Notes under the pieces: generated by a model
Told to the model about the DNA's origin: nothing
Databases searched by the model: none
What the model saw: the letters and a program-made list of their open reading frames with translations, nothing else
Part shown: positions 1-64,000 of the stretch, one piece after another
Layout: every line of letters starts with the position of its first letter
Numbering within the stretch: the first letter of the stretch is position 1
From: Escherichia phage EPFV3-03/2025
Direction: 5' to 3' (one strand)
Sequence record: PV435126.1
Length of the DNA: 64,000 bases
Position numbers and translations under genes: made by a program

Positions 1-137
1 ATCCTATCGCTTACCGCTGCGGATTTAGCGACTACATCGACAGCTTGGATATTGAGGACGATGAAGAATATCAAGAATTGCAGGCAGAGCTGGAAGAAGT
101 GAAAGAGGAGCTTTCAGAGCTGGAAGAAAACGAGTAA
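1..137 (+). CDS. 3' end of an acidic coiled-coil-like protein (partial, start outside window)
   Basis: Open frame from window start to TAA at 135-137; translation ...EDDEEYQELQAELEEVKEELSELEENE. Confidence 0.4.
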   Translation, partial: PIAYRCGFSDYIDSLDIEDDEEYQELQAELEEVKEELSELEENE

Positions 138-200
138 AATTTATTTTTAGATGGCCTTGACTCTAGGGCCATCAATAAAGTAAACTTTACACTGTTAACA
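138..200. repeat. conserved intergenic element copy 1 (T-run + ATGGCC/GGCCAT hairpin + CAATAAAGTAAA)
   Basis: Near-identical to 3848-3910; diverged copy at 472-530; each directly follows a stop codon. Confidence 0.7.
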
Positions 201-225
201 CTGAACTGATGAGGAGTTAAAACCC

Positions 226-471
226 ATGGCAGCACTAATCACAAAATATTATGCGCCCACCAACACCAAAAGCGCCCGTATCATGGTAAAAGGCTTCGGA
301 CGTAAAAAGGTTTACGCCTGGGACTATTCCCTAGATATGGAAGACAATTATACCAACGTAATGACCGATTTTATTAATGATCTGAATAAACAGATCTTAA
401 CCGACTACAAAGTGACCGATATTGCTTACATAGGTGAAGGCGGGATCTGTTTTGTAGGCATTGTGAAATAG
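226..471 (+). CDS. hypothetical early protein (81 aa)
   Basis: ORF with GGAG RBS upstream of ATG. Confidence 0.5.
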   Translation: MAALITKYYAPTNTKSARIMVKGFGRKKVYAWDYSLDMEDNYTNVMTDFINDLNKQILTDYKVTDIAYIGEGGICFVGIVK

Positions 472-530
472 TTATTTTTTCGGTGGTCCTGGTTGCAGGG
501 CCATCTATAAAGATAATTTATTAACACCAT
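472..530. repeat. conserved intergenic element, diverged copy
   Basis: TTATTTTTT then hairpin TGGTCCTG/CAGGGCCA then TATAAAG, same layout as copies at 138 and 3848. Confidence 0.5.
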
Positions 531-547
531 GAAAGGAGAAAGTACAC

Positions 548-901
548 ATGATTAGCGGGGCTAGTTTTATTATTGGCGCTATTGCTACGGCTTTAATTGT
601 AAACAAGATCCAGGATAAAAAGGAAAGAGGAAGTACCGCCCTTGCAGAATATCCATTTTGGACATTTAACGATAACGAAGATTATATTATAAAGTATAAA
701 AATAAAGAAGGCGACCAAGTAACACCGCGACCGATCCCGGCTTACAAAATGCAGGAAACACTATACCGCTTGGAGGCGGGGGGCGCAAAAATTGTTGACT
801 TTTGGGGATACGACCACACAGATCAGGAAGTTATAAAGCGCCGTATCCGGGCTATTCAGGCCAATATTGAGGTTAACAAGGGGGGAATATATGAAAATTA
901 A
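548..901 (+). CDS. hypothetical membrane-anchored protein (117 aa)
   Basis: N-terminal hydrophobic helix SFIIGAIATALIV; RBS AAAGGAGA. Confidence 0.5.
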   Translation: MISGASFIIGAIATALIVNKIQDKKERGSTALAEYPFWTFNDNEDYIIKYKNKEGDQVTPRPIPAYKMQETLYRLEAGGAKIVDFWGYDHTDQEVIKRRIRAIQANIEVNKGGIYEN

Positions 902-1088
902 TTTCGAGAAAATTGTAAAGCGCCCTCATGATTCCGAAGAGTTGCCAGAACGCCGACAGCGCAACAATAAACTGAATAGGCCAAAAAGGTTTGGGAAGAT
1001 CTGGCGGAATCATTATGATCGTAAATTGCCCGGCCTACTTTTGGAACGTGAACGACAGGCAGAACGATACCGCCATAAAGACAAATAA
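891..1088 (+). CDS. hypothetical basic protein (66 aa)
   Basis: In-frame ATG at 891 with G-rich RBS 8 nt upstream (ORF track frame from 867); terminator follows. Confidence 0.4.
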   Translation: MKINFEKIVKRPHDSEELPERRQRNNKLNRPKRFGKIWRNHYDRKLPGLLLERERQAERYRHKDK

Positions 1089-1096
1089 CAACCAAC

Positions 1097-1124
1097 GCCC
1101 CGCCATTGTGCGGGGCTTTTTATT
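1097..1124 (+). terminator. intrinsic terminator
   Basis: GCCCCGC-cattgt-GCGGGGC stem-loop followed by TTTTT. Confidence 0.7.
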
Positions 1125-1247
1125 TCTATCCTACGAATAGCGCCCCTGGTTGGCCCTGTAAGCGCCAAAAAGGCCCCCACCTATGCAATCGCCCCCCTTT
1201 AACCTGAAAGCATCGCCTAGGGCCGTTTTATAGCGTTAAAAATATCA

Positions 1248-1275
1248 TTGACATCGTCAACAGGTTAGCTATAAT
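1248..1275 (+). promoter_or_regulatory. sigma70-like promoter
   Basis: TTGACA, 16-nt spacer, TATAAT; about 30 nt upstream of ATG 1308. Confidence 0.65.
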
Positions 1276-1307
1276 AACCACATCAAAGAGAGAAAGGAGT
1301 AAACGCC

Positions 1308-1568
1308 ATGCGTAAATTAAAAAATTTTGATAAAGTTGATGTTATCCTGAATAATTTTTACTACTGCAACAACAAGGCTATTTGGTGGCGTGATAGTTCC
1401 ACCGATAAAGTCAGGGCGCGCTTTCTCCAAGGTCACTGGCAAGGCCGCCCAGTGATTAAAATCATGGGGCAATTGGTAGCGTTTAAAAATTGCCGCCGTG
1501 TTGATGACGTTGAAGAGATTTTAAACATTTTGCGCCACAATAATTTAAAAAATAGTGTTGACAAGTAA
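1308..1568 (+). CDS. hypothetical early protein (86 aa)
   Basis: ORF with AAAGGAG RBS downstream of consensus promoter. Confidence 0.55.
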   Translation: MRKLKNFDKVDVILNNFYYCNNKAIWWRDSSTDKVRARFLQGHWQGRPVIKIMGQLVAFKNCRRVDDVEEILNILRHNNLKNSVDK

Positions 1569-1585
1569 ATCTCAATAAGTATAAT
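1558..1585 (+). promoter_or_regulatory. sigma70-like promoter
   Basis: TTGACA, 16-nt spacer, TATAAT; followed by GGCGGGA/TCCCGCC 5' hairpin and RBS. Confidence 0.6.
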
Positions 1586-1642
1586 TAAACACACAGGCGG
1601 GAAAACTTCCCGCCACTAACAAAGAAAACAGGAGAAAATATC

Positions 1643-2266
1643 ATGACCACCGTTAACATTACCACAGGTTACAATTTACCTTTCGACGTGCTGACCGACG
1701 AACAAAAAGAAAAAGCCATTGAAATGGTACGCGAAAGAGAAGAACACAGCGGGGATAATTTTTTTGCAGAAAGCGTAATTGAACACTATAAAGAATATGT
1801 CTTTCCAGAGTACGGCCTTGAAGATACCGAAGTACATTGGTCCGGCTTTTGGTGTCAAGGCGATGGCGCATCGATCAGTGCTGAAAATGTAGACTTAGAA
1901 AAATTCTTGCGTAAAGTCAAGGCCCTGACCAAGTTCAGATCAATTCGTCACTTGTTCGGCACAATGCACGATGGCGAACTATCCGCCAGTATTGAACGCG
2001 ACAAGTACAGCCATTACAGCCATGAAAACACTGTAAGCGGGTACATTGATACCACATGGCTAGATCTGACCGCTAAACAAGAAAACAAAGTGGAAGACCT
2101 GGAAGAACTGATCACCGAGACGGTACGGGAGCTATCCCGCAAGGTTTACGTAGACCTGGAGCAAGCCTATCTTGAACAATTCACTACCGAAAACCTGATC
2201 GGCCTTATCGAGGCCAATGATTGGCGGTTTGATGTGGATGAATATGGCGAGATGACTTTTTCATAA
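1643..2266 (+). CDS. hypothetical protein (207 aa)
   Basis: ORF with AGGAGA RBS; no family recognised by eye. Confidence 0.6.
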   Translation: MTTVNITTGYNLPFDVLTDEQKEKAIEMVREREEHSGDNFFAESVIEHYKEYVFPEYGLEDTEVHWSGFWCQGDGASISAENVDLEKFLRKVKALTKFRSIRHLFGTMHDGELSASIERDKYSHYSHENTVSGYIDTTWLDLTAKQENKVEDLEELITETVRELSRKVYVDLEQAYLEQFTTENLIGLIEANDWRFDVDEYGEMTFS

Positions 2267-2356
2267 ATAAAGTGTTGCAATAACCTAAAAACCTGCTATA
2301 TTAAAACTCAAGGGGGCAAGACGTTTGCCCCCACACAAAACAAAGAGGAAAACATC

Positions 2357-2737
2357 ATGAAAAACACTACTAAAGCTATTGACACCGTCATGTTTAACCT
2401 GGTTACCTTTCGCGAGGATATGAAAGATCTTCCACGTGAAACAGTGTGCGATCACATTGAAAACTATCGCAAACTAATCAAAGAGTTGCCTTTAAAACGT
2501 GATCAGTATGCGGCTAATGCCATGCTTAATGCCATGATCAAAAAGATGATCCAGTGTGATTTAACTCTGGCCTATGACTATGCGGGTGGTCGTTTTGCAG
2601 TATACAATCAGCCCGTGCCAGGTATGGGCACCACCGAAGAATTGCACGCGCTCAATCTAAAACAAGACGTGTGGGATAGTATGCCTCGCGTGGTGGTGTG
2701 GGCAGAAAGCGGAAAGATTTACGGCGATAATTTTTAA
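2357..2737 (+). CDS. hypothetical protein (126 aa)
   Basis: ORF with AAAGAGGAAAACATCATG RBS preceded by GGGGGCAA/TTGCCCCC hairpin. Confidence 0.6.
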   Translation: MKNTTKAIDTVMFNLVTFREDMKDLPRETVCDHIENYRKLIKELPLKRDQYAANAMLNAMIKKMIQCDLTLAYDYAGGRFAVYNQPVPGMGTTEELHALNLKQDVWDSMPRVVVWAESGKIYGDNF

Positions 2738-2801
2738 TCAGGTAACAGGCGGCATATTTGCCGCCTTATTGTTAAACAGAACTGCAAAAGAGGTACATAG
2801 A

Positions 2802-3173
2802 ATGGAATTTATTATTTTGGCTGTATTGGTTGCCTTGTTTAACGCCTGGATCGCTGGCAAGATGGGTAGATCCGCCTTTTTATGGTTTATTATATCTATT
2901 TTCCTGGGGGTGGTTGCAACTATTGTATTGGTTATCCTTGCAATTGTTGACAAGGGGAATAATAGAAAGGGTAAAGTATTTTCAGACCTGTACGACGCTC
3001 AAACGTTTGTCAACGCCTATTATAGTGATCTTCCGGTCTCCTTGCGTTGCAGCCTTGCACAACAAGTTTTCGATGAAGCTAAAACCAGAGATCAAGCCCA
3101 TGAGATATGTTTAACTGAGGCGGATCGCCTATTTGAGAGGAATAGAAAATATGTGGGCCAACCGTTTAAATAA
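2802..3173 (+). CDS. hypothetical membrane protein (two predicted TM helices)
   Basis: Internal ATG 2802 with AAAGAGG RBS; hydrophobic segments ILAVLVALFNAWIAG and FLWFIISIFLGVVATIVLVILAIV. Confidence 0.5.
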   Translation: MEFIILAVLVALFNAWIAGKMGRSAFLWFIISIFLGVVATIVLVILAIVDKGNNRKGKVFSDLYDAQTFVNAYYSDLPVSLRCSLAQQVFDEAKTRDQAHEICLTEADRLFERNRKYVGQPFK

Positions 3174-3396
3174 TGCCATGTTAATTAATCCCTTTAGTGA
3201 AGATTTGAAGCCAGCCGCCTGGCGTGACGGATTCAATAACGAACGCTTTATTTTCAGGCCTGATCTTGAGGAATTTTATAACAATGGATCGAACAACAGC
3301 GGAGATAATTTTTCTTGTGATGTGCGTGGTGATGGTACTCCTGGGGGCCATTGTAAACCACGTCACTACTACCAGAAGGGAAGGGGGAGACGATGA
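3151..3396 (+). CDS. hypothetical protein (81 aa)
   Basis: In-frame ATG 3151 with GAGGAA RBS; overlaps end of upstream ORF. Confidence 0.4.
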   Translation: MWANRLNNAMLINPFSEDLKPAAWRDGFNNERFIFRPDLEEFYNNGSNNSGDNFSCDVRGDGTPGGHCKPRHYYQKGRGRR

Positions 3397-3512
3397 CACC
3401 CAAGGATAAGCCCCGCACCGATAAGGTGCGCCGCGTTATGGTATGGCTTGAGATTATCGCCCTTGAAATATTGCTGGGCGTAGGGATGTACTTTATCGCT
3501 GTAAGTAACTAA
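3393..3512 (+). CDS. small membrane protein (39 aa)
   Basis: ATG overlaps upstream stop (ATGA); RBS GGGGGAG; hydrophobic core VMVWLEIIALEILLGVGMYFIAV; below ORF-track size cutoff. Confidence 0.4.
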   Translation: MTPKDKPRTDKVRRVMVWLEIIALEILLGVGMYFIAVSN

Positions 3513-3648
3513 GAACGGCCCCCGATCATGGGGGCCTATCTTTAAAAAAAATTCTTCCGGGGTGTTGCAATCCGGTCCGGAATGTGGATAATAACAATCA
3601 ACGGGGAGCTAATCCCCACCACCACAAAAACCAGAAAGGAGAAACAAA

Positions 3649-3849
3649 ATGAGCAACAATATCCGCGTTATTAACTTCAAAAAAGAAGAAAAAATTGCCG
3701 TGCTGATTGACGGTCAAGAAATCTTCAAGGGCGACTATGAAGATCATCAAACGGCGATTAGTATCACTCGCGTAATTGGTTATCATAATTTCTACCCCCA
3801 AGGCGCTGAGGCAGCAGTTAAACGAATCAAAGAGATTGTAGGCCTGTAA
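3649..3849 (+). CDS. hypothetical protein (66 aa)
   Basis: ORF with AAAGGAGAAAC RBS. Confidence 0.55.
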   Translation: MSNNIRVINFKKEEKIAVLIDGQEIFKGDYEDHQTAISITRVIGYHNFYPQGAEAAVKRIKEIVGL

Positions 3850-3910
3850 AATTTATTTTTAGATGGCCTTGACTTCAGGGCCATCAATAAAGTAAATTTA
3901 AACCCTGTTA
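3848..3910. repeat. conserved intergenic element copy 2
   Basis: AATTTATTTTTAGATGGCCTTGACTTCAGGGCCATCAATAAAGTAAA, near-identical to 138-200. Confidence 0.7.
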
Positions 3911-3940
3911 AAATAATCAGTGCAAAAAGGAGCAATGATC

Positions 3941-4240
3941 ATGTTTATACCCGCCAATAATCTTTATTTCTTTGATGGTCAGATCGTAGACGGCGTGGAA
4001 GTTGAGATCACTGGGTGCCTCGGCGGTCAGGTTATGACTTTTCGGAATAATGCCTTTGATGATTCTCGTATCGTTATGAGAATGGAAGTTACGAAGCTGG
4101 ACGACAAGAAAGTACTTATTGACTATTCTGTGAAAGATCATCCAGACTACCACATGATCTATGGTGATTTGTGCATTGTTGACCGTGACAAAGTGGGCGG
4201 CATTGTGATCGCTATTGTGAACGATGTTTTCTCTGTATAG
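3941..4240 (+). CDS. hypothetical protein (99 aa)
   Basis: ATG 3941 placed 8 nt after AGGAG; ORF track start 3920 is a GTG upstream. Confidence 0.5.
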   Translation: MFIPANNLYFFDGQIVDGVEVEITGCLGGQVMTFRNNAFDDSRIVMRMEVTKLDDKKVLIDYSVKDHPDYHMIYGDLCIVDRDKVGGIVIAIVNDVFSV

Positions 4241-4464
4241 TTCCGGCAAATGATGCAAAATAAGGCCCCTAGCAGGGCCTGCAGCGATATAATCACATAA
4301 AGGCTATGCGGTTGCATGGCCTTTATTATTTTAGCGTTACAGCGGCCCCCAAGGCGCTTAAAAATTCTTTAAAGAAGTACTTGCATCAAGCCCTACAATA
4401 TGGATAATAGGACGTGTCAGGGGGGCGGCCCCAATCATTAACCGGATAGATAGGAGTTAAAACC

Positions 4465-4749
4465 ATGGCTATTGTTACCGCTGGCGATGTAGTAGAAATG
4501 GAAGCAAAATACTTAAAAGCGGGTATGCATATCTTACGGAATGATCAAGAGTTATTATTAACGATGGTCGACTATAATCCCGGCCAGGATTATCCAAGCA
4601 TCGACTACTTTTTTGAGTATGTTGATGAAGAATTAAAAGAGGATGAGGCCTATTGCGGTGAGTTCTGCAATTTCTTTTGTCCTGATGAGGTTGTAAAGGT
4701 TATCTATCAACCTGGCGTAGCTTTCCCGCTGCACGCTATCAATAAATAA
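4465..4749 (+). CDS. hypothetical acidic protein (94 aa)
   Basis: ORF with TAGGAG RBS; promoter-like TTGCAT...GATAAT upstream. Confidence 0.55.
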   Translation: MAIVTAGDVVEMEAKYLKAGMHILRNDQELLLTMVDYNPGQDYPSIDYFFEYVDEELKEDEAYCGEFCNFFCPDEVVKVIYQPGVAFPLHAINK

Positions 4750-4814
4750 ACCTGGCGGGGCCGAAAAGGCCCCTACAGCATAAAATCATAAAAAATAAAG
4801 AGAGGCAAATCATC

Positions 4815-5048
4815 ATGATGGAACAAATTAAACGCGCTGAGGCTATTAATGGCAATGTGATCTATTTTGTCAGCAAAAACGAAAAAGGCGTACCATATGC
4901 GGCGGTAATAGTACAGCCTGACGGAGATTATTGGTTTACTGTATACGGATCTTATTCTTTTGGGCGTCCAGTGCATGATAAAATTTTGAAAGTAGCGAAC
5001 CCCACCGGGAAGAATATCACGGCAGAAAAATTTTTTGAAAAGTGTTGA
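4815..5048 (+). CDS. hypothetical protein (77 aa)
   Basis: ORF with AGAGAGG RBS. Confidence 0.5.
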   Translation: MMEQIKRAEAINGNVIYFVSKNEKGVPYAAVIVQPDGDYWFTVYGSYSFGRPVHDKILKVANPTGKNITAEKFFEKC

Positions 5049-5123
5049 CATGACCATATAAAACTGTAGTATATAAATCAAAGGGGGCAACAAGCCCCAC
5101 CAACCACAAAGAGGATAAAAATC

Positions 5124-5303
5124 ATGGCTATTATTGCAAAAACTGAGATCGTAGGCTTAGATTCTATTCTCCTCGCATATGAGGAAGCTATAGAAATGTA
5201 TGTGGTTTCCTATGGTGAGTATATCCGTGAATATAAATCTATTGATCTGGCTTTTGAATGTTATATTCGCCAGGTAAATAAAGCATATGATGATTATCGT
5301 TAA
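5124..5303 (+). CDS. hypothetical small protein (59 aa)
   Basis: ORF just under the track cutoff; TTGACA promoter-like site at about 5045, GGGGC hairpin, RBS AAAGAGGATAAAAATCATG. Confidence 0.45.
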   Translation: MAIIAKTEIVGLDSILLAYEEAIEMYVVSYGEYIREYKSIDLAFECYIRQVNKAYDDYR

Positions 5304-5394
5304 AATAGTTTGGCAACAAACAACCATCTAACAAAGCATAATACATAAGGTGGTAGAATGATCCTCCACCCGGAACAAAGAAGAGGTAAACACC

Positions 5395-5640
5395 ATGAAA
5401 AGCAATAAAGGTTATAACGGTTACAAAAACAAAACTCATTGGAATGTAAGCCTTTGGATTAATAACGATGAGTCATTGTACCGGTTGGCCCAAAGCTTTA
5501 TTAACGCTAATGCTAATCGTAATGATGCGGCGCGGGATATGATGCTTTTTCTGGAGCTAACCGGACAAGATAAGACCCCGGACGGCTTCAAGTACAGCAC
5601 TACGGCGATCCGCGCCGCTATGGTTGGAATGAAACACTAA
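5395..5640 (+). CDS. hypothetical protein (81 aa)
   Basis: ORF with AGAAGAGGTAAACACCATG RBS. Confidence 0.55.
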   Translation: MKSNKGYNGYKNKTHWNVSLWINNDESLYRLAQSFINANANRNDAARDMMLFLELTGQDKTPDGFKYSTTAIRAAMVGMKH

Positions 5641-5710
5641 TAGCCGCCTTACCCTGGGGCCGTGGCAGCGGCCCTATGAATAAGGTTACTAACAGAAGAG
5701 AATAAACACC

Positions 5711-5815
5711 ATGAAACAAAAATTAATTGATGCTGTGATCCTGGTTATTGCCCTGGGTATTGGCCTGATTGCAACCATGGCTAATGTGATCTTGTCTTCC
5801 AACGGTATCGGGTGA
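5711..5815 (+). CDS. tiny membrane protein (34 aa)
   Basis: RBS AGAAGAGAATAAACACCATG; single hydrophobic helix AVILVIALGIGLIATMANVIL. Confidence 0.35.
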   Translation: MKQKLIDAVILVIALGIGLIATMANVILSSNGIG

Positions 5816-5824
5816 GGTTGACAA

Positions 5825-6040
5825 ATGATCACTAACAAAACAGGCAAAACAGAATTTTTACGCAACTTACAGATCGGCAAGCCTGAGATCTGGTACTGCA
5901 CTAAAACACCGCGTGACGAAATGAAAGACTTCACCGCCACGCTGAAGCGGGTAAAGATATCCATTACGCAGAAAAAAGCCTTGATAGTGGTGGAAGGTGA
6001 GATCCCTCAAGCCGTTGTTATAGTTGAGCGTACAGCATAG
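5825..6040 (+). CDS. hypothetical protein (71 aa)
   Basis: ORF with GAGG RBS. Confidence 0.5.
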   Translation: MITNKTGKTEFLRNLQIGKPEIWYCTKTPRDEMKDFTATLKRVKISITQKKALIVVEGEIPQAVVIVERTA

Positions 6041-6129
6041 TTTAATCTATACCGTACGCCCCATTAACTAACAAAGCATAAACAGGCGGCGGTAACCGCC
6101 TTAAACGCAGCAGAAAGAGGATAGACAAC

Positions 6130-6414
6130 ATGAAAAAGATGATCGCAGTGGTTGCCCTGGTTATTGGACTTAATGCGCCTGTAATGGCTAAAGAGCTGGC
6201 AAAAGAGGTAGATCTAACTGATATCCATGCCGTCAATCAAATCGGTGTTACTTATCGGTTATGCCTTGCCGCAAAAACTTTCCAGGACGGCACAACAGAG
6301 TACTACGGATTCGAAGGCATCCGGTGCGGTGAGCTTGCTCGCGACCTTAAGGAAGATCCAGACCTGGAGGATCTGCCGATAACCGTAAACGGGAAAACTT
6401 ACGTGAACCGTTAA
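6130..6414 (+). CDS. hypothetical secreted/periplasmic protein (94 aa)
   Basis: Signal-peptide-like N-terminus MKKMIAVVALVIGLNAPVMA; RBS AAAGAGGATAGACAACATG. Confidence 0.55.
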   Translation: MKKMIAVVALVIGLNAPVMAKELAKEVDLTDIHAVNQIGVTYRLCLAAKTFQDGTTEYYGFEGIRCGELARDLKEDPDLEDLPITVNGKTYVNR

Positions 6415-6416
6415 CC

Positions 6417-6551
6417 ATGAGAAAGATAATTATTACCATGGGGATCGTGGCGGCAATGTTGGCGATCTTTCCCTTTATGGTTAGGTATGTGCTGATCGGT
6501 GTTGTCCTGGTAGTCAGCGATCTGGTGTTATATATTAACTCATTGTTTTAG
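6417..6551 (+). CDS. tiny membrane protein (44 aa)
   Basis: ATG 2 nt after upstream stop; hydrophobic throughout; below track cutoff. Confidence 0.35.
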   Translation: MRKIIITMGIVAAMLAIFPFMVRYVLIGVVLVVSDLVLYINSLF

Positions 6552-6559
6552 GTGCGATA

Positions 6560-6751
6560 ATGACAGCAGAAGAAGTTAAAAAAGTACTGGCGGTACTGCG
6601 TTATCATAATCATTGCAAGGTGAAGAATGATCCTGATTATCTTGATTCATCCCTTGAAGAGGATACACTACAAGCCATAAGCAACATGCAAGAATTGCTT
6701 AAGCGTATGACAGAGAAAAACCGACCGGACTATATAGGCGAAAAAGTATAA
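6560..6751 (+). CDS. hypothetical protein (63 aa)
   Basis: ORF with GGTG RBS, followed by terminator. Confidence 0.5.
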   Translation: MTAEEVKKVLAVLRYHNHCKVKNDPDYLDSSLEEDTLQAISNMQELLKRMTEKNRPDYIGEKV

Positions 6752-6761
6752 TCTTTATAAA

Positions 6762-6796
6762 CCATAAAACAGGGCTTGTAATGGTCCTGTTTTTTG
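6762..6796 (+). terminator. intrinsic terminator
   Basis: ACAGGGC...TCCTGT stem-loop followed by TTTTTTGTT. Confidence 0.6.
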
Positions 6797-6880
6797 TTAT
6801 ACTTGTTTCACGGGTGGCACCTGGCGACGGGGGGAGACAATCACCGGTGGTGCCTGTTATATAAAAAACTATAAAAACCG

Positions 6881-6909
6881 TTGACATCTGCCAGGTGGTG
6901 GGGTAACAT
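6881..6909 (+). promoter_or_regulatory. sigma70-like promoter
   Basis: TTGACA, 17-nt spacer, TAACAT. Confidence 0.5.
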
Positions 6910-6963
6910 TTATCTTGAAGGGGCAAAAGTGCCCACACAACAACCAGAAGAGAGGAAAACGCC

Positions 6964-7236
6964 GTGTCAAGCTGGATTAACCAAGAAGTCGAATCACGTT
7001 TTAATGCTATTTGGGATCTCATCGAAAAAGAGGACGGAACATCAAGCCCCTACCTTAATAATCTTGAATTCCATTTTGTGGAAGCGATGAACGCAGAACA
7101 TGATCACGAAGGCGGCGCGGATGAGTTCGCTAAAGGGTATGGCTTCACCAATGCCAACGAAATGATCGAGGCGGTTGTACTCCAGGCTGAGGAAGATTAT
7201 CAATTAAAAACACTTGAATTTTGCCGCCGTAAGTAA
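6964..7236 (+). CDS. hypothetical acidic protein (90 aa)
   Basis: GTG start with GAGAGGAAAAC RBS. Confidence 0.5.
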   Translation: MSSWINQEVESRFNAIWDLIEKEDGTSSPYLNNLEFHFVEAMNAEHDHEGGADEFAKGYGFTNANEMIEAVVLQAEEDYQLKTLEFCRRK

Positions 7237-7297
7237 TAAGATAATGACACGGGCCAAAAGGCCCACCAAACCAGAACCCCATAAAGAGGTAAACATC

Positions 7298-7561
7298 ATG
7301 AAACGTCTTGATCAGCTCAAACTAGTTCAGTACATGGCCTACAAAGTTCTTGAAGTCCAAAAAGGTAGCAAAAAAGAGGTTTGCGAGAAAGCATATAAGA
7401 TCTTTACCCGTAAAAAAGATGATTGGATGTTACGCCAGACCAAAAAGGCTGACATCTTGGGGTACCTGGAAGAAGAGATCCGGCTTGAAGAGCAAGAAGA
7501 GATCCGCCGCAGTGAGGCAGATTATCAGGCAGCTTGGGAAAGCTGGATGAGCAACAAATAA
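7298..7561 (+). CDS. hypothetical protein (87 aa)
   Basis: Internal ATG 7298 with AAAGAGGTAAACATCATG RBS. Confidence 0.5.
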   Translation: MKRLDQLKLVQYMAYKVLEVQKGSKKEVCEKAYKIFTRKKDDWMLRQTKKADILGYLEEEIRLEEQEEIRRSEADYQAAWESWMSNK

Positions 7562-7628
7562 TACAACAAGTTACGGTCAGGGGGGGCAATAAAGCCCCTT
7601 GATCACATAAAAATTATGCTATCCCTGG

Positions 7629-7657
7629 TTGACAGGGATCGGCAGTTTTGCTATATT
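7629..7657 (+). promoter_or_regulatory. sigma70-like promoter
   Basis: TTGACA, 17-nt spacer, TATATT. Confidence 0.6.
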
Positions 7658-7706
7658 CTTTTTTGAAGGGAAGTTGTAAGAAAATTAACTAAGAGGTAAA
7701 AACACC

Positions 7707-8126
7707 ATGAACATTAAATCTAATAATCCGGCATATAGCTTTGATAACGCTTTTTGTCACGGTCCGGCGGCGAAAGGATTCGAAATCGATGGTAAACTAA
7801 TTATTGTCAATGTTGACGGGGAAGAGGTTGCAGTATATCCGGTGGCAGACGTTAAAAGCCGTCTACAATGCCGCATGGATGTTACCGCCTATCAGCTTGA
7901 TCCGGTCCGCATAGTTGCCCTGGTCCTGGAAGAAGAAATTAAAGCAATGCACCACAGCAACAAGTTTATTGGTGACGCTCAAGATAATATGAAGGTATGC
8001 CGCCATAAAGTTAATGAAGTGCTTAAAGAATATGGCTTTAAAGATCTGATGATCAAACGTGAGGAAAAATTCCGCTACCGTAACGACCTGGCAAATCGGA
8101 TTTTTGAAATATACGAATCATTATAA
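7707..8126 (+). CDS. hypothetical protein (139 aa)
   Basis: ORF with TAAGAGGTAAAAACACCATG RBS; last gene of + strand block. Confidence 0.6.
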   Translation: MNIKSNNPAYSFDNAFCHGPAAKGFEIDGKLIIVNVDGEEVAVYPVADVKSRLQCRMDVTAYQLDPVRIVALVLEEEIKAMHHSNKFIGDAQDNMKVCRHKVNEVLKEYGFKDLMIKREEKFRYRNDLANRIFEIYESL

Positions 8127-8145
8127 TTTTTTAACTGAATTATCA

Positions 8146-8170
8146 AGGGGCTTAGGCCCCTTTCTTTTTG
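8146..8170 (+). terminator. intrinsic terminator
   Basis: AGGGGC-ttag-GCCCCT stem-loop followed by TTCTTTTTG. Confidence 0.7.
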
Positions 8171-8779
8171 TCTGCTCTTCCCCATACCATAAACGGCCCT
8201 ACCTGACAAGTGGAATAATTGACGAGCCATCAATCCCGCACACTGTACAAATATACATGTAAAATAGCTATTGCATAACCTTTCATTGTGTGGTAGCGGT
8301 GCTATTTTTACCCGTTTTCTCTCCCAAAATTGCACGTAATGCAGCTATTGCACAAAATTTAACCTGATGCACATCTTCAGTATACTGTCAACAATTAAAA
8401 ATCTTTATAAGTCATACACTTACACAAACCAAAAAGCGTGTCCTACGTGAAAAATCGGGTGTAACTATAGCCGACAGATCTCAGAATCCACGTACAATCA
8501 CCATTCTATAGCCTGCAAAGTATTTATTCCAACCACAGAATAACGGAATAGTCAATACTTGTATAAAATAATTATTCGTGTAAACTGCATAACATAAATC
8601 TTCTCATGTGTCAACATTTTTCGTAAACAGTCCGAAATTGTCACGATAGGTTACTATAATCAGAGAAATCTTTAGTCGTCTAATGTTTACTGTACATAAC
8701 TATACTGACTGGAATCATTAGATGACTAAGAGAAAGATAAGAAATAATTAACAATGTAATTGTTTTATCTGCAACAATA

Positions 8780-9040
8780 AGGCAACTATGCAAACGAATG
8801 GCATGGCGCGACGGAGTCGCGACATAATATAAAAGCAGTAACCATCACCCCCGTGATAGTTTGTCTGCAATCTATTAATCAGATCATAGTTGCCTTGTAT
8901 TTAGTTAATCATGACATAACAAGCAGGGCAACTATAGATCTTCTAATAGTTGCCCTGCTTTTATATTATGTCATATATTATTAACTTGTCAATTGTCACC
9001 TTGCTAATTGTTTTCATGCAAACGAATGTCATGGCTTATC
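8780..9040. repeat. cluster of inverted and direct repeats (GCAACTAT/ATAGTTGC units; GCAAACGAATGNCATGGC x2)
   Basis: 16-bp inverted repeat AAGCAGGGCAACTATA...AATAGTTGCCCTGCTT at 8921-8960; further copies at about 8782 and 8886. Confidence 0.7.
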
Positions 9041-9869
9041 ATCTCTGTGTAAACTGTCAATGTGTAAACAGTCTACGCAGGAACAATCTATACGTGAACA
9101 GTGAAACATGAAATAATAACAGTCGTTATTGTGTCGAAAGTGTCGTATTGTGTGACATTGTGTCAGACAAGTTTTTCTCCTCTTTGTCAAGTGCTGCATG
9201 GAAAATTTACAATCTGGTATGGTAGCATTTTTGCGGCCCCGTTTACATGCATGAGTGTATGTATAATCCTTGTTGTGTGGGCGTTTAGACGTCTGGACGG
9301 TCAGAAGTCCGCAGGTTAATATCTAATCTATTGGTCGCTAACTATATCCACCACAAATAATAAGAAATACAATTGTTATATTCGTAAACAGTAACCCATG
9401 TTATCAATCCCTGTATGTATCGCCAGTGGTGCGCATAATGGGTATTATGTTAAATTGCCCGTAATGATAACGATTCTCACAATGATAAGTATTCTCATTC
9501 ATCCACACAAAATAGCTTGCAAATGTTGTGCCACTGTGTGAACGGCCTCGCCTATTAATTTGCCTCACTGCCCCGATATTTGAGAATTGTTATAAGAATG
9601 AGAAGTATTCCCATTCCGTCCGCCTGGCAGCACTCCAGTCGCTACCGGCTCCTGACAGGGTAGCACTCCTGTAGGACAAGCACAAAATCTGGGCATAACT
9701 GGACCTGTTCAGATATTTCTGGCTGACTCTTCAGGTCTGTGTGGGAAAAGCCAACCTCTCCGGCGGGGCAGGGGGGGTCTGCATGGCAGATTTCACCTGG
9801 AGCGAAACCCTTAAGGGTAAGATGGGGTGGTATTACAGGAAAAATTGCAGGTCAATTAAAAAATTTACG

Positions 9870-10230
9870 TGGTGTATGAAGCCCTCTTCAGGCAGGGCGT
9901 GTATTATGGGATGAAACCCTCTTCAGGTGATGATATTTGTGGGTGTGATATTTGCTGGAAAGCCAGATATGACGGGGCTCCCGGCGGGGATGGGGTAGTA
10001 CAGGCAGGGAAAATGTGGGGATGTGGTGTGGTAAATTGATCAGGCAGGTAGGATATGGAATATGTTACAAGTATGTTAAATATGGAGGTAGGATATTTGT
10101 AAGATTTGTGTGTAAAATCAAATACTTATGTGGTGTTGTGGTATTTTCTATAAATAATTCAAGTTTAATAGGTGATATTTGTCTCCATCTACTTTGTGTG
10201 GTAAACAGATTCTAATTGAATTGGTTTACA
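9870..10230. repeat. GT-rich short direct repeat region
   Basis: Repeated GAWRCCCTCTTCAGG (x2), TGATATTTG (x3-4), GGTAGGATAT (x2); strand-asymmetric G+T composition. Confidence 0.6.
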
Positions 10231-10691
10231 AGTGTATATAAAGTATACAAATTAAAGATATAAGAAACCCCCCTCCCCCCTTCGGCTACCATTCACCTTT
10301 TCCTCTGACTGGTACTTAAACACTTATTCAGACTCTTCAGGTTATCACCCATATATCATATGGCAGTGACTGGTGTCCTCCGGCCCCTCTTTCGTCACCC
10401 GTCCGCTTCGCCATGCTAATGCCATAGCTAACTGTTCGGTTGTTCACCCTGTTCACTCAGGTGTATCTCCATACCCCTTCAAACCGAAGAGAACAGAAAA
10501 CCCGAATTACTCGGTAAAAGAAAAGAGAAGAACTTAATTTTATCAGGATAGGCAAGAATGTCAAGGCATGACTGCTCACTAAACAAGCAAACAGTCATGT
10601 GTGGGAGGTAAGTGATTGTGGTGGTAGGAAATTTAGTTGAAAGATGTGTTATAGGTGCTTCCAGCACTTTAGCCTGGCAGCTAATTGTGTG

Positions 10692-10907
10692 TCAGTCCAG
10701 CGGTTCATCCTCTACTTCACTGAAATCAATGTTCATGGTCTCTTCCCAACCATCGATCTCAGCACAAGAGTGGAGTTCTTTAGGGTTTACTCCCAAAGCC
10801 TCAGCAACAGAGTCTATATTTAACACCTCTGGCAGGTATGATTCATCGAATTCAAGGTAAATCAGGCCACGAGTGTTGTCAGCTCCACCAAATATTTCTA
10901 TCTTCAT
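10692..10907 (-). CDS. hypothetical acidic protein (71 aa)
   Basis: ORF, MKIEIF start; last gene of - strand block. Confidence 0.5.
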   Translation of the reverse strand: MKIEIFGGADNTRGLIYLEFDESYLPEVLNIDSVAEALGVNPKELHSCAEIDGWEETMNIDFSEVEDEPLD

Positions 10908-11027
10908 AAAATCTCCTCTGGGAATGAGAGTGTGAACAGGATTATACGTTCCAATGCACTGGAATTTATATACGTTTGCCTCTTCAGGCCATGCTTTAGC
11001 ATGATAAACTTGTGTGGGCTCGGTGCT

Positions 11028-11363
11028 TCATAGTCTGCCACCTCTGAACTCTTCGTTCTCAGGCATGATAGAGAACCAGATGGCTATGATGTCCTCCCAC
11101 GTCAGGTCATCAGCCTCAGGGTCCACCTGGGACGGAGATAGAGAATCCTCAGAATTGAAGTTTTTCTCTGCGGTCGCTTCTTCAGATGTCTCTTTAGGTG
11201 CATGTGTGTTGGTCATGTTCCACCCGTGAGTATTCCGGCAACAGCCGCTATGGACGTAATGATCATCAGGATCACCACCAAAACCTCGGACAATGTTTTC
11301 ATTGCGTATTCCATATTCTTCAAACGATGTGAGGATACTATCACAGGAGCTGTAATGTGTCAA
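11028..11363 (-). CDS. hypothetical acidic protein
   Basis: ORF; true start may be internal. Confidence 0.4.
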   Translation of the reverse strand: MTHYSSCDSILTSFEEYGIRNENIVRGFGGDPDDHYVHSGCCRNTHGWNMTNTHAPKETSEEATAEKNFNSEDSLSPSQVDPEADDLTWEDIIAIWFSIMPENEEFRGGRL

Positions 11364-11575
11364 CAGAAACGCCGCGAGGGTTGGTTAAAATCCGAGCGTA
11401 TGGTGATTTGGGTCAAAACGGACGTGCGTTCTCGCTACGCTCGAAATAGAGAGTTGTTTGTAAGCAGCTCTTAAACGCTCTGTAATGATATTAACTACCT
11501 AAGGTATGGAATCGTGCACCAGATAAAGAAAAGGACGCCACAGAGCGTCCTAGGTGCCTTAAATTTGATATTTTG

Positions 11576-11875
11576 CTATACCCATGAGGGCTTGTCTAGG
11601 TTGGAGTAGCTGAAGGGGGTCAAAAGGTGACTGTCAAAATCTTTCAAACTGTCCAAGTCTTTTTCCTCGTCCTGACACCATCTGTGCCTGCATTTATTGT
11701 TGTAGTGCATGGAATGCATAGCGTTCTGCAACTTAACAGGTACAAGTGATTCAGGAGTAGATAGAATTGTTGGGTATGCCAGGACTATCTCAAACAATGG
11801 AAACACATCGAAACTGAAGTCTATTTCTGCTGAGGTTGCTGGCATATAGGAGTATTTAGCTGTCGTTGTAGACAT
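11576..11875 (-). CDS. hypothetical protein (99 aa)
   Basis: ATG at 11875 with GAGGTGG RBS, 8 nt after upstream stop. Confidence 0.5.
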   Translation of the reverse strand: MSTTTAKYSYMPATSAEIDFSFDVFPLFEIVLAYPTILSTPESLVPVKLQNAMHSMHYNNKCRHRWCQDEEKDLDSLKDFDSHLLTPFSYSNLDKPSWV

Positions 11876-11883
11876 AATCCACC

Positions 11884-12210
11884 TCACACAGGCTTGATAA
11901 TACCTTCACCGAATAACTCTTCATATTTAATCTTATCAGGATCCCACTCCTGGATAATTTCGAAGACAATATCCAGCCCAGGGATAATCACTTCTCCGGT
12001 ATCAAGTCTGGCAAGAACAAAACCGGAAGGTTGAATGGTTTCCCAGTTGCGACGATTAGAATAGATAACTTCGAAAATATCGCCAACCGCAATCTGTTGA
12101 TCAAGGTGTTCAAGATTCTCTTTCATATAAACGCAGCGTATTTTCCGTGCAGGCCACAGGCCCCCTGCATCACGTTTATTTAGCTCTTTTACAGTAATCG
12201 GCATTAGCAT
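11884..12210 (-). CDS. hypothetical protein (108 aa)
   Basis: ORF in coupled array. Confidence 0.5.
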   Translation of the reverse strand: MLMPITVKELNKRDAGGLWPARKIRCVYMKENLEHLDQQIAVGDIFEVIYSNRRNWETIQPSGFVLARLDTGEVIIPGLDIVFEIIQEWDPDKIKYEELFGEGIIKPV

Positions 12211-12263
12211 TTCTGATCTTCTCCATAGATAGTAAAAAGAGGGGCCAAGACCCCTCTTCGTTG

Positions 12264-12569
12264 TTATTCTGCAGAGCGTTTGAACAGAATGTCTGCTTCA
12301 GACATGTGCTCAACCTCTTCTTCGATTTTAGCTCGACGTTTTTCAGCTTCGTAGCGGATATCGAATTCGGTAGCCACCAATGACTTGATAAACTTAGGAG
12401 AATACAGGTGATCCTGTTTCTCGACAAGAATAATATCCTTGATAGCGTCTTTCAGATCTTTAATCTGAAGCTGAAGTTCCACCAGCTCTTCAATTGTTTT
12501 ACGGAGGCGATCACGCTCTGCAGTGTCAGAAGGCAGAGAGGTGAACAGTTCAACTTTAGATTTAGCCAT
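12264..12569 (-). CDS. hypothetical coiled-coil protein (101 aa)
   Basis: ORF; heptad-like charged sequence. Confidence 0.5.
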   Translation of the reverse strand: MAKSKVELFTSLPSDTAERDRLRKTIEELVELQLQIKDLKDAIKDIILVEKQDHLYSPKFIKSLVATEFDIRYEAEKRRAKIEEEVEHMSEADILFKRSAE

Positions 12570-12597
12570 AGTAAGAGTCTCCTTATATTGTTTTAAA

Positions 12598-12915
12598 TTA
12601 ACGTTCTACAAAAATACCATTCAGTTCGATAACCAGGAATTTCTGATCTTCACTATCGTCACGTGCTAGCACCTCACAGACGTAACGGTCATCTCCGTCA
12701 TCATCACAGTCAAATACAAGGCTGAGGACTTTATCATGATAAATCTTCGACACTACTGCCTCGTAAGTATTGCCGATTGTGAATCCAAGATAATCCCCGA
12801 TGCATTTGACAACAACATGGTCGCCAGCATTTAAGTCAATCTTCGTCATTACTGTGCTCCTTGGGTGATAATATGGTATGTAAAACTTTAACCAGAGATG
12901 TGAATAACGCCCCAA
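12598..12915 (-). CDS. hypothetical protein
   Basis: ORF; probable start at internal Met (MTKIDLNAGD). Confidence 0.45.
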   Translation of the reverse strand: MGRYSHLWLKFYIPYYHPRSTVMTKIDLNAGDHVVVKCIGDYLGFTIGNTYEAVVSKIYHDKVLSLVFDCDDDGDDRYVCEVLARDDSEDQKFLVIELNGIFVER

Positions 12916-13004
12916 AACACACAGATAGCGCTAAAACGGATAAGGCCATCATTAAAGCTTCAGTAAAATCAGTCATTCCTCACCTCTTGTTAGTAACTAT
13001 ACTA

Positions 13005-13268
13005 TCATTTATCTTCGCCGTCAAGAACTTTTTTAAATATCTCAGGAATATCTCCTGTTCTTAGATAGCTCATGACCTCCCAAGGTTTCCACTTGAACTT
13101 CTTGCACAGTAAGGCAGCCGAGATCGTCTCGTTGCGAAAAGAAAGGATATTAATATCCCACTCTGAGAACCCCAATTTCCGAAGAGTGGCTATAGAAATC
13201 CTCACAGCAACCCAACAAGAGAGGCACGCAACAAACGCCACTGCCACAACCCACATCAGGATGTTCAT
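13005..13268 (-). CDS. hypothetical membrane protein (87 aa)
   Basis: N-terminal hydrophobic helix ILMWVVAVAFVACLSCWVAV. Confidence 0.5.
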   Translation of the reverse strand: MNILMWVVAVAFVACLSCWVAVRISIATLRKLGFSEWDINILSFRNETISAALLCKKFKWKPWEVMSYLRTGDIPEIFKKVLDGEDK

Positions 13269-13357
13269 ACAGCCCCCTTAATGAAATACAAGGCATAGTG
13301 TTAAGGTTGCTACCCAGCAAATAATTAACAGTGCCGTTGCAACCTTGGCAAGATTTA

Positions 13358-13645
13358 TCATAGTGTCTCTAAAATTTCATACCCTTCGGGTCGGAAAACA
13401 AGCCACTCAGGTGCTCCATTTGGTCGATACGCTTTATACAGAACAACCTGATCTCGGCACATGCACATGGCTACATAGTTTTCATCAACACCTGCCTCCT
13501 GCATTGCATCTTCTTCTCCGGCAACAGCCTTGCTTACAACTTCCTTGGTAGGCAGGTGGGCGATCAGCTCGTCACCATCGTTAATTCCAAAATGACTGAG
13601 TTCTCCATTGGTATCTTTAATCTTGATCTTAACCAAATCTTTCAT
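13358..13645 (-). CDS. small acidic protein, paralog family B (possible member)
   Basis: Stop/start coupled with next gene; C-terminal EGYEILETL tail. Confidence 0.5.
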   Translation of the reverse strand: MKDLVKIKIKDTNGELSHFGINDGDELIAHLPTKEVVSKAVAGEEDAMQEAGVDENYVAMCMCRDQVVLYKAYRPNGAPEWLVFRPEGYEILETL

Positions 13646-13974
13646 TAGTCTTCCTCCAGGTTCAAAGGTCCTAAGATTTCATATGCTAGATTAGAAGTTA
13701 CCAGAGGGTCTTCTGCATCTTTAGTATTATACCATCCGTGAATAACCAGAGTCCCACTTTGCTTCATGTCTAACTGGAACTGTTCTGCCGTTTCCTCATC
13801 CATCTCCAAGATCTCCATGAGGTATTTGATGTTAGGAAGGTATGCAGCTGTTACAGTCCCCTCTACCAGGCCTTCAGGCCAACCTACATCCGGATGACAA
13901 GTAGGGACCAGAGAGGTCAGCTTGATAGTGTATGCTTTTTCTGCACGAGCCTTCAGTAACGGATCAATTTTCAT
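13645..13974 (-). CDS. small acidic protein, paralog family B
   Basis: Coupled start/stop; C-terminal LAYEILGPL...EED. Confidence 0.55.
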   Translation of the reverse strand: MKIDPLLKARAEKAYTIKLTSLVPTCHPDVGWPEGLVEGTVTAAYLPNIKYLMEILEMDEETAEQFQLDMKQSGTLVIHGWYNTKDAEDPLVTSNLAYEILGPLNLEED

Positions 13975-14324
13975 TATTCTTCCTCCTCTTCGGTGCCTGC
14001 TTCCAGTAGTAAGTTAAGAACATCTTCAGCAGAAGGTTCGTAGAACTCTTGGCCTTCGTTGTCGATGATGCGATAGTCATCACCCCGAATAATCAGAGGA
14101 TCGTCATCAAAACCTTCAAGACCTTTAACAACGACAACACGGTCGATTGCCATCATTGTAAGAACTTTATCGACATCTTCCTCTGCTACACCATACTGCA
14201 GCAGAATGTCTTTGGTAGGAGGGACAGCATCCACCACAACACCGTTACCAAAACCTTCCGGAAGTTTAGCTAAAATATCTTCCGGAACCACATTCATATC
14301 AAAACCTGTGATCTCTACTTTCAT
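13974..14324 (-). CDS. small acidic protein, paralog family B
   Basis: LPEGFGNG motif shared with 14325-14585 and 15746-16015; poly-E C-terminus. Confidence 0.55.
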   Translation of the reverse strand: MKVEITGFDMNVVPEDILAKLPEGFGNGVVVDAVPPTKDILLQYGVAEEDVDKVLTMMAIDRVVVVKGLEGFDDDPLIIRGDDYRIIDNEGQEFYEPSAEDVLNLLLEAGTEEEEE

Positions 14325-14585
14325 TTACAGAACCTCTTCGTCAACTACTTCATAAAAATGGCTTGGGATTGCAATGGCGTTCTCGCCTTCACCTAAGAAC
14401 ACTGTCCCACTAACGATTAACATTAGAAGAACGTCTGCGATACCTTCCTCGGGGACGTTGCCAAAACCTTTAATCAGCTCGTAGGTTGGAAGATTTACCT
14501 CTAAGATGTCACCATCTTTGGAGCGGAAATCAACACCATCCTGAATCTCTGCCGTTTCAAGGTTTTTCAATTTAATCTTCATCAA
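14325..14585 (-). CDS. small acidic protein, paralog family B
   Basis: MKIKL start; KGFGNVPEEG and FYEVVDEE motifs shared with 15746-16015. Confidence 0.55.
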   Translation of the reverse strand: MMKIKLKNLETAEIQDGVDFRSKDGDILEVNLPTYELIKGFGNVPEEGIADVLLMLIVSGTVFLGEGENAIAIPSHFYEVVDEEVL

Positions 14586-14661
14586 TCAGTCTCCTGTCTT
14601 GTTAAGATGAAGGTATTATTGCACACAGGGTTGGTGTTGTCAACACCTGTGTGGAATAAAA

Positions 14662-15057
14662 TTACTGAAACAGTGCAGATAAATTACCTTCTGGTGGGAA
14701 CTTATCTGCCAAGAACGGAGTCAGAACAGTGGCCTTCTGAAGATCTGGAGTCCACTCGTTGTTCAGAACATCCCAGTAGTACGCAATGTTGCTGTGTGGG
14801 TGCCGCATTACGAACTTTTTCCCTTCGTAGTCAGTTGAAACCTCTACAGAAGAAATAACAACAGAATCTTCAAGAGTTTCTTCATAGAAAGATCCACCCT
14901 CGAATTTCCAACGAGATGCAAGAGCTCCTGCCTTAAACGCTGCAGATAACGGACTGTCGGCAAGAACATACATTTCTTGCACTCTGTCGCTACGATCTTT
15001 GCTTCTTACGTTGTATACAGTATCTGAGCTATACTCAACACGGTATAGACTTACCAT
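14662..15057 (-). CDS. hypothetical protein, paralog family C (131 aa)
   Basis: HPHSNIAYYWDVLNNEWTP resembles HPDSRVKHYWNARTKTWTP in 16860-17258. Confidence 0.55.
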   Translation of the reverse strand: MVSLYRVEYSSDTVYNVRSKDRSDRVQEMYVLADSPLSAAFKAGALASRWKFEGGSFYEETLEDSVVISSVEVSTDYEGKKFVMRHPHSNIAYYWDVLNNEWTPDLQKATVLTPFLADKFPPEGNLSALFQ

Positions 15058-15416
15058 TACCGCACCTCCTCAATAACTTCCACATCTGAACCTACCACAA
15101 ATGCAAAAGGGCAGGTTTCATGAAAGACATCCGGATCGCCGCCAAGCTTGCTAACTATTTCTCCACCACTAATAAACACAAGCTCACCGATATTCATCAG
15201 ATTGCTGAAATAGTATCCATAATGATTAAAGAATGCAGCAGGGTCAGGCAGACTAGTAGCCTCAAGCTCTACATCGGTTGAGATTACTTTCTTATCATAC
15301 CCTCTGGCCTTTTGAGATGCAAGATCTGCAGAATCCTCAGGCGACCGGAGATGCACAGGAATTGTTTCACCAATAAAGCGTACTTTCATATTCTCACCCA
15401 ACAACCATAGCTTCAA
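15057..15416 (-). CDS. small acidic protein, paralog family A
   Basis: LVFISGGEIVSKLGG and C-terminal VEVIEE resemble 17271-17742 and 21168-21401; start probably at internal MKVRF. Confidence 0.5.
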   Translation of the reverse strand: MKLWLLGENMKVRFIGETIPVHLRSPEDSADLASQKARGYDKKVISTDVELEATSLPDPAAFFNHYGYYFSNLMNIGELVFISGGEIVSKLGGDPDVFHETCPFAFVVGSDVEVIEEVR

Positions 15417-15657
15417 AAGGGGTCATAAACGAATAAACAGCATTATCATCTGCTTCAGGAAATGCCCCCAAAGACTTCATGTCTGAGCCCTTGACAAATA
15501 CAAGGTTCTGATCAAAAGCTTCTTGTGGATCAATCCGATACATATTTCGTAGGGTATCACTTACCTCATCATCAAGAGGCGAGTATGCTGTGCACGTTTT
15601 TCCAATCAAGCTTTGAGAATCAGGGTATCCACCTGAAGTTTTAAAATAAACAATCAT
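15394..15657 (-). CDS. small acidic protein, paralog family A
   Basis: LVFVKGSDMKSLGA motif. Confidence 0.5.
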   Translation of the reverse strand: MIVYFKTSGGYPDSQSLIGKTCTAYSPLDDEVSDTLRNMYRIDPQEAFDQNLVFVKGSDMKSLGAFPEADDNAVYSFMTPFEAMVVG

Positions 15658-15745
15658 ACAGTATCACCTCTGGTAAGAGATGGGGATTCCTTTCCCACAA
15701 ATAATTACAAACCTTTCTTGTCGAGGAAGTATGGCTAACCCAAGA

Positions 15746-16015
15746 TTACTCCTCTACAACCTCATACACATCCGGAGTTACAATCAACTCTTCTCCGTTG
15801 CCTGGAGCAACAAACACTACCAAACCTTCCGGTGTGTGCTTTTTAGCCATCTCGATGACATCTTCTCGCAGAGCTGGCTCCATCAAATCAAAACCTTCAC
15901 CCAGAGCATCACGAACCACCTTCATGTAGTCCACTGGTTGTGCTTCAACGATCATGCCTTCAACCAGTCCGCAGTTTTTGTCTGCCAGCTCAGTTTTGAA
16001 TAATTTAATTTTCAT
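15746..16015 (-). CDS. small acidic protein, paralog family B
   Basis: MKIKL start; GEGF motif; C-terminal DVYEVVEE. Confidence 0.55.
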   Translation of the reverse strand: MKIKLFKTELADKNCGLVEGMIVEAQPVDYMKVVRDALGEGFDLMEPALREDVIEMAKKHTPEGLVVFVAPGNGEELIVTPDVYEVVEE

Positions 16016-16152
16016 TTAGAGGTCTCCTCAATTATTTGATATTAATAGCCGTAACCTAACACATTAACTACAACTGCGATTGCAAACATAATTTCAAAGC
16101 ATGCAATCTCTACATTTGGGACTAATTTCTTAATCATACCCATTGTAGCACC

Positions 16153-16470
16153 TCAATCCCAAAAGTCAATCTTTACTTTACCTTTTCCCTTACCTTTCTT
16201 TCCACCGCATTTAGCCAACTGGCGTGCTGCAACATCCACCATACGGTCAGTTGCCTCGTAAGCATCGCTACCTTTAGCTTTGGCGATAACTTCTTTCCCA
16301 GAATTGTCAAAAATAAAAGCCATAACTTCCTGGTGATCATTTTCAACTTTTACACTCACACGTGCATAGTTGGCAGATGGGTGCAAACGCTCCAGTTTGG
16401 ACATTTTGTGGGAAATGAAAGACACCATACCTTCAGTGATCTCTACGTTGCCAGTGATTTCAATCTGCAT
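16153..16470 (-). CDS. hpf: ribosome hibernation promoting factor / RaiA-like protein
   Basis: MQIEITGNVEITEG...KLE...VKVE and ...AKGSDAYEA...ARQLAK follow my recollection of bacterial HPF/YfiA (MQLNITGNNVEITEAL...; AEGQDMYAAIDGLIDKLARQL); Lys/Gly-rich tail. Confidence 0.75.
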   Translation of the reverse strand: MQIEITGNVEITEGMVSFISHKMSKLERLHPSANYARVSVKVENDHQEVMAFIFDNSGKEVIAKAKGSDAYEATDRMVDVAARQLAKCGGKKGKGKGKVKIDFWD

Positions 16471-16551
16471 AACGTGCTCCTTTTAAAGAAGAGGGAACCA
16501 AACCCTCTTTGAAAATAATGATACTAAAGATCAAATGTTGTGTCAACAGTT

Positions 16552-16842
16552 TTACAGCTTGTCGTCGATAGTTTTTAAAATATCTACTGCAAGATCTGCC
16601 ATTTTACGAACATACTCTGCAAACTCAACAGGATCCTTGATCAATGAGTTCACAGGGTCGTACCCTAGAGCGTTCAAAATGGCTGCAGCATCTACAACCT
16701 TCTCATCATTTGCGAAGATCTCTCCGTCAAACTTGTAGGTCCATTTTGAGTCAATCTTGGCAGGGAAGGATTGGTCAACGCTTGTTACACCATCCTTTTT
16801 AAACGCTCCGGGGTTATCAGTGTCCAGAACTAAATCCATCAT
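16552..16842 (-). CDS. hypothetical protein (96 aa)
   Basis: ORF in array. Confidence 0.5.
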   Translation of the reverse strand: MMDLVLDTDNPGAFKKDGVTSVDQSFPAKIDSKWTYKFDGEIFANDEKVVDAAAILNALGYDPVNSLIKDPVEFAEYVRKMADLAVDILKTIDDKL

Positions 16843-16859
16843 GTTAGTACCTCACTGTT

Positions 16860-17258
16860 TCAGTTTAGCTTTTCTTCAACAACCCCATAACTTGGGGCAG
16901 AGTCAAGAGCTTTCTGGTTTAAAAGTGGCGTAGCAGAATCTGCAAACGGTGTCCAAGTTTTTGTTCTGGCATTCCAGTAATGCTTCACTCTAGAATCTGG
17001 ATGCACTATAACAAAAACTTTTTCACTTGTCAACACATTAATTTCTTCCACACCCTTGCTGATAATTTCTCCGTCATATCCTCCGGTCTGGTATCCTTCG
17101 TACCAGGTTCTTGCATAGGCATAGCCAGCCTGCCAGCATGCAGCCTCCTCCGAGGTGGAGACTACGTAGAAGTCTTTCTCAAATTCTGGGATACGCCCTT
17201 GCTTTACGCTCCAAGCTCCGCGAATTTTCATTGTAACTTTGAACAGTTTGTTTTTCAC
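16860..17258 (-). CDS. hypothetical protein, paralog family C (132 aa)
   Basis: Shares YW-x6-WTP region with 14662-15057. Confidence 0.55.
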   Translation of the reverse strand: MKNKLFKVTMKIRGAWSVKQGRIPEFEKDFYVVSTSEEAACWQAGYAYARTWYEGYQTGGYDGEIISKGVEEINVLTSEKVFVIVHPDSRVKHYWNARTKTWTPFADSATPLLNQKALDSAPSYGVVEEKLN

Positions 17259-17270
17259 AACGGTTACCTA

Positions 17271-17525
17271 TTACAGCTCTACAATATCTGCATCTGACCC
17301 TGCCCCAAAGGCATAATAGGACTCTTTCCCGAAATAATATTCAGGTGCACCAGCGGCGATCAGGTCTGATCCTAAGATAAACACCACGTTGTGGCCTACA
17401 TAACTATGATGTTGCCGCACAGGATCATCCCACGGTAACCCTTCAAAGTATACCGCAGGAACGACCTTTCCCTTCAGGAAGGATTGTCCCAAGTAGACGT
17501 TAGAATCAAGAATTTTAACCTTCAT
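17271..17525 (-). CDS. small acidic protein, paralog family A
   Basis: MKVKILDSNVYLGQ...GKVV...ILGSDLIAAGA closely matches 17515-17742. Confidence 0.6.
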   Translation of the reverse strand: MKVKILDSNVYLGQSFLKGKVVPAVYFEGLPWDDPVRQHHSYVGHNVVFILGSDLIAAGAPEYYFGKESYYAFGAGSDADIVEL

Positions 17526-17742
17526 GATCGTCCTCCACTATCTCTACATCCTCACCTAGGGCAAAGTTGTAGGTCCACTGACTGTCAAAGCAGTCCTGAG
17601 ATGCACCAGCGGCAATAAGATCTGCTCCTTTTATTTTTAAAAGGTCAGGGTAATCTTCGTTAGGGACAGCAGTAAACACTTTTCCTACTAAAGGCTCCTG
17701 ACCAATATAGAAGCTTGAATCTAAAACTTTAACTTTCATCAA
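17515..17742 (-). CDS. small acidic protein, paralog family A
   Basis: MKVKVLDSSFYIGQ...GKVF...IKGADLIAAGA; adjacent tandem duplicate of 17271-17525. Confidence 0.6.
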   Translation of the reverse strand: MMKVKVLDSSFYIGQEPLVGKVFTAVPNEDYPDLLKIKGADLIAAGASQDCFDSQWTYNFALGEDVEIVEDDHEG

Positions 17743-18026
17743 CGGTCTCCATCAGGTGGTTGTGGGACGTAAACACTGTTACGAATATCGTCCGCAGTAT
17801 AGTAATAAGTGTCTCCAACCCTATCTCTGGCTGCAATGTACTCTGCTATACCAATAAGTGCCATTGATTTGGTGGCGTATCTTCCCAACTCGTTAGCTCC
17901 CCAGTAGAATTTAGACCAATAGGGAATAAGACCGAACAAATATACCTTTTGACGAACTTCCCAGTAAGTGCCTTTCCCGACAAGTTTAAACTCGACTTCA
18001 CCACTGTTAATCTTTTTCATTATCAA
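17739..18026 (-). CDS. hypothetical protein (95 aa)
   Basis: Coupled ORF. Confidence 0.5.
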   Translation of the reverse strand: MIMKKINSGEVEFKLVGKGTYWEVRQKVYLFGLIPYWSKFYWGANELGRYATKSMALIGIAEYIAARDRVGDTYYYTADDIRNSVYVPQPPDGDR

Positions 18027-18319
18027 TCTCCCTCCACCGTGGTCGGATTGTCAGTAAGAAATTGAGCATTAGCTGGAGGCACACCTGACATTTTCCACAC
18101 AACCATAAGTTTGTAACCCGGAACCCTATTAAGTGCAGATCGAGTAGAGTTTGTGCACGTATACTTTCGCTTTCCAAACCCGTTCTCCATCATAATCCAG
18201 TACCCAGTATCTTTGTCACCAGGTATCGGTAGACCACCTTCATCAACCCACTGAATGGACCACGGCACGATGGCTACAGCTTTATATTTAAACTTTTTAA
18301 ACCACTCAAAAAGTTTCAT
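18023..18319 (-). CDS. hypothetical protein (98 aa)
   Basis: Coupled ORF. Confidence 0.5.
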   Translation of the reverse strand: MKLFEWFKKFKYKAVAIVPWSIQWVDEGGLPIPGDKDTGYWIMMENGFGKRKYTCTNSTRSALNRVPGYKLMVVWKMSGVPPANAQFLTDNPTTVEGD

Positions 18320-18414
18320 AATTCAGCCCCGCATAGACATAATCACTATAAACAGGCAAATAATAAATCCGAATGCCACGCCACCCATAAACGTTAATAT
18401 TGATGCAATCATAG

Positions 18415-18600
18415 TCAATCAGCCTCGCTTGGCAACTCTTCTACCTTAACATGCCGAAAAGTGTTACCGTAATGGTTGATCCATGACATCAGCTCGCTTT
18501 CTTGCTCTTCCTCTGGGATGAACTCTCGAATGCTGACAAGTTTTAAGAAAACCCAATCACAATCTGCACCCATTCTACCAGACAGGCAATAGTGCTTCAT
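18415..18600 (-). CDS. hypothetical protein (61 aa)
   Basis: ORF in array. Confidence 0.4.
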   Translation of the reverse strand: MKHYCLSGRMGADCDWVFLKLVSIREFIPEEEQESELMSWINHYGNTFRHVKVEELPSEAD

Positions 18601-18618
18601 AAAACCCTCCCGCCTGGT

Positions 18619-18813
18619 TTAGAATATTGCTTCTTCCATTGCACCTGAGAGCAACAAAGAGGTGATCTGGCTAACATTCATCTCAGACTCTACTTCCTCC
18701 CCTTTGAAAGGTTCGCGGCAGAATAGGACTGTTTCAGGACTTTTACTTCGAACAATATAATACAAATCATTCAATGTGTTGTAGTAATAAGTGTTAAAAC
18801 GTAAGTTTTTCAT
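18619..18813 (-). CDS. hypothetical protein (64 aa)
   Basis: Coupled ORF. Confidence 0.45.
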   Translation of the reverse strand: MKNLRFNTYYYNTLNDLYYIVRSKSPETVLFCREPFKGEEVESEMNVSQITSLLLSGAMEEAIF

Positions 18814-19097
18814 TTTCTAGTCCCCTTCTTAGATTTTTGTGTAGAAACGCTTTCTGCAATACGAGACAAACGTTCTTCTGAAGCCTTGCCTATTCCAGGT
18901 TTTTTGAGTGGATTATCTTTATGACCACAATCCAATTGGATATTGGATACCTCTCCAACCTTGTAAGTCAATTCTAGCAAAAGGTTGTCGTCCTTGTCAA
19001 ATGTTCTTACGATAAATTTTTTATCGTTCTCCTGAACTTCATATCTGGTACCTGCAGTATACAGCATGGTGCCATCAGCATAGGATATCCAGATCAT
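18810..19097 (-). CDS. hypothetical protein (95 aa)
   Basis: Coupled ORF. Confidence 0.5.
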   Translation of the reverse strand: MIWISYADGTMLYTAGTRYEVQENDKKFIVRTFDKDDNLLLELTYKVGEVSNIQLDCGHKDNPLKKPGIGKASEERLSRIAESVSTQKSKKGTRK

Positions 19098-19459
19098 TGA
19101 GCCTCCTTCTGCTGCAACAGCATTAACTCTTTGTTAGAGATCTTTACTGCTGTTTTTATTGTTCCGTCTTTACGGAACCACGACCAGAACTCTACAGTGT
19201 CCCCACTATCAAGCAAAGCATACCCGTGGTAGAAGTCTTTGTCCTTAGACAGTTTCTCATCTATGTCTGCATCGACACATTCGTGATCCATAGCATTTTG
19301 CCTGAATGCATCGGTTATGCCAATGCACGCCTTGCTCTCAAGACTGGTATATCCGGTATCTTTTAATTCGGTTTCCCAAACCCAGTATCCTGCAAAAGCT
19401 ACGACAGTTACCAGCCCCATAGCAGCTACCAACTTTAATACCGATTTAATCTTTGCCAT
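19094..19459 (-). CDS. hypothetical exported/membrane-anchored protein (121 aa)
   Basis: N-terminal hydrophobic segment LKLVAAMGLVTVVAFAGYWVW. Confidence 0.5.
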   Translation of the reverse strand: MAKIKSVLKLVAAMGLVTVVAFAGYWVWETELKDTGYTSLESKACIGITDAFRQNAMDHECVDADIDEKLSKDKDFYHGYALLDSGDTVEFWSWFRKDGTIKTAVKISNKELMLLQQKEAQ

Positions 19460-19519
19460 TCTCTCTACCTCTTTCTTAACTTATTTAACTATGGCACATC
19501 CTTTGTGCCTCATTGCACA

Positions 19520-19981
19520 CTACTTAAACAACAATTCAAAATAGTGAAAAATTAACAGAAGTTGAATTACGCCCAGCACAACGGCAAGTATGTTAATCTT
19601 AGAATCAAAAAACTTCTTAACTTTTACTCTAAAAGGTTCCTTAATGTCCTTTACGATCCTATCTATAGATGACCTCATATCTCTGATTACCATCCTGAAC
19701 ATTAAAGACGGATGATCCTTCTCTGTAACGGAATCGAAAACATACTCTCTTTGATCATAAGGGCCGCCAGCTCTGCGTATTAACCTCTCCACAGAGACCT
19801 CGAACGTCACACCTGTAACGTAATCATCTATGACAAGTAGTGACGGGTCTTTACCATCAAGAGGCATCAAAGTTATCTTTCCAGATTTTGTTAAAATTTC
19901 TCCTTTTTCAAGTAAGGTGTACCAATGCTCTCTGCCAAGGCTGTTGAGGCACGTTTTTACATATTTAACAAACATCGTCAC
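19520..19981 (-). CDS. hypothetical protein with C-terminal TM helix (153 aa)
   Basis: C-terminal ILAVVLGVIQLLLIF. Confidence 0.5.
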   Translation of the reverse strand: MTMFVKYVKTCLNSLGREHWYTLLEKGEILTKSGKITLMPLDGKDPSLLVIDDYVTGVTFEVSVERLIRRAGGPYDQREYVFDSVTEKDHPSLMFRMVIRDMRSSIDRIVKDIKEPFRVKVKKFFDSKINILAVVLGVIQLLLIFHYFELLFK

Positions 19982-20181
19982 CCCTCATCGCACGTCTGAT
20001 ATAACCACTCTATGAAATCTTGATACCATTCGCCCTCTGAGCGCTCCGTAGGCCAATAATCTTCACCCTCTCGTGCATTAAAATCTGAGTATTCAACTTT
20101 CCACTCCTTTACCAGCTCGTGGAGAAGGTTTTCAGCCTGCTCTAAAGATTTATTTTTTACCATTGCTGTCTCCTTTTTCAA
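19978..20181 (-). CDS. hypothetical acidic protein (67 aa)
   Basis: Coupled ORF. Confidence 0.45.
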   Translation of the reverse strand: MKKETAMVKNKSLEQAENLLHELVKEWKVEYSDFNAREGEDYWPTERSEGEWYQDFIEWLYQTCDEG

Positions 20182-20382
20182 GATAGTTATACATCAGAAC
20201 TGCACCACCTAAGATGGCTACCAGTAACAATATCCCAGATAGCATCTCAATAAACATGGCTTGAAACACTGAAAGGTCTCCCTAAATTAACGCACCATTT
20301 TAAATACATGCTCTTTTCCCATAAAGGTGCCTGGCTAAGATCTGCGTAGAACGCAATCTCTTTAAGAACAGTATAGATAGTT

Positions 20383-20610
20383 TTAGGTGCGGTCTCCATC
20401 CCTACTCTCCTTCCGGATATTCTTGTAGTAATCGACTAGGCACATTATTACGATGAAGATAACAACAGGCCAAAAAGGTGCAGCAGTGATGATGGTGATA
20501 AAATCATCAAACTTCACCCTTCGTCTGGACACGATGCATATACCTGTCAAGAATACCGCTGTTATAACGGATATTACCAAGTAACCTATTAGCACAACAT
20601 TTATACTCAT
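20383..20610 (-). CDS. hypothetical membrane protein (75 aa)
   Basis: Two hydrophobic helices. Confidence 0.5.
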   Translation of the reverse strand: MSINVVLIGYLVISVITAVFLTGICIVSRRRVKFDDFITIITAAPFWPVVIFIVIMCLVDYYKNIRKESRDGDRT

Positions 20611-20640
20611 TAGCCCTCCCTTTGTAGGTTAAATTTTATA

Positions 20641-21171
20641 CTACAGATGGTTGCTTATGGTGTCAAGAAAATTATCCCGTTCTTTCTTGGAGTTTTCACG
20701 GGTGTAGCTGAAAAACATATCTAGAATAACCTTATTGATATATTCCAGCTCCTCTGTGTTCAGGTACTTAGCAGGATCTACAATGACATCCCAAGTCTCA
20801 TACAGACCGCACTCATGATAACCCCAACGCTGCTCAATTGTCAAGCTGAGCGGCAAATCTTTACCGTCACAAACAACCTTCCATCTACAAATGCTGGTAT
20901 CTGGGCACACCTGTGTACGGTATACCTGTACAAAATCCAATCTGAATTTGAGGTACTCGTCATACAATTTAAGCACAAAGCTCTCGATTTGTGGAGACAC
21001 TTTTGCAGCAAACTGTGCGTATTTATACTTGCACTGGATGATCTTTCTGCGTTTTGCAGTTAAATTTTTTGCAGCCAGTTGTTCTTCAGTGTATCTCCAC
21101 CGATCAACAAACGCAACAGGGTCTTTGTCCCCATAAAGGTCTTCCCAGTTAATCAGAAGCATACCTGTCAC
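20641..21171 (-). CDS. hypothetical protein (176 aa)
   Basis: ORF. Confidence 0.5.
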   Translation of the reverse strand: MTGMLLINWEDLYGDKDPVAFVDRWRYTEEQLAAKNLTAKRRKIIQCKYKYAQFAAKVSPQIESFVLKLYDEYLKFRLDFVQVYRTQVCPDTSICRWKVVCDGKDLPLSLTIEQRWGYHECGLYETWDVIVDPAKYLNTEELEYINKVILDMFFSYTRENSKKERDNFLDTISNHL

Positions 21172-21401
21172 TCCTCCACAACTTCAAGACCTTTACCGCC
21201 TCGCTCTGGCAGATTACTTAAAGACAGGTAATACGTATAGTCAGGAGAGATCCTGCCAGACTCTGCACCTGCAGATAGTAAATCTTTTCCCTTAACCATG
21301 ACAACATTATCGTTTGCAGATAGTCGTTTTGCTTCCACAATTTTACCAACGCAGTCAACCAAGGAAGGGTACCCTAAATCTGTAAGAAATTTAACTTTCA
21401 T
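21168..21401 (-). CDS. small acidic protein, paralog family A
   Basis: MKVKFL...GKIV...MVKGKDLLSAGA...LEVVEE. Confidence 0.55.
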   Translation of the reverse strand: MKVKFLTDLGYPSLVDCVGKIVEAKRLSANDNVVMVKGKDLLSAGAESGRISPDYTYYLSLSNLPERGGKGLEVVEE

Positions 21402-21440
21402 GCTACCTCCTACTTCTACCGTCCCTGGTAAGATAAATTA

Positions 21441-21839
21441 TTACTGAACAAAGCGCGGAGCTGGGAAGGATAACTCTTCTAAAGAGAAGATTTCATTCCC
21501 CACAATCCATGTTGCAGGATCATCTGGGTTGACTGGATAGATAATCATCACCTCGTCAGTGTTACATACCCGCTTTTTACCTGTGGAGTCATCAGCAACC
21601 AGCATGCGCGGTTCTTCAGAAATGCACAAGTATCCTCCTCGGCCCACTGTTCCTTCCACAGGATCTTGTCCTTTGATCACGATGATTATCTTCTCTCCTG
21701 AGGCGATATTACCTTGCACACTCACCGTTTGACCAACCTTGGATGTGCCAATCTTAGTGACTTCGAACATTACATCCCGAATTACTGTTGCATAATCGCC
21801 AGACACTTTCTTACCTTCTTTAGTGATCTCAATCTTCAT
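21441..21839 (-). CDS. hypothetical protein (132 aa)
   Basis: ORF; MKIEIT start. Confidence 0.5.
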   Translation of the reverse strand: MKIEITKEGKKVSGDYATVIRDVMFEVTKIGTSKVGQTVSVQGNIASGEKIIIVIKGQDPVEGTVGRGGYLCISEEPRMLVADDSTGKKRVCNTDEVMIIYPVNPDDPATWIVGNEIFSLEELSFPAPRFVQ

Positions 21840-22075
21840 ACACTGGGCTCCTTAAATGAATCTATGTAATCAATTAAATCCCAAGCATCCCTATGACCTG
21901 TCAGAGGGTATACTTCTCCAAGAGGGATCATAGCAATAAGTCTATCAAAAACCCAGTCTGGACGCAACATTTTATGATGATATTCCCACTCACCTTCTAC
22001 AGACTTTTTCTGAGTGATCAGAATCTCTGTGTAGTGTTTTGCCTGTCTTGAGTAGATTGAAAATGACTTGTACAT
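21836..22075 (-). CDS. hypothetical protein (79 aa)
   Basis: Coupled ORF. Confidence 0.5.
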   Translation of the reverse strand: MYKSFSIYSRQAKHYTEILITQKKSVEGEWEYHHKMLRPDWVFDRLIAMIPLGEVYPLTGHRDAWDLIDYIDSFKEPSV

Positions 22076-22112
22076 AGATGACCCCCCCTCTTGTTGAAAA
22101 CAAAATACACTA

Positions 22113-22394
22113 CTACCAGGTTACTGTCAAGTAGGCAACCGTGTTATTTTTCTCCGGAGAGATGCCAACAACATCCACCTGCAGACCTCCTGCCCTCAAA
22201 TCCCCAACGATGTGTGGGAAGTAGTCTGAGAGGTGCGATGGGAGATTTATCGAAAATCCGCATCCCAGAAAGCCTGCTAACGCTTTATTTTGTATCTCCC
22301 CTACAATCGCATCATAAATGGAGTTAAGCTCGTCAGGGAGCGTTACAGGGCGTTTTAGCGCTAACTGGTGCAACTTGTCCTTAGCACTCATTTT
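22113..22394 (-). CDS. hypothetical protein
   Basis: ORF; start set at internal Met adjoining upstream stop. Confidence 0.4.
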   Translation of the reverse strand, partial: KMSAKDKLHQLALKRPVTLPDELNSIYDAIVGEIQNKALAGFLGCGFSINLPSHLSDYFPHIVGDLRAGGLQVDVVGISPEKNNTVAYLTVTW

Positions 22395-22927
22395 CATTTC
22401 AGGTCTACCTCTGGAGGTGCCAACCACATAAATGGCGGCAGGTCTAAACGGTTCTTCTTGTCCCACACAAAATATGCATATGCTTGCCCGTCAGTTCTGC
22501 CATTTGATTGGAATGATGGACGCTTAGATATTGTGATCACAGTGGTAGGTGCATTATCAAGCCACCATTCAAATCTGGCTTTGCTTTCCAGAAAATTAAG
22601 ACGCAAAAGCATAATAACTACGTCAGCATCTTTCAACGCCTTGTCTACAAACTCACGAGCCAGGCTGTACGGTGGGTTGGTGATAATACAGTCAACATGG
22701 TTGTATTCTGTATTCAGATAGTCAACACCTTCTTGGATTTCTCCCCATGCAGATCCTAACGGCATACGGGAGTAGAACACACCTGAGGCGCTATTTCTGC
22801 AAGGCTCTAGGTAGGTCCAGTCTTCTGGGAACGGAATAAGGTCATACAGCCCTTCTGCACACCACTCCGGTGTCACATACTCGTCGTAAGCGTTACGTTG
22901 TTCATCAGGTTTTCTAGCACAAGTCAT
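22394..22927 (-). CDS. putative DNA N6-adenine/N4-cytosine methyltransferase (small, NPPY type)
   Basis: Catalytic-type motif ITNPPYS. Confidence 0.5.
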   Translation of the reverse strand: MTCARKPDEQRNAYDEYVTPEWCAEGLYDLIPFPEDWTYLEPCRNSASGVFYSRMPLGSAWGEIQEGVDYLNTEYNHVDCIITNPPYSLAREFVDKALKDADVVIMLLRLNFLESKARFEWWLDNAPTTVITISKRPSFQSNGRTDGQAYAYFVWDKKNRLDLPPFMWLAPPEVDLK

Positions 22928-22978
22928 GCAAATCTCCAGATCATAAAAGCCCTCCGAAGAGGGCTTTAGAATTAATGT

Positions 22979-24028
22979 TTAAGCTTCTTCGACAATTCCT
23001 GCACCCAGGATTTTTTCATTGAGCTCTTTTGCTGTTTTAATAATATTGTCCACCAGACGCTTGCGGGTCTTATCTTTAACCTGAACTTCTTCACCTCCGT
23101 TCAGGGTGGTTTTCAATTGGGACAAAATGTCCTGAAGCTCTACCACAGAGAATCGCTGCAGATCTTCCGAGGTAATCTCACCAAGTGCAATCTTAACGGT
23201 CTCACCGCTCTCCATCTGTAGATTCAGGAACACAGTGTGAACATCACCTTTCACACCATTTGCTTTTGCAGACTCAACAGCATGAACCAGCTCGTCCAGA
23301 GATGTGCATTGGTGAATCTCTGGCAGGCCTGCTTCACCTAGCACACCTTCTTCATCACTTTTTGCCAAAAGCTTTTTCGGTTTCTGTCCATTCTGAATGC
23401 GCTGAATGTTTTCATCGTCCAGAATGATAGCACCAGTTCGAGATGCCAGCTCTTCTCCATCTAACCACACTTCGCCACCAGCTGTGATGGATGCGATTTC
23501 ATCTTCTGTTAACACCCCACCGTAGTATTTTTCAATCAGGCGTTCAAAACGTTTCTTCCAGTAGTTGATCTGGGTATTCATGTTCACACCGTTACCATAG
23601 GTGCCACCTTGATAGTAGTGGAACATAAATTCTGTGTCCGGAGCTACAGTTCGTTCTTTGCAACCCAGCCATAAGATTGTTCCTGCCGAGCAGCACATCC
23701 CTTCAGCGTGTACAACAACGCTTGCCTGAGACTCGCGGAATGCCTGCAAATACGCCATAGCAATGTGAACGCAACCACCGGGGCTGTTAATGATTACACG
23801 GATACTTTCTTCTGGCTGTGCCATACGAATTGTTTGCAAACGGGACATATGATCCTGCAAATCTTCAAGATCGTCAATATAAAGAACGTGGTCAACAACA
23901 GGTGTTGGGTAGCTGTATGTTTCCATAATACCACCCGGCATACCAAACATTTTGTTACTCATAGGTTCGAAACCGTTCTGTTTTTCTTTCATGCCGTGTA
24001 CCATGGTGCTGCGAGGTGTTAAATTCAT
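22979..24028 (-). CDS. ClpP-like serine peptidase (S14/S49 family) with C-terminal extension
   Basis: INSPGG, MCCSAG and FHYYQGG motifs parallel ClpP INSPGG / GQAASMG / HQPLGG; about 130 extra C-terminal residues. Confidence 0.65.
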   Translation of the reverse strand: MNLTPRSTMVHGMKEKQNGFEPMSNKMFGMPGGIMETYSYPTPVVDHVLYIDDLEDLQDHMSRLQTIRMAQPEESIRVIINSPGGCVHIAMAYLQAFRESQASVVVHAEGMCCSAGTILWLGCKERTVAPDTEFMFHYYQGGTYGNGVNMNTQINYWKKRFERLIEKYYGGVLTEDEIASITAGGEVWLDGEELASRTGAIILDDENIQRIQNGQKPKKLLAKSDEEGVLGEAGLPEIHQCTSLDELVHAVESAKANGVKGDVHTVFLNLQMESGETVKIALGEITSEDLQRFSVVELQDILSQLKTTLNGGEEVQVKDKTRKRLVDNIIKTAKELNEKILGAGIVEEA

Positions 24029-24088
24029 GAGAAATCCTTAATATTGGAAGTTGAAAGCTATTTATTTAAACCTGATTCACATTTACCT

Positions 24089-24448
24089 TTATTTAGCAAT
24101 CACTATAGAATACTTACGATTGTCAGAAGCATCACAGCTCAATGATTGCCAGTCTACCACATACCACGTATCATTGTCAACAATTACTTTATCGCCTGTT
24201 CTGTAGCAGGTGCTGCTTTCAATAATCCTAGACTCGATAAAGAATCTGTGTCGGCGCTCACGTAGCAACGCTAAGTTGATTATATTACCACCACTGTCCT
24301 TGGTCCACACATTCTTGGATCCTTTATTTGCCAAAATTGTCTCGCCGTTATATACAAACAGGCAGTATATTTTATTCAGTCTCTCTTGTATTGTAGCCAT
24401 ACTGTGTCCTTCTCCTTGTTTTGTCCAATAATAATATCTAAAGCTCAC
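24089..24448 (-). CDS. hypothetical protein
   Basis: ORF; start probably internal (MATIQERL). Confidence 0.45.
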   Translation of the reverse strand: MSFRYYYWTKQGEGHSMATIQERLNKIYCLFVYNGETILANKGSKNVWTKDSGGNIINLALLRERRHRFFIESRIIESSTCYRTGDKVIVDNDTWYVVDWQSLSCDASDNRKYSIVIAK

Positions 24449-24503
24449 CTGTTTGTCAACAACTGTTTTAGATATTTAAGGGTGGAATAACCACCCTTCT
24501 GTA

Positions 24504-25292
24504 TTACTCGGAAACAGGAGTCCAAATATGATTTGCACGATCCTCAATAAGATTGAGTGCAATCTGACGGCCTAACCCGGAACGAACGACATCGTCTGGA
24601 CTATCAAAGCTAATCATTCCAACCTCAGGATCTGGATGACGCGTAAAGAAATCTGTCACCCATGCAAGGCCAGATTTACCAGGGATGTCACGTTGGCTGT
24701 TATCGCCCATAATTACAAGGGTGGCCTGATCAGAGATCCTTGTGATAATTGACAACATTTCTTCAGGATTGGTTTGCTGTGCTTCATCAATAAGGACAAA
24801 GCATCGTTCATCAAAACTACGACCACGAATGCTTTCAACCTCACAAATCTCGATACGGCTGTTCTGACCGTCCCCAAGCATTGCTGCAAAAGCACCTTTG
24901 CCAACACGACGACAAATCGTGTCCATCATGCTTCTAAGATAGGGCCACAGTTTCTGCATTGCATTTCCAGGTTTAAATCCTGAAGTCTTTCCTGTCTGAA
25001 CGTAAGGGCGTGCAACAATGATCTTATCAATCTCGTTCTTGCGCAGAAGATCCCCCGCATATGCAGATGCCATGAATGTCTTACCGGATCCAAACACACC
25101 GTTTACAATGATAATCTTACGCGACCCTAGATAATCAAGATACTTTTGCTGCTTTTTATTCATTGGTCGGAGAGCTGGAGCGGTGTGCTCTCGTTCGTCA
25201 GCAAATTTTTCAGCAGCCTTACGCAGGCGATCAGATTTGCGAGCCTCTCTAGCTTCATCACGCATGCGTTTTGTTTCTTTAGCTCGACCCAT
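24504..25292 (-). CDS. phoH: PhoH-like ATPase
   Basis: Walker A GVFGSGKTF, IDEAQQ and GDNSQRD motifs. Confidence 0.85.
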   Translation of the reverse strand: MGRAKETKRMRDEAREARKSDRLRKAAEKFADEREHTAPALRPMNKKQQKYLDYLGSRKIIIVNGVFGSGKTFMASAYAGDLLRKNEIDKIIVARPYVQTGKTSGFKPGNAMQKLWPYLRSMMDTICRRVGKGAFAAMLGDGQNSRIEICEVESIRGRSFDERCFVLIDEAQQTNPEEMLSIITRISDQATLVIMGDNSQRDIPGKSGLAWVTDFFTRHPDPEVGMISFDSPDDVVRSGLGRQIALNLIEDRANHIWTPVSE

Positions 25293-25330
25293 GTTGGGAC
25301 TCCTTTCAGATTGAGATGTGCCAAGTACTT

Positions 25331-25681
25331 TTACTGCAATAGTTTTTCAATAGCCGCTTCCATGCTGCTTGCAACAGCCTGAACTCGGATATTCATCTCT
25401 TCTTGGTGGATCAGCTCCTTAAGCTCTTTAATGGTAAATTCTTTAGAGAAACCTTCCACCATAATCTTGTGTAAGGCTTCTTGCGTATCTACCTGCAAGA
25501 ACTTTTCCAGTTTGTTGGCAGAGGCTTCTAAATCAGCCCGAATACGAGGGTCATCTGTGCGATTCAGCATCAGGCGTAAGCCATCAAGATTAGTAGAAAT
25601 AGCGTCTGCATGTTGAGTAACTAACCGTGGCAAAATGAGATCTACAAACTTATTAGCCAAATCGATACGTTCTTGTGTCAC
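25331..25681 (-). CDS. hypothetical protein (116 aa)
   Basis: ORF. Confidence 0.5.
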   Translation of the reverse strand: MTQERIDLANKFVDLILPRLVTQHADAISTNLDGLRLMLNRTDDPRIRADLEASANKLEKFLQVDTQEALHKIMVEGFSKEFTIKELKELIHQEEMNIRVQAVASSMEAAIEKLLQ

Positions 25682-25853
25682 TGTTGCACCCCCTCTTCAT
25701 CCTCATGATGTTTCTTTTCACGCTTGTGTTTTTTCTTAAGCTCAAGCGCAATCTCTTTTTTGTACGCCTTCTTCAAGGCCTTTTTAGCCATTTGGCACCT
25801 CCTCTGCTTTCATTACGCTAATTATAACCAACTTAACAAGACTTTGTCAACAA

Positions 25854-26327
25854 TTAGTCAACCTGAACCCAACCGCCTGCTACCTTTTTAAACATTCTTT
25901 GGTTATCGCTGCCTCGGAATGGTTTCTTGGTTGGTAAATCTTTTACATACTTTCCATCAATGACGATATCAGCCAGTTTAAGAACATCACTAGAGATATG
26001 CTCAAATGTGAACCCAGTATACACAAGAATAGTTTTCTTGTCACCAAACTTTTCCTTAATTCTCCTCATAAGGTCAATAATACCTGGCTCATTATAAGTA
26101 GCCAAAGGCTCTCCACCAAGTAAAGAAATACCGCATACAGATTCATTGTCTAAATCCAACAAAATTTTCTGCAAATCTTCTTCGGTGAACTCTCTTCCTT
26201 TATCTTTTGACCAAAATGCTTGATTAAAGCAACCAGGACAAGCGTGTGGGCACCCAGATACCCACAAAGCTGTCCTAATACCTGGTCCCTCGGTGTAAGA
26301 TATCTCTGTATACCCGACAATATTCAT
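25854..26327 (-). CDS. nrdG: anaerobic ribonucleotide reductase activating protein (radical SAM)
   Basis: GPGIRTALWVSGCPHACPGCFN and SLLGGEPL follow the NrdG pattern; start at MNIVGY. Confidence 0.85.
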   Translation of the reverse strand: MNIVGYTEISYTEGPGIRTALWVSGCPHACPGCFNQAFWSKDKGREFTEEDLQKILLDLDNESVCGISLLGGEPLATYNEPGIIDLMRRIKEKFGDKKTILVYTGFTFEHISSDVLKLADIVIDGKYVKDLPTKKPFRGSDNQRMFKKVAGGWVQVD

Positions 26328-26440
26328 ACATACTCCGCATCGCATTTAGGACAATGCCAAATAAAATCGTCCAGTGCCTTACACCAACGAAGATTGCAAT
26401 GACAACCACACTTGCAAATTTTATAAATACCTGTAGACAT
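26324..26440 (-). CDS. small Cys-rich zinc-ribbon-like protein (38 aa)
   Basis: AGGAGG RBS; MSTGIYKICKCGCHCNLRWCKALDDFIWHCPKCDAEYV; stop overlaps nrdG ATG (ATGA); below track cutoff. Confidence 0.45.
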   Translation of the reverse strand: MSTGIYKICKCGCHCNLRWCKALDDFIWHCPKCDAEYV

Positions 26441-26503
26441 ACTGCACCTCCTAGTTTACTGTGTAACAACAATATGCCACATCCTTGTGACTTTTGTCAA
26501 GTA

Positions 26504-27496
26504 TCAGCAACCACAACTTCCGTAGTGCTTAACCCGTTCTATAACCTCCGCTTGCTTACCTTTATTGTAAGGACGAGAGTTTGGACTGGACAGATACCCG
26601 GATACGCGTCTGATCACACTGATCGTTCCTTCTTCATGGTTTCCACATTCTGGGCATACAAAGCCTTTAGCTGTTGCACTGAACTCACCAGAGAATCCAC
26701 ACTTAAGACATTTATCCACAGGCTGGTTAATACCAAAATACATAATGTGTTTATATCCGAAATCAACAAGAGCTTCCAAAGCATCTAAGTTGTTTTTCAG
26801 ATTTGGTGTCTCTATGTACCCAATGTTGCCACCAGAGGAGATCATAGCAAAACCTTCCTCATACTTCCACTTATCAAAAGGCGAGCTATTGATCCATACT
26901 GGCTGATGGAAACTGTTGGTGAGGTATTCATGCTCGTGCTTCAACACTTCTGGGTATTCACGATCCAGACAGGTTGCAGCTTTATAGCATAAACTCTCAG
27001 AAGGTGTGCCGTACAAGCTAAATGCTAGTCCACTTTCCTTCTTGTATCGCTCACAAGCATCTTTCATGTGCTGAAGGATTCCAAGAGCTAAAGCCTTGTC
27101 ACCCTCTCTGCCCAAAATCTGACAGGTTTCATACACACCAATATACCCAATACTGATGGAAGCGTACCCGTCATAGAAGAGTTTATCGATACTCTCTTCA
27201 GGATCCAGGCGAGCAAGAGCTCCTTCACACCACATGATAGGGTTCTGCCCTGCCTTTGTTCCTTTTAGACGGTTAACCCTTACAAGGTGAGCCTCATATG
27301 CCAAATCCAAATATTCGTCAAGAACTGCAAAGAAATCAACACCTTCCGTTTTAGCTTTTGCCGCAATCATTGGTAGGTTAAGGCTAACAACACCCAAGTT
27401 GAATCTGCCAAGGTATTTCTCCTCGCCTGTTACAGGGTCGCTATATTTCGATAAGAAACTTCTACACATTATGTTCAAGGTGGTTCGCAAGGCCAC
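26504..27496 (-). CDS. nrdD: anaerobic ribonucleoside-triphosphate reductase, C-terminal part
   Basis: Glycyl radical motif RVSGYL near C-terminus, Zn-ribbon CLKCG...CPECG; first codon in track is GTG, so start or splice junction is uncertain. Confidence 0.85.
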   Translation of the reverse strand: MALRTTLNIMCRSFLSKYSDPVTGEEKYLGRFNLGVVSLNLPMIAAKAKTEGVDFFAVLDEYLDLAYEAHLVRVNRLKGTKAGQNPIMWCEGALARLDPEESIDKLFYDGYASISIGYIGVYETCQILGREGDKALALGILQHMKDACERYKKESGLAFSLYGTPSESLCYKAATCLDREYPEVLKHEHEYLTNSFHQPVWINSSPFDKWKYEEGFAMISSGGNIGYIETPNLKNNLDALEALVDFGYKHIMYFGINQPVDKCLKCGFSGEFSATAKGFVCPECGNHEEGTISVIRRVSGYLSSPNSRPYNKGKQAEVIERVKHYGSCGC

Positions 27497-27616
27497 CCCC
27501 GCACCTTTACGTGCTGCTGCATGTCCCCATGCAGATCAGACTATATCTTCACACTTAGTGTGTCTACCATTTCGAGTGTCATCAGCTTACACCCTACACC
27601 GCTACATTCATCACGG

Positions 27617-28168
27617 TTAGTCGTTAGGCATTTCGTAACAGAACTCGTAATCATAGTTATTAGGTGCACCACGTTTCAGGATAGCAGATATTCTTTTTCT
27701 ATCTATTCCTAAAACATCAGCACAACATCTCAGACTCTTAAAGTGAATAACCACACCAGTTAATTTGTGGGTGGCTTTCACCCCGTGACATCTTGTGTAA
27801 AAAGCATAACAGTTGTTGTCGTATCCTTCTTGAGTATTGTCTGGGCAAGCTCCCCACTCAAGGTTGTATACGCTGTTATCTTTCCTGTTGTCACCTTTGT
27901 GCTTAACATATGGTAAATTGTCTGGATTTGGTAAAAACGCTTCAGCAACAAGTCTGTGAACCCTTAGGCAAACAGTCTTTTTGTTCTTGCGTATCCTGAC
28001 AAGACGGTAACCTGTGTTTATCTCTTCCCACGAATGAATAATTCTTTCATTTTCGTATCGGGTGCAATAAACATTGCCCATCTCGTCAATTTCATAACCT
28101 TCAAAATCACGAATTTGTTTTCTCATTTCAGGACTCCTCTTAGTCAGGAGTTCTGTTACGTTTAGCAC
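27617..28168 (-). mobile_element. HNH homing endonuclease gene inserted within nrdD
   Basis: HNH/AP2-like signature GYRLVRI...VHRLVAEAF...HKGDNRKDNSVYNLEWG; lies between the two nrdD halves. Confidence 0.8.
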
Positions 28169-28219
28169 GGGATTGTCCGTTCTGGAGTTTCCCCGTTTAG
28201 ATAGATTTTACATGAGCAG

Positions 28220-29389
28220 TTATAGTTTACCCATGCTTGTTACTTTGCCGTCTGTTGAACCTGTCACTTTACGATTCAGCGGAACAGAAACAAAGTCAGG
28301 ATAAATCCGCTCTGCAGAACATTCTAGAGCCAATCGTTTCAAATCGTAGTTAGGATCCCCAGGGTTCATGTTGACACCCTCCTCTAAGAAGAACAGCACT
28401 TTAGGGAACACAGGTGTGATCCGTTCTTCACCAAGACCCATTTTGTGAACTTTCAAGTAGTTTTTGGTAATCATTCTACCAAAGACCGAGGTATCTAGCC
28501 CTAAACTTAATGTGATGAATGGAGTTTGCCCGTTGACAGAAGTTAACGTATTGATTTGGTAGAGCAAAGTTTGCATACTATCAAACACGTCTTTATCTGT
28601 CATTTGCATTGCAACAGTCTCAGCATCTGGCAACCAATGTTCCTGACAAAATTTAAGGTTCTTCTCGTAGGTTGCTTCAGCATACTGTGCCAGATAATGA
28701 TCAATATGGCTCATGGTCTGACCACCATATTGAGCACTAGCTACTGCACTAGAGATTTGGCTAAGGATTGTTGTTGCAACCCCTATTGACTTCGGCTTAC
28801 TGACATGGGCGTTGCCAATGTTGAATCCGTTTTCCAGCATATCCGGATAATTTACCAAACAACAGTTTGTTAACGGACTGATCAGGTAGTCAAGATCATG
28901 CACATGGATGAAGCCTTTGTTGTGCTCTTCGGAGACACGGTCTGGCAGGATCTGTGTTGATGCAAGATGTTTGCTAAGGATTCCTGCAAGCAGGTCACGA
29001 TGAGTGTGTACATGATTAGTAGGCTTATTTGCGTTTTCTTTTGTAAATTCATCACAAGTACGATCCAAGAAGCCGCTAATATCTGCAAGCAGTTTTCCAC
29101 CTGCCTCTCTGTTATTATCCCTTGTCTGTCTATACTGGATGTATTCTCTGGCTGCACATTTTAAACCCATATCCATAAGAGCATCTTCAACAAGGATATG
29201 GATATTTTTTACAGAGATCGTGCACTGGTCAGTTGGCAGATTGTTGGCAACAACTTCATTAACCGCACAGGCAATCCGGTAAGCTTCTTCTTCAGTATGT
29301 CCAGACTCAAGTAAGGCGGACTCTGCCGCCTTGATCACCTTAATTCCGTTATAAAACTCTTCTCTACCGTCCCGTTTTACAACTTTCAC
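28220..29389 (-). CDS. nrdD: anaerobic ribonucleoside-triphosphate reductase, N-terminal part (ATP-cone)
   Basis: ATP-cone-like N-terminus MKVVKRDGREEFYNGIKV; halves total 719 aa, near full-length NrdD. Confidence 0.85.
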   Translation of the reverse strand: MKVVKRDGREEFYNGIKVIKAAESALLESGHTEEEAYRIACAVNEVVANNLPTDQCTISVKNIHILVEDALMDMGLKCAAREYIQYRQTRDNNREAGGKLLADISGFLDRTCDEFTKENANKPTNHVHTHRDLLAGILSKHLASTQILPDRVSEEHNKGFIHVHDLDYLISPLTNCCLVNYPDMLENGFNIGNAHVSKPKSIGVATTILSQISSAVASAQYGGQTMSHIDHYLAQYAEATYEKNLKFCQEHWLPDAETVAMQMTDKDVFDSMQTLLYQINTLTSVNGQTPFITLSLGLDTSVFGRMITKNYLKVHKMGLGEERITPVFPKVLFFLEEGVNMNPGDPNYDLKRLALECSAERIYPDFVSVPLNRKVTGSTDGKVTSMGKL

Positions 29390-29664
29390 TTTTTCTCTCC
29401 AAAACCATTCTTAACAAAAGAGATGAAATCGTCAGCACCACCTATGTGGATACTGTCAAGGTTGCTTTCCAAGAAGATCTGAGGCAACGTTCTGGGAACA
29501 AATGGGCTACACTTCTCGATAAGCTCTTCTTTTGTGTATCCTTCACCTAGCGTCTTGTATACGAAAGGTATGCCTTTACTGACTGCAAATTCTTTTGCTC
29601 TTACACAATGTGGGCAGTTATCCTTACCGTAAATGATGATGAAAAAAGATTTTTCGCAGCTCAT
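29386..29664 (-). CDS. glutaredoxin-like protein
   Basis: IIIYGKDNCPHCVRAK active-site context; coupled to nrdB. Confidence 0.7.
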   Translation of the reverse strand: MSCEKSFFIIIYGKDNCPHCVRAKEFAVSKGIPFVYKTLGEGYTKEELIEKCSPFVPRTLPQIFLESNLDSIHIGGADDFISFVKNGFGEKK

Positions 29665-29667
29665 ATA

Positions 29668-30756
29668 TTAAAACTCCCAAATTTCTTCTTCAGCGTCGTT
29701 AACAGTTGTGTTGACGCGGTAGTCAGTGTTCGACATTTCTTGGTTCGCCGTCTGTTGCAATGAAGGTTTCATCCACACCTGCATAAACGGTAGCGGGTCC
29801 TTTGTTGGCGGCACAAAGTCTTTGTCGATGTCGTAATAATCATAAATCGGTGAGCAGTTATAGTCAACCCATTCTTTAAGCAACGGTGAATTAAGACCTA
29901 TAATCGCTCTTCCTTCGCTGAAAATATAGTCACTCCAACCGTACTCCTTGGTCCGCACTTCGTCAAGAATTTCTTTTAACTCACCCTTAATCTCAAGAAA
30001 GCTTTGCTCCCATGCAGGATCATCAAGCAGGATATCGATGATAGCAAAATCACCTTTCGAATGCAGCATTTCATCAAGCATAATTTTTTGAACAAGTTGT
30101 GCCACTTGAACAAAAATACCTTGCTCAGCTACTGCGAACGTACATGCAAAACTTGCAATAAACTCAATACTTTCTAGAGCTAAAAGTGCAAAAAGTGCTC
30201 TAAGGATACATTTCCGTACAACATCTTCTTCAACACTGGAAGGATCCAGTCGGTATTTTGCACCAATAACCTCAAGCTCTTGCATATATTTGACAATAAC
30301 TCCAGATCTGCTCAGCACGTTCTGGTTTTCCTGAATCTCTTCTATAATCTCGCGAGCATTAGGAAGGCATTGTCTAACAATCTCTGAGTAAGTTAGTGCA
30401 TGAAGAACCTCAATCTCAGACTGCTTCATCAACAAGGTGAAAAGCTCACTGTTGGTGATAAATGGTGAAAACAGACAAATGATAGATCTTGCTGCAACAC
30501 TGTCTGCCTCCCATTGCCACATCAGTGTCTGCACCATCACATCGTAAGTTGACTTTGAGCATGTTACGAAATCAGAAATAGACTGTGACAAATCTACTTC
30601 GTCCTCTGCCCAATCTTGTTCTTTTTGTTTTTTGTATAGTTCAAACAGCTGTGGATACTTTTTGTTAATAGAGTCGTACATCCCCATCTGCTGTCCTAGA
30701 AACAGCGGATAATCACCAGTTTTATGAGCAGTGTTCTCAGTATTAAATACGGACAT
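29668..30756 (-). CDS. nrdB: ribonucleotide reductase class Ia beta subunit
   Basis: LESIEFIASFACTFAVAE...DEMLH resembles the NrdB di-iron/tyrosyl region. Confidence 0.9.
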   Translation of the reverse strand: MSVFNTENTAHKTGDYPLFLGQQMGMYDSINKKYPQLFELYKKQKEQDWAEDEVDLSQSISDFVTCSKSTYDVMVQTLMWQWEADSVAARSIICLFSPFITNSELFTLLMKQSEIEVLHALTYSEIVRQCLPNAREIIEEIQENQNVLSRSGVIVKYMQELEVIGAKYRLDPSSVEEDVVRKCILRALFALLALESIEFIASFACTFAVAEQGIFVQVAQLVQKIMLDEMLHSKGDFAIIDILLDDPAWEQSFLEIKGELKEILDEVRTKEYGWSDYIFSEGRAIIGLNSPLLKEWVDYNCSPIYDYYDIDKDFVPPTKDPLPFMQVWMKPSLQQTANQEMSNTDYRVNTTVNDAEEEIWEF

Positions 30757-30794
30757 TATTCTACCTCTAAAATGGGGCCGAAGCCCCTTTTAAA

Positions 30795-33110
30795 TTACAG
30801 TGCACAACTTTCGCAATACGGATCTTCAACTGAACTATCTGCAATCAAAGGATAGTTCTTTCTTGTTTCATCTTCAGCCTGTTTCTTCGCGTGAAGCTCC
30901 TCTGTCAAAGAGTCACCAGCACCAACCCTAGAGTTTAAGTAATACCATGTCTTCATCCCGAATTTAGTAGCACGGATAAGATACCCAAGCTGCTCCTTCA
31001 TTGAAATTTTACCATCTTTCAACTTGGTGTAATCAATATATAGGTCAGCACTGATTGCCTGTCCTGTGAATTTTTGAATCACAGCATACATATCAATCAT
31101 GTCGTTAGTATCAACGTCCCAAGCCGAGGTATAATACTCTTTCAGTTCATCATATTCAGGAACGATAAACAGCACCTGTCCTTGTGGCGACTTTTTAAAG
31201 ATAATGTGCTCACGGACAGGATAAACCCCGTTAGTTGTGTTTGTTGCCAACGAGGAGCTTTCATTAGGCATATATGCTTCAAGAACGCTATTACGTAGTC
31301 CACCGTTTTCAATAATTTCTTTACGTAACCCTTCCCAATCCTGCTTAAGAGAAGGATCTTTCACCACACTATCGACCTCTTTGTTATAAGTGTCGATTGG
31401 TAACCAACCCTCTGGGTATTTTGTTTTATGCATCCACTCGCAGACACCACGCTCTTTTGCCAATCGTAAACTTGCCTTATGCAAGCTGTAGCTGTGAAGC
31501 TCTGCAAGATCGTGAACAAGCTGTTTACTTTCAGGAGACCCGTAAGCAACCTTGTGGCTGGCAATAAAATGTGCAATATTGGTAAGGCCAACCCCGATGG
31601 ATCTGCGTTTTTTAACAGTGCTCTCCATATTTTCATACGGATATGTCATGATTTCCATAACATTGTCAATCATAAGCACAGTGTAGTATGCAACATCCTC
31701 ATACTCCTCTGGGGTAACCCTTCCAGCTACAAGGGATGATAGGAAGCACAATGCAACCTCACCATCATCAGCATCGTACTTGAAGATATTACGCATATCT
31801 GAATAGCCTTTTGTCGGAAGGGCTATCTCTGCACACAGATTACTTGAATAGATTACATCTTTAAAAGGTGTATGCCTATTCATCTCATCTGTCCAGTACA
31901 CATACAGCCTGCCTACCTCGGTACGCTGCGTGATCAGTTCAACAGCAAGGTCTCTAGCACGGATCCATGTTTTAGGAATGCTGTCATCTTTAGCGATACG
32001 ATCAACCTCTGCATCAAACTCCTCCATAGACATGGTGAAGATACCCTCGTGCAGTTGAGGTGCGTGCTTATAAGAAACAAGCATCCAATCTAAATTCTTA
32101 GCCACACGGTTGATAAATGATCTATTAATACCTATAGAGTAGTCCATAGTGTTGATTCTTTTTGAAGCAACAGTCATAGGGTTTCTCAAACGGATCAGTT
32201 CATCAATCTGTGGATCTAGCGCAAGGAATGATACCGTTGCCGAACCTCCACGTGATTGTTGTCTATTCTCCTTAACCCCAGCATCAATACCTCGATAATA
32301 TGGAAGCTTGCCCATATGTTTAATAGTGTTACCACGAACACCATCACCTGCAGATCTTGATGATAGATAGTAGCCAATACCTGCTTGGTTAACCGTCATT
32401 GTGTACGCAACTTCACGTGCCACACCAATAGATTTTGCTGTATCGTCAGCTTTTATTACGCAACAAGATGCATACCCTGTCTTACCTGTGCGTAGACCGT
32501 TTAAGTACGGTGTCGGGGCATTAATCTTCAAGTCCGACAGATAAGTGTATAATTTTACAACATCGTTGATACGACGTTCTTTCGGCATATTCTTCATGAC
32601 AGCCATTGCTATCCCCATAAACATCATCTGGGGAGATTCAAACAGGGTGTCTTTAAGAGTATCCTTGATCCCGTATTTGTCGCGAAACTGTTTAAGGACT
32701 GCATAGCCATAACCGAGATCTTTACTGTGATCAACAACAGCGTCTAAAGTGTTTAACTCGGTAAAGCTATAACCCATATCCTCCCAATACCCTTTATCAA
32801 CCATGGTATTGTAAAATGAGGGTAAGGAAGGGATCTTTGTAAATCCTCCAAAAGCCTCTTTATAAATCTGACCGATAAGAACACGACCAGCCATACGAGA
32901 ATGAGCTTCGTCTTTACGGCTAACACAGGAGTCTATGATAGCTTGGTTAACTTCTTTGGTTGTACACCCATCATACAGCCGTTTGTATGCATCAAGTGCA
33001 ATATGTGACCAATTGCCGTTACCGTCGTCACCGAAAATAGCTGCCTTATTTAAACGTTCTGGGTCGAATGCCACTTCACATCCGTTGCTTTTAATTACCT
33101 TGGTGATCAA
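30795..33110 (-). CDS. nrdA: ribonucleotide reductase class Ia alpha subunit
   Basis: 771 aa; NLCAEI active-site motif; C-terminal CESCAL. Confidence 0.95.
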   Translation of the reverse strand: MITKVIKSNGCEVAFDPERLNKAAIFGDDGNGNWSHIALDAYKRLYDGCTTKEVNQAIIDSCVSRKDEAHSRMAGRVLIGQIYKEAFGGFTKIPSLPSFYNTMVDKGYWEDMGYSFTELNTLDAVVDHSKDLGYGYAVLKQFRDKYGIKDTLKDTLFESPQMMFMGIAMAVMKNMPKERRINDVVKLYTYLSDLKINAPTPYLNGLRTGKTGYASCCVIKADDTAKSIGVAREVAYTMTVNQAGIGYYLSSRSAGDGVRGNTIKHMGKLPYYRGIDAGVKENRQQSRGGSATVSFLALDPQIDELIRLRNPMTVASKRINTMDYSIGINRSFINRVAKNLDWMLVSYKHAPQLHEGIFTMSMEEFDAEVDRIAKDDSIPKTWIRARDLAVELITQRTEVGRLYVYWTDEMNRHTPFKDVIYSSNLCAEIALPTKGYSDMRNIFKYDADDGEVALCFLSSLVAGRVTPEEYEDVAYYTVLMIDNVMEIMTYPYENMESTVKKRRSIGVGLTNIAHFIASHKVAYGSPESKQLVHDLAELHSYSLHKASLRLAKERGVCEWMHKTKYPEGWLPIDTYNKEVDSVVKDPSLKQDWEGLRKEIIENGGLRNSVLEAYMPNESSSLATNTTNGVYPVREHIIFKKSPQGQVLFIVPEYDELKEYYTSAWDVDTNDMIDMYAVIQKFTGQAISADLYIDYTKLKDGKISMKEQLGYLIRATKFGMKTWYYLNSRVGAGDSLTEELHAKKQAEDETRKNYPLIADSSVEDPYCESCAL

Positions 33111-33337
33111 TTTGCTTCCTCCACTTCATCAACGTATTTATCAAGGCAGGTATCAGTATCTTGTTGGATAAAGGTATCCTCTTCTACAGAGATATTTATA
33201 ATTTTACCTGTATATTCATCATAATAAACATCATCATACATTTTAATATCGTTTGTCAGACCGTTGAACCAAAGCCAACCAACATACTCTGCCCGACTTG
33301 CAAAACCAAGATCCTTCCACTTGGAGTTATGACTCAT
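33107..33337 (-). CDS. hypothetical protein
   Basis: ORF ending 4 nt into nrdA start; start at internal MSHNSKW. Confidence 0.45.
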   Translation of the reverse strand: MSHNSKWKDLGFASRAEYVGWLWFNGLTNDIKMYDDVYYDEYTGKIINISVEEDTFIQQDTDTCLDKYVDEVEEAN

Positions 33338-33347
33338 CTTCACCACC

Positions 33348-33848
33348 TTAGCTTTCAATACCGAATAATTTTTCCAGGCGATGCAGATCTTCAAAATTGA
33401 AAGGTTCATCAACAATATGAATATCTTCAGCCTTTTCAGATTGTTTTGTATACTTTCTCACATTAACACGATCTTCTACTGGGATATCATACGGAAGATC
33501 TTGAACAAGCATTGCCTCACCGGGTGCTTTATCTACATCTAAAATATCTACACCGTTATACATCTGCGGGTATCTAAAGTCTGCACGCATGACACCAGCA
33601 AATACATCTGCCTTTCGATAATGGGTTGGCTTATTTTTGCATCTAACGTTTTTTCCACGAAGAACATCAATATTTTTTAAATCAAACCCTACGGCGAAGA
33701 GTGCAGCTCGGAGACCGTTTCGTGTGCGAACGTTAAATCCGGGAACAGTAGATAGGAAATCTAAAGTAACTGAAATAAATGTCTTTTTAGGAATCATAAC
33801 ATTACTCATATCTGTCTCCATTTCTGGCTCACCAACAAAGTGAGCCAT
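33348..33848 (-). CDS. hypothetical protein (166 aa)
   Basis: ORF within nucleotide-metabolism block. Confidence 0.5.
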   Translation of the reverse strand: MAHFVGEPEMETDMSNVMIPKKTFISVTLDFLSTVPGFNVRTRNGLRAALFAVGFDLKNIDVLRGKNVRCKNKPTHYRKADVFAGVMRADFRYPQMYNGVDILDVDKAPGEAMLVQDLPYDIPVEDRVNVRKYTKQSEKAEDIHIVDEPFNFEDLHRLEKLFGIES

Positions 33849-33907
33849 TATTATAGATTATCTGATGCTATTAGTCAACACAAAAGTTACCTATCGCTGT
33901 GATAGGA

Positions 33908-34891
33908 TTAACCTTTCATGAAGTGGTTATTAAGCAGCTGTCTGTGCTGAACCCACCCACAAAAGTTGGCAGACCAGAATTTACCATCACGGTCTTGATG
34001 GGTTACACCTTCCTGCCAAACACAGCTGTCCTGTGTGATTTCACATGAAGACAGGTAGTAGTTTAAACGTTCCATTGCGTTATCGTGATCCATAGGTGTT
34101 GCCTGATGCTCGTAAGGGCTTGCATGAATACGATCCCCACCGATCAATTTTTTAGCCACACTGTCTGCCTTTTCAAACGTGCTGTCAATATTGCGATAAG
34201 ATACTTGTGCACAGCAACTAGCACTAATAGACAGAGCTTCTCCAGTGTCGAGAATACATAGCTTCCCTTCTGTGTCACGTACAGCATAGTTAAACTCACC
34301 GTCCAAATAAACGTGCTCCACATATGGGGTGTGCCATTGACCCGGTTTAAGGATTTCAGGAGTGCTATTTACAAGAGCCTCCCACATACAATTAGCCAAC
34401 ATCTGAATCGTAGGATCCGCATCGTGCCAGCAACGGAGGTGGAAAAAATTATTCCACTCGGTGCTTGTTACAACTGTTTTCATGCGTTGAAACGGCTCTA
34501 CTAGGCGGTTACATACTTGCTTATGGTAACCAGCAAGGGCGAACTTCTCTGCATGCCAAGCGGCGTTTTTTGCAGCTTCTTTCCAAAACTCTTCAGGGGT
34601 TAGCTCCATGTCAGTGTATTCTACACGGATCTTTTGATCGTGTTCCCCTCCATCTTCCATTCCTCGCTTATTTACACCGAAGCGAACTGGCATTGCCGGA
34701 TTCTCCACAATCTGCTGCAGCATCTTGCTGACAGGCACTGCACGAGAAGACATAGCGTTTCGGCTGAACATTCGATGTGTCATAAGCTCTGAGTGAATAA
34801 TTCGAGGATATTCTAGCTCAAAAGTGGTGATACGCTTACCTTTCTCTGAAATGCTGTCGGCAATAATCTTTGCAGTGCACAGTTTTAGCAT
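33908..34891 (-). CDS. thyX: flavin-dependent thymidylate synthase (ThyX-like)
   Basis: THRMFSRNAMSSRA resembles ThyX RHR-x7-S signature; 327 aa, longer than typical. Confidence 0.55.
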   Translation of the reverse strand: MLKLCTAKIIADSISEKGKRITTFELEYPRIIHSELMTHRMFSRNAMSSRAVPVSKMLQQIVENPAMPVRFGVNKRGMEDGGEHDQKIRVEYTDMELTPEEFWKEAAKNAAWHAEKFALAGYHKQVCNRLVEPFQRMKTVVTSTEWNNFFHLRCWHDADPTIQMLANCMWEALVNSTPEILKPGQWHTPYVEHVYLDGEFNYAVRDTEGKLCILDTGEALSISASCCAQVSYRNIDSTFEKADSVAKKLIGGDRIHASPYEHQATPMDHDNAMERLNYYLSSCEITQDSCVWQEGVTHQDRDGKFWSANFCGWVQHRQLLNNHFMKG

Positions 34892-35091
34892 TATTTAGCT
34901 CTCCTTGTTTTAATTTTGGAAATTTCGTCTGGGTTTATGTTGGCCTTAAATGCGAGGTATCTGTTAAACATATCGGAGCACATATCTTGGGTGATCCTAG
35001 AGGCATACACCAGCTTACCGCCCAGATCATACACCTCTAGCCAGTCACCGTATCTGACTACAGGATCGCCACCTTTAGAACATCTGCCCAT
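34891..35091 (-). CDS. hypothetical protein (66 aa)
   Basis: Coupled ORF. Confidence 0.45.
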   Translation of the reverse strand: MGRCSKGGDPVVRYGDWLEVYDLGGKLVYASRITQDMCSDMFNRYLAFKANINPDEISKIKTRRAK

Positions 35092-35092
35092 T

Positions 35093-35686
35093 TCAAATAC
35101 CTTCTAAAAACTTCCCTATTTTATACCAGCTGTTAGCGGTATAGTCAACACTAACCTTCAACTCCTCGAATTGCTCATAAGGAGTGTCTTTTAAGATTTT
35201 AATAACTTCAGGACGTGAAGCGAATTGGTTCAGGTATTCATGCCTGTCGTCAATTATAACATCTACAGCCACATTACCTTTGAAATGTGTGGCGTAGAAG
35301 CCGTGACCCTGGGTGTGATCGTCCAGATCCATAAAATCGCTGGTCCAACGCTTTAAGAACCTTGATTTAGATGCAAGGTGACCTTTCTTACATACAGAGA
35401 TAAATGCAAGCTTGTGACCACGAGCCACCAAATCTTTCATAACCTCAATAGCCCCCTCTTCAGGCTTAAGAAAGTCGTAGAGGAACGGGTCACTCCAGAA
35501 ATCAAAAGGCCCTATGATGTTTTCTTTGGGGCGATCAGGCCAATACTTTGACAGATCGTAATACATCAGTCCGTTAGAAGGTTTAGCGACTGTCTTGCTG
35601 GCTGGACCATATAAACGCTCTAGCCACTCCCACCATGCTGTTCCTGAGTCTACCAGTGTTAAATCTACATCAATTCCGATCAGCAT
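35093..35686 (-). CDS. HAD-superfamily hydrolase, putative nucleotidase
   Basis: N-terminal GIDVDLTLVD (DxDxT motif I). Confidence 0.45.
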   Translation of the reverse strand: MLIGIDVDLTLVDSGTAWWEWLERLYGPASKTVAKPSNGLMYYDLSKYWPDRPKENIIGPFDFWSDPFLYDFLKPEEGAIEVMKDLVARGHKLAFISVCKKGHLASKSRFLKRWTSDFMDLDDHTQGHGFYATHFKGNVAVDVIIDDRHEYLNQFASRPEVIKILKDTPYEQFEELKVSVDYTANSWYKIGKFLEGI

Positions 35687-35691
35687 TGTTC

Positions 35692-36294
35692 TCAGCCCTC
35701 TTTAGCATCAATATACTTGCACACAATCTCAGATGCGCACTCCCAAGGAGCTCCCTCAGGGTTAATAACATCAAACTCGATACCTTTTATCCCGTTCTTC
35801 TCTAGGCTAAGGTAAGTTCTGGAATCATTTCCCCAATCATATCCTGCACGGTGGATACGGAACAGTAGAAGATCGCCACCTGTGCTGTATGCGTACTCGC
35901 CAAGGCATGCCAGCTCCTCTTTGAAGCCACCATCGGAGTAAACAACAACCCCTTTACCTTCAGGGAAATCTTTCTTCAAGGATGCGACTGCGGCCTTACC
36001 GAAAGCATCTTCACCAAAGATAGGTTTAATCAGATTTTCACTACAATGGATCATCCATTCTCGCGGAGAAACATGCTTGCCGTCTATAATTAAGAACGGG
36101 CACGGTTCTTCTTTGTAGCGGCGATCATAAAGTGCATTCCACAACTGTGGTGAAATACCAGCTGCCTTAATTGCCACACTGAATAGCATTTCCTTTACCT
36201 CGCGGTGATGCGAGTTTGGAATGGCTTCCAACAAAAGATCTGCGATATGGTCTTTTCCAGAACTTGGTGGAGCATTAAGAACAATAATATCCAT
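35692..36294 (-). CDS. P-loop NTPase, putative (deoxy)nucleotide kinase
   Basis: N-terminal Walker A LNAPPSSGKD. Confidence 0.45.
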   Translation of the reverse strand: MDIIVLNAPPSSGKDHIADLLLEAIPNSHHREVKEMLFSVAIKAAGISPQLWNALYDRRYKEEPCPFLIIDGKHVSPREWMIHCSENLIKPIFGEDAFGKAAVASLKKDFPEGKGVVVYSDGGFKEELACLGEYAYSTGGDLLLFRIHRAGYDWGNDSRTYLSLEKNGIKGIEFDVINPEGAPWECASEIVCKYIDAKEG

Positions 36295-36497
36295 TAAAAA
36301 CCTCCGTGGTATTCTTCAACTGCATCAATAATACTTTTACACTTATCTACCAGCTCGTTAGCTACTACAGCATCGTCTTCCCAAACAGCCTCCTCAATCT
36401 GATCAAGCAATGATCGCATCTTATTCATCATTTCTGGGATAAAGCTTTCTGAAAAGCTGTCTGGAATTGTTAACTCTGGTGTCATTGCGGTCTCCAA
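36294..36497 (-). CDS. hypothetical acidic protein (67 aa)
   Basis: Coupled ORF. Confidence 0.45.
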   Translation of the reverse strand: METAMTPELTIPDSFSESFIPEMMNKMRSLLDQIEEAVWEDDAVVANELVDKCKSIIDAVEEYHGGF

Positions 36498-36512
36498 TCA
36501 TACTGTGCGTTA

Positions 36513-36971
36513 TTAGAAGTTTGTTTTTACACGTCCCTTTTCATCTACTTCGTTGTTAGCTAAAAGCGTTACAAAGTCTGTAAAACGAACATGAAGAACT
36601 CTTTTCTTATCCAGGTATCCTAAAGCCACACCTGAGAAATTTACCATCAAAGGTGCTAAAGAAGCTCTAGCACTGAAATGCTGCTGTTCCACTCTTCCAA
36701 CACCCTTAGTATAAGAAGGGTTGAGATTGTAAGTTCTGAATCCAAGTTTTGTTGGGGCTTTAGAATTAAAAACAACTTTATAACGTTTCTTACTCAACTT
36801 ATGTTCCAGAATAAGCATACCCTTTTCACCACGGATAAGCTGAAAATCTGTAAAATGCTCTTTTAAGACAAAAGGTAGTGCCAGCCCCATAGCCTGTCCC
36901 CTTTGCACGGCTGTTTCACCAAAAGCCTTTGCATCAGTAAGCTCTTTAGTCAAGTCTATACTTTTGATCAT
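36513..36971 (-). CDS. hypothetical protein (152 aa)
   Basis: ORF. Confidence 0.5.
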   Translation of the reverse strand: MIKSIDLTKELTDAKAFGETAVQRGQAMGLALPFVLKEHFTDFQLIRGEKGMLILEHKLSKKRYKVVFNSKAPTKLGFRTYNLNPSYTKGVGRVEQQHFSARASLAPLMVNFSGVALGYLDKKRVLHVRFTDFVTLLANNEVDEKGRVKTNF

Positions 36972-37752
36972 ACCTGGTCTCCAAAATGTATTGTAGTTCT
37001 TTCTTGCCTATACTCTTCATTCCAGCAGTCTTACCTGCTTCTTCTTGAAAAGAAGAATAGCATTCAGCAAACACTCTGTCAACACCCTCAACTAAAGATT
37101 TTATGAAATATGTTGATTCTTCAGATTTTGGGTCATCATCTCCCAATACTTTTCCAGCATTATACCCAACACGTCTTATGCAGAAGTCGTAGTCATCCGG
37201 TGTGCTAAAAGAAAATAGCTTATTCTCTCCAATCTCTACAGGATCCCTATTGCACACCTTTTTCTCCCAAATTTGGAAAACACATGGCACGTCATAAGGT
37301 TTGTCGTTAAGTAAAAACGAGTTCTTGGGGCACCTTTCGCTGTAGATAAGGTGCATTGACATGTCCAACTTGTTTGCAAAAAATATTTTTTCAAATGTCC
37401 GTGGCAAGATGAAGGCTATAGCCCCGCCAGGCTCTAGCAATGATGCACAGTGGTTAAAGAACTTGCAAGCTAAAGACGAATTTTTGCCGAATGGAGGATT
37501 ACCTATGAAGACATCAGCCTTAGGGTACACCTCTAAGAAGTTTGCCTTAATACACGGTGTTGGGCCTTCAAATTCAGGATCTGGTACCAAATCGTACGAC
37601 AGTATCTCTGAAAATAGTTTTGAAAAAGAACCCTTTCCAGCAGAAGGCTCAACGTATGCACAATTCCCATACCTAGCTTTTACTTTACCAACAAGATATT
37701 CTGCATACTCAGGGTCTGTGTAATATTTGTCGTTGGACTCTTTCTTGCTCAA
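36946..37752 (-). CDS. DNA methyltransferase (amino-MTase, NPPF type)
   Basis: SAM-binding-like EPSAGKGSF followed by catalytic GNPPFG. Confidence 0.65.
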   Translation of the reverse strand: MSKKESNDKYYTDPEYAEYLVGKVKARYGNCAYVEPSAGKGSFSKLFSEILSYDLVPDPEFEGPTPCIKANFLEVYPKADVFIGNPPFGKNSSLACKFFNHCASLLEPGGAIAFILPRTFEKIFFANKLDMSMHLIYSERCPKNSFLLNDKPYDVPCVFQIWEKKVCNRDPVEIGENKLFSFSTPDDYDFCIRRVGYNAGKVLGDDDPKSEESTYFIKSLVEGVDRVFAECYSSFQEEAGKTAGMKSIGKKELQYILETRYDQKYRLD

Positions 37753-37798
37753 GGTGCCTCCAAAATGAAAAGGGGAGGCGCAAGCCTCCCTCTACTTG

Positions 37799-38782
37799 TC
37801 AGATTATCTGAATCAGGGTGTTTTTCATCTCTTCTCGGGTACGGATGTTGTTACGATCACGAACAACAGATCCACAACCTTCGCAGCGGTAGGTTTTAAA
37901 TGCACTCAGTTGAGTATACGCCAAAGCCTCTTCCTCGTGAAGGTGTTCTCCACCACAACGTGGGCAACGAACTTTTGACTCCTCATCTTGGTAGTACAAC
38001 GACATGTTGGGGTGCTGCTTAGCAAACGGACGCGCCAGCAAATACAGACCTTCCAGAGACAAGATGTCCCCAACATTATACTCCCGCATCTGTTTAAACG
38101 CCTCAAGATCACCATGAACACACTTGATCCACATTTCAAATGTGTGGTCAATTAGTTTCTGTCGGGCCAGCTGGAAGTATTTACATGCATACTCTAACGT
38201 GTTTGCATTCAAACGGAATGCCTTTTTAATCATCTTGAGGGTGTCAACCTCTTTGTATGGGCTTGTTGGCGGCAAACCGTGAAATGCAAATCGTTGGTTG
38301 GCCCACCCACAGTCAAAACCAGAGTTGTGTGCTACTGCGACATCACATTTATCCAGATAATACCACAAATCTTGAATCAGCTCAAGATCGTTGTGGATAT
38401 CCTCGCCCCACATTTTGTAATCAGGAAGAGCACAGTCAACCACACTGGGGCTGTCTAACCATTTACCTGCGAAAGTTAGCATATAGGGCATAATTTCAAT
38501 ACCGCAGGTTTGAATGTTGGTCTTATAATGCCCAAAGAACCAGCCGTTTGTTGGGGATGTCTCTGTATCATACACCCAAACTTTAGCACCTTTGTGTTCT
38601 TCAAGGAAGCGCTCCGTTGCCTCTCCTACAATCTCTGACATATTCTCTTGTGCACGTTTAAGCTGTAGCCGGATCCAGCTCTCACGTGACTCACGACCTA
38701 GAAATTCACGAGCAATTTGTCTATTGGTGTATCCTTGTTGCTTTAGTGTTAAAATTTGCTCAAGAGTTAACTTTGTCATCAT
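37799..38782 (-). CDS. DEDD-type 3'-5' exonuclease with N-terminal HTH and C-terminal Zn-ribbon
   Basis: Exo I-like VYDTETS, Exo II-like AHNSGFD; C-terminal CPRCGG...CEGCG. Confidence 0.6.
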   Translation of the reverse strand: MMTKLTLEQILTLKQQGYTNRQIAREFLGRESRESWIRLQLKRAQENMSEIVGEATERFLEEHKGAKVWVYDTETSPTNGWFFGHYKTNIQTCGIEIMPYMLTFAGKWLDSPSVVDCALPDYKMWGEDIHNDLELIQDLWYYLDKCDVAVAHNSGFDCGWANQRFAFHGLPPTSPYKEVDTLKMIKKAFRLNANTLEYACKYFQLARQKLIDHTFEMWIKCVHGDLEAFKQMREYNVGDILSLEGLYLLARPFAKQHPNMSLYYQDEESKVRCPRCGGEHLHEEEALAYTQLSAFKTYRCEGCGSVVRDRNNIRTREEMKNTLIQII

Positions 38783-38794
38783 CGTTAAGATTCC

Positions 38795-39016
38795 TTAGTA
38801 AAACTGAAGAATGTCTTTTAAAGCGAAGTCACGATATTCGCCCTTGTCTACATCAAATGCATGCATCAACCACTGCTCTTCTTTATGATACTCTGTAGAT
38901 CCAAACCATAAACTAGGCTCAGTAACGCAGCGATCTGCAACAACACCTTTCCAGTTACGGTATTTCATTCTGATCAGAACTGAATCGCAAGGATTGAATA
39001 CCTTTTTCATCCCCAT
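38795..39016 (-). CDS. hypothetical protein (73 aa)
   Basis: ORF. Confidence 0.45.
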   Translation of the reverse strand: MGMKKVFNPCDSVLIRMKYRNWKGVVADRCVTEPSLWFGSTEYHKEEQWLMHAFDVDKGEYRDFALKDILQFY

Positions 39017-39560
39017 AGAAATCTCTCTCCTCAGTTTTCTTTATAAACTCCTGCATGTATGCCTCAATAGCCTCATGCTTGGTGTACTCTGAATTAATGA
39101 CAAGATCGAGATCCGATTCTGCCCGTGCAATAATCGTAGCCTTAGAGCATCTCCTCAAGAACTTTGTCATATCATCTCTGTAGTTTTTGTGGAGCGGGAA
39201 GTCGCTGTAGTCTTTCTCCAGATAGTCAGCCATCCGGCGCAACGCCTCTGATAAACTGCAATCTGTATACTCGTTACAGTATTTCATCCAGTATTTAAGC
39301 ACATACCCCTCAAAGGTATTAGTGCATTGGGACAAAACACCTCTACAACGACCAGTCAGATGATCATGATCTAAACAAGGCTTACGAAGTGGTTCGCACA
39401 AGATCGGATCAAGACCATCCTGCTCTTCTGACAATTCTTTCCGAAAGTTGGCTATGTCCTTAGAATCTTTTAGCCACCCTCTATTAACGGGGGCTTTGAC
39501 AGCTTTCTTTCTTATTTTACGCTTTGCGATAATCCCTCCAGATGCGCCCTGCCTATCCAA
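38955..39560 (-). CDS. recombination endonuclease VII-like Holliday junction resolvase
   Basis: CLDHDHLTGRCRGVLSQCTN matches Endo VII His-Cys box. Confidence 0.7.
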   Translation of the reverse strand: MDRQGASGGIIAKRKIRKKAVKAPVNRGWLKDSKDIANFRKELSEEQDGLDPILCEPLRKPCLDHDHLTGRCRGVLSQCTNTFEGYVLKYWMKYCNEYTDCSLSEALRRMADYLEKDYSDFPLHKNYRDDMTKFLRRCSKATIIARAESDLDLVINSEYTKHEAIEAYMQEFIKKTEERDFYGDEKGIQSLRFSSDQNEIP

Positions 39561-40141
39561 TAAGCATCTGCGAGATCGGCCTTACCTTGTACCAAATTGA
39601 TCCCATCTAGGAACCCAGGTTCAGATACTTCACAGGCCTTAACCATCAACTTTTTATCCATCGTAACAGGCTTCTTCACAGTATGCTCTTTACCCGTCCT
39701 TTTGTCAAGCTTTTTCTTCTCCTCAAAAGCAAGTTCTTCAGGAAGATGACTACGAGCAAACTTTTTGGCAGTTGTTGGTGTCACTGTGTGGACCTTAAAC
39801 AGGCCGTCATTTTCACAATCAGCTAAGGCATCCCAAAGCATAACTTCAAGACCGTAAAACAACCCAGCCAGTTCACGTGTGGCATCCCCGCGTGATCCAA
39901 AGGAAAGCCCTTCCATAACTACGGTGTCAACGCCGTGCGTGTGGATATAATATCTGACCTGTTTGCAGATCCAGTCAATACGCTCAGCAGCTGTTGCAAA
40001 AGAAACCGTCCCTGGTTTCTTCTCTTTTGCAGATGAGCTTTGAGTTCGTAACACAACCTTATGAACAGGCTTTCCATCGTCCCATACAACGCAAGCTGTG
40101 TGTGTCAACGACTGGTCTATGGATAATAGACGCTCTCTCAT
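39512..40141 (-). CDS. RuvC/YqgF-fold nuclease, putative junction resolvase
   Basis: LSIDQSLTHTACVV and VVMEGLSFGSRGD resemble RuvC-family acidic motifs. Confidence 0.4.
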   Translation of the reverse strand: MRERLLSIDQSLTHTACVVWDDGKPVHKVVLRTQSSSAKEKKPGTVSFATAAERIDWICKQVRYYIHTHGVDTVVMEGLSFGSRGDATRELAGLFYGLEVMLWDALADCENDGLFKVHTVTPTTAKKFARSHLPEELAFEEKKKLDKRTGKEHTVKKPVTMDKKLMVKACEVSEPGFLDGINLVQGKADLADAYWIGRAHLEGLSQSVK

Positions 40142-40473
40142 GCTTCCTCATCCTCCTCTCCTTCATCAGGAGCATAAGCCTTATCTTTGAACAAGACGAG
40201 AGAGCAAAGCTTAACATCTGTTTCCACACTGGTGAACATGCATAACCGCTCGCCCTCAATCAGCTCACAATCCTCTTTTAAAACAGCAGACCATACACGG
40301 TCATCTGCGTAATCATCAGTGTACAGGATGTATGAAATGGTGTCATCTTCATACAACCGCCACATACCTGTGGCAACAACGAATGTGTTTTTTGTTTTAA
40401 GTGTCCCTGTTGTATGATCATCCTCAAAAACAGCTTCCATAATTGCGTTATCTACAGCATTTTTAGTCATCAA
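40138..40473 (-). CDS. hypothetical acidic protein (111 aa)
   Basis: Coupled ORF. Confidence 0.5.
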   Translation of the reverse strand: MMTKNAVDNAIMEAVFEDDHTTGTLKTKNTFVVATGMWRLYEDDTISYILYTDDYADDRVWSAVLKEDCELIEGERLCMFTSVETDVKLCSLVLFKDKAYAPDEGEEDEEA

Positions 40474-41609
40474 ATTGCTCCAACATTTCTAAGAACGTTA
40501 ACAAGTTTTGTTTGATCATTGAATGTTCGCTTCATATACAAACAGTCAAAAATTATACTCATCCATTGACCTACGGAAATTCTGCGATCAATACCATTGA
40601 AGTCAGTATACTTAACAACACCTTTCGGGAACCACTTCTTGTACTGATCAATAATAGCCACCCACATCTCCTTTGGAGTGCTGCACTGAGACAGTAGGTA
40701 GAATGCTGAGGCATCCCCGAACTTACCCTTACCGATAAGTCCTTGATACGGCTTGATATTGTCAGCAGAGTCACCACACAGCATTTGGTATCCGAAGAAC
40801 AGCATCCCGTAACCACCAACCTCTCCATTAGGCTTCATGAAGATGTTCCCCATACCGTTATCGATCAGCATAGGGGTTTCCCTTACAAAATCTCCCTTAT
40901 CGTTTCGCATGGGATCGAACACAAGCCCCGGTAGTGTTCTTTGGTCCTTATCAATAGAGATAATAAACTTGTTGAACTTACCCGTTTTTTGGTAGTGGTT
41001 CCAACCTTCAAATTGCTGGATAGCTAACCAGTCGTCAGCCTCGATACCGTTGATCACTTGAGCATTATACTGCTTTTGGAGATACTGTCTTGCATCTCCA
41101 AGCAGCAGTGGTCGAAGAGTATTGTTACGGTTGGCTTTATATCTTTCCGGCATGGGAAGATCTAGTCTGAAATTACCTGTGCCTCCAAGTACCCCCACGC
41201 ACCGATCTTCCGGAATACCGAGATAATTAAGGACTGCATTAGCTTTACACTTAATTGTGTGCAAGCAGTTCTCTACAGGATCAGGGGTTTGGATATCCAA
41301 GACATCGAAATCTTCTCGTGTCCACGGAATAAACTCCTTGCCAGCCTTTTTACATGCAGCTTCACGGTTGGTATTCTCAGCTTTTAACCAACCACCAACG
41401 GTGTTCTTCTGCCGCCCCCAGAACTCTGTTCGTGTTTTAAACATCTTCTTACGTCCGGAGGCTTTGTGTGTTACCTCAATTGTCCTTTTTTCACAACTTG
41501 CTGCAGCTTGATATGCAACCTGATCGAAGTCATAATAAACTATAGCGTCAGGTTCAAGAAGATCAGCCAGACAATCTATGGACTCAATAAGTGGATATTC
41601 TCTACTCAA
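40470..41609 (-). CDS. 5'-3' exonuclease / flap endonuclease (FEN/RNase H family)
   Basis: NGIEADDWLA (EADD) and SIDKDQ motifs typical of phage 5' nucleases. Confidence 0.55.
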   Translation of the reverse strand: MSREYPLIESIDCLADLLEPDAIVYYDFDQVAYQAAASCEKRTIEVTHKASGRKKMFKTRTEFWGRQKNTVGGWLKAENTNREAACKKAGKEFIPWTREDFDVLDIQTPDPVENCLHTIKCKANAVLNYLGIPEDRCVGVLGGTGNFRLDLPMPERYKANRNNTLRPLLLGDARQYLQKQYNAQVINGIEADDWLAIQQFEGWNHYQKTGKFNKFIISIDKDQRTLPGLVFDPMRNDKGDFVRETPMLIDNGMGNIFMKPNGEVGGYGMLFFGYQMLCGDSADNIKPYQGLIGKGKFGDASAFYLLSQCSTPKEMWVAIIDQYKKWFPKGVVKYTDFNGIDRRISVGQWMSIIFDCLYMKRTFNDQTKLVNVLRNVGAI

Positions 41610-41910
41610 AGACCCTCCTGTTAGTTATTCTGCAAGATGGTTGGATGCTGTAATGGAATGCATCATCACTCTCTGCAATAAGTGACTCAACATCCCAATA
41701 CTTTTCAAAAAGGAACGGATTAGACCCCCAGTGGTGGGTTATTTTCATCAAGGAGTCTGGTATCATATAACCACAGATCTTAATTACATCGCCAGGTTGA
41801 ATTGTGTTTTCATGAAGGTTGCTTGCCTTCTTCAGAATCATACCTTTATGATTCTCGTTTGCATACAACTGGACAATATCTTTATCTTCAACAATAAAAA
41901 TTTTAAGCAT
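41602..41910 (-). CDS. hypothetical protein (102 aa)
   Basis: Coupled ORF. Confidence 0.5.
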   Translation of the reverse strand: MLKIFIVEDKDIVQLYANENHKGMILKKASNLHENTIQPGDVIKICGYMIPDSLMKITHHWGSNPFLFEKYWDVESLIAESDDAFHYSIQPSCRITNRRVFE

Positions 41911-41969
41911 ATCTAGTTCTCCTAGTTTATAGATATCTGACCGATAATATCAGATTAATAACACTTTTG

Positions 41970-42263
41970 TCAAGACTTTTTAGTCTTTCTTGGAGAGCTT
42001 TTTGTTGATCTTTTCCTTTTGTGGTAGATTCCAAGTGCAGCGTTTTCTTGGGCGCACGTTTTAACAGTTCTCAGACAAGAACTTTCAGCTTTAGGCAGGT
42101 TTAACTCCCACCAACCAAGCCAGTAAAGTTCTGATTCAGACAACTGCTCAGATTCAGCCTTACGATACAAGGCTTGCATACCTCTGATGATATCGTCCAG
42201 AGGTGTATCGAATACAAAAGCTGTCTTATCGAATTTCTCTTTTACAGGTTTCTTAGCCATCAA
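41970..42263 (-). CDS. hypothetical protein with basic C-terminus (97 aa)
   Basis: ORF. Confidence 0.45.
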   Translation of the reverse strand: MMAKKPVKEKFDKTAFVFDTPLDDIIRGMQALYRKAESEQLSESELYWLGWWELNLPKAESSCLRTVKTCAQENAALGIYHKRKRSTKSSPRKTKKS

Positions 42264-42717
42264 GGTAACCCTCTATCCACGAAAAGTCAGTCTTCCATTC
42301 TGGAACTTTACTAAGCTCGCGCCACTCTGCAAAGCAGTCTCGGTAATACGCCTCTGCCATACCTCTGGTGATCTTATTCACCTTAGCCAACTGATTAACT
42401 GCCTGAGCATACTTTCCACGGATATTTGCTAACCCAGGATGCACCGATGTGTGACAATCTGGGCACAACGCTATCAGTCCGACAAGCCGGATCACTCCCT
42501 CTTCGAAAGTGTAAAGTTCATGACACTCCACTGGGTGTTTGCTGCCTTTACCGCCGCACACCTCACAAGTGTAGTTGGCTTCTCTATAGCACTTCTTGCG
42601 GATCTTATCCCACTCACTCTTCTTCACAGCGTTTCGGAGGTTATTATACCAAGCTGTTTCTGGGATCAGTTGTACGATAAGCCTGCGTTCAGACTTCATT
42701 AAACGTCCGTCTTCCAC
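42253..42717 (-). CDS. HNH-like zinc-finger nuclease
   Basis: CEVCGG...HPVECHELY...CPDCH pattern. Confidence 0.45.
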   Translation of the reverse strand: MEDGRLMKSERRLIVQLIPETAWYNNLRNAVKKSEWDKIRKKCYREANYTCEVCGGKGSKHPVECHELYTFEEGVIRLVGLIALCPDCHTSVHPGLANIRGKYAQAVNQLAKVNKITRGMAEAYYRDCFAEWRELSKVPEWKTDFSWIEGYLDG

Positions 42718-42726
42718 GTATCCTCC

Positions 42727-42933
42727 TCATTCAAAGAAATGGGTGCGAGGGCAGGAACCTGCCTCACCTTGTTTCACAAGCTCATATAGCTCACCTTGGC
42801 TTGTCTCATAAAGGCAAATACGTTTACCATTGTCCCGATATACATCCACAAGATACGCTGTTTCACCTGCAAACACGACACCACAGACAAGGCATGCTGC
42901 CATGAACAAAATTGCCAACAGAAAATCTTTCAT
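42727..42933 (-). CDS. small membrane/lipoprotein-like protein downstream of endolysin
   Basis: N-terminal hydrophobic segment LLAILFMAACLVCGVVFA with Cys residues. Confidence 0.45.
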   Translation of the reverse strand: MKDFLLAILFMAACLVCGVVFAGETAYLVDVYRDNGKRICLYETSQGELYELVKQGEAGSCPRTHFFE

Positions 42934-42996
42934 GGTTAAACCCTCCTGAACATTCTATGAGGCAACAATACCACGTCCGTGTGGTTATGTCAATGA

Positions 42997-43467
42997 TTAA
43001 TCCAGGACAACGCCGCCTGACTTTTTGAACACCTCGATCAACTTTTCAATCTTCTGTTCGTGCTGACCGTACCCTGCACCTGGAAGGCTTGCCCATCGGG
43101 ATCGGCAAAGATGGATGGCCTGGTGAATACGACCTTCATCAATATCATCGAGCGCCTTACACTCACGGATCAGTTGCAACGCAATCTTGTCCTGACTGGT
43201 AGGGCCAAAATCTGGTAATCCTAACTGCTCCATATAGTGTTTAGCAAACTTCTCCAAAATCTGGTAACGCCCAGCAGCAGAGGAGGTAAGTTTAGCATTT
43301 AACTTAACGTAAACACCTGGATGCTTACTGTAATCGCTAAACAGCTTGCCACCGACTATGACATCATAGCCCCGATCCTTGGTAGGTTGTCTACCGTTAT
43401 CTGTACCTTCTGAATATGCGATCATATCCAAGAAAGCTTTTCGTTGAACATTTTTATCAAGTTTCAT
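42997..43467 (-). CDS. endolysin, lambda R-like lytic transglycosylase
   Basis: QRKAFLDMIAYSEGTDNGRQPTKDRGYDVIVGG...ASLPGAGYGQHE closely parallels lambda R as recalled. Confidence 0.9.
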   Translation of the reverse strand: MKLDKNVQRKAFLDMIAYSEGTDNGRQPTKDRGYDVIVGGKLFSDYSKHPGVYVKLNAKLTSSAAGRYQILEKFAKHYMEQLGLPDFGPTSQDKIALQLIRECKALDDIDEGRIHQAIHLCRSRWASLPGAGYGQHEQKIEKLIEVFKKSGGVVLD

Positions 43468-43618
43468 TTTTCATACTCTCCAGTTCACTCATAACGAGCC
43501 CGATCAGCACCACTACATAGTGTGGCTATGTTGCACAGTGCATACATCAGAGCATATGTAGGTGCCAATTGAAAACACTCATTCAATTGGCTACCGTTAT
43601 CTACTAAACATACCTACA

Positions 43619-44902
43619 CTATTCCAGAACCTCCCAAGTGTCTGGATTAACATTTCGGACGCAGATACCGACAGGGAATTGGTAGTTGTTGTCTTCTGTC
43701 CTTGCTTGATATTTAAAGGTGACAAACTTGCCGATCATTTCCTGCATCCTGCCATAGCTACGCTCCTCGTGCGTGCCTTTCATCTTCATTTTAACAACGA
43801 TGCCTTCCTTGTCAACGCAGATAAGAACACCCTCATCATTCTTATCTTTCTCAACGTCAATAACTTTCACCTCTGCGTCGTTGAACTTTTTCCATTTCAA
43901 TGCTTCAGATGTTCGCTGACCGTATTCGTATTTACCACAGAAGTTACGCATGATAGTACCTTCATACCCTTCGGACATGAATACACCAACAGATTCTTCG
44001 CAATGATCAACTGTGTACGCAATCTCTGCGTCAACAACCCTGATATGGTCAAGCATCAGAGTGGTAATGGTATCTTCTGCATCCATAAGATCCTTGCAGC
44101 GTCCAGACTCTGTTTCTGGATCCCACCACACCTTGTCACTAGGGATATCAAAAATGTGATACTCTAAGTCATAGCTACAGTACCCTCCGTAACGCAAATC
44201 ATCACGAACAGGCTCAACATCAACAGGAATATCTACCTTATTGAAGTTTTTGTATGTTGATAAGCCTGCCTTAATTGCGGCATGACGGCGTTTTTTATCT
44301 GCCTCGTAGTCTTTATCGATCTCGGCCTGAATCTCTTCCTGTGTGCGCCACCGTTTAGCAAGAGACACTATTTTCTGCAGAGGCAGACCATGAATATAGA
44401 TCTCTCCGTCGAGCTGTTTAATCCCGGTGGTGAAGTGGAAAGAACGAAGTTGCTCCAGAAGCTTTCCTTGAATAGGGTAGGACTTATTACCACGGGAAAT
44501 AAATTTAGGCTCCCCATTTTGGAAAACAACAAGTAGACGAAGGCCATCTAACTTACGCAAGATCCAGCAAGGTAATTTAAGTGCCTTTCCACGCTTCAGG
44601 TAGTCATGCACCAGCATGGGTAAAAGGTCAACGCCCTGCTCGCAATCTTCCATATTTTCAACATACCCCAGACGGACTTGTTTTTCCCACTTACTGATCG
44701 CTTCCAGCTCAGCCTGTTGCTCAGCTGTAGTTTCATTGGCACGACCCACGTTCTTAGGTGTGCAGATCGTCTCTTTGTATTGCAGTTTACCATCAAGCTT
44801 GCCAAACTCTACGATAACCTTATCACCATCCGTGAATACTTTCCACTGTTGGTAGCTGTCATCTTTGTTCAGTGCGTACAGTGTTGTTTTGATCTGATGC
44901 AT
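43619..44902 (-). CDS. ATP-dependent DNA ligase
   Basis: Motif I RKLDGLR (KxDGxR), motif IV-like EGYEGTIMR, motif V-like LKWKKF, about 90 aa OB-like tail. Confidence 0.6.
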   Translation of the reverse strand: MHQIKTTLYALNKDDSYQQWKVFTDGDKVIVEFGKLDGKLQYKETICTPKNVGRANETTAEQQAELEAISKWEKQVRLGYVENMEDCEQGVDLLPMLVHDYLKRGKALKLPCWILRKLDGLRLLVVFQNGEPKFISRGNKSYPIQGKLLEQLRSFHFTTGIKQLDGEIYIHGLPLQKIVSLAKRWRTQEEIQAEIDKDYEADKKRRHAAIKAGLSTYKNFNKVDIPVDVEPVRDDLRYGGYCSYDLEYHIFDIPSDKVWWDPETESGRCKDLMDAEDTITTLMLDHIRVVDAEIAYTVDHCEESVGVFMSEGYEGTIMRNFCGKYEYGQRTSEALKWKKFNDAEVKVIDVEKDKNDEGVLICVDKEGIVVKMKMKGTHEERSYGRMQEMIGKFVTFKYQARTEDNNYQFPVGICVRNVNPDTWEVLE

Positions 44903-45171
44903 TACTCAGCCTCTTCCTTAAAAATTTTAAACATCTCTTCTTTGCTCATTACCAACCAGTCTCCCATAAAGTCAACTAACCAATCCCCTTGGTACAAGAC
45001 CAGGTTACCAAACGGCTCGACAAGCTCACACATGCGAAGAATATCTCTGGTTCGAACAGGTGACGATGTAAACACACCTGTATCAATCCACCGTTGCAGA
45101 TCAGATACTGATGAAGAGCTTCCGTCAAACTGGTGTGCTTCTACAGGTTTAGCAAGATTAAATAACGGCAT
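44902..45171 (-). CDS. hypothetical protein (89 aa)
   Basis: Coupled ORF. Confidence 0.5.
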   Translation of the reverse strand: MPLFNLAKPVEAHQFDGSSSSVSDLQRWIDTGVFTSSPVRTRDILRMCELVEPFGNLVLYQGDWLVDFMGDWLVMSKEEMFKIFKEEAE

Positions 45172-45466
45172 TGCAGTCCTCCTTCTCTAATAGGTCTTTT
45201 ATCGGGTAAACAAGCAGGTGCGGATCGTAATAACTTATAGTCTTATTCTGCCACACTATGAACTTAATTACAACTAAATTTACCACATCTTTATCCCCAT
45301 GTAGTCCAACACACAAATTTGTCCATATTTTGTGGTTGAATACTTTGCTGTCGATGTAGATCTTAGTGTCAAACTTATCCTCTATCCTACCTATAAGTTT
45401 AACCAATTCTTTCATCTGATCACCAAACACAGCATCGTTTTCAAGATCTCTAGAGTGCTTGTACAT
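45158..45466 (-). CDS. hypothetical protein (102 aa)
   Basis: Coupled ORF. Confidence 0.5.
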   Translation of the reverse strand: MYKHSRDLENDAVFGDQMKELVKLIGRIEDKFDTKIYIDSKVFNHKIWTNLCVGLHGDKDVVNLVVIKFIVWQNKTISYYDPHLLVYPIKDLLEKEDCNAVI

Positions 45467-45530
45467 AACTTTCTACCTCACTTGCATACTTTCCGAAACA
45501 AGTAAAGCCGGGATCGCCCCGGCTATGTTA

Positions 45531-46244
45531 TTAAATATATTCTGTTACATCCTTGAAGCTCGAAGGCTTCATAATCTTACCTTTACTGTCGAGGAATATG
45601 ATAACTTTATTTCCGTTGTAGAATTCTTCTTTAGCAACAAAACCTTCATAGCGACCATCAAAGCGTCGCTCAAGATCTTTAATCTCCAACTCGATGAGTT
45701 GTTCAGCAGGCATATCTGCACTGGCACCGTGTGAATACCGCAGATGGTTGACGCGTGCAAACTTGCTGTCATTAGATTTTAGAACCTTCCGCATCATCCC
45801 GCACACATCACCGCGAAGCTGGAACAGCAAAGCTGTTGACAACTCTGCTAAGCGGTAAGCAGACGCTCTTTGCTTAGAGGTATTTTTCGCAGCGATCAGT
45901 GTATCATAAAATTCACCGATCTTAAACTTAAGACCTCGCGGATTATCAAACAGGTTTGACCACTTTTCATGGTTATCGTTAACAAGATAAGCGGCATAAC
46001 TTGTGACAACGTGAAGATCGCAGGCCTCTTTTAGGAGATGATCCCCACCATCACCTTTCTCCAACTCTTCCAAAACTTCATTGAACTCTTCCTCAATGAA
46101 ACTCAGCTGAAGTTCGAATGGTGTGTATGATTTTTTCACTTTAGCTGCTACACGGTTCCAATTTTCCACCCAGTTGGCAGACCAAAGGTAGTTTTCAGGC
46201 TGAGACAGTTTTTCCAGGTTGTCGATCAGTTTAGTATTCAGCAT
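45531..46244 (-). CDS. MazG-like nucleotide pyrophosphohydrolase (putative)
   Basis: Acidic helical motif EEEFNEVLEELEKGD...EACDL. Confidence 0.4.
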   Translation of the reverse strand: MLNTKLIDNLEKLSQPENYLWSANWVENWNRVAAKVKKSYTPFELQLSFIEEEFNEVLEELEKGDGGDHLLKEACDLHVVTSYAAYLVNDNHEKWSNLFDNPRGLKFKIGEFYDTLIAAKNTSKQRASAYRLAELSTALLFQLRGDVCGMMRKVLKSNDSKFARVNHLRYSHGASADMPAEQLIELEIKDLERRFDGRYEGFVAKEEFYNGNKVIIFLDSKGKIMKPSSFKDVTEYI

Positions 46245-46258
46245 TAAAAGGCCTCCGC

Positions 46259-47020
46259 TTACAGTTCCATAAAGTTTTCTACGATGTCAATAAATGTTTT
46301 ATCAGAGAAAGCGTCAACCGCCCCGTTAAACCAAACTGGGATGCCGCGATCCTCATACTGGTAAATGTCACTACGTGAAATGCCATTCTCCCCTAAATGC
46401 TGTGAGTCGTATTTGTTAACGATCAGTAGTTTAGTCCCCTTATTACAGGCAGGGAATAGCTCCCAGTTAAAATTGATAACTGTGTTGGAGCACCCTACAA
46501 GGATAACCATATCATTGCTCGTCAGAGAAGTCAACAGGTCATACATGTCTACATACTTTGGAGCTACTTCTCCGAAGAACACTACATTAGGCTTGACCCA
46601 AGTATACTCGCTTGCATCTACCTCAGAGTATCCAATGTCTTTAATTACGTCATTCCCTTCATCATCCTCATAAACTATTTCTGGCAAATACCCGTGGACA
46701 TGCAAAATATCTTCATGTTTTACACCAGCACGCTCCAGCAAATCATCTACATTGGTGGTCAGGTTGATCACACGACCAGACCAGCGGGAATACCACTCAG
46801 CGATCCGGAGATGTGCAAGGTTAGGCTCAACACTCCCCAAAGCTACACGCCGTGCATTGTAAAAGTCATGTACCTTATAGTAGTTCTTGGCAAAGGTGTG
46901 GATGTTACACACCTCATCGATGCTGAAATTCTCCCACATTGCAGTGCCACCAGATCGGAAAGTTGGGATACCAGATTCAGCGCTCAAACCAGCACCGGAG
47001 ATAATGATCAGTCGTCGCAT
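46259..47020 (-). CDS. Sir2-family (sirtuin-like) NAD-binding protein, apparently lacking Zn-ribbon
   Basis: GAGLSAESGIPTFR, TNVDDL, HVHG and VVFFGE motifs; no CxxC pairs. Confidence 0.7.
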   Translation of the reverse strand: MRRLIIISGAGLSAESGIPTFRSGGTAMWENFSIDEVCNIHTFAKNYYKVHDFYNARRVALGSVEPNLAHLRIAEWYSRWSGRVINLTTNVDDLLERAGVKHEDILHVHGYLPEIVYEDDEGNDVIKDIGYSEVDASEYTWVKPNVVFFGEVAPKYVDMYDLLTSLTSNDMVILVGCSNTVINFNWELFPACNKGTKLLIVNKYDSQHLGENGISRSDIYQYEDRGIPVWFNGAVDAFSDKTFIDIVENFMEL

Positions 47021-47028
47021 AAGTGTCC

Positions 47029-47379
47029 TCAGTAGATGTTTTGTTTAATCTCTATTCCAAACTTTTTAAACGAGTCAGCAGCAAGCATGAATTTACGAGC
47101 CGCTGATGGGTTAGAAGTATGCACGAAAATCTTCACGTTGTCAACTACAGGAGGCTTACCAAATACAAATTTTTCTTCCAGCATAGATAGGCAATCGTAC
47201 CCTTCAAATACCTCTCCAAGGTCGTTGTCCATGTGCCACTCAGAAACGCGCCTGTAGAGCTTTCCCTTATCGTTAATAAAATCAATAAACTCAGAGGAAT
47301 TCTTTAGCCAAAGAGCATCTGGGAGCCCATAATTTGACGGATCTCTCAAGTCATCCAGCCACACAATCAACTTCTTCAT
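47029..47379 (-). CDS. hypothetical protein (116 aa)
   Basis: Coupled between RNA ligase and Sir2-like genes. Confidence 0.5.
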   Translation of the reverse strand: MKKLIVWLDDLRDPSNYGLPDALWLKNSSEFIDFINDKGKLYRRVSEWHMDNDLGEVFEGYDCLSMLEEKFVFGKPPVVDNVKIFVHTSNPSAARKFMLAADSFKKFGIEIKQNIY

Positions 47380-48311
47380 TGCATATAGTCCTCGTTGTGG
47401 AAATAGCAGTCAAGTATCTCACGGCGTTCCTGCTCCAGGAGGCAATTCCACACATCTTCTGTGTAGTTTCTACGAATGAAGTTTACCATGCCGTAAAACT
47501 CTTCGTCAACACGTTTAAAGATATCATCATCCCAAATCTTCCAAGCTCTACCCCTCATTACGACCTTCCGTGCCAGATAGTAGGGAGACTTGATCTTTAG
47601 TTGCAGGTCATAAGGGTAGTAAGACTTACGGATCATATACCCTTCGCCCCTTGTTTCTGCAGCCAACTCTTTTGCATAGCTGAACGGAATTTCACGCACA
47701 GTGTGAGGACGTTTTGCACCAAGGTATTTGGCAATACCGTCTAAAGCTGCTTCTGGTAGCATTATTCCAGAATCATTGTATCGGCAACCGATCAAATAGG
47801 CACCATGATCTTCCTGAACAATATGCGGGTCTGAAGGGTGACAAATTTCAAACATGAATGTCATGTTTTCATGGCCCATAACCTTCTTGATAAGATCTAA
47901 ATTACCACATTGCTCCTGGATTGTTTCCTTTGCGAGGTTACAATATGGAGAATCAAGAGACCCTGTTGTTGAGAACAACAGTTCACCTTTGTGAGATGAT
48001 ACCACACCAAGGAATCCGTTCTTTTTCTCTACCGCCGTCACAAGTTTATTGTCAGGCAGGTTGGTGGAATTTTCTCCCAAGTTAAATACTTTTGTGAAGG
48101 GCCATGCCACAACATTTCCTTCATTACCGACAACAATTCCTCGGCACTCTAGTAAACGCGGAGACAAATGCCATAGATTGTTGTAAAATACTTTTCTGGC
48201 ATATTTATAGATCTTTAACCCAAGATCTGGATAATACCGACTGGTTACAAGACCTTTATCCACTAAATCATCTGCATTAAAATACTTCATCATACATTCC
48301 TCGTTTGTCAT
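47376..48311 (-). CDS. ATP-dependent RNA ligase (nucleotidyltransferase ligase without OB domain)
   Basis: Motif I EKKNG, motif IV EGYMIRK, motif V LKIKS; divergent from PNK kinase/phosphatase genes. Confidence 0.55.
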   Translation of the reverse strand: MTNEECMMKYFNADDLVDKGLVTSRYYPDLGLKIYKYARKVFYNNLWHLSPRLLECRGIVVGNEGNVVAWPFTKVFNLGENSTNLPDNKLVTAVEKKNGFLGVVSSHKGELLFSTTGSLDSPYCNLAKETIQEQCGNLDLIKKVMGHENMTFMFEICHPSDPHIVQEDHGAYLIGCRYNDSGIMLPEAALDGIAKYLGAKRPHTVREIPFSYAKELAAETRGEGYMIRKSYYPYDLQLKIKSPYYLARKVVMRGRAWKIWDDDIFKRVDEEFYGMVNFIRRNYTEDVWNCLLEQERREILDCYFHNEDYMQ

Positions 48312-48411
48312 TTTGTCACTCTATCTTGCCACACAAATAAACTAGTGTCAACACTTGAAATGAACAAAAGAGTTATGTATACTACCATTAAAATTAAAAC
48401 GGAGGATTACT

Positions 48412-48822
48412 ATGTCTAAAATGCTGTATATCGTGCGTGGTCTACCAGGTTCTGGCAAATCAACACTGGCAAATGCACTATCTTTAGAGGGGCTGTACCC
48501 ACATTTTGAGAACGACATGTTCTGGTACGACGACGATGGAAATTACAACTGGGATGCAAGTAAAGTAACACTTGCAGCAAAATGGTGCAAAGATAACGTA
48601 GAAGATATGATGCGTATGGGATACGACCGTGTCGTGGTAAGTAATACGTTTACAAAAGAAAAACATGTGCAAGAATATGTTGACATGGCAATCAGTCATG
48701 GGTATAGTTATACTGTGATCGTGGTTGAAAACCGCCACGGTAATAAGAGCATTCATGATGTTCCAGATAGGGTTGTGGACCGTATGGAGCGTGAGCTTAA
48801 AAACTGCATTAAACTAAAATGA
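48412..48822 (+). CDS. polynucleotide 5'-kinase-like P-loop kinase
   Basis: Walker A VRGLPGSGKSTLA resembles T4 Pnk kinase domain; no fused phosphatase. Confidence 0.6.
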   Translation: MSKMLYIVRGLPGSGKSTLANALSLEGLYPHFENDMFWYDDDGNYNWDASKVTLAAKWCKDNVEDMMRMGYDRVVVSNTFTKEKHVQEYVDMAISHGYSYTVIVVENRHGNKSIHDVPDRVVDRMERELKNCIKLK

Positions 48823-48829
48823 GGGATGT

Positions 48830-49384
48830 ATGAAATATTTTGTAACAAGCGATACACACTTTCTCCACCAGCGAGTCATGGAGTTTGATTCATGTCAAAA
48901 ACACAGATCTCAGTATGATCACAATCTTGACAGTATGAACGAAGGAATCATTGCAGAGTGGAACTCTGTTGTATCACCAGAAGACACTGTGTTTCACTTG
49001 GGCGATATTGCATGCACTAAGGATAAGAATATCAACAACTTATTTCCAGATATTCTAAATATGTTGAACGGACATATTATTCTTGTTCGTGGTAACCATG
49101 ACACAAGGACGACTGTCAGAATTATGAAAGAGTTCGGTCATGAGGTTGTAGATTATTACGAGCTTCGCCACAACAAGAATTTGATCTGTATGAGCCATTA
49201 CCAGTTTGCAAAGTGGAACAGAAAGCCTCACGGATCAGTCCAACTGTTCGGTCATGCTCACGGAACCACACAGCAGTTGTTTGGCAGGCAGTTTGATGTC
49301 GGTTGGGATGTGTGGGGGAGACTCTTACCATTAGAAGAGGCATACCGTATTGCAATGAGTCTTGCTATTGACAGCGGGGAGTAA
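48830..49384 (+). CDS. calcineurin-like metallophosphoesterase
   Basis: SDTHF (DxH), GDIACTKD, GNHD, GHAHG motifs. Confidence 0.7.
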   Translation: MKYFVTSDTHFLHQRVMEFDSCQKHRSQYDHNLDSMNEGIIAEWNSVVSPEDTVFHLGDIACTKDKNINNLFPDILNMLNGHIILVRGNHDTRTTVRIMKEFGHEVVDYYELRHNKNLICMSHYQFAKWNRKPHGSVQLFGHAHGTTQQLFGRQFDVGWDVWGRLLPLEEAYRIAMSLAIDSGE

Positions 49385-49431
49385 TCCCTGCTATTTTAAA
49401 GAAAATTGCCACACAAGGAGAATCAGGAGAT

Positions 49432-49782
49432 ATGAAAGAGGAGGATAAGCTGCCATACCTTAAAGTCCCATTTGGAATACTGTCTATGTCAAAAGTTTTG
49501 AATGATACAACTGGAGAGGTTGTTGTTCTTGACTTGTATGACAAGATCGTATACTGCTACCTGCACAACTGGTATAAGCTTGGAGGAAATTCACGCTTCA
49601 CACCCAGCACAAGGAAAATTGCAGCAGATGTTGGGATAAAGAAAACAAAAGCAGCAGCGTGCGTTAAAACTTTAGAATGTGCAGGCGTGGTTGAAATATC
49701 CACACAAGGGAGAGGTAAAAGATGCACATTTTCCAAAGTTTTGCCACCAGAAGAGGTTATTCGAATGTCAACAACTGGTTAG
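49432..49782 (+). CDS. putative winged-helix DNA-binding protein
   Basis: 116-aa ORF; wHTH-like segment STRKIAADVGIKKTKAAACVKTLECAGVVE; directly upstream of iterons. Confidence 0.45.
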   Translation: MKEEDKLPYLKVPFGILSMSKVLNDTTGEVVVLDLYDKIVYCYLHNWYKLGGNSRFTPSTRKIAADVGIKKTKAAACVKTLECAGVVEISTQGRGKRCTFSKVLPPEEVIRMSTTG

Positions 49783-49857
49783 ACCAGTAAAAACTTAAAT
49801 ATCTGTACTATAAGGATTCGTATGTTTTATGTCCATCCAAGAGCAGAGGGTAGTAAC

Positions 49858-49945
49858 TGTCCGTAATACGGACACTACTGCCCGTCACGCGGACACATCT
49901 GCCCGTAATACGGACACTAACTGTCCGCAATACGGACACATAAAG
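49858..49945. repeat. four tandem iterons of about 21-22 bp, each with palindrome CCGTAATACGG + ACAC
   Basis: TCCGTAATACGGACACTACTG / CCCGTCACGCGGACACATCTG / CCCGTAATACGGACACTAACTG / TCCGCAATACGGACACATAAAG. Confidence 0.8.
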
Positions 49946-50443
49946 AATATAACTAAAATAACTAAATAATAAAAAATAAAAGATCTAGTACTTATGGTAC
50001 TAAAGTACATATACTTAACTTATGTAGAATATACTAGATCCTAAGTACCATGTTTTAAATTTATTACTTACTATTGGTAGTGTCGGCCCTTCATTGGCAC
50101 TCGCCTACGAGGGGCGAGATGCCGGGCCTCCATAGTGCACACAATAACAGGAGTGCATACATGCAGGACTGTTAACATGTGTGGGAGCGAAGCGATAGCG
50201 CAGGCCAAAGGCCGAGCACTAATGTGGACCACCGACGAAAGCTTGCCAGCGCCGTAAGGAGTCGGTTGAGAGCCTCCCGCGAGAGTTTAGTTAAAGTTTA
50301 TGTGTGGAAACGGACAGGAAGGCCCCTAAATCGCCACACAGCTGCGTAAACTATACCAAGTAAGGCAATCGCACCAGTTTGATAGAAAAGCTCGTTACAA
50401 AGCGATACAGTGAGTTTTTCTATAACTTGAAGAGGAGGCAGTT

Positions 50444-51022
50444 ATGAGTTCACGCAAAGATGACCGCGAAAAGATTGCAAAACGTTATCAGAATGAAGAA
50501 CAGATGGAGAAAACTTTCAAGTGGAAGCCAGGTTTCCAGCGTAATCATTCTAACGCTCGTGATCGTAAGCATCCGGATAAGTGGCTAACACCGCCAAATG
50601 ATGGCATGCAGGTTGGTGATGAGAAGGAGCTATCGCCTGGAAAAGATGGCAACTACATTCGCACTAAGGACGCTGGTCCAAAGGATGACAGCTATCTTGT
50701 AGATAAGGTTCTTGATGGTATTGATGTAGATGTTGACACCACACGGAACTTTTTTCTTGGGTGGTATCGCACAGGTTTTTTCGACATCAAGGCCATTCGT
50801 CGTGTTTGTGATATTAAAAAGTCTGCATATGATGACGACTCGTTACATCGCACCCTGAGGCAATATTCAGAAAGATATGGTCATCCGGTTATCACTCTTG
50901 ACGATGTTGACGAAGTGATGTATCATGCAGAGGTTGTTGCAGGCAGATTTGGTGATGCATATCTTGATATCCTTTCTGCAAACGATGAGGTAATGTTGAA
51001 TAAGATTTACTACGAACGTTGA
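50444..51022 (+). CDS. hypothetical protein (192 aa)
   Basis: ORF with GAGGAGG RBS. Confidence 0.55.
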   Translation: MSSRKDDREKIAKRYQNEEQMEKTFKWKPGFQRNHSNARDRKHPDKWLTPPNDGMQVGDEKELSPGKDGNYIRTKDAGPKDDSYLVDKVLDGIDVDVDTTRNFFLGWYRTGFFDIKAIRRVCDIKKSAYDDDSLHRTLRQYSERYGHPVITLDDVDEVMYHAEVVAGRFGDAYLDILSANDEVMLNKIYYER

Positions 51023-51032
51023 GGAGAGCTTA

Positions 51033-51221
51033 ATGAACAATCCGGTAGCAAAGAACTGTAATAAGTTCAACAAGTCTGCAATTCACACTGACAGGAAAAA
51101 GAGCTGGTCACCGGACATTGACGAGGAGCTTGAGAATTACTTTGAAGATCTGGTTACCAATGCAGGTGAGGTTGCGATTAAAGAATACGCAGACAGGAGG
51201 GATAAGGCCGGAATCTGTTGA
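51033..51221 (+). CDS. hypothetical protein (62 aa)
   Basis: ORF with GAGGAG RBS. Confidence 0.45.
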   Translation: MNNPVAKNCNKFNKSAIHTDRKKSWSPDIDEELENYFEDLVTNAGEVAIKEYADRRDKAGIC

Positions 51222-51297
51222 CAAAAATAATGTTACCTGATAAGATCTGCAATATGATGTGATACAATTTTAACTTACGAGGTCTACAGGTAATGCT

Positions 51298-51540
51298 ATG
51301 TTTAAGGTTAAGCTCGTTTTCCGTTCCATGAATGAGGATTATTTAGAAGATGAAGGTGAATTTCGTGCACTAGATGATGCAATAGATTTTGCCAACGACT
51401 TAGCTTGTATGAACACGGGTTATGGGTTGTGTTGTTGGGACGGTGGTATTCAGATCGGTGATAGCAAAATCTTCTACTTCTACCCTGAGCCGGATAACAA
51501 ACAAATTAAGTATGTTTTATTTATTTGTGCTTTACAATGA
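51298..51540 (+). CDS. hypothetical protein (80 aa)
   Basis: ORF. Confidence 0.45.
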   Translation: MFKVKLVFRSMNEDYLEDEGEFRALDDAIDFANDLACMNTGYGLCCWDGGIQIGDSKIFYFYPEPDNKQIKYVLFICALQ

Positions 51541-51884
51541 GGTTGTTTTCGTGTATCATGATGAATATCCAATTTAAAGATGAATTTGATGGCTTTATCT
51601 CCGGATGCTTTGAAACAGGGTTCGGAGAATGCTGAGTTCCCCTTAGAGGGCTTGATAGTGCACCACACTTAAAATGGTAGGGGCAGCCAGCACATGACGA
51701 TGTGACCCCAGCCAACCTGTAATAAGGTCGAGCCAAAGCGCGGTAATGGGTCTCTGGTAACCCACTTGTTGGGTCTTGTGGTCCAGGACGCTGGGCAAGT
51801 CGCAGGGAATACCACCCTGCGGCGAACTTGACAATCAGTATTTGCCGTGATAAAATCCACCTATCACGTGATAATGGAGGAAAC

Positions 51885-52223
51885 ATGGCGGATACAACTA
51901 AAAAGCGTCGCCGTAGAGGCAGACCTCTGAAAGAGGAGTCCAACGCCATTCAGCTAGAGAAGAACATTCTTGATATGAAGGAATCTTTTATAGCGATGGT
52001 TCCAGAAGCTCACAAAGTTTTAAGAGAGCTGATGTTGGATCCGAAAACCAAGCAAAATATTCGTCAAAGCATTGCAGAGTATGTCCTTGATAAGGCAGAC
52101 CGAATGCAGGAAGAATATGATGAGATGTTTGGTGAAGAGGAAGAGGTAGTAGTAGAAGAGGCTGAAAAACCAGCACCTTTTATGCCATTTACCACAGAGA
52201 TACAGCCTGTTGGCAATAGTTAA
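51885..52223 (+). CDS. hypothetical DNA-binding protein with basic AT-hook-like N-terminus
   Basis: ATG 51885 with GGAGGAAAC RBS and TTGACA promoter-like site upstream; KKRRRRGRP then acidic tail; small terminase is one possibility. Confidence 0.4.
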   Translation: MADTTKKRRRRGRPLKEESNAIQLEKNILDMKESFIAMVPEAHKVLRELMLDPKTKQNIRQSIAEYVLDKADRMQEEYDEMFGEEEEVVVEEAEKPAPFMPFTTEIQPVGNS

Positions 52224-52319
52224 AATATTTTCTTGACAAACTTTGCTTAACAGTGTAATATTGTAAACATGGTCTCCCACCTTTTCTGGCGGCTCAGGTG
52301 TAAAAGAAAGCCACCCAGT

Positions 52320-52394
52320 GCCCTGTTAGCTTAGTGGATAAAGCAGCGGCCTTCTAAGCCGTTGACACTGGTTCGAGTCCAGTACGGGGTGCCA
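52320..52394 (+). tRNA. tRNA-Arg (anticodon TCT)
   Basis: Manual cloverleaf: 7-bp acceptor GCCCTGT/ACGGGGT, 4-bp D-stem, anticodon loop CTTCTAA, T-loop TTCGAGT, CCA encoded. Confidence 0.75.
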
Positions 52395-52398
52395 AATT

Positions 52399-52485
52399 GG
52401 GGAGTTATCCCGTAGAGGTAGCGGTGTAGACTGTAAATCTATTGTCATTGCGACTCGGGTGGTTCGACTCCACCACTCCCCACCA
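52399..52485 (+). tRNA. tRNA-Tyr (anticodon GTA), long variable arm
   Basis: Acceptor GGGGAGT/ACTCCCC, anticodon loop CTGTAAA, T-arm GGTGG-TTCGACT-CCACC, CCA encoded. Confidence 0.7.
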
Positions 52486-52599
52486 AATTTATATTTTTAA
52501 ATGCATAAATCATACAGATAATGACATTGATATTTATCGTCGTTTATACTAGTCACTAACTGCTCGAAAATCAGTGTCATTATCAGTGTAATTTATAAA

Positions 52600-52690
52600 G
52601 GAGGGTAGGGAGCAATGGTGCTCAAGCGGTCTTGAAAACCGTCCCGTTGAGGATGACTCGATGATGGTTCGATTCCATTACTCTCCGCCA
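52600..52690 (+). tRNA. tRNA-Ser (anticodon TGA), long variable arm
   Basis: Acceptor GGAGGGT/ACTCTCC, anticodon stem GCGGT/ACCGT with loop CTTGAAA, T-loop TTCGATT, CCA encoded. Confidence 0.7.
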
Positions 52691-52788
52691 CATTGTTGAC
52701 CTTGTAATTAAGCGAAAGCCGGAAGCAGAACCGGATTATCAAATGTTACAGTCGTCATCGCCGACTAGCCACATGGTCAACATATTGC

Positions 52789-52887
52789 GCTAGGTAAGCC
52801 CTTTGGCAAGGGCGAGGATTTTTAATCCTGAAAATAGACGAGGTAGTCGTTGAATACATAGGTGGTTCGATTCCATCACCTAGCACC
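52789..52887 (+). tRNA. atypical tRNA-like gene (possible anticodon TTT) with about 30-nt insertion before T-arm
   Basis: Perfect 7-bp acceptor GCTAGGT/ACCTAGC, D-arm GCCC-TTTGGCAA-GGGC, T-arm GGTGG-TTCGATT-CCATC, but 4-bp anticodon stem and over-long variable region; CCA not fully encoded. Confidence 0.45.
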
Positions 52888-52892
52888 TTTTT

Positions 52893-52968
52893 GCTGATGT
52901 AGCACAATTGGCAGTGCAATTGATTTGTAATCAATAGGTTGCAGGTTCGAGTCCTGCCATCAGCACCA
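52893..52968 (+). tRNA. tRNA-Thr (anticodon TGT)
   Basis: Acceptor GCTGATG/CATCAGC, D-stem GCAC/GTGC, anticodon stem ATTGA/TCAAT loop TTTGTAA, T-loop TTCGAGT, CCA. Confidence 0.8.
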
Positions 52969-52969
52969 T

Positions 52970-53044
52970 GGCCCTGTAGCTGGAAGGTTCAAGCAAGCGA
53001 CTCATAATCGCCAGACGGTGGTTCAATTCCACCCAGGGCCACCA
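52970..53044 (+). tRNA. tRNA-Met (anticodon CAT; Ile-lysidine type not excluded)
   Basis: Acceptor GGCCCTG/CAGGGCC, anticodon loop CTCATAA, T-arm GGTGG-TTCAATT-CCACC, CCA. Confidence 0.7.
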
Positions 53045-53055
53045 AATAATAAATA

Positions 53056-53132
53056 CTCCGCGTAGCTCAGCTTGGTAGAGCGCCTGATTTGGGATCAGGA
53101 GGTCGAGTGTTCGAATCACTCCGTGGAGACCA
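53056..53132 (+). tRNA. tRNA-Pro (anticodon TGG)
   Basis: C1-G72 acceptor CTCCGCG/CGTGGAG, D-arm GCTC-AGCTTGGTA-GAGC, anticodon stem CCTGA/TCAGG loop TTTGGGA, T-loop TTCGAAT, CCA. Confidence 0.8.
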
Positions 53133-53178
53133 CCTTTAGTTATACTTTAAATATATACACACAAAAGGAACCTTTAAA

Positions 53179-53448
53179 ATGTATACACTTAAAATTGTAG
53201 AGCGTGTAAATCCAACCCATACTGTAGATTTTCGTGACGATTTCAACCCTCTTGCTGTAAATCTTCGAGAGTCGTATCATGAACTAAGCTGCGATGCAGT
53301 TGTGGTCTTCTTTGAAGACAACTCTGAAGGGGCAGTGGCTTGTGTTGTTGATAGCGAGCAGAAGTTTTATATTTACAGAGATGTGGATGCTTACTTGATG
53401 AATGAGAATGCGGTTACTGTCAGAATCATCCACCGAGTGCCTCGATAA
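53179..53448 (+). CDS. hypothetical protein (89 aa)
   Basis: ORF with AAAGGAAC RBS after tRNA cluster. Confidence 0.5.
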   Translation: MYTLKIVERVNPTHTVDFRDDFNPLAVNLRESYHELSCDAVVVFFEDNSEGAVACVVDSEQKFYIYRDVDAYLMNENAVTVRIIHRVPR

Positions 53449-53501
53449 GTATTAGTCTCCTTTTAGTTAGTTTCGATCTATTTAGGTTACTCAATTTTAA
53501 C

Positions 53502-53537
53502 CCGCCCCGTTAGCTGTATAGCTGCGGGGTTTTTTCG
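53502..53537 (+). terminator. putative intrinsic terminator
   Basis: GCCCCG...CGGGG stem with long loop followed by TTTTTT. Confidence 0.45.
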
Positions 53538-53553
53538 TTTCTGGAGCCTTAAA

Positions 53554-53952
53554 ATGATTTCAGTTTTAACATTGATGAGTAAATACAGAGGGATCATAAA
53601 AGGTTTAGTTTTTGCAGCTGCTCTAGGCACAGCATACTTGGGGGCCGTGTATTGGTTTAACTCTAAGCTCAACGCTGCTTATCAGGAAGGCGTAACAGCA
53701 ACAGAGTTAAAGTGGGAACGGATCCTTGACCAGCAACAAAAGCAGGCCGACAAAATTAAAATGGGCCACGCAGAGGAGGTTAAAAACCTTGAAAAATCTC
53801 TTTCTGACCTACAGGATAAATTAAATATGGCTGAGAAGGCAGGTAAAGAAAAGCAGATTATCTACCTCCAATCACCTGAAGGTAAGAAGTCAACACTCCC
53901 TGACCAGCTTATAGATATCTATAATGAGAGCATTAATCAGGAGGGCAGATGA
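53554..53952 (+). CDS. i-spanin (Rz-like inner-membrane spanin)
   Basis: N-terminal TM LVFAAALGTAYLGAVYWF then charged coiled-coil periplasmic domain; 3' end overlaps next gene. Confidence 0.65.
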   Translation: MISVLTLMSKYRGIIKGLVFAAALGTAYLGAVYWFNSKLNAAYQEGVTATELKWERILDQQQKQADKIKMGHAEEVKNLEKSLSDLQDKLNMAEKAGKEKQIIYLQSPEGKKSTLPDQLIDIYNESINQEGR

Positions 53953-54236
53953 GAGCCACCGTATTATTAGTTGCTTGCTTGCTGCTGTGCGGGTGTGCGA
54001 CAAGTGTCGAAAAAGAATACAAGATTGACCCTCCGGATGTAGGAAGGTTGATTGTTAAACCTCCCGAGGGTGCTATGAAACCACCTGCTAAAGCTATCCC
54101 TTTGAAGAAAGGTGCGCCAGATGCGGTGAATTCTGGCATTATGAGGGATAATAACCTGTCTTGTAGTAATGATAGAGCTAAATTGATCATTTTGCAAGAC
54201 TATATAAGAACACTGTTTCCAAAGGAGAGAGGTTAA
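53949..54236 (+). CDS. o-spanin (Rz1-like outer-membrane lipoprotein)
   Basis: Signal peptide with lipobox-like LLLCGCA; Pro-rich mature part; ATG overlaps i-spanin stop. Confidence 0.65.
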   Translation: MRATVLLVACLLLCGCATSVEKEYKIDPPDVGRLIVKPPEGAMKPPAKAIPLKKGAPDAVNSGIMRDNNLSCSNDRAKLIILQDYIRTLFPKERG

Positions 54237-55783
54237 TGTCTAAGATTTACGGACCGTGTTCTGAAAAGCAGAAGATGATCCTTGAGAACGATGCAGATAT
54301 TTTGGTGATCGGAGGTGCAGCAGGTTCTGGCAAGTCGTTCCTCTTGCAGCTAATGCCACTTAAAATTATTGATGACCCACACAGCTCTGTGGTTATGTTC
54401 CGAAGAACAACTCCACAGTTGGAAGGTGAGGGTGGGCTATGGCCTAAAGCAGTAGCTATTTACAGTGATCTGCCTGAAAACATTAAACCAAAGTTCAGAG
54501 AGAAGGATCATAAGTTTATTTTTCCACGGTTTGATCCGAGCACTGGCAAGTGGGACAGGAGCAAAAAAGGGGCCGTTGTAAAATACTGCCACATGGAGTA
54601 TGTCCAAGATAAGCTTAACCATCAAGGCCTTGAGTACACCATGGTTTGCTTCGATGAAGGCACGCAATTCGAATGGGAGCAGATAGACTATTTGATGTCT
54701 CGTCTGCGATCTCAGTCAAAGTATCCATCAAGAATGGTTATCAGTTGTAACCCCGACTCAGAACACATGCTTGCCAAACTGGTTAGGTGGTGGTTGGACG
54801 ATGAAGGGTATCCAGATCCGGAGAAATGTGGTAAGAAAAGATATTTTATCCGACGCGACGGTGAGTTTATCTGGGGAGACTCTAAAGAGGAGTTAATAGA
54901 GAAATACACCACGGTTAACGGACTGGGTGTGGAGATCAAGCCAAGACCGTTGTCATTCTCGTTTATAGGTGCAACAATTTTCGATAATCCTGTCTGCTTG
55001 AGAGACAACCCAGAATACCTTGCTTTCCTTGAAGGTCTACCAGAGCTTGAAAAAGCCCAGCTTCTTCATGGCAACTGGTTTGCCAAACCTGAGGGTGCAA
55101 ACTATTTCCAAAGATCTTTCCTTCGTGATGCCGATAGAGTACCTCTTGGATCAGTATCTTGCAGGGCATGGGATAAGGCAGGAACCGAGAGAACTTCCGG
55201 TAATAAATTTCCTGACTTTACTGCCAGTGTTAAGGTAAGTAAAGATAGCGACGGTTTTTATTACCTGTCCGGGGATTATTGTCCTGAGAACGTGGATGAC
55301 GGTAGGTATTCCACAGGTCTGGAAGGTAAGTTCTGTAAAAAGGCTGGGGAACGAGATGTGATCATCAGGAAACAGGCGCAGTTTGATGGAGATGATTGCA
55401 TAATCGTATTTTCTGTGGACCCCGGTCAGGCAGGTAAGAGTGAGTTCTTAACCTCGTCCAGATCCTTGCTCGCCGAAGGGTTCAGGGTTGAAGAAGATCC
55501 GATGCCTTCCAACAAATCTAAACTGACAAGGTTCTCACCTTTTGCCAATCTTGCCCAACAAGGAATGGTGAGGATTGTAAAATCCAGTTTCCATCCTGAC
55601 ACTCTGGAAGCATTTCTGACTGAACTTGAAAAGTTCAACGGGGAAAGATCAACATTTAACAGAAAAGACGACTGGGCCGACTGTGTAGCTTCTGCGATTA
55701 ATTTCTTGGAGAAAGAGGAGGTAGCACTGCCTTGTGTGATTCCATCAATCTCATCACCTTCTATGTTCAAGCGTTTTATCTAA
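54236..55783 (+). CDS. terL: terminase large subunit
   Basis: 515 aa; Walker A ILVIGGAAGSGKSF, Walker B-like MVCFDEGTQ; directly upstream of portal-sized gene. Confidence 0.85.
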   Translation: MSKIYGPCSEKQKMILENDADILVIGGAAGSGKSFLLQLMPLKIIDDPHSSVVMFRRTTPQLEGEGGLWPKAVAIYSDLPENIKPKFREKDHKFIFPRFDPSTGKWDRSKKGAVVKYCHMEYVQDKLNHQGLEYTMVCFDEGTQFEWEQIDYLMSRLRSQSKYPSRMVISCNPDSEHMLAKLVRWWLDDEGYPDPEKCGKKRYFIRRDGEFIWGDSKEELIEKYTTVNGLGVEIKPRPLSFSFIGATIFDNPVCLRDNPEYLAFLEGLPELEKAQLLHGNWFAKPEGANYFQRSFLRDADRVPLGSVSCRAWDKAGTERTSGNKFPDFTASVKVSKDSDGFYYLSGDYCPENVDDGRYSTGLEGKFCKKAGERDVIIRKQAQFDGDDCIIVFSVDPGQAGKSEFLTSSRSLLAEGFRVEEDPMPSNKSKLTRFSPFANLAQQGMVRIVKSSFHPDTLEAFLTELEKFNGERSTFNRKDDWADCVASAINFLEKEEVALPCVIPSISSPSMFKRFI

Positions 55784-55885
55784 GTGTTGCCAATCTTAAT
55801 TAGATGTGGTAGAATAGAGTAATCGGAGATACTAGCCCTCTGACACGAGGGCTATTTTGTTATACTGTTTTGAGGGGTAAAGCTT

Positions 55886-57442
55886 GTGTCCAAAAAGAAC
55901 CGCAGGAAACACAACGCCACAGCCAAAACTGTGAATAAATCTGGGAACGCAGGCGCACCAACTCATAATGTTCGTATGAGTGAGATCGGTTCTGGCGCAC
56001 TTTCCCAAATTATGGCAGAATCACAATCTATGATGGTTGAGGAATTGCGTTGGCCTCAGCTGATTGCCACAGTGGAGACTATGAAATGTGATTCCACAGT
56101 TGCTACTGCCTTAGATACAAAATATGTTTTCATCACGAAAGCATTTAATGATTTTAAGATCCTTTATAATGTTAAAAGTGAAGACTCTAAGAAAGCTGCC
56201 GAGCTTATAGAGTATTCTTTGCGTAATTTGGCAAACCAGCAAACTCTTCGAGATATTGCAAGAAGCGCAGCTACCTTTAACGAGTATGGTTTTTCACTGT
56301 TTGAGAAAGTATACCGCAGAGAGAAAGAAGGTAAATATGCCGGGATGCTTCTTATTGATAAAATTGCATTCCGACCTCAGGCCAGTTTGTCCAGATCAGA
56401 GCCGTTTGTCTTTGACAAGAATAGTAGAACACTGACAGGTATTTATCAATCACCTAATGCATTTCTAAACACGCAGAATGCACGCTGGGCTGGCCCTCTT
56501 GCTGCAATGCCTTCAAAAGGCTTTAATGAGCCTGAAATTTTCATCCCTGCCAAGAAGCTTATGCTCATGACCTTGTCAGGAACAGAGTCTAATCCTGCAG
56601 GTGTGTCACCGATGATAGGTTGCTACAGATCTTTCCGTGAGAAAGTTCTGATTGAAAACCTTGAGGTTGTTGGCTGCTCCAAAGACCTTGGTGGTGTGCT
56701 TGAGCTGAAAATTCCTTCCAATATTCTGAACAAGGCCAGCATTGACCCGAATTCAATGGAAGGGAGAATGGTTGCAGATCTTATGCTTGACGCAGCAAAT
56801 GCCCACAGTGGGGAGCAAAGTTTCTTTATACTTCCGTCTGATAGAGATAAGTCTGGTAAAGAGCTTTACTCCATGACCCTGAAGGGGGTTGACGGCATGG
56901 GTAAGCAGTATTCCACTAAAGATTTGATTGATGCCCGTAAGAAGGCGATTCTTGACCGTTTCGGTGCTGGCTTTATTAACCTCGGTAACGATAACGTTGG
57001 ATCCTTCTCTCTGTCTGAGTCAAAACAATCTATCCATGGTCATTTTGTTCAGCGTGATATAGATATTATCACTGAGGCCTTCAATAAAGATCTTATTCCA
57101 CAGCTTCTGGCATTGAATGGTATCATCCTTGAAGATGATGATATGCCTAAACTGAAACCTGGTCTGATTGAAGAAGTGGACATGGAGAGCTTCTCCAAGT
57201 TTGTCCAGAGGATCGGTGCTGTAGGTTACTTGCCAAAAACTCCTGCAGTAATTAATAAGATTCTTGAAGTAGGCGGGTTTGATGAAAGATTTGACGAAGA
57301 CATGGATCAGGAAGAGCTGATGAAGCTCTTGGGCCAGGATATCAGCAGGGCTGGTGATGGTATGGCTGCAGGATCCACTGGCAACGGCACTTCTAAGATG
57401 TCATCAACCAGAGATAATTCCATATCTAACATGGAAAATTAA
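55886..57442 (+). CDS. portal protein (putative)
   Basis: 518-aa ORF after terL; GTG start with GAGGGG RBS; call from size and synteny. Confidence 0.6.
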   Translation: MSKKNRRKHNATAKTVNKSGNAGAPTHNVRMSEIGSGALSQIMAESQSMMVEELRWPQLIATVETMKCDSTVATALDTKYVFITKAFNDFKILYNVKSEDSKKAAELIEYSLRNLANQQTLRDIARSAATFNEYGFSLFEKVYRREKEGKYAGMLLIDKIAFRPQASLSRSEPFVFDKNSRTLTGIYQSPNAFLNTQNARWAGPLAAMPSKGFNEPEIFIPAKKLMLMTLSGTESNPAGVSPMIGCYRSFREKVLIENLEVVGCSKDLGGVLELKIPSNILNKASIDPNSMEGRMVADLMLDAANAHSGEQSFFILPSDRDKSGKELYSMTLKGVDGMGKQYSTKDLIDARKKAILDRFGAGFINLGNDNVGSFSLSESKQSIHGHFVQRDIDIITEAFNKDLIPQLLALNGIILEDDDMPKLKPGLIEEVDMESFSKFVQRIGAVGYLPKTPAVINKILEVGGFDERFDEDMDQEELMKLLGQDISRAGDGMAAGSTGNGTSKMSSTRDNSISNMEN

Positions 57443-57509
57443 AAATTATCAACACAGGGGGTTGCAAAACCTCCTTTGGCGTGATAAAATAATCCACATG
57501 GGGAATAAG

Positions 57510-57929
57510 ATGCCACAGGAAGAAATGATTTCCTACGAAATCATCTACGAACCTGACACTAAAGATGCTCACGGTGAGTGGATGAGTAAAGACACCATCA
57601 AAAAGGCTAAAGATAACTGGGACGCAGCATACGCCGCAGGCCTAGTTTCTGAAAACCTTTTTCACTTGACCTCTACAGATGCTTTCACCATTGAAAAGAC
57701 GTGGATTCAAGAAGAGTTTGATGTTGTAGTGATTGGCACTGAGCAGGTCATCAAGGCTGGCTCTTGGGTTGCTAAAGTTAAATACAATAATCCTGAATTA
57801 TGGGAAGCTAAGAAGGCTGGCATTGTTGGTGGCCTAAGCATTCAGGCAACAGGTAATGTTGATGAAGAGACTGGTGAAATTACCAACGTAAACTTCGGAA
57901 TCAGTGTTGTAGAAGAGGGCAATGAATAA
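57510..57929 (+). CDS. head morphogenesis protein (possible XkdF-like prohead protease)
   Basis: ATG 57510 with GGGGAATAAG RBS; between portal and scaffold; DAHGEW motif; assignment tentative. Confidence 0.35.
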   Translation: MPQEEMISYEIIYEPDTKDAHGEWMSKDTIKKAKDNWDAAYAAGLVSENLFHLTSTDAFTIEKTWIQEEFDVVVIGTEQVIKAGSWVAKVKYNNPELWEAKKAGIVGGLSIQATGNVDEETGEITNVNFGISVVEEGNE

Positions 57930-58906
57930 TGTCTGAAAAAACGATTACTATTAAAGAGAAGGGGATTGCCCTGTGCCATAAGGCGCAAGGCTATAGCGCT
58001 AACAACAGACCTGTATCTCTTTTGATGAAGAGTGATCTTCAGCCTGAGCAGTTAACAGAAGATATTGTTAAGGCACTTCGCCAAGTTACTGTGGAGCTTA
58101 GTTTTGAAGAATACCTGCGTCGTTTCTTCGATATGTGGTATGACGATGCCAAGGCACTTGCACACATGCTTGGTTTTGAGGTTGAAGAGGAAGCTTGGGC
58201 TAAAGAGCATCCTGATTGGGAATGGGCGCAAGCTGACGCAGAGTCTTGTATTGCATGGCTGGAAGAGCGTTGTGATAACGTGACCATTCATAAAGCTGCA
58301 AAAGAAGGCAAGCAGCTTAGTGTGGTAGATCAGTACAGCCTGTTAAAAACACAACAGATTTTTGAACAAGTAACCGCTGATCTCTTCGATAAAGAAGGGA
58401 ACCTGATCAAGGCGGTACAGGAACCTACTGAGGTAGATAAAACTACCGAGGTGGATGATGTTGCAAAATCCGCAAATACCGAGGAGAATCCGGTGGACGT
58501 AACCAAAACTAAAGAGTATCTGGATCTGCTGAAGCAAGTAGAAGAGCTGAAAGCAACCCAGAGTAAAGCTGAAGAAATCATCAAGGCCCAGGTTGAAGTT
58601 GAAAAAGCTAAAATGCTGACTAAAGCTCAAGCTTTAAGCTTTGTTGGTGAAGAAGATCATGCAACCCTGGTTGACTTCATGCTGGAAAAAGCTAACGAAC
58701 CTATTGTAGCTATGCTGGAGAAAGCTCAAGCCAAAATTGAAGAGCTGGAAGCAGAGGTGCATAAAACCAAAGAAGAGTTTGCCACCACTGAACATGGTAA
58801 TGATGGCGAACCTGTTGTGGATGATATTGCAAAATCCGCAGAAGAAATTCTTGCTGAAAACGTTGCAAAAGCACTTGCTCGTGCACGTGCAGAATCTACC
58901 AAATAA
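57929..58906 (+). CDS. scaffolding protein (putative)
   Basis: 325 aa, acidic and helical; between portal and capsid genes. Confidence 0.5.
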   Translation: MSEKTITIKEKGIALCHKAQGYSANNRPVSLLMKSDLQPEQLTEDIVKALRQVTVELSFEEYLRRFFDMWYDDAKALAHMLGFEVEEEAWAKEHPDWEWAQADAESCIAWLEERCDNVTIHKAAKEGKQLSVVDQYSLLKTQQIFEQVTADLFDKEGNLIKAVQEPTEVDKTTEVDDVAKSANTEENPVDVTKTKEYLDLLKQVEELKATQSKAEEIIKAQVEVEKAKMLTKAQALSFVGEEDHATLVDFMLEKANEPIVAMLEKAQAKIEELEAEVHKTKEEFATTEHGNDGEPVVDDIAKSAEEILAENVAKALARARAESTK

Positions 58907-58926
58907 GACATTAACGGGGGAAATAA

Positions 58927-59316
58927 ATGATTACCGCTCAATATTCTGATATCGTGCTCGGCAAAGTTGATTCTAGCGATGCTGGCTACAATTTTAAAGA
59001 GATGGAAATTACACTGACAGAGCATCACCACGCTGGCACGGTTGTGACCAAAGATGGTAGCATTGCCAATCAGGACGGTTCAGACGCTTACGGCGTTCTG
59101 GTGGATCGTGCTTTAATTCCAGACTCTGCTGGTAAAGTGCATATCGCTGAACCTCTTGGCACAAAGAAATATAAACTGGTTGTTGCCGTGCGTGGTGTTA
59201 CTTTTGCCAAGGATAAATTGCTGGCAACTGGTGGCGCTAAAGCAGCACAGGCTGTGTTAGACAAGCTTGAGGCTCTGGGTAACAAGGTTCAAGTCCAGAC
59301 CCTTGGTGATGAGTAA
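58927..59316 (+). CDS. head protein (decoration/accessory, putative)
   Basis: 129-aa ORF directly upstream of major capsid gene. Confidence 0.4.
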   Translation: MITAQYSDIVLGKVDSSDAGYNFKEMEITLTEHHHAGTVVTKDGSIANQDGSDAYGVLVDRALIPDSAGKVHIAEPLGTKKYKLVVAVRGVTFAKDKLLATGGAKAAQAVLDKLEALGNKVQVQTLGDE

Positions 59317-59364
59317 GCCCTAAATTGTTCGGGAAAATATTTAAGTTTTACTTTGGAGAAATAA

Positions 59365-60375
59365 ATGATTACTCGTAAAGATGAATTTGGCATTGTTGAT
59401 TTAGGTGCTACTCTGGACCTTGTTCCGCGTCAATTTCGCCTGATCACTGGTATGGATCTGTTCGAAACCCGTCTCGGCACCTCAACAATTGCTCAGATCG
59501 AGCGTGTTGATGAAGTTGTAACCGACATTCCGGCACGCCGTCGTGGTGGTGAGCGTAACTACGTTGGTAGTGAACGTGCTCAGGTTAAAAACCTGAACAT
59601 CCCGTTCTTCCCTCTGGACAAAGGCATCACTGCCGCAGATGTTCAGAACTTCCGTCGTTACTTCACCCCTGATGCTCCGAAAACTGTTCAGGACGTAGTA
59701 ACCCGCGTTGTTCGCCGTATCCGTGTTTCTCATGAAGCACTGCGTGAGAAAGCGCTGTTCCAGGCTATTCTGGGTAAATCCTATGCACCGGGTGACACAA
59801 CCTGTCAGTATGACTATTACACTCTGTGGGGTGTGACTCAGAAGTCTGTTGAGATTGACCCTGCAAAAGCAGATCAGGATCCTATGGAGGTTCTGGAAGA
59901 AGCTCGTCTGCACATCGCACTGCAAGCTGGTGATAACGCAGCTGGCTATCGTATTGTAGCTCTGTGCTCACCAGAGTTCTTCAGCGCTATTACCCATCAC
60001 CCGCTGGTAGAACTGGCATACACCTACTACGGCTCTGCTCAGGAACCTCTGCGTCGCCGTCTGGGTGCTGGCGGTCAAGACAGCGTATACCGTGTGTTTG
60101 AACATAAAGGTATCACCTTTATCGAAGATATCTCTGGCAATATTCCTAAGAAAGAAGCTCGCATTCTGCCGATGGGTATTGATCAGATGTTCCAGCTGCA
60201 CTTTGCTCCGGCAGATGATGTTAACGAAGCAAACACCCCAGCACAGGAACTGTACATGTGGTATAAACACTCTGCATACCTGCGTGAAGAGAAGATTGAA
60301 TCTGAAACTTCCATGCTGGCAGTTAACACCCGTCCAGAGCTGGTTGTTAAAGTAACTCTGAAAAACGGTGGCTAA
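59365..60375 (+). CDS. major capsid protein (putative)
   Basis: 336 aa; synteny; strong bias to high-expression codons (CTG, CGT, GGT, GAA); strong terminator follows. Confidence 0.6.
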   Translation: MITRKDEFGIVDLGATLDLVPRQFRLITGMDLFETRLGTSTIAQIERVDEVVTDIPARRRGGERNYVGSERAQVKNLNIPFFPLDKGITAADVQNFRRYFTPDAPKTVQDVVTRVVRRIRVSHEALREKALFQAILGKSYAPGDTTCQYDYYTLWGVTQKSVEIDPAKADQDPMEVLEEARLHIALQAGDNAAGYRIVALCSPEFFSAITHHPLVELAYTYYGSAQEPLRRRLGAGGQDSVYRVFEHKGITFIEDISGNIPKKEARILPMGIDQMFQLHFAPADDVNEANTPAQELYMWYKHSAYLREEKIESETSMLAVNTRPELVVKVTLKNGG

Positions 60376-60399
60376 TCACTAAGGTGATTCATCCCATAT

Positions 60400-60430
60400 G
60401 GGGAGGGGGTTCTCCCCCTCCCCTTTTTAT
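60400..60430 (+). terminator. intrinsic terminator
   Basis: GGGGAGGGGG-ttct-CCCCCTCCCC perfect 10-bp stem followed by TTTTT. Confidence 0.85.
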
Positions 60431-60456
60431 TTATTAGGGTTTAACAGGAGTGTCCC

Positions 60457-61272
60457 GTGAAGAGAGCCGTATATCCAGTTGAGTATGATCCTCTATTAAG
60501 AGTTTTCAACAATCAGTTAAGTTTCTATCAATTTTTAGCACAATATAACCCAGAAATCAATGTTGGTTTATCAGCCCTGCTGCCACCAACAGAATTCGTT
60601 ATTGGCAGTGTTCACTATCCGTGCAGAACTATTGTAGACTTCTTCGAGAAGATTGCAAAACATACAGGCCTGCCAATTGATACTGGTATTTCAACTATCC
60701 GTATGGGTGTTATTCTTCTGTTCTTCACAGAGAACCTTGATGAAAGCACTTTAACACTGCAAAGCGGGGATGTCAATATCACACTCACTCCGTCAGTGTT
60801 TAAAGAGGTAGATGCTGCTTTCAAAGTTTCCGTGGCAGAGGGACATCTGTGGGACCCTGTAGGGATGCCTAAAAAAGTGACCATAAACGATGAGCAATGC
60901 AGCATTGTTTATGAAGAAGATACTCAAACTTTCACTATTGAGTGGCCTAAGAAACGTTCTCAGGTTGTAAATCTTGGACTGACCTCTACAGTGGCTCCAG
61001 AGCCTGAACCTGAAGTGCCGGAACCACCTCTTGAGGGTGACAGTGAAGGTCCTGTAGCAGATCCACAAGATGTGGCTGTAGCCTCTTTCGCATCTGCAGC
61101 TGTTGAGAATAAGGATGAAATCCTTAAACAGGCCGCAGCTCTTAACAACGAAGATGACAAAAGTGGTTCAAAAGATGCACTCCAAACCTTTGCTAAAGAG
61201 TACGGTGTTACCTTAAGTAAGGCAAAAACTTTCCAAAATATGATGAAAGATTTTGAGGCTGCACTGGCATAA
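60457..61272 (+). CDS. structural protein (putative head/neck) with Pro/Glu-rich linker
   Basis: 271-aa ORF; VAPEPEPEVPEPPLEGD linker. Confidence 0.45.
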   Translation: MKRAVYPVEYDPLLRVFNNQLSFYQFLAQYNPEINVGLSALLPPTEFVIGSVHYPCRTIVDFFEKIAKHTGLPIDTGISTIRMGVILLFFTENLDESTLTLQSGDVNITLTPSVFKEVDAAFKVSVAEGHLWDPVGMPKKVTINDEQCSIVYEEDTQTFTIEWPKKRSQVVNLGLTSTVAPEPEPEVPEPPLEGDSEGPVADPQDVAVASFASAAVENKDEILKQAAALNNEDDKSGSKDALQTFAKEYGVTLSKAKTFQNMMKDFEAALA

Positions 61273-61331
61273 TTTTGTTAAGGCCCCTTCCAAATCAGGA
61301 ATGGGGCTTTATTTTTACGAGGTATTTTCAA

Positions 61332-61952
61332 ATGGCATGGTATGAAGATGAAGAGATTATCCCGTCCCCGCCTAACCAGGATGGTGTAGTCGATACCCCA
61401 GAAGAACCACCAAAAGAAGATCCTGCACCTTCTGAACCTGATCCAGACCAACCTCTTATTGATATTATGAGGTTATTGCTTGGCAATGTTGATGAGGAAA
61501 CACTTCCTGATGAGGTAATTAAAACATTCCTTGACATGGAGAAGCTGAAACTAAATTATCCGGCAGATCCTGATAAGCTACCTCTTCTTAAATACAATGT
61601 GCTTGTGCAGCTTGTGCGGTGGCTGATGATGCAGGAAGTGTCCAGCGGTAATGCAAGTATAACTTCTCGTCTGGAAAAAATAGGTGATGAGACCATAGAG
61701 ATTCGTGGCGGGTCTTCTTACGCCCAGTGGAAAGATTTCCTTGATTGGCTGCTGGCACATCCGGATTATGTAGACTCTGAGCTAGACGCTTACAGCAGAA
61801 TGATTATCATCGGTGGTGTTCGTGTAGACGAAGGTATTCGGGTTAAATTTAATGAAAACAGTAACGGCCCGTTCGATGTTCAGGGAATTACACCTATCAG
61901 TGGTCTAAATAATCAACCTCCTCGCCACCCAAGACGCAAACGCAGTTTTTAA
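61332..61952 (+). CDS. structural protein (putative head-tail joining)
   Basis: ORF starting MAWYEDEEI; acidic Pro-rich N-terminus. Confidence 0.4.
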   Translation: MAWYEDEEIIPSPPNQDGVVDTPEEPPKEDPAPSEPDPDQPLIDIMRLLLGNVDEETLPDEVIKTFLDMEKLKLNYPADPDKLPLLKYNVLVQLVRWLMMQEVSSGNASITSRLEKIGDETIEIRGGSSYAQWKDFLDWLLAHPDYVDSELDAYSRMIIIGGVRVDEGIRVKFNENSNGPFDVQGITPISGLNNQPPRHPRRKRSF

Positions 61953-62005
61953 AAATTGTTGCTTTTGATGTATCTTTGTGGTAAAATACATTAGTGAGGA
62001 ATATA

Positions 62006-62470
62006 ATGCTAAAGGTTAAATGTCAAACCAGGTTCAACCTAAAGCGTTTAGATCGCTTTTACAAAGACCTTGTGAAACTCGAAAGCAAAACAATAACCTA
62101 CGGCTTTTATGATGAACCTCACCCGTCAGGCTTAAATATGGCAACATTGGCAGCTATTCACAACTTCGGTTGGAACGGACTGCCTGTTCGCAATTTCATG
62201 GAGACGGCCTTTGCATTTCACAGCACGCAACTGCAGACCTTGACAGAAAAATTGTTGAGAGCTATGGCTAGAGGATCAAGTGCAGAGGCTGTTCTTAAGC
62301 AGATGGGAGACACAGGGGCCAAAGCTATCCAGTTTGTTATTGAGGCTGGGCAGTTTAGTAACCCTACTGTTAGTGAGCAGTGGGCACAAGAGAAGGGCTT
62401 CAACGAGGCTATGCGGCATTACGATGTGCTGCTGGAATCTGCAACCTTTAAAATTGGACAGCAAAAATAA
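62006..62470 (+). CDS. structural protein (putative head-tail adaptor/completion)
   Basis: ORF with GAGGAATATA RBS; late-module synteny. Confidence 0.4.
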   Translation: MLKVKCQTRFNLKRLDRFYKDLVKLESKTITYGFYDEPHPSGLNMATLAAIHNFGWNGLPVRNFMETAFAFHSTQLQTLTEKLLRAMARGSSAEAVLKQMGDTGAKAIQFVIEAGQFSNPTVSEQWAQEKGFNEAMRHYDVLLESATFKIGQQK

Positions 62471-62479
62471 GGGGGTTGA

Positions 62480-62905
62480 GTGGCAGCAGGTTATAAGCTG
62501 ATAGGAAAGAACAGGCTAATACCCCGTAAAACATTCAAAGGTCGCCACAGAGTGTATAACAAAACAGTTGGTGGTCCTTTTGCTAACGAGGGGTTAGAAC
62601 TTGAGTATGAAGAGTTTGATGTCTTAGAGTGTGTTGTGCAGCCGTTGACAGGAAGGGCAGCTAAAGACTACTCCTCTCAAATAAATCCTGAAGGTGACAG
62701 ACAGTACGAGGCTTTTACGGTTTACTCCTCAACCAAGTTGTATAGTCCAGATGAAGGAACATATGCAATGGCTGATCAAATTCAACTACCTGACATCCGT
62801 GGTGACTTGAAATGGTTTACCGTTTTAAAATGCGATGCATATGTCACGTCTGGTGGTGGAAGATATAGATTTTTTGTGGTAGAAGAGCCTGAAGGAGAAA
62901 ACTGA
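62480..62905 (+). CDS. structural protein (putative)
   Basis: 141-aa ORF coupled to next gene. Confidence 0.4.
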   Translation: MAAGYKLIGKNRLIPRKTFKGRHRVYNKTVGGPFANEGLELEYEEFDVLECVVQPLTGRAAKDYSSQINPEGDRQYEAFTVYSSTKLYSPDEGTYAMADQIQLPDIRGDLKWFTVLKCDAYVTSGGGRYRFFVVEEPEGEN

Positions 62906-63456
62906 TGGAAGCTTTCGAAAAAGTTTTTTCTGATCTTGAAACAACCATTGCTAAGCTTGTCAAGGTTGCCACAGGAAGAACTGTAGTTCTGGCAGAAAGC
63001 TCTACCATACCGAAGCCGGAAGGTGAGTTTGTACTTTTACAAACCTTGGCGATCAATCCCACCACTTGGGAAGATAATGAGTTTCAAGATGCGGAGGGTA
63101 ATGCTTACGTAACACACAGTTACACTGTTACCTATCTGTTAACAGCTTATCGTGGCAGGGCACATGCTGCACTTAGCAGAGTATTGCAAGCAATAAATCT
63201 TCCAATGTTTTATGACAAGTATTTCCCTCTGGGATCGTGCTTTGCTTACTCTAACAATTCAACAATCTCCCCTCAAAGGGTGCCGTTGAATAAGCAGACG
63301 TATGAAAATAGAGCCACGGTAATGCTGACATTTAACGTAAGGTTTGTTGAGACAGACATTGGGGCTTTTGAGGATCTTCAGGGAATTAAGGCTGAAATAA
63401 CCACGCACTTCCCTTCACCCAATTCTGATAAATCGGTTACAGACAGTGGTCAGTAA
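62905..63456 (+). CDS. structural protein (putative tail completion/neck)
   Basis: 183-aa ORF. Confidence 0.4.
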   Translation: MEAFEKVFSDLETTIAKLVKVATGRTVVLAESSTIPKPEGEFVLLQTLAINPTTWEDNEFQDAEGNAYVTHSYTVTYLLTAYRGRAHAALSRVLQAINLPMFYDKYFPLGSCFAYSNNSTISPQRVPLNKQTYENRATVMLTFNVRFVETDIGAFEDLQGIKAEITTHFPSPNSDKSVTDSGQ

Positions 63457-63528
63457 TCGTTATAATTGTGTAGTGTAATGATTACACTGCGTGTTTGATA
63501 TCCGTGCACAGATATTAAGAGGAAACAA

Positions 63529-64000
63529 ATGCCATATTTAGATAAAGTGGTAGATGTTACAGTTAACCTCGGAACCCAGCCTATTGACACTGTAGGTTTC
63601 GAAACCCCGCTGTTCATCGCTATCCACAACAACTTTACTGAGCGAGCTCGCGTATATGCTGAGCTGGATCAGATGGTGGAAGACGGTTTCGCACAAGGCT
63701 CTGCAGCGTATGAGTTTGCAGCAAAAGCTTTTGGTGGTGTATTCCCTCCACAATACGTTATAATCGGCAGACAGGCTAAAGAAAAAACCACTGTAGATTT
63801 TAAAGGTATTGCTGCCGCAGCTGATACCGATGTCGTAATGACTATTGCAAAAGGTAGCTACAATACTTCTCTGATAGTGCCTATCTCTGGTGGAACAGGT
63901 GCAACTCAGATTGCAGAGTCAATGAAGACTAAAATTGAAGCAGATGATAGCTTGAACGATATCACTGTAGCGGCTGAAGACGGTGTTCTCACCATCACGG
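63529..64000 (+). CDS. putative tail sheath/major tail protein, N-terminal fragment (continues past window)
   Basis: Frame open from ATG 63529 to window end (157 codons); RBS AAGAGGAAAC; high-expression codon bias. Confidence 0.4.
   Translation, partial: MPYLDKVVDVTVNLGTQPIDTVGFETPLFIAIHNNFTERARVYAELDQMVEDGFAQGSAAYEFAAKAFGGVFPPQYVIIGRQAKEKTTVDFKGIAAAADTDVVMTIAKGSYNTSLIVPISGGTGATQIAESMKTKIEADDSLNDITVAAEDGVLTIT

What the first reader, a model, noticed from the sequence alone, without database searches (positions are those of the whole stretch)
46259..49384. Divergent RNA-repair gene set (RNA ligase vs PNK-like kinase + metallophosphatase) beside a Zn-less Sir2-like gene
The - strand operon ends with Sir2-like (46259-47020), an unknown 116-aa protein (47029-47379) and a ligase with motifs I/IV/V but no OB domain (47376-48311). 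It is transcribed divergently from a P-loop kinase with a T4 Pnk-like Walker A (48412-48822) and a calcineurin-like phosphatase (48830-49384). Kinase, phosphatase and ligase together supply the tRNA-healing chemistry of T4 Pnkp/Rnl1, but as three separate polypeptides and with a non-HAD phosphatase. The phage's own tRNA cluster lies 3 kb downstream, consistent with defence against host anticodon nucleases. The Sir2-like protein has the GAGLSAESGIPTFR NAD pocket but no Zn-ribbon, like bacterial defence-associated Sir2 NADases; its role on a phage is open.
Basis: partly seen in the sequence, partly recalled or inferred. Interest (0 to 1): 0.75.

Follow-up and report, generated by a model that had tools for sequence, protein, structure and literature searches.

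The report
Known rV5-type phage RNA-repair gene cluster
This is a real six-gene cluster in an rV5-like E. coli phage that most likely mends cut RNA such as tRNA, but the same cluster, sirtuin included, was already predicted from comparative genomics in 2022 and has not been tested in the laboratory.

Summary
The window is an rV5-like phage (Vequintavirus, 98% identical to FV3). All five ORFs exist as described, and profile and structure searches confirm them. They are a T4 Rnl1-family RNA ligase, a polynucleotide 5'-kinase (best solved relatives are the C. thermocellum Pnkp and T4 Pnk kinases), a calcineurin-type metallophosphoesterase and a Zn-less sirtuin.

- The "unknown" 116-aa protein is a cREC domain (PF20274), a receiver-fold protein predicted to open cyclic phosphates.
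- The leftward unit runs ligase > cREC > sirtuin > MazG-like pyrophosphatase (45531-46244) and ends at a terminator-like hairpin.
- The sirtuin is not of the defence-NADase type. It is a CobB/SIRT5-like class III sirtuin with its catalytic His/Asn/Asp and the anion-binding YxxR motif intact.

Iyer et al. 2022 (PMC9503650) described exactly this neighbourhood, with phage V5 as a prototype. They predicted that the sirtuin removes RNA 2'-phosphates as Tpt1/KptA does.

Transposon sequencing of the relative Bas54 classes five of the six genes as non-essential and cREC as intermediate. None was depleted in the host comparison read.

The core RNA-repair reading is well supported by homology. The sirtuin's role remains a hypothesis. 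Verdict: already known, moderate interest.

The parts
47376..48311 (-). T4 Rnl1-family ATP-dependent RNA ligase (311 aa; the true start is probably Met7 or Met8, near 48290-48293). First gene of the leftward operon.
   Evidence: Pfam RNA_lig_T4_1 4e-15. PHROG 562 1e-65. The family profile hits only T4 Rnl1 in the PDB (2c5u, 2.5e-9). Invariant K96 (KxNGF, aligned to T4 K99), E155, E223-G224 and K239/K241. No OB domain, as in Rnl1. Relatives annotate a 305-aa product.
47029..47379 (-). cREC: a stand-alone receiver-fold protein predicted to act as a cyclic-phosphate phosphoesterase. Its start overlaps the ligase stop by 4 nt.
46259..47020 (-). Zn-less, class III (CobB/SIRT5-like) sirtuin.
   Evidence: Pfam SIR2 8e-27. 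PDB phmmer: SIRT5 1e-21 and CobB. AF2 pLDDT 89; Foldseek top hit is E. coli CobB, TM 0.75-0.85. Invariant GAG, F21-R22, Y54/R57 (aligned to SIRT5 Y102/R105), N90, D92 and H109. No Zn-binding Cys in any of 28 sequences. No PADLOC defence hit.
45531..46244 (-). MazG-like all-alpha nucleotide pyrophosphohydrolase; last gene of the leftward operon.
   Evidence: PHROG 671 5e-22. Conserved EExxE...CD motif. Only weak Pfam and PDB matches to HisE/PRA-PH. Co-located with the cluster in 13 related loci.
45506..45524 (-). Terminator-like G+C-rich hairpin with a T-tract, immediately after the MazG-like stop codon.
   Evidence: Consensus scan. The same site is annotated as an ARNold terminator in phage Gotham MT682716.
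48312..48411 (.). 100-bp divergent intergenic region. It holds a rightward sigma-70-like promoter (48355-48383, TTGAAA-17-TATACT) and a GGAGGA Shine-Dalgarno before the kinase start.
   Evidence: PhagePromoter annotates a promoter at the same place in Gotham. The scan found no leftward sigma-70-like site here.
48412..48822 (+). Stand-alone polynucleotide 5'-kinase (136 aa), without a fused phosphatase domain.
   Evidence: AAA_33 5e-11. The family profile's best PDB hits are the C. thermocellum Pnkp kinase domain (4gp6, 1e-10), T4 Pnk over its full length (1ly1, 2.4e-10), C. gingivalis Pnkp1 and PSTK. Invariant P-loop, D35 (aligned to T4 Asp35) and lid R108.
48830..49384 (+). Calcineurin-type metallophosphoesterase (184 aa), 7 nt after the kinase; the candidate 3'-end healing enzyme.
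   Evidence: Metallophos 6e-6. PHROG 547 3e-52. Best PDB relative is Aquifex aq_1665 (1xm7; profile 7e-18). Invariant D8, H10, D59, N89-H90, H123 and H142/H144.
43619..44902 (-). ATP-dependent DNA ligase with an OB domain. It is a conserved neighbour of the cluster and is not the RNA ligase.
   Evidence: Pfam DNA_ligase_A_M plus DNA_ligase_OB_2. Adjacent to the cluster in all Mydo-type and phi92-like loci examined.
52320..53132 (+). Phage tRNA cluster: Arg-TCT, Tyr-GTA, Ser-TGA, an aberrant 99-nt tRNA-like gene, Thr-TGT, Met-CAT and Pro-TGG. It is context and a set of possible substrates.
   Evidence: ARAGORN; Rfam tRNA matches.

Best explanation
The locus is the rV5-type phage RNA end-healing and sealing module. 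It consists of two divergent units, ligase > cREC > sirtuin > MazG-like (leftward) and kinase > metallophosphoesterase (rightward).

Inferred mechanism. Host RNases cut tRNA or other RNA and leave 5'-OH and 2',3'-cyclic-phosphate ends.
- The kinase phosphorylates the 5'-OH.
- The metallophosphoesterase, the cREC protein or both open the cyclic phosphate and remove it.
- The Rnl1-type ligase seals the 3'-OH and 5'-P ends with ATP.
- As proposed by Iyer et al. 2022, the Zn-less sirtuin uses NAD+ to remove a residual 2'-phosphate, as Tpt1/KptA does. The MazG-like enzyme, cREC or both then dispose of the ADP-ribose cyclic-phosphate by-product.
- My added inference: the invariant YxxR motif, which binds the acyl carboxylate in SIRT5, could bind that phosphate.

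What is shown: family membership, intact catalytic motifs, folds, operon layout and conserved linkage. What is inferred: every substrate and every reaction step.

Sub-claim confidences: core kinase/phosphoesterase/ligase RNA repair about 0.7; the sirtuin as 2'-phosphate remover about 0.3.
For: - Enzyme identities and intact active sites.
- Folds: sirtuin close to CobB; cREC close to receiver domains.
- Operon signals: a 4-nt overlap and 7- to 14-nt gaps between genes, a terminator after the MazG-like gene and a promoter before the kinase.
- Linkage survives rearrangement. Mydo-type phages carry MPE > ligase > cREC > kinase > sirtuin > DNA ligase ... MazG on one strand, at 30-60% protein identity to the window.
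- The same sirtuin clade has other neighbours of RNA-end-processing families. A HAD_SAK_2 phosphatase lies directly downstream in 28 of 64 loci, T5 among them. In a jumbo-phage contig an AAA_33 kinase lies 2 kb upstream and tRNA genes flank the sirtuin.
- The published prediction names phage V5 as a prototype (PMC9503650). cREC-ligase linkage is reported in PMC7824862.
- In Bas54 five of the six genes are classed non-essential and cREC intermediate, which fits an accessory, conditional function.
Against: - No biochemical or genetic test of any of these proteins was found.
- Bas54 insertion mutants in the cluster were not depleted relative to E. coli K-12 in the clinical-strain resampling rows I read (CFE303 or CFE311; I could not tell which sheet). 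No phenotype therefore links the cluster to a defence.
- In phi92-like phages the cREC/MPE/(ligase/kinase)/DNA-ligase/MazG cluster lies about 30 kb from the sirtuin, so the sirtuin is separable from it.
- No cREC or RNA ligase lies within 8 kb of the sirtuin in T5-like loci, and the cREC scan returned no T5-like contig.
- Two phi92-like loci keep cREC and MPE next to the DNA ligase but have no RNA ligase or kinase within about 3.8 kb of cREC.
- Nine distant cREC loci showed no recurrent RNA-ligase neighbour among the families listed.
- T4 Rnl1 does not need a 2'-phosphate, and an MPE could heal the 3' end alone, so a 2'-phosphate-removing branch is not obviously required (established knowledge of T4 Pnkp/Rnl1 and C. 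thermocellum Pnkp).
- The sirtuin keeps every feature of a protein deacylase.
Confidence: 0.5

Rival explanations
1. Only the kinase, phosphoesterase and ligase repair RNA. The sirtuin is an ordinary class III protein lysine deacylase (of the desuccinylase or demalonylase type), or a protein ADP-ribosyltransferase, acting on host or phage proteins. Its place in the operon reflects co-expression, not shared chemistry.
For: Best sequence and fold matches are CobB and SIRT5. The catalytic H109, N90 and D92 and the acyl-carboxylate-binding Y54/R57 pair are invariant. The clade is widespread in phages where no RNA ligase lies within 8 kb of the sirtuin (T5-like), or where the sirtuin is 30 kb from the cluster (phi92-like). 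A NAMPT gene beside or near the sirtuin in several lineages fits any NAD-consuming, nicotinamide-releasing sirtuin. CobB is reported to deacetylate the receiver-domain protein CheY (reference 97 of PMC9503650), so a sirtuin-cREC protein pair is conceivable.
Against: All four Zn ligands are lost across the clade, and the Gln of the QNID motif is replaced (TTNVDD), which sets it apart from characterised deacylases. The clade recurs next to genes of RNA-end-processing families in at least three different gene contexts. No target protein is known.
Confidence: 0.3
2. The island is mainly a DNA end-healing and sealing set. The kinase and phosphoesterase act like PNKP on DNA breaks that carry 5'-OH and 3'-phosphate ends, and the neighbouring ATP-dependent DNA ligase seals them.
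For: The ATP-dependent DNA ligase is a constant neighbour. In Mydo-type phages its start codon overlaps the sirtuin stop. Two phi92-like loci keep cREC, MPE, DNA ligase and MazG with no RNA ligase or kinase nearby. T4 Pnkp acts on DNA as well as RNA (established knowledge). There is a weak NCBIfam match of the MPE to the ligase-associated PdeM phosphoesterase (3e-4, far below cut-off).
Against: A dedicated Rnl1-family ligase is present with all catalytic motifs conserved. The kinase's nearest solved relatives are RNA-repair or tRNA kinases. In the window the DNA ligase lies beyond the terminator-like hairpin and two small ORFs, so it is probably a different transcription unit.
Confidence: 0.1
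3. cREC, the sirtuin and the MazG-like enzyme form a counter-defence module against NAD+/ADP-ribose-derived immune signals, such as cyclic ADP-ribose isomers or cyclic nucleotides. They would not act in RNA repair.
For: The definition of cREC allows cADPR or cyclic-nucleotide processing (PMC7824862). PMC9503650 lists cREC among domains that process ADP-ribose derivatives. MazG-type and Nudix-type enzymes cleave nucleotide pyrophosphates (established knowledge).
Against: These three genes are co-transcribed and probably translationally coupled with the RNA ligase. Sirtuins consume NAD+ rather than degrade its signalling products (established knowledge). None of the three genes matches a PADLOC defence model (that library holds defence, not counter-defence, proteins, so this bears only weakly). 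No phenotype is known.
Confidence: 0.07
4. The ligase serves mainly as a tail-fibre attachment catalyst like T4 gp63, which is how many GenBank records annotate it.
For: Annotation transferred from T4 RnlA/gp63; PHROG 562 carries the same name.
Against: The Bas54 orthologue tolerated insertions at 56 of 60 TA sites and is classed non-essential. In the same study the N-terminal domain of T4 rnlA did not tolerate insertions. The protein is 63 aa shorter than T4 Rnl1.
Confidence: 0.03

Closest known systems
Sirtuin-centred phage RNA-repair neighbourhood, type 2, 'prototyped by Escherichia phage V5 and Proteus phage Mydo' (Iyer, Burroughs, Anantharaman, Aravind 2022, Viruses 14:1977, PMC9503650, section 3.7.3)
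   Same: The gene set is identical: sirtuin, T4-like tRNA ligase, cREC, nucleotide kinase, MazG-superfamily pyrophosphatase and the 'occasional' calcineurin-like phosphoesterase. The window comes from the same phage group as one of the prototypes (94.5-94.6% DNA identity over the locus to three rV5-named records and 98% to FV3).
   Different: Nothing substantive. Details added here that I did not find in that paper by term search: the clade has lost all Zn ligands, is nearest to the class III CobB/SIRT5 sirtuins and keeps the YxxR motif; the operon boundaries; the kinase-MPE pair is inverted relative to Mydo-type phages; and in phi92-like phages the sirtuin is unlinked from the cluster.
Phage T4 Pnkp (PseT) plus Rnl1 tRNA repair pathway, which counters the PrrC anticodon nuclease
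   Same: Homologous kinase (full-length profile match to T4 Pnk, 2.4e-10; Asp35 and the P-loop are conserved) and homologous ligase (T4 Rnl1 is the only PDB hit; motifs I, III, IV and V are conserved). The overall logic is heal, then seal.
   Different: The kinase is a stand-alone 136-aa protein without the HAD phosphatase domain. The phosphatase candidate is a separate binuclear metallophosphoesterase. The ligase is 311 aa against 374 aa, with a shorter C-terminal region. cREC, sirtuin and MazG-like genes are added. Activity and the nuclease countered are unknown.
Bacterial Pnkp of the Pnkp-Hen1 RNA repair system (Clostridium thermocellum Pnkp)
   Same: It combines a 5'-kinase, a calcineurin-type metallophosphoesterase for 3'-end healing and an ATP-dependent ligase. 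Its kinase domain (4gp6, 4jst) is the top solved match for the phage kinase profile. That these PDB entries are the C. thermocellum Pnkp kinase domain is my own knowledge.
   Different: There the three activities are domains of one polypeptide; here they are three genes. The sealing enzyme here is Rnl1-type. No Hen1 methyltransferase is present. The phage MPE is closest to Aquifex aq_1665 and not to a characterised Pnkp phosphatase.
Fungal/plant Trl1 plus Tpt1 (KptA) pathway
   Same: The proposed logic is the same: the cyclic phosphate is opened to a 2'-phosphate, and the 2'-phosphate is removed by NAD+-dependent transfer to ADP-ribose.
   Different: No 2H phosphoesterase or Tpt1/KptA homologue is present in this cluster. 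cREC and a sirtuin are proposed non-homologous analogues, and this is untested.
Class III sirtuins E. coli CobB and human SIRT5
   Same: Rossmann fold (TM 0.75-0.85 to CobB), the NAD pocket GAGxSxxSGIPxFR, the catalytic His, the Asn and Asp of the xNxD motif, and the YxxR pair that binds acyl carboxylates.
   Different: All four Zn-ribbon cysteines are absent, although a small beta-sheet is still predicted there. QNID is replaced by TNVD. The gene sits in a phage RNA-repair operon. The substrate is unknown.

Membership tests
T4 Rnl1-family RNA ligase (PF09511 / TIGR02308) | Significant match to the family model | tested here: met
   Pfam 56.8 bits against a cut-off of 28.3. The family profile hits only T4 Rnl1 2c5u/9do4, at 2.5e-9. 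The NCBIfam equivalog score of 39 is far below its cut-off of 242, so this is a divergent member and not an equivalog.
T4 Rnl1-family RNA ligase (PF09511 / TIGR02308) | Nucleotidyltransferase motifs: motif I Lys (KxxG), motif III, motif IV (EG) and motif V (KxK) | tested here: met
   K96, E155, E223-G224 and K239/K241 are invariant in 10 sequences. They align to T4 K99, EG(227-228) and K240/K242 (T4 numbering is from my own knowledge).
T4 Rnl1-family RNA ligase (PF09511 / TIGR02308) | C-terminal tRNA-specificity domain of T4 Rnl1 | tested here: inconclusive
   Only about 65 residues follow motif V, against about 120 in T4. The alignment to 2c5u ends near T4 residue 271.
T4 Rnl1-family RNA ligase (PF09511 / TIGR02308) | Seals 3'-OH/5'-P RNA (tRNA) breaks | not testable with these tools
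   Needs a biochemical assay.
Polynucleotide 5'-kinase (T4 Pnk / bacterial Pnkp kinase clade) | P-loop GxxGxGK(S/T) plus the general-base Asp (T4 Asp35) and a lid Arg | tested here: met
   G10-T18, D35 and R108 are invariant. D35 aligns to T4 D35, and R108 lies in the T4 R122-R126 lid segment. T4 Arg38 has no conserved counterpart.
Polynucleotide 5'-kinase (T4 Pnk / bacterial Pnkp kinase clade) | Nearest relatives are polynucleotide or tRNA kinases and not small-molecule kinases | tested here: met
   The top 11 profile hits in the PDB start with the C. thermocellum Pnkp kinase, T4 Pnk, C. gingivalis Pnkp1 and PSTK (1e-10 to 6e-8). Gluconate, shikimate and adenylate kinases score 1e-4 or weaker.
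Polynucleotide 5'-kinase (T4 Pnk / bacterial Pnkp kinase clade) | Fused 3'-phosphatase domain (bifunctional Pnkp, as some GenBank records annotate it) | tested here: not met
   The protein is 136 aa and consists of the kinase domain only. The annotation '3'-phosphatase, 5'-polynucleotide kinase' overstates it.
Calcineurin-like metallophosphoesterase (PF00149) | Metal-binding motifs DxH, GD, GNH(D/E), H and GHxH | tested here: met
   D8, H10, D59, N89-H90-D91, H123 and H142/H144 are invariant in 10 sequences. Pfam 27.2 bits against a cut-off of 21.5.
Calcineurin-like metallophosphoesterase (PF00149) | 2',3'-cyclic phosphodiesterase or 2'/3'-phosphomonoesterase activity on RNA ends (as in the C. 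thermocellum Pnkp phosphatase) | not testable with these tools
   The closest solved relative, aq_1665 (1xm7), has no assigned function.
Sirtuin, class III (CobB/SIRT5) | Rossmann NAD-binding fold with GAGxS...FR, the catalytic His, and the Asn and Asp of the xNxD motif | tested here: met
   residues 9-22, N90, D92 and H109 are invariant; TM 0.75-0.85 to CobB.
Sirtuin, class III (CobB/SIRT5) | Cys4 Zn-ribbon in the small domain | tested here: not met
   No cysteines between H109 and the VVFFGE motif in any of 28 clade members.
Sirtuin, class III (CobB/SIRT5) | YxxR pair that binds a negatively charged acyl group | tested here: met
   Y54 and R57 are invariant and align to SIRT5 Y102 and R105 (the role of those residues is established knowledge).
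Defence-associated Sir2 NADases (SIR2_2, ThsA, DSR, Sir2-HerA) | Match to SIR2_2 or to defence-system Sir2 models | tested here: not met
   Only PF02146 was hit in Pfam. PADLOC gave no meaningful match; the best was E 0.008 to an unrelated model with no passing stretch.
cREC (PF20274) | Match to the family model, receiver (CheY-like) fold and conserved acidic active-site residues | tested here: met
cREC (PF20274) | Hydrolysis of 2',3'-cyclic phosphate or 1''-2'' cyclic ADP-ribose phosphate | not testable with these tools
   The activity is only predicted in the literature and is stated there to be 'experimentally uncharacterized' (PMC9503650).
MazG-superfamily all-alpha NTP pyrophosphohydrolase | EExxE ... 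D metal-binding motif and a family-model match | tested here: inconclusive
   The motif is conserved (E52, E53, E56, D72, D76) and PHROG 671 gives 5e-22. Pfam PRA-PH is below cut-off (0.084) and the best PDB hit, HisE, is 0.035.
Iyer et al. 2022 type-2 sirtuin-centred RNA-repair neighbourhood | Sirtuin linked to a T4-like ligase, cREC, a nucleotide kinase and MazG, with or without a calcineurin-like phosphoesterase | tested here: met
   All six genes lie within 45531-49384. Definition read.
Tpt1/KptA RNA 2'-phosphotransferase | Homology to the KptA ART-fold domain | tested here: not met
   None of the ten cluster and flanking ORFs scanned matches it. Any resemblance is of proposed function only. 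The rest of the genome was not examined.

The most novel reading that the evidence does not exclude
The Zn-less, CobB-derived phage sirtuin is not a protein deacylase. It would be an RNA-end enzyme and a non-homologous analogue of Tpt1/KptA: it would use NAD+ to remove a 2'-phosphate (or to ADP-ribosylate a terminal phosphate) at broken RNA ends. The invariant YxxR anion pocket would be re-used to bind phosphate in place of a succinyl carboxylate, and cREC would act as the cyclic phosphodiesterase that feeds it. This would be the first sirtuin acting on nucleic-acid termini. The idea of a Tpt1-like role is already published as a prediction; only the YxxR and Zn-loss rationale is added here.
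Probability: 0.25. Interest if true: 0.75.

Novelty: already known. Interest (0 to 1): 0.38.

Why it matters
If the predicted chemistry holds, this cluster would be a third way for phages to heal broken RNA, alongside T4 Pnkp/Rnl1 and RtcB-type repair. It would give sirtuins and receiver-fold domains new enzymatic roles. That bears on how large virulent coliphages escape tRNA-cleaving defences, and so on host range in phage therapy.

As a scan finding it is a rediscovery. The gene set, its prototype phage and the proposed role of the sirtuin were published in 2022, and GenBank records already name most of the genes.

What remains open, and easy to test, is the biochemistry. Bas54 carries orthologous, dispensable genes and has an existing transposon library.

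Tried and rejected
- Single-sequence PDB searches with the ligase and the kinase found nothing meaningful. Profiles built from related loci were needed.
- I looked for experimental work on phage sirtuins or on this cluster. There was none. The one 'phage Sir2' hit, the NARP3 paper PMC13464706, concerns the host Sir2-HerA system and is irrelevant.
- I tried to reproduce a general cREC-RNA ligase linkage outside this phage group. Nine distant cREC loci from viral and bacterial contigs showed no recurrent neighbour family among the 25 families listed. One Clostridia metagenome-assembled genome has an MPE homologue 630 bp downstream of cREC. The sample is small and only the top families are displayed, so this neither supports nor refutes the published claim. 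Four Christiangramia hits looked spurious and were dropped.
- tRNA proximity is not general for the sirtuin clade. Only 3 of 21 representative loci had tRNAs within 8 kb.
- I looked for NAMPT, HAD_SAK and Tpt1-like genes. tblastn found no NAMPT or HAD_SAK homologue in the 64-kb window. No Tpt1-like domain occurs in the cluster ORFs scanned; the rest of the window was not scanned for it.
- An Rfam scan around the locus found only tRNAs. A YrlA (Y RNA-like) match of 25 bits against a gathering score of 69 overlaps tRNA genes and is treated as chance.
- The tail-fibre-attachment reading of the ligase is rejected on the Bas54 transposon data.
I therefore could not check whether Y54 and R57 line the pocket next to H109.

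Full report
**Source and observation.** The window is an rV5-like myovirus (Vequintavirus). The stretch 46000-49800 is 98.7% identical to phage SYGMH1 and 98.3% to FV3, and 119 phage records match it at 90% identity or more. GenBank records already annotate the genes as RNA ligase, Sir2-like protein, polynucleotide kinase or ATPase, and phosphoesterase. One record also names a 'cyclic-phosphate processing receiver domain-containing protein'.

**Identity of the ligase, kinase and phosphoesterase.**
- *Ligase (47376-48311, minus strand).* It matches Pfam RNA_lig_T4_1 (4e-15). A profile of ten orthologues hits only T4 Rnl1 in the PDB (2.5e-9). The motif I lysine K96, E155, E223-G224 and K239/K241 are invariant.
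- *Kinase (48412-48822, plus strand).* This is a 136-aa stand-alone P-loop kinase. Its family profile matches best the C. thermocellum Pnkp kinase domain, T4 Pnk over its full length, C. gingivalis Pnkp1 and the tRNA kinase PSTK (1e-10 to 6e-8). Small-molecule kinases score far lower. The P-loop, D35 (aligned to the T4 general base Asp35) and the lid arginine R108 are invariant.
- *Phosphoesterase (48830-49384, plus strand).* It has all the metallophosphoesterase metal-binding motifs invariant. Its closest solved relative is the uncharacterised Aquifex aq_1665 (7e-18 with a profile).

**The sirtuin.**
- It lacks every Zn-ribbon cysteine, and so do 27 diverse homologues.
- It is not of the defence type. 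It matches SIR2 and not SIR2_2 and has no PADLOC defence match.
- Its best sequence matches are the class III sirtuins SIRT5, CobB and Sir2-Af1 (1e-21). The AF2 model (pLDDT 89) matches E. coli CobB best (TM 0.75-0.85).
- The NAD pocket, N90, D92 and the catalytic H109 are invariant.
- Y54 and R57 are also invariant. They align to SIRT5 Y102 and R105, the pair that binds succinyl and malonyl carboxylates. That role is established knowledge.
- The Gln of the QNID motif is replaced (TTNVDD).

**Operon layout.**
- In transcription order the leftward unit is ligase > cREC > sirtuin > MazG-like. The ligase and cREC genes overlap by 4 nt, and the next two junctions have gaps of 8 and 14 nt.
- A G+C-rich hairpin with a T-tract follows the MazG-like stop codon at 45506-45524. 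Phage Gotham annotates the same site as a terminator.
- The kinase and the phosphoesterase, 7 nt apart, are transcribed the other way from a 100-bp gap. That gap has a sigma-70-like promoter at 48355-48383 and a GGAGGA ribosome-binding site.

**Comparative evidence.** The sirtuin clade is large: 849 homologues in the protein search and 64 viral loci in the contig scan. I use 'Mydo-type', 'T5-like' and 'phi92-like' as my own labels for contig groups.
- *rV5- and Mydo-type myoviruses (about 135-153 kb).* Thirteen or fourteen of the 64 loci also carry the kinase, MPE and MazG genes within 8 kb. Eleven carry the RNA ligase and eight carry cREC. In the Mydo-type loci the order is MPE > ligase > cREC > kinase > sirtuin > DNA ligase ... 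MazG, all on one strand. Linkage therefore survives both rearrangement and divergence to 30-60% protein identity.
- *T5-like loci (28 of 64, one of them on a 121,750-bp contig, which is the length of T5).* The gene directly downstream of the sirtuin is a HAD_SAK_2 'Swiss-army-knife RNA repair' phosphatase.
- *One jumbo-phage contig.* tRNA genes flank the sirtuin, and an AAA_33 kinase lies 2 kb upstream.
- *phi92-like phages.* These point the other way. The cREC > MPE > (ligase > kinase) > DNA ligase > MazG cluster lies about 30 kb from the sirtuin. Two such loci have no RNA ligase or kinase within about 3.8 kb of cREC.
- *Nine distant cREC loci.* They showed no recurrent neighbour family.

**Literature.**
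- Iyer, Burroughs, Anantharaman and Aravind (2022; PMC9503650) describe exactly this neighbourhood. [quoted passage not shown]
- They propose that the sirtuin removes 2'-phosphates in the manner of KptA/Tpt1. They state that cREC is experimentally uncharacterised.
- cREC was defined in their 2021 jumbo-phage paper (PMC7824862).
- I found no experimental study of these proteins.
- A term search of the 2022 paper found no mention of the Zn loss or of SIRT5, and its CobB mentions are general background.

**Functional data from a relative.** The only functional data found are transposon-insertion maps of the Vequintavirinae phage Bas54 (bioRxiv 10.1101/2025.11.20.689424).
- Its orthologues of the MazG-like gene, sirtuin, RNA ligase, kinase and phosphoesterase are classed non-essential on E. 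coli K-12. The cREC orthologue is classed intermediate.
- The libraries were also passaged on two clinical strains, CFE303 and CFE311. In the resampling rows I read, which compare K-12 with one of these strains, none of the six genes is depleted. I could not tell which of the two comparison sheets those rows come from.
- This fits an accessory function. It argues against an essential tail-fibre role for the ligase. It also gives no positive link to any defence.

**Interpretation.** Homology, intact active sites and conserved linkage support the core reading well: kinase plus metallophosphoesterase heal the ends and an Rnl1-type ligase seals them. I put this at about 0.7. It resembles both T4 Pnkp/Rnl1 and the bacterial Pnkp domain set, but the activities are split into separate genes.

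The extension is the published hypothesis that cREC opens cyclic phosphates and that the sirtuin removes the resulting 2'-phosphate with NAD+. Operon membership, the recurrent association of the sirtuin clade with RNA-end enzymes, and possibly the retained anion-binding YxxR pair make it attractive. It is still unproven, and I put it at about 0.3.

The main rival is that the sirtuin is an ordinary class III protein deacylase, also about 0.3. Lesser rivals are a DNA end-repair island built around the neighbouring DNA ligase, and a module that counters NAD-derived immune signals.

**Verdict.** The system is already known as a computational prediction. Interest is moderate because the biochemistry is still open and easy to test.

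Noticed in passing
window 52789-52887 (+): A 99-nt tRNA-like gene in the tRNA cluster, which ARAGORN cannot assign (it reads a 4-base 'atcc' anticodon). Rfam tRNA gives 35.5 bits. The covariance-model alignment places UUU in the anticodon position of a UUUUUAA loop and shows a 26-nt insertion in the variable region. The minimum-free-energy fold instead closes the anticodon arm into a 6-bp stem with a 3-nt loop. The FV3 RefSeq record does not annotate it, but ARAGORN makes the same call in a 93%-identical contig (L003). It could be an aberrant Lys(UUU)-like tRNA or a decoy; this was not resolved.
   Followed up: partly
window 26504-29389 (-): The anaerobic ribonucleotide reductase NrdD is split into two ORFs (28220-29389 and 26504-27496) exactly at Pfam NRDD profile position 263. 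A 183-aa ORF (27617-28168) lies between them, with weak HNH_3 and I-HmuI NUMOD-like matches, so it is probably a homing endonuclease insertion. Rfam reported no group I intron at gathering threshold.
   Followed up: partly
L075, L077, L079 (phi92-like viral contigs, about 4950-9600 in each locus): These contigs carry a cREC > MPE > (RNA ligase > kinase) > DNA ligase > MazG cluster, while their sirtuin lies about 30 kb away on the same contig. L075 and L079 have no RNA ligase or kinase within about 3.8 kb of cREC but keep cREC and MPE next to the DNA ligase.
   Followed up: partly
L062:6057-7493; about 6 kb upstream of the sirtuin in Mydo-type loci L024, L025, L029, L032, L046, L051, L055 and L060; also L063 (3 kb upstream) and L064 (6 kb downstream): A nicotinamide phosphoribosyltransferase (NAMPT) gene lies next to or near the phage sirtuin in several lineages, which would recycle the nicotinamide that a sirtuin releases. 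tblastn finds no NAMPT in the 64-kb window.
   Followed up: partly
L065:5578-8842 (518-kb jumbo-phage contig): A 40%-identical sirtuin is flanked immediately by tRNA-Arg(CCT) and tRNA-Ser(ACT) genes. An AAA_33 kinase lies 2 kb upstream and an amidoligase-like gene lies between them.
   Followed up: partly
L088:4995-6640 (Clostridia metagenome-assembled genome): A distant bacterial cREC gene has a homologue of the phage metallophosphoesterase 630 bp downstream (E 1e-34 to the phage MPE profile). This is an independent cREC-MPE pairing.
   Followed up: no
window 48290-48311: The longest ORF of the RNA ligase starts at MTNEECMM..., but orthologues start at the equivalent of Met7 or Met8, and Bas54 and Gotham annotate a 305-aa product. 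The real start is probably 18-21 nt downstream of 48311.
   Followed up: partly
window 49783-50443: About 660 bp after the HTH / 'replication initiation protein' gene (49432-49782) has no ORF of 60 aa or more (the two ORFs listed there are 53 and 56 aa). One relative annotates only a 46-aa CDS here. The stretch was not examined.
   Followed up: no
window 52997-53109 (+): A sub-threshold Rfam match to YrlA (Y RNA-like): 25 bits against a gathering score of 69, E 0.09. It overlaps the tRNA-Met and tRNA-Pro genes and is most likely a chance match to tRNA-like modules.
   Followed up: no

What the first reader, a model, noticed from the sequence alone, without database searches (positions are those of the whole stretch)
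49432..50080. Origin-like module: winged-helix gene, four palindromic iterons, AT-rich palindromic tract
Four tandem 21-22-bp repeats (49858-49945), each containing the palindrome CCGTAATACGG followed by ACAC, sit just downstream of a small putative wHTH protein gene. They are followed by about 130 bp of AT-rich sequence with further palindromes (AGTACTTATGGTACT). Binding sites plus an unwinding element is the classic layout of a replication origin or a partition/centromere site.
Basis: partly seen in the sequence, partly recalled or inferred. Interest (0 to 1): 0.6.

Follow-up and report, generated by a model that had tools for sequence, protein, structure and literature searches.

The report
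Likely replication origin of rV5-like phage
A small DNA-binding protein gene, four evenly spaced palindromic repeats and the most easily melted DNA in the whole genome together look like the so far undefined replication origin of rV5-like E. coli phages, built like the phage lambda origin but with an unusually short initiator protein.

Summary
The window is a Vequintavirus (rV5/FV3-like coliphage). Four 21/21/22-bp repeats (49854-49939), each with the core TG(T/C)CCG-N5-CGGACA, follow a 116-aa winged-helix gene (49432-49782). After them comes a 136-bp tract of 18-19% GC, the least stable duplex in the window and in the 137-kb genome of the closest relative.

The origin reading is supported, by computation only.
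- The protein family matches PDB 4RO3 (E=4e-11). That is the DNA-binding domain of Vibrio cholerae PLE RepA, an initiator shown to bind origin iterons.
- Arrays of the same core occur in 18 viral contigs (6 lineages, 29-70% GC). Each array lies inside an initiator-like gene (O-like or HTH_36 where classifiable), just after its winged helix and before an AT-rich stretch.
- No other such site exists in the relative's genome.
- Iterons and AT tract are about three times more conserved than synonymous sites.
- Copy number varies in whole units (3, 4 or 6).

What differs from known origins: the protein is the DNA-binding domain alone, and the iterons lie outside the gene. A partition site is not supported. 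An operator role remains the main rival. Novelty is modest: a new variant of a known kind, giving a testable origin for a phage group whose origin was never defined.

The parts
49368..49397 (+). Sigma-70-like promoter upstream of the winged-helix gene (TTGACA-18-TATTTT, with TG). Transcription from it would read through the iterons and the AT tract.
   Evidence: 10 of 12 matches. The homologous site is annotated as promoter P76 in rV5. No terminator-like site is predicted on the + strand between the gene and 50444.
49432..49782 (+). Gene for a 116-aa single-domain winged-helix protein (rV5 gp075): the putative iteron-binding initiator, consisting of a DNA-binding domain only.
49783..49853 (.). 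Variable spacer between the stop codon and the first iteron. It contains a leftward promoter-like site (TGGACA-17-TATAGT, 49835-49807) that abuts iteron 1.
   Evidence: 88% pairwise identity among 9 relatives, the least conserved part of the module. Promoter-like site.
49858..49874 (.). Iteron 1 core, TGTCCGTAATACGGACA
49879..49895 (.). Iteron 2 core, TGCCCGTCACGCGGACA (the variant centre CACGC)
   Evidence: In phage V18 one 21-bp unit spanning repeats 2/3 is missing. In O157 typing phage 14 the repeat 2-3 pair is duplicated.
49900..49916 (.). Iteron 3 core, TGCCCGTAATACGGACA
49922..49938 (.). Iteron 4 core, TGTCCGCAATACGGACA
   Evidence: An identical 17-mer occurs in the iteron array of the 70%-GC viral contig L016.
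49940..50075 (.). AT-rich tract, the putative DNA-unwinding element. It contains two short inverted repeats (49982-49990/50032-50040, each holding a GATC, and 49994-50001/50044-50051).
   Evidence: Least stable duplex of the window and of the whole genome of phage SYGMH1. 96.9% pairwise identity and 90% invariant columns among 9 relatives. Inverted repeats.
50076..50440 (+). GC-rich (53-56%) conserved non-coding element between the AT tract and the next gene. Whether it belongs to the origin is uncertain; it may be a structured RNA or a GC boundary.
   Evidence: Composition. RNA fold z = -3.67. No Rfam family matches. 0 compensatory pairs among 12 relatives. 95% pairwise identity.

Best explanation
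This is the vegetative replication origin of Vequintavirus (rV5-like) phages. It is an iteron-type origin built like phage lambda ori and like the origins of RepA_N initiators.

Proposed sequence of events:
1. The 116-aa winged-helix protein is made early from its own sigma-70-type promoter.
2. It binds as dimers to the four dyad-symmetric cores TG(T/C)CCG-N5-CGGACA.
3. The cores are 21-22 bp apart, about two helical turns, so the dimers sit on one face of the DNA and can bend or wrap it.
4. This stresses the adjoining 136-bp AT-rich tract, the most easily melted DNA in the genome, and the tract opens.
5. The phage's own helicases then enter the bubble. The protein has no domain beyond the DNA-binding one, so helicase entry would come from this restructuring of the origin, possibly helped by read-through transcription, rather than from a recruiting domain. 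The candidates are a T7 gp4-like primase-helicase and a PIF1/RecD-type SF1B helicase, both encoded elsewhere in the genome.

Shown here: the sequence anatomy, its uniqueness, its conservation, the homology of the protein, and the recurrence of the same layout in other viral initiator genes. Inferred: binding, bending, unwinding, helicase entry, and the direction of replication.
For: 1. Anatomy. Four in-phase palindromic repeats lie next to the least stable DNA of the window.

2. Whole genome of the closest relative (SYGMH1, 99.2% identical over the locus). Only four sites have 2 or fewer mismatches in the 12 arm bases, and all four are in the array. The adjoining tract is the least stable 40-, 80- and 120-bp segment of 137 kb. 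The global minimum of cumulative GC skew, which coincides with the divergent gene switch, lies 1.5 kb away.

3. Protein homology.
- 4RO3 is the N-terminal domain of V. cholerae PLE RepA. That protein binds semi-palindromic iterons in EMSA and, like its iterons, is needed for PLE replication (PMC7145576).
- Foldseek ranks 3-7 are the N-terminal domains of staphylococcal plasmid RepA initiators, including an iteron complex.
- PHROGs files the protein under 'replication initiation protein'.

4. Comparative evidence.
- A scan for two adjacent cores found 18 IMG/VR contigs in 6 sequence groups, 29-70% GC.
- In every contig the array lies inside an ORF, immediately 3' of its N-terminal winged helix. 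Of 7 representative ORFs scanned, one matches Pfam Phage_rep_O, two match HTH_36, and six match PHROG 'replication initiation' or 'O-like' families. L016 matches only a generic HTH Pfam family and no PHROG.
- In nearly all of them one of the most AT-rich 40-bp windows of the locus follows the array.
- The winged helices of these initiators align with the window family at 93.9% probability, E = 1.5e-7.

5. Selection. Pairwise identity among 9 relatives is 96.4% for the iterons and 96.9% for the AT tract, against 89.9% for third codon positions of the adjacent gene and 88.2% for the spacer. Copy number changes only in whole 21-bp units: 3 in V18, 4 in most, 6 in typing phage 14.

6. No origin has been defined for this phage group (PMC3606486), and no paper in the library links Vequintavirus with iterons.
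Against: - There are no experimental data of any kind for this locus.
- The protein has only a DNA-binding domain. Every characterised initiator of the compared families has a further domain.
- Pfam DUF6945 and HTH_36 scores fall just under the curated cut-offs, and Pfam RepA_N itself is not matched.
- The palindrome TGTCCG-N5-CGGACA is not exclusive to origins. In bacterial genomes only 8 of 41 loci with two adjacent cores overlap a detectable winged-helix ORF. Some others are two-site intergenic elements upstream of transporter genes.
- The scan pattern was derived from this window, so the comparative set is conditional on it.
- GC skew follows transcription direction here and cannot be read independently (PMC3606486).
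- The protein with the most similar iterons (L016) has no detectable sequence similarity to the window protein.
Confidence: 0.62

Rival explanations
1. Operator array of a transcription factor. The 116-aa winged-helix protein is a repressor, activator or roadblock. It binds the four sites to control read-through from the early promoter into the downstream genes (the GC-rich element, tRNAs, lysis and structural genes), or to control the leftward promoter-like site that abuts iteron 1. It has no role in replication.
For: - Most GenBank records call the protein 'putative transcriptional regulator'.
- The protein consists of a DNA-binding domain only.
- The array lies between an early promoter and a long rightward operon, with no predicted terminator, and a leftward promoter-like site (49835-49807) touches iteron 1.
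- In bacterial genomes the same palindrome occurs as two-site intergenic elements upstream of transporter genes, which look like regulatory sites.
Against: - No sigma-70-like promoter is predicted on the + strand between 49398 and 50897.
- There is only one cluster of sites in the 137-kb genome.
- The same iteron type lies inside the coding sequence of initiator-like genes in 18 viral contigs, where an operator role is implausible.
- The closest characterised homologue is a replication initiator (PMC7145576).
- The adjoining tract is the least stable DNA in the genome and is almost invariant, which an operator does not need.
- Initiators often also autoregulate, so some regulatory effect would not exclude the origin reading.
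Confidence: 0.2
2. Relic of a decayed O-like initiator gene. An ancestral gene of the form winged helix, internal iterons, C-terminal domain was broken by a stop codon. The remnants persist, but the phage now initiates elsewhere, for example by recombination-dependent or transcript-primed initiation.
For: - In all 18 comparison contigs the iterons lie inside an intact initiator-like ORF. Here the ORF stops 72 bp before them and no C-terminal domain exists.
- The frame across the iterons reads VRNTD...RHAD..., as in the L016 initiator.
- More distant homologues keep a C-terminal extension with an acidic tail ending in PF or PWEx.
Against: - The iterons and AT tract are about three times more conserved than synonymous sites and the spacer.
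- The gene is intact in all 118 records, at 89.7% protein identity or more.
- Unit number varies but the register is kept.
- No remnant of a C-terminal domain is detectable downstream.
Confidence: 0.08
3. Partition (centromere-like) site or packaging (pac) recognition site. The repeats would be bound by a centromere-binding protein or by a small terminase.
For: - Repeated in-phase binding sites next to a small DNA-binding protein gene also fit ParR/parC-type centromeres.
- The large terminase gene lies about 4 kb downstream, and the genome is circularly permuted, i.e. packaged by the headful (PMC3606486).
Against: - No ParA/ParM-type NTPase gene is nearby. The neighbouring P-loop protein is an AAA_33 kinase type that sits next to an RNA ligase.
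- The phage is lytic.
- The protein's homologues are initiators, not ParR or small terminases.
- tRNA genes and lysis genes separate the locus from the terminase gene.
Confidence: 0.04

Closest known systems
Phage lambda origin (ori-lambda) with the O initiator, and O-like or HTH_36 phage initiators in general
   Same: - Four (3-6 in relatives) dyad-symmetric iterons in helical phase.
- An AT-rich unwinding region directly next to them on the side away from the winged helix, followed by short inverted repeats.
- The order is winged-helix coding segment, then iterons, then AT-rich DNA.
- An early promoter reads through the origin.
- The window family's winged helix aligns with those of array-bearing O-like/HTH_36 initiators.
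- The lambda layout itself is quoted from established knowledge, not tested here.
   Different: - In lambda and in all 18 comparison contigs the origin lies inside the initiator gene. Here it lies 72 bp after the stop codon.
- The protein has no C-terminal domain of the kind that in lambda O binds the P helicase loader.
- The AT tract is about three times longer than lambda's.
- Pfam Phage_rep_O is not matched.
Vibrio cholerae PLE RepA and the PLE origin (PDB 4RO3; Barth et al., Nucleic Acids Res 2020, PMC7145576)
   Same: - PLE RepA binds semi-palindromic iterons in a non-coding region, and both are needed for replication.
- PLE replication depends on a phage SF1B helicase. rV5-like phages encode a PIF1/RecD-type helicase (PMC3606486).
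   Different: - PLE RepA has a C-terminal domain; the window protein is the N-terminal domain only.
- PLE is a satellite that uses its helper phage's replisome. Here the element would be the phage's own origin.
- The iteron sequences are unrelated as far as can be judged. The PLE iteron sequence was not compared here.
RepA_N plasmid initiators of staphylococcal multiresistance plasmids (pSK41, pTZ2162; PDB 4PQL, 4PT7, 5KBJ, 4PTA)
   Same: - The N-terminal winged-helix dimer domain is the next best Foldseek match (TM 0.55-0.56).
- Their iterons are direct repeats containing inverted sub-repeats that converge on an A-rich centre (PMC7145576). This resembles TGTCCG-TAATA-CGGACA.
   Different: - Pfam RepA_N is not matched.
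- There is no C-terminal domain.
- The element is a phage origin, not a plasmid origin.

Membership tests
Lambda-type (O-like / HTH_36) phage origin and initiator | The initiator has an N-terminal winged helix homologous to those of O-like/HTH_36 initiators | tested here: met
   hhalign of the window family against the winged helices of array-bearing initiators: 93.9%, E = 1.5e-7. Weak PHROG hits to phrog_8102, 428 and 270, all 'replication initiation protein'. HTH_36 at 6.5e-5, 23.1 bits against a cut-off of 25. This is remote homology, not family-level identity.
Lambda-type (O-like / HTH_36) phage origin and initiator | An array of three or more dyad-symmetric iterons in helical register | tested here: met
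   Four cores at 21/21/22 bp. Relatives have 3-6.
Lambda-type (O-like / HTH_36) phage origin and initiator | An AT-rich unwinding region directly adjoining the iterons | tested here: met
   49940-50075 is the least stable duplex of the window and of the relative's genome. The comparison loci show the same polarity.
Lambda-type (O-like / HTH_36) phage origin and initiator | The origin is embedded in the initiator's coding sequence | tested here: not met
   The stop codon is at 49780-49782 and the first core starts at 49858. In all 18 comparison contigs the array is inside the ORF.
Lambda-type (O-like / HTH_36) phage origin and initiator | A C-terminal domain that recruits the helicase or its loader | tested here: not met
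   The protein ends at residue 116, just after the wing. tblastn of six initiators against 49400-51100 finds only iteron-level matches.
Lambda-type (O-like / HTH_36) phage origin and initiator | The protein binds the iterons and replication starts there | not testable with these tools
   Needs EMSA or footprinting and marker-frequency or 2D-gel mapping.
RepA_N-type initiators (PLE RepA, pSK41 RepA) | An N-terminal DNA-binding domain of the RepA_N / DnaD-N fold | tested here: met
   [not shown]
RepA_N-type initiators (PLE RepA, pSK41 RepA) | A sequence match to Pfam RepA_N (PF06970), or to DUF6945 above its cut-off | tested here: not met
   No RepA_N hit at E up to 1. DUF6945 scores 27.1 bits against a cut-off of 28.
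RepA_N-type initiators (PLE RepA, pSK41 RepA) | Semi-palindromic iterons whose inverted sub-repeats converge on an A-rich centre | tested here: inconclusive
   The 6-bp arms converge on TAATA or CAATA in three repeats and on CACGC in one. The centre is A/T-rich but is not a poly-A tract.
RepA_N-type initiators (PLE RepA, pSK41 RepA) | A lineage-specific C-terminal domain | tested here: not met
   116 aa, single domain.
Iteron plasmid Rep proteins (Rep_3 type, two winged helices, DnaA-dependent) | Two tandem winged-helix domains, and DnaA boxes next to the iterons | tested here: not met
   A single winged helix. Only one 1-mismatch DnaA box lies nearby, inside the gene at 49696, and there is no cluster.
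Partition centromere (ParR/parC or ParB/parS type) | An adjacent ParA/ParM-type NTPase partner gene | tested here: not met
   The neighbours are an AAA_33 kinase-type protein, a metallophosphoesterase and an RNA ligase. No ParA/ParM-type product is annotated in the whole genome of the relative.
Transcription-factor operator | The sites overlap or flank a promoter, and further sites occur at other promoters | tested here: inconclusive
   No + strand promoter-like site lies between 49398 and 50897, but a - strand site abuts iteron 1. No further sites exist in 137 kb. The promoter scan covers sigma-70 consensus only.

The most novel reading that the evidence does not exclude
A large lytic phage fires its origin with a minimal initiator that is nothing but a 116-aa iteron-binding winged helix, i.e. 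the N-terminal domain of RepA_N/O-like initiators with no recruiting domain. Helicase entry would then come from restructuring the origin next to an exceptionally long unwinding element, perhaps through the phage's SF1B helicase as proposed for PLE.

In addition, the core TGTCCG-N5-CGGACA would be an iteron code shared across phyla. It is used by very divergent winged-helix initiators (HTH_36, Phage_rep_O and unclassified ones) in viral contigs from 29% to 70% GC. An E. coli phage and a 70%-GC contig share identical 17-bp cores, although their proteins show no detectable similarity.
Probability: 0.35. Interest if true: 0.65.

Novelty: new variant of a known kind. Interest (0 to 1): 0.45.

Why it matters
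rV5-like phages (Vequintavirus) are widely isolated and are used in phage therapy and biocontrol work against E. coli O157 and other strains. Their origin of replication has never been located; the reference genome paper tried skew analysis and could not separate it from transcription.

This locus gives one precise candidate, about 700 bp, that can be tested with a gel shift, a deletion and a coverage time course.

If it is confirmed, it would show that the DNA-binding domain of a RepA_N/O-like initiator can work without its C-terminal domain. That bears on the open question of how RepA_N proteins start replication at all.

The recurrence of one palindromic iteron core in very different phage initiator genes could also serve as a simple sequence signature for finding origins in uncultured phage genomes.

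Tried and rejected
- Structure from a single sequence failed (pLDDT 38). It was repeated with an alignment of remote homologues (pLDDT 75).
- The word-indexed protein search with the single sequence found only close relatives. The full HMMER scan gave 11 hits. A profile search gave 9 useful remote homologues.
- DnaA boxes show no cluster at the locus.
- GC skew: the minimum lies 1.5 kb away, but it coincides with the divergent gene switch, so it is not independent evidence.
- The palindromes in the AT tract do not fold better than shuffles as single-stranded DNA.
- The GC-rich element 50076-50440 has no Rfam match, and 12 relatives give no compensatory changes. It is left unexplained.
- A search for remnants of an initiator C-terminal domain downstream of the iterons found nothing.
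- The protein next to the most similar iterons (L016) shows no similarity to the window protein by BLASTP or hhalign. Co-inheritance of protein and iterons could therefore not be shown.
- The remote homologue P0023 has no match in the phage collection, so its phage could not be named.
- The remote homologues' loci (L009, L010, L012) show only 2-3 short repeats next to AT-rich DNA in the upstream intergenic region. This is suggestive but too weak to count.
- The bacterial-genome scan showed that the palindrome also occurs in other contexts, which limits its use as a signature.
- Literature searches linking Vequintavirus with iterons or an origin found nothing relevant.

Full report
**What the window is.** The region 49300-50500 is 99.2% identical to Escherichia phage vB_EcoM_SYGMH1 and 92-98% identical to 117 further records of the genus Vequintavirus (rV5, FV3 and others). 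In rV5 the small gene is gp075. GenBank calls it 'putative transcriptional regulator' and RefSeq calls it 'replication initiation protein'. The locus lies 1.1 kb to the right of a divergent gene switch at 48311/48412. It sits at the start of a long rightward unit that runs through tRNA genes, lysis genes and the terminase gene.

**Checking the observation.** The repeats are real and far above chance.
- Tandem Repeats Finder gives a 21-bp period, 4.0 copies and a score of 103, the best of 19 arrays in the window.
- The copies lie at 49854-49939 with spacing 21/21/22.
- The pattern CCGNNANNCGGACAC occurs four times in 64 kb, all in the array, against 0.36 expected.
- Each unit holds a 17-bp dyad, TG(T/C)CCG-N5-CGGACA.
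- The tract 49940-50075 has 18-19% GC. It is the least stable duplex of the window at 40, 80 and 120 bp scales.
- The short inverted repeats inside it exist, but the tract folds no better than shuffles as single-stranded DNA.

**The protein.**
- Pfam gives DUF6945 (4.6e-6) and HTH_36 (6.5e-5), both just under the curated cut-offs.
- PHROGs puts it in phrog_12838, 'replication initiation protein', with weak hits to three other initiator families.
- It occurs only in Vequintavirus among 50,697 phage records.
- A full HMMER scan followed by a profile search produced remote homologues of about 30% identity and 153-195 aa.
- With these the AlphaFold model reached pLDDT 75 and shows a winged helix.
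- 4RO3 is the N-terminal domain of the Vibrio cholerae PLE RepA protein. Barth et al. showed that RepA binds semi-palindromic iterons of the PLE origin in gel shifts. They also showed that RepA and the iterons are both needed for PLE replication, and they assigned RepA to the RepA_N family by structure (PMC7145576).

**Related sequences: the iterons elsewhere.** I scanned IMG/VR for two adjacent cores.
- The scan found 18 contigs. By iteron centre and protein sequence they fall into six groups, and their GC content ranges from 29% to 70%.
- In every contig the array has 2-7 cores spaced 20-25 bp apart. It lies inside an ORF, directly after that ORF's N-terminal winged helix.
- Seven representative ORFs were scanned. 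One matches Pfam Phage_rep_O, two match HTH_36, and six match PHROG families named 'replication initiation protein' or 'replication initiation O-like'. L016 matches only a generic HTH Pfam family and no PHROG family.
- In nearly all contigs, one of the most AT-rich 40-bp windows of the locus lies directly downstream of the array in gene orientation.
- This is the lambda layout: winged helix, iterons, AT-rich DNA. The window shows the same order.
- The winged helices of these initiators align with the window family at 93.9% probability, E = 1.5e-7.
- The 70%-GC contig L016 even carries the same two core variants as the window, TGTCCGCAATACGGACA and TGTCCGCCACGCGGACA. Yet its protein shows no detectable similarity to the window protein.

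**A caution on the motif.** The same scan of bacterial genomes gave 41 loci, and only 8 overlap a detectable winged-helix ORF. Several others are two-site intergenic elements upstream of transporter genes, and others are arrays of unknown role in myxobacterial genomes. The palindrome is therefore not diagnostic by itself. The evidence is the combination of array, initiator gene and AT-rich DNA.

**The whole genome of the closest relative.** In the 137,423-bp SYGMH1 genome only four sites have 2 or fewer mismatches in the 12 arm bases, and all four are in the array. The adjoining tract is the least stable segment of the entire genome at all three scales. The global minimum of cumulative GC skew lies at 100,077, 1.5 kb from the iterons. 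That minimum coincides with the divergent gene switch, and skew follows transcription in this genome, as the rV5 authors also found when they failed to define an origin (PMC3606486). Skew is therefore consistent with the origin reading but is not independent evidence for it.

**Conservation.** Among nine relatives the pairwise identities are as follows.

| Region | Pairwise identity |
|---|---|
| Iterons | 96.4% |
| AT tract | 96.9% |
| Third codon positions of the adjacent gene | 89.9% |
| Spacer between gene and iterons | 88.2% |

Copy number changes only by whole units and keeps the register. V18 has three repeats, most phages have four, and O157 typing phage 14 has six.

**How it most likely works.** The gene has its own sigma-70-like promoter (49368-49397; annotated P76 in rV5). 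No terminator is predicted before 50444, so early transcription would cross the origin. I propose the following.
1. Dimers of the 116-aa protein occupy the four dyads on one face of the helix.
2. They bend or wrap the DNA and destabilise the adjoining AT tract.
3. The phage helicases then enter. The protein lacks any domain beyond the winged helix, so recruitment by a C-terminal domain, as in lambda O, is excluded.
4. Entry would come from restructuring the origin. It may be helped by the PIF1/RecD-type SF1B helicase that rV5 encodes (PMC3606486). This is analogous to the SF1B dependence of PLE replication (PMC7145576).

These steps are inferred; none has been shown.

**Rival explanations.**
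- An operator role is the main rival (about 0.2). The protein is only a DNA-binding domain, and a leftward promoter-like site touches iteron 1. Against it stand the single site cluster in the genome, the lack of a rightward promoter near it, the unusually meltable and invariant flank, and the comparison loci. An initiator may also autoregulate.
- A decayed relic of an O-like gene (about 0.08) is contradicted by the conservation.
- A partition or packaging site (about 0.04) lacks any partner gene.

**Comparison with known systems and novelty.** The module works like ori-lambda and like RepA_N origins. It fails two defining features of both families: there is no C-terminal domain, and, for the lambda type, the origin is not inside the gene. 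I therefore file it as a new variant of a known kind.

The protein's 'replication initiation' label already exists in RefSeq and PHROGs. A few GenBank records list the repeats as an uninterpreted repeat_region. No paper in the library connects them or names an origin for this genus.

Interest is moderate. The result turns an open practical question, where rV5-like phages start replication, into a direct experiment. It also offers a possible natural example of a domain-minimal initiator.

Noticed in passing
window 50076-50440: A 365-bp GC-rich (53-56%) non-coding element lies directly after the AT tract. It is 95% conserved among relatives. rV5 lacks 18 nt of one hairpin. The RNA fold has z = -3.67, no Rfam family matches, and no compensatory changes are seen. 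Some records annotate small hypothetical ORFs here.
   Followed up: partly
window 51560-51830: A second GC-rich (52-56%) stretch without a convincing gene lies upstream of the ORF ending at 52223. The 142-aa minus-strand ORF covering it looks spurious. It may be another structured RNA.
   Followed up: no
window 52789-52887: ARAGORN calls a 99-nt 'tRNA-???' with a four-base anticodon (atcc), and Rfam scores it as tRNA at 35.5 bits. The BASEL record annotates tRNA-Lys at the homologous place, while rV5 and FV3 annotate nothing there. It may be an intron-containing or otherwise unusual tRNA.
   Followed up: no
window 47376-49384; locus L009 7657-8950: An RNA-repair-like gene set (RNA ligase, AAA_33 polynucleotide-kinase-like protein, metallophosphoesterase) sits right next to the winged-helix gene. 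A remote homologue of the winged-helix gene in an uncultured phage contig (L009) is also followed by AAA_33 and T4-type RNA ligase genes.
   Followed up: no
proteins P0014, P0016-P0023; loci L019, L020, L024 (133-aa ORFs): Remote homologues, and small array-bearing initiators, end in an acidic or aromatic tail (...EPF, ...PPF, ...PPWEA, ...RLVPF). This recalls the C-terminal tails of SSB and of T7 replication proteins that bind partner proteins. The window protein lacks such a tail.
   Followed up: no
loci L048, L056, L063, L066 (Burkholderiales); L037, L043, L049 and others (Kofleriaceae): The same palindrome, TGTCCG-N5-CGGACA, occurs as two sites 20 bp apart upstream of a periplasmic binding-protein gene in Burkholderiales. 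It also occurs as intergenic arrays of 3-5 copies at several places in Kofleriaceae genomes, with no detectable winged-helix initiator.
   Followed up: partly
phage collection hits, e.g. MG065646, MG065652, MG065672: Eighteen GenBank records named 'Campylobacter phage', with Campylobacter jejuni given as host for 16 of them, are about 95% identical to E. coli rV5-like phages across this locus. This suggests mislabelled or contaminant assemblies. One of them (A141) starts exactly at the first iteron.
   Followed up: no
window 49982-49985 and 50037-50040: The two arms of the 9-bp inverted repeat in the AT tract each contain a GATC site. The phage encodes adenine methyltransferases (annotated in SYGMH1).
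   Followed up: no
window 49829-49969: A 46-aa ORF reads across the iterons as ...VRNTDTTARHADTSARNTD.... This mirrors the peptide repeats encoded by the iterons inside the L016 initiator gene. It is annotated as a hypothetical protein in some records and is probably not a gene.
   Followed up: partly

What the first reader, a model, noticed from the sequence alone, without database searches (positions are those of the whole stretch)
50080..50443. ORF-free GC-rich structured stretch: candidate non-coding RNA or long leader
About 360 bp between the AT-rich tract and the ATG at 50444 has no ORF of 60 codons or more on either strand. It is visibly more GC-rich than its flanks and contains many short complementary segments, for example CTCGCC...GGCGAG and GGCCAAAGGCC. 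In a genome this compact a gap of that size is unusual.
Basis: seen in the sequence. Interest (0 to 1): 0.5.

Follow-up and report, generated by a model that had tools for sequence, protein, structure and literature searches.

The report
Structured non-coding element beside phage origin
The ORF-free GC-rich stretch is a real, conserved, hairpin-rich non-coding element next to an origin-like repeat array in an rV5-like coliphage, and small satellite-like E. coli plasmids carry the same element, so it is probably a single-stranded signal that both use.

Summary
Window 50080-50443 has no conserved ORF and shows no codon periodicity. GC is 0.53-0.56 against 0.22-0.31 upstream, and it folds better than shuffles (z -2.8). 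The window is an rV5-like Vequintavirus. The element lies just right of a 116-aa winged-helix "replication initiation" ORF, four 21-22-nt iterons and an AT-rich tract.

In a diverged relative, conservation starts sharply at 50082 and runs to the ATG, although the initiator-like ORF and iterons are replaced. No Rfam family matches.

Homologues occur only in Vequintavirus, in that relative, and in 13-15-kb E. coli plasmids. These plasmids encode a capsid protein, Dit, Neck1, a tape measure and an O-like Rep. There too the element lies between the iterons and the rep operon.

Covariation is strong. The stem of a three-way junction (50231-50266) is paired in 100% of 16 variants, with 5 of 6 pairs changed on both sides. 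An inner hairpin covaries, and an inner loop stays GNRA. The + strand is the folded strand.

Best reading (about 0.4): an origin-auxiliary single-strand element, a hairpin array on the lagging-strand template or its transcript. Main rival (about 0.3): a cis-acting leader RNA. RNA versus ssDNA is unresolved.

The parts
49432..49782 (+). 116-aa winged-helix ORF, initiator-like or regulator-like. Context for the element, not part of it.
   Evidence: PHROG 12838 'replication initiation protein', E 4e-76. Weaker hits to other initiator PHROGs. Pfam HTH_36 and DUF6945 below cut-off. Found only in this genus in the phage collection.
49854..49939 (.). Four iterons of 21-22 nt, each with the palindromic core TGTCCGTAATACGGACA.
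   Evidence: the repeat finder family D1, spacing 21/21/22. Other records annotate it as a period-21 repeat region.
49940..50075 (.). AT-rich tract (GC 0.22-0.31) with a GATC-flanked inverted repeat. Candidate DNA-unwinding element or promoter region.
   Evidence: Composition; inverted repeats I2 and I4; sequence.
50082..50131 (+). P1: 15-bp bipartite hairpin (50085-50089/50124-50128 and 50096-50105/50113-50123). This is where conservation begins.
   Evidence: 100% paired in 6 variants. Two pairs changed on both sides in plasmid L005: GGCA/UGCC to GUCA/UGAC, and CUCGCC/GGCGAG to CUCUCC/GGAGAG. 95% identical to L003, whereas 50063-50079 is 24% identical.
50137..50185 (+). P2: variable hairpin (CACACA/UGUGUG, AACAG/CUGUU, UGCA/UGCA) followed by the linker motif UGUGUGG.
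   Evidence: MFE with both RNA and DNA parameters. 74% identity to L003. Its 5' half is deleted (18 nt) in Murica, A6-1 and A135. The AACAG/CUGUU helix followed by UUUAC recurs in plasmid versions.
50186..50230 (+). P3 region: small GC hairpins (GCG-AUAG-CGC, GGCC-AAA-GGCC; contains GCGAAGC), then the linker AAUGUGGACC.
   Evidence: Predicted by folding only. Single substitutions and a 3-nt deletion in relatives break these hairpins, so support is weak. Plasmids have different hairpins at this position.
50231..50266 (+). P4: three-way junction. Stem ACCGAC/GUCGGU; GAAA; hairpin GCU[UGCC]AGC; hairpin CC[GUAA]GG.
   Evidence: Outer stem 100% paired in 16 distinct sequences, 5 of 6 pairs changed on both sides, 0 of 500 shuffles reach the score. 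The inner hairpin covaries to GGC[UGCU]GCC in L033 copy 2. The tetraloop stays GNRA (GUAA, GGAA, GGGA). A covariance model finds one copy per element (two in L033), always co-oriented with the downstream operon.
50267..50317 (+). Conserved single-stranded motif UGAGAGNCUCCCGCG, then a variable AU-rich linker containing UGUGUGG (50301-50307).
   Evidence: Alignments. At this point plasmids carry inserted hairpin modules, and L035 carries a 187-aa ORF.
50318..50432 (+). 3' domain conserved in sequence: AAGGCCCCUAAAU, UAAAC, GCAAUCGCA and CUCGUUACAA. It ends in a 12-bp A/U-rich hairpin (50382-50393/50412-50423) containing a U5 run.
   Evidence: 93% identity to L003 over 50376-50443. The motifs are shared with all plasmid versions. 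RNAalifold finds no common structure for this domain. The hairpin is inverted repeat I7. It is not called a terminator by the consensus scan.
50444..51022 (+). Downstream 192-aa ORF of unknown function. Its Shine-Dalgarno sequence GAGGAGG lies 20 nt after the element.
   Evidence: PHROG 12226, unknown function. A 50%-identical homologue in L029 has only a 60-nt upstream gap and no element.
11458..11570 (+). Probable second, partial copy of the 3' domain elsewhere in the phage, at a convergent intergenic spot.
   Evidence: nhmmer E 0.0044 against the element profile. Alignment with the phage and plasmid 3' domains. ORF layout.

Best explanation
The element is an origin-auxiliary, single-strand-folding module.

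Proposed mechanism:
1. The winged-helix protein binds the iterons (49854-49939) and the adjacent AT-rich tract (49940-50075) opens.
2. A 5'->3' replicative helicase moving rightward exposes the + strand of 50080-50430, which is the lagging-strand template.
3. That strand, and its identical-sense transcript, folds into an array of very stable short hairpins (P1, P2, the P4 three-way junction) separated by G/U-rich single-stranded linkers.
4. This structure is proposed to mark the site where the phage replisome (primase-helicase) starts the first leftward strand or is loaded, as single-strand initiation signals do next to plasmid and phage origins.
5. The 13-15-kb satellite-like plasmids have their own Rep and iterons. 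They carry the same module so that the helper's replication machinery can act on them.

Shown: non-coding; conserved; structure kept by covariation; the + strand is the folded strand; fixed position and orientation next to three different iteron sets; shared between phage and plasmids.

Inferred: that the iteron module is an origin in the phage; that the active form is ssDNA rather than RNA; that priming or loading is the activity; that the plasmids are satellites.
For: Position:
- The order wHTH ORF, then 4-5 iterons, then an AT-rich tract, then the element is kept in the window.
- It is also kept in L003, where the ORF and the iterons are different sequences.
- In the plasmids the element lies between the iterons and the operon that encodes an O-like Rep.

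Orientation: all covariance-model hits are co-oriented with the downstream operon. There is one per element (two in L033) and none elsewhere in the 64-kb window.

Folded strand:
- The + strand folds better in 12 of 14 elements, a summed difference of -127 kcal/mol.
- G.U pairs appear on the + strand at helix ends.

Structure:
- P4 is 100% paired with 5 of 6 covarying pairs.
- P1 is 100% paired with 2 compensatory pairs.
- DNA-parameter folding recovers P1, P2 and the P4 junction unaided.
- Plasmid version L030 has z -5.3.

Shared sequence: the only nucleotide similarity between plasmid and phage is this element. The only shared protein is a Neck1/tail-completion homologue at 49% identity.

Promoters:
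- No sigma-70 promoter is found directly upstream in the phage.
- The rV5 paper's predicted promoters map further downstream, at window 51218 and 51828.
- In the plasmids, strong promoters lie downstream of the element.

Modularity: the number of hairpin modules varies. L033 has a tandem duplication, and L035 has an ORF inserted between the P4 domain and the 3' domain. This suits redundant signals better than one precise RNA fold.

From my own knowledge, not tested here: many stems are perfect 4-7-bp helices with 3-nt loops, and the window contains GCGAAGC. Both are typical of stable DNA mini-hairpins.
Against: - The conserved GNRA tetraloop, the UUCG loops and the three-way junction are at least as typical of RNA.
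- In the phage the element lies inside a co-directional gene string, and conservation runs right up to the next gene's ribosome-binding site. It is therefore almost certainly transcribed and could act as RNA.
- T7-type primase sites [GT][GT]GTC are not enriched: 17 on + and 13 on -, against about 26 expected. Four elements have none on the + strand.
- The 3' domain is conserved as sequence without a common structure, and a partial copy lies at 11458-11570, where no iterons were noted (that region was not searched for repeats).
- The 116-aa wHTH protein is small and could be a transcription regulator whose 'iterons' are operators.
- No origin has been mapped in rV5-like phages. The rV5 paper tried only skew analysis.
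Confidence: 0.4

Rival explanations
1. A cis-acting structured leader or intercistronic RNA. The + strand transcript folds into P1-P4. Through its 3' domain and terminal hairpin with a U run, it controls read-through, processing, stability or translation of the downstream genes. The plasmids keep the same RNA so that their operon responds to the same host or helper factor.
For: - Co-directional genes lie on both sides, and no predicted promoter lies between the element and the 192-aa gene.
- Conservation extends to the Shine-Dalgarno sequence.
- GNRA and UUCG loops, a three-way junction, + strand G.U pairs and a + strand folding bias.
- Every version ends with a hairpin followed by GUUUU(U)AGA-like sequence.
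- A boxA-like CUCGUUACAA / CGCGUUAGAA motif is conserved. The resemblance to boxA is from memory and was not tested.
Against: - The consensus scan finds no intrinsic terminator in 49700-50600.
- In the plasmids, two strong TTGACA-17-TAAGAT-type promoters lie between the element and the first gene, so there it is not the leader.
- A 50%-identical homologue of the 192-aa gene has no such leader.
- This reading does not explain why the element always follows an iteron/AT-rich module.
- No Rfam leader, riboswitch or antitermination family matches, even at E<=10.
Confidence: 0.3
2. An origin-linked RNA. Transcription that starts in or reads through the AT-rich tract produces a structured transcript that forms an R-loop, activates the origin or supplies a primer, broadly as in T7 or T4 origins or ColE1.
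For: - The same positional evidence as for the best explanation.
- AT-rich tracts directly precede the element in the window, L003 and L033 copy 2.
- Plasmid versions begin with C-runs followed by G-runs (GGGGG-AAU-GGGG-A-GGG...), and G-runs recur in the linkers.
- Features of + strand RNA type.
Against: - The structured strand points away from the iterons and AT tract. A ColE1-type preprimer is transcribed towards its origin.
- No conserved promoter is found: in L003 the sequence just upstream is unrelated and has no -10 at that place.
- The phage version has few G-runs.
Confidence: 0.17
3. A double-stranded DNA protein-binding site that helper and satellite share, for example a packaging (pac) site recognised by the helper terminase, or a partition or regulatory site.
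For: - The plasmids show no portal or large-terminase hit among the proteins scanned.
- This element is their only nucleotide similarity to the phage.
- The 24-nt P4 interior and the 3'-domain motifs are conserved as sequence.
Against: - A duplex binding site does not explain compensatory changes that keep hairpin stems while their sequences change.
- The folding asymmetry between strands argues the same way.
- L010, L036 and L037 lack the 24-nt interior but keep the stem.
Confidence: 0.06
4. It encodes small proteins. Some GenBank records annotate 32-aa and 56-aa hypothetical proteins here.
For: The BASEL and EdH4 records annotate CDSs equivalent to window 50179-50349 and neighbouring positions. 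The 56-aa frame is open in most members of the genus.
Against: - Variable sites fall 14/22/18 on codon positions 1/2/3, so there is no third-position excess.
- The changes are mostly non-synonymous.
- L003 has an in-frame stop.
- Plasmid homologues interrupt the frame with inserted hairpins.
Confidence: 0.02

Closest known systems
Single-strand initiation (ssi) signals and primosome assembly sites next to origins: G4-type and phiX174-type signals, and the G-site about 400 bp from oriR of plasmid R1 (from my own knowledge)
   Same: Stable hairpins on one DNA strand, placed beside an initiator-dependent origin on the strand that becomes single-stranded after opening. The orientation is fixed. 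Structure is conserved more than sequence. Short GAA/GAAA-type loops.
   Different: - Known signals are about 60-150 nt, whereas this element is 350-570 nt and modular.
- It has a three-way junction with a GNRA loop and a sequence-conserved 3' domain.
- No priming activity has been shown.
- T7-type primase sites are not enriched.
- It is shared between a virulent phage and satellite-like plasmids.
Structured leader and processive-antitermination RNAs (lambda nut, HK022 put, rrn leader boxA, EAR; from my own knowledge)
   Same: A long structured untranslated RNA at the head of a gene string that includes a tRNA cluster further downstream. It has a conserved single-stranded motif resembling boxA and ends in a hairpin next to the first gene.
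   Different: - No Rfam match.
- No consensus terminator to overcome.
- In the plasmids the promoters lie after the element.
- It is tied to iterons.
ColE1 RNA II preprimer
   Same: A structured RNA of several hundred nucleotides whose fold matters for origin function. G-runs are present in the plasmid versions.
   Different: - RNA II is transcribed towards its origin and needs no Rep or iterons.
- Here the folded strand points away from the iterons, and a Rep/iteron system is present.
- No sequence or Rfam similarity.
Large 'ornate' phage-associated RNAs of unknown function (ROOL, GOLLD), which lie near tRNA genes
   Same: A large, highly structured non-coding element in a phage or mobile element, with a tRNA cluster 2 kb downstream. 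It contains palindromic single-stranded motifs (AAGCUU, UGCAAUUGCA).
   Different: No match to any Rfam model. It is much smaller, has a variable module number, and is confined to E. coli phages and plasmids.
Helper-derived cis sites carried by satellites (P4 cos and Ogr-responsive promoters, PICI cos; from my own knowledge)
   Same: A short non-coding helper sequence is the only nucleotide similarity between a small element with a few structural genes and a large phage.
   Different: Here the shared piece is a covarying hairpin structure beside the replication origin, not a cos/pac site or a promoter. A helper-satellite relationship has not been demonstrated.

Membership tests
Any Rfam 15 family | Covariance-model match at the gathering score, or at least a weak match at E<=10 | tested here: not met
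   A gathering-threshold scan of the whole window found only tRNAs at 52.3-53.1 kb. An E<=10 scan of 49750-50550 found only noise: rli43 at 20.6 bits against a gathering score of 100, two microRNA families and a snoRNA.
Bacterial RNase P RNA (a lead from memory: AUGCCGGGCCUCCAUAG resembles CR-I) | Match to RF00010/RF00011, and a conserved long-range P4 pairing between the CR-I and CR-V strands | tested here: not met
   No RNase P hit even at E<=10. The candidate 3' strand GGCCCC (50321-50326) varies without compensation: UGCCUC in L003, GGCACC in L013, GGCUCC in L001. Its supposed partner GGGCC instead pairs locally within P1.
tRNA / tmRNA | Cloverleaf or tRNA-like domain detected by ARAGORN | tested here: not met
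   ARAGORN finds 7 tRNAs at 52320-53132 and nothing in 50080-50443.
Protein-coding gene (annotated hypothetical proteins) | Frame kept open in relatives and substitutions concentrated at third codon positions | tested here: not met
   Stop codon in L003. Variable sites fall 14/22/18 on codon positions 1/2/3 for the 56-aa ORF. The other three ORFs also show no periodicity.
Single-strand initiation (ssi) signal | Stable, conserved hairpins on one strand adjacent to an origin | tested here: met
   P1 and P4 are 100% paired with compensatory changes. DNA-parameter folding recovers them. Iterons and an AT tract lie immediately upstream in three lineages. That the iteron module is an origin in the phage is inferred.
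Single-strand initiation (ssi) signal | The folded strand is the one exposed as lagging-strand template by a fork leaving the unwinding element | tested here: met
   The folded strand is + and the AT tract lies to its left. For a rightward fork the + strand is the lagging-strand template. This is geometric inference, not an experiment.
Single-strand initiation (ssi) signal | Directs primase-dependent priming on SSB-coated single-stranded DNA | not testable with these tools
   Needs an M13/f1 origin-defective tester assay or in vitro priming.
Single-strand initiation (ssi) signal, T7-gp4-type primase | Enrichment of [GT][GT]GTC recognition sites on the folded strand | tested here: not met
   17 sites on + and 13 on - in 6.6 kb of elements, against about 26 expected per strand. 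The specificity of the rV5-type primase is unknown.
ColE1-type RNA II preprimer | Transcribed towards the origin, with Rep-independent initiation | tested here: not met
   The structured strand runs away from the iterons and AT tract. Rep-like genes and iterons are present.
Terminator-based attenuator / leader | An intrinsic terminator (GC-rich stem plus U tract) between promoter and gene | tested here: not met
   0 terminator-like sites in 49700-50600. The terminal hairpin is A/U-rich with a 16-18-nt loop. In the plasmids the promoters lie downstream of the element.
Terminator-based attenuator / leader | Lies directly upstream of the regulated gene on the sense strand | tested here: inconclusive
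   Met in the phage, where 20 nt separate it from the Shine-Dalgarno sequence. Not met in the plasmids, nor for the distant homologue of the gene in L029.

The most novel reading that the evidence does not exclude
The element is the molecular handle of a previously undescribed helper-satellite pair. On this reading, the 13-15-kb E. coli plasmids that carry their own capsid, Dit, Neck1, tape-measure and Rep genes are satellites of virulent rV5-like phages. They would have copied the helper's origin-flanking structured module (ssDNA or RNA) so that a helper replication or regulatory factor acts on them after infection. That would make this a new class of structured cis element, one that defines which genomes a phage replisome or regulator serves.
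Probability: 0.3. Interest if true: 0.8.

Novelty: new variant of a known kind. Interest (0 to 1): 0.62.

Why it matters
No origin or cis-regulatory element has been defined for rV5-like phages, which are widely used in coliphage therapy cocktails. The rV5 genome paper tried only skew analysis.

This work gives a concrete candidate origin: a winged-helix ORF, iterons and an AT tract, with a flanking structured module that has testable base pairs.

It also brings to light a family of small E. coli plasmids with phage structural genes. They share with these phages only this element and a neck protein. That makes a helper-satellite relationship with a virulent myovirus directly testable.

If the active molecule is RNA, the element would be a new structured RNA family absent from Rfam.

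Tried and rejected
- Rfam at the gathering threshold and at E<=10: nothing relevant.
- RNase P RNA resemblance, recalled from memory: rejected. No model hit, and the P4-like pairing is not maintained.
- tRNA/tmRNA: none.
- Coding potential of four ORFs: rejected.
- RNAalifold on 14 phage sequences gave an unconvincing global fold because variation is low. RNAalifold on 13 diverged 3' domains gave 0 pairs. I therefore claim structure only for P1, P2 and P4.
- T7-type primase sites looked striking at the 5' edge (GTGTC, TGGTC and GGGTC in three lineages) but are not enriched overall.
- The second copy of the linker motif, CsrA-type GGA motifs, DnaA boxes and Chi were considered by eye. None fits well, and they were not pursued.
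- Wider searches for homologues:
  - Exact-pattern scans of genome contigs returned 0 hits.
  - Viral contigs returned only the one IMG/VR relative.
  - Metagenome contigs returned 6 true hits and 1 chance hit.
  - Mydovirus and Seunavirus loci around the homologous phosphoesterase have no copy.
- blastn of the ORF-poor stretch at 7-12 kb against the plasmids and against the element: no similarity.
- Literature searches for a Vequintavirus satellite, non-coding RNA, transcriptome or origin found nothing on this element.

Full report
**Observation.** The stretch is as described. No ORF longer than 56 aa lies between 49783 and 50443. GC is 0.53-0.56 over 50100-50349, 0.22-0.31 in the tract just upstream and about 0.40 downstream. 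The + strand folds to -124 kcal/mol, z -2.82, with 0 of 100 shuffles as stable. The - strand gives z -2.49.

**Identity of the window and surroundings.** The window is an rV5-like Vequintavirus: 118 phage records match 49780-50500 at 80-99% identity. The local gene order, is:
- RNA ligase (-)
- polynucleotide kinase (+)
- phosphoesterase (+)
- a 116-aa winged-helix ORF (49432-49782)
- four 21-22-nt iterons (49854-49939)
- an AT-rich tract (49940-50075)
- the GC-rich element
- a 192-aa ORF (ATG at 50444)
- small ORFs
- a tRNA cluster

The 116-aa ORF matches PHROG 'replication initiation protein' families.

**It is not coding.** Some records annotate 32-aa and 56-aa proteins here. Across 14 relatives, however, the 102 variable sites show no codon periodicity: 14/22/18 on positions 1/2/3 for the 56-aa frame. 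Amino-acid changes are frequent, and the diverged relative L003 has an in-frame stop.

**Conservation has a sharp edge.** L003 is an IMG/VR contig whose 192-aa protein is 82% identical. Its sequence left of 50082 is unalignable (24% identity over 50063-50079). Identity to the window by segment is:

| Segment | Identity to L003 |
|---|---|
| 50080-50135 | 95% |
| 50136-50185 | 74% |
| 50186-50285 | 91% |
| 50286-50375 | 69% |
| 50376-50443 | 93% |

L003 has a different wHTH ORF (143 aa, weak initiator-PHROG hits) and five different 20-nt iterons, followed by an A-rich tract and then the element.

**No known family.** Rfam gives nothing at the gathering threshold and only noise at E<=10. ARAGORN finds nothing in the element. 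A remembered resemblance to RNase P RNA fails: there is no model hit, and the putative P4 partner varies without compensation.

**Homologues outside the phages.** blastn against E. coli genomes found pieces of the element (83-85% identity) on small plasmids. Further copies came from PLSDB, from metagenomes, and from contigs found through a plasmid protein.

These 13-15-kb replicons encode a major capsid protein, a Dit-like protein, a Neck1/tail-completion protein, a tape-measure protein and an O-like Rep. The Neck1 protein is 49% identical to window 61994-62470. Apart from the element itself, it is the only similarity to the 64-kb window.

In every plasmid the element lies after 5-6 iterons and a short AT-rich stretch, and before the operon that contains rep. 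Strong sigma-70 promoters lie between the element and the first gene.

Related phage genera have no copy. A 50%-identical homologue of the 192-aa gene has no such upstream region.

**Structure.**

P1 (50085-50128):
- 100% paired in six variants.
- Plasmid L005 changes two pairs on both sides.

P4 (50231-50266), a three-way junction:
- Its stem reads ACCGAC/GUCGGU in the window, GCUGCC/GGCAGC in most plasmids, CCGUCC/GGACGG in L033 copy 2, GCCGGA/UCCGGC in L032, L035 and L033 copy 1, and CCGGAU/AUCCGG in L010, L036 and L037.
- A covariance model built from seven sequences finds one copy per element (two in L033). All are co-oriented with the downstream operon, and there is none elsewhere in the window.
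- On that model's alignment the stem is 100% paired in 16 distinct sequences, with 5 of 6 pairs changed on both sides. 0 of 500 shuffles reach the covariation score, and all slid registers collapse (a hand-trimmed alignment gives the same result).
- Inside P4, GCU[UGCC]AGC becomes GGC[UGCU]GCC, and the second loop stays GNRA (GUAA, GGAA, GGGA).

Other regions:
- P2 is predicted but variable, and three phages have lost half of it.
- The 3' domain is conserved as sequence motifs, and no common fold is detectable.

Plasmid versions insert one to several hairpin modules, many of them three abutting perfect hairpins with 3-4-nt loops, separated by the linker UGUGUGG(G). L030 folds with z -5.3.

**Which strand.** The + strand folds more stably in 12 of 14 elements. 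Helix-end G.U pairs lie on the + strand. The UUCG and GNRA loops read correctly only on the + strand.

**What it most likely does.** Two facts carry most weight.

First, the element always sits in one orientation next to an initiator/iteron/AT-rich module, even when that module is swapped (window, L003, plasmids).

Second, it is the one piece of DNA shared by a large virulent phage and small replicons that look like its satellites.

Several other points also favour a role tied to the origin, on the strand exposed as lagging-strand template when the AT tract opens. In this respect it resembles single-strand initiation signals:
- No promoter is found at its 5' edge.
- The promoters that the rV5 paper predicted map further downstream, at window 51218 and 51828.
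- The plasmids have promoters downstream of the element.
- The element tolerates module gain, duplication and an inserted ORF.
- It folds the same way with DNA parameters.

I put this reading at about 0.4.

It is not proven. The GNRA loop and the junction look like RNA features. The phage copy must be transcribed with its neighbours and abuts the next gene's ribosome-binding site. T7-type primase sites are not enriched.

A cis-acting leader RNA (about 0.3) and an origin-linked transcript (about 0.17) remain open. A duplex protein-binding site and small proteins are unlikely.

**Known or new.** I found no paper describing this element, an rV5 origin, or these plasmids as satellites. The rV5 genome paper reports only that skew analysis did not define an origin. 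The element is a new family whose closest analogues are origin-flanking single-strand signals and structured leaders.

Noticed in passing
window 49854-50075: Four 21-22-nt iterons with a palindromic core, followed by a 136-bp AT-rich tract with a GATC-flanked inverted repeat, directly after a 116-aa winged-helix 'replication initiation' ORF. This is a candidate replication origin for rV5-like phages; none has been mapped.
   Followed up: partly
L007 (NZ_CP020521.1, whole plasmid); also L006, L008-L012, L015, L030-L037: A family of 13-15-kb E. coli plasmids and contigs encodes a major capsid protein, a Dit-like protein, Neck1/tail completion, a tape measure and an O-like Rep with its own iterons. 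No portal or terminase hit was found. They look like extrachromosomal satellites of rV5-like phages. NZ_CP043822 (39.6 kb) holds three copies of the element and may be a trimer.
   Followed up: partly
window 61994-62470: This 158-aa Neck1/tail-completion ORF is 49% identical to a plasmid ORF (L007 5703-6161). It is the only protein-level similarity between the plasmid and the 64-kb window.
   Followed up: partly
window 11458-11570: A probable second, partial copy of the element's 3' domain (nhmmer E 0.004) lies between convergent ORFs and is followed by the GC-rich hairpin GGACGC-CACAGA-GCGUCC.
   Followed up: partly
window, whole; cluster at 8287-11011 (+): TGTGTGG occurs 31 times against 8.9 +/- 3.1 expected. 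Six + strand copies fall within 8287-11011, which overlaps an ORF-poor stretch at about 8.1-10.6 kb. By my coordinate estimate that stretch corresponds to the 2.6-kb region the rV5 paper reported as having no observable ORFs. It has no sequence similarity to the element or to the plasmids.
   Followed up: partly
window 52789-52887: ARAGORN calls a 99-nt tRNA of undetermined identity with a four-base anticodon (atcc). Rfam scores it only 35.5 bits, and another record annotates a 97-nt tRNA-Lys at this position. It could carry an intron or an unusual anticodon loop.
   Followed up: no
L033 1950-3015: Two tandem, diverged copies of the element are separated by about 250 bp of pure A/T sequence.
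   Followed up: partly
L035 1252-1815: A 187-aa ORF is inserted between the P4 domain and the 3' domain of the element.
   Followed up: no
L019, L020, L021 (phages Murica, A6-1, A135), equivalent to window 50140-50158: An 18-nt deletion removes the 5' half of the P2 hairpin, so P2 is dispensable in these phages.
   Followed up: yes
phage collection records MG0656xx: Eighteen 'Campylobacter phage' records match this region; the listed ones are 91-95% identical to these coliphages and, where opened, are marked UNVERIFIED. Mislabelling or contamination is likely.
   Followed up: no
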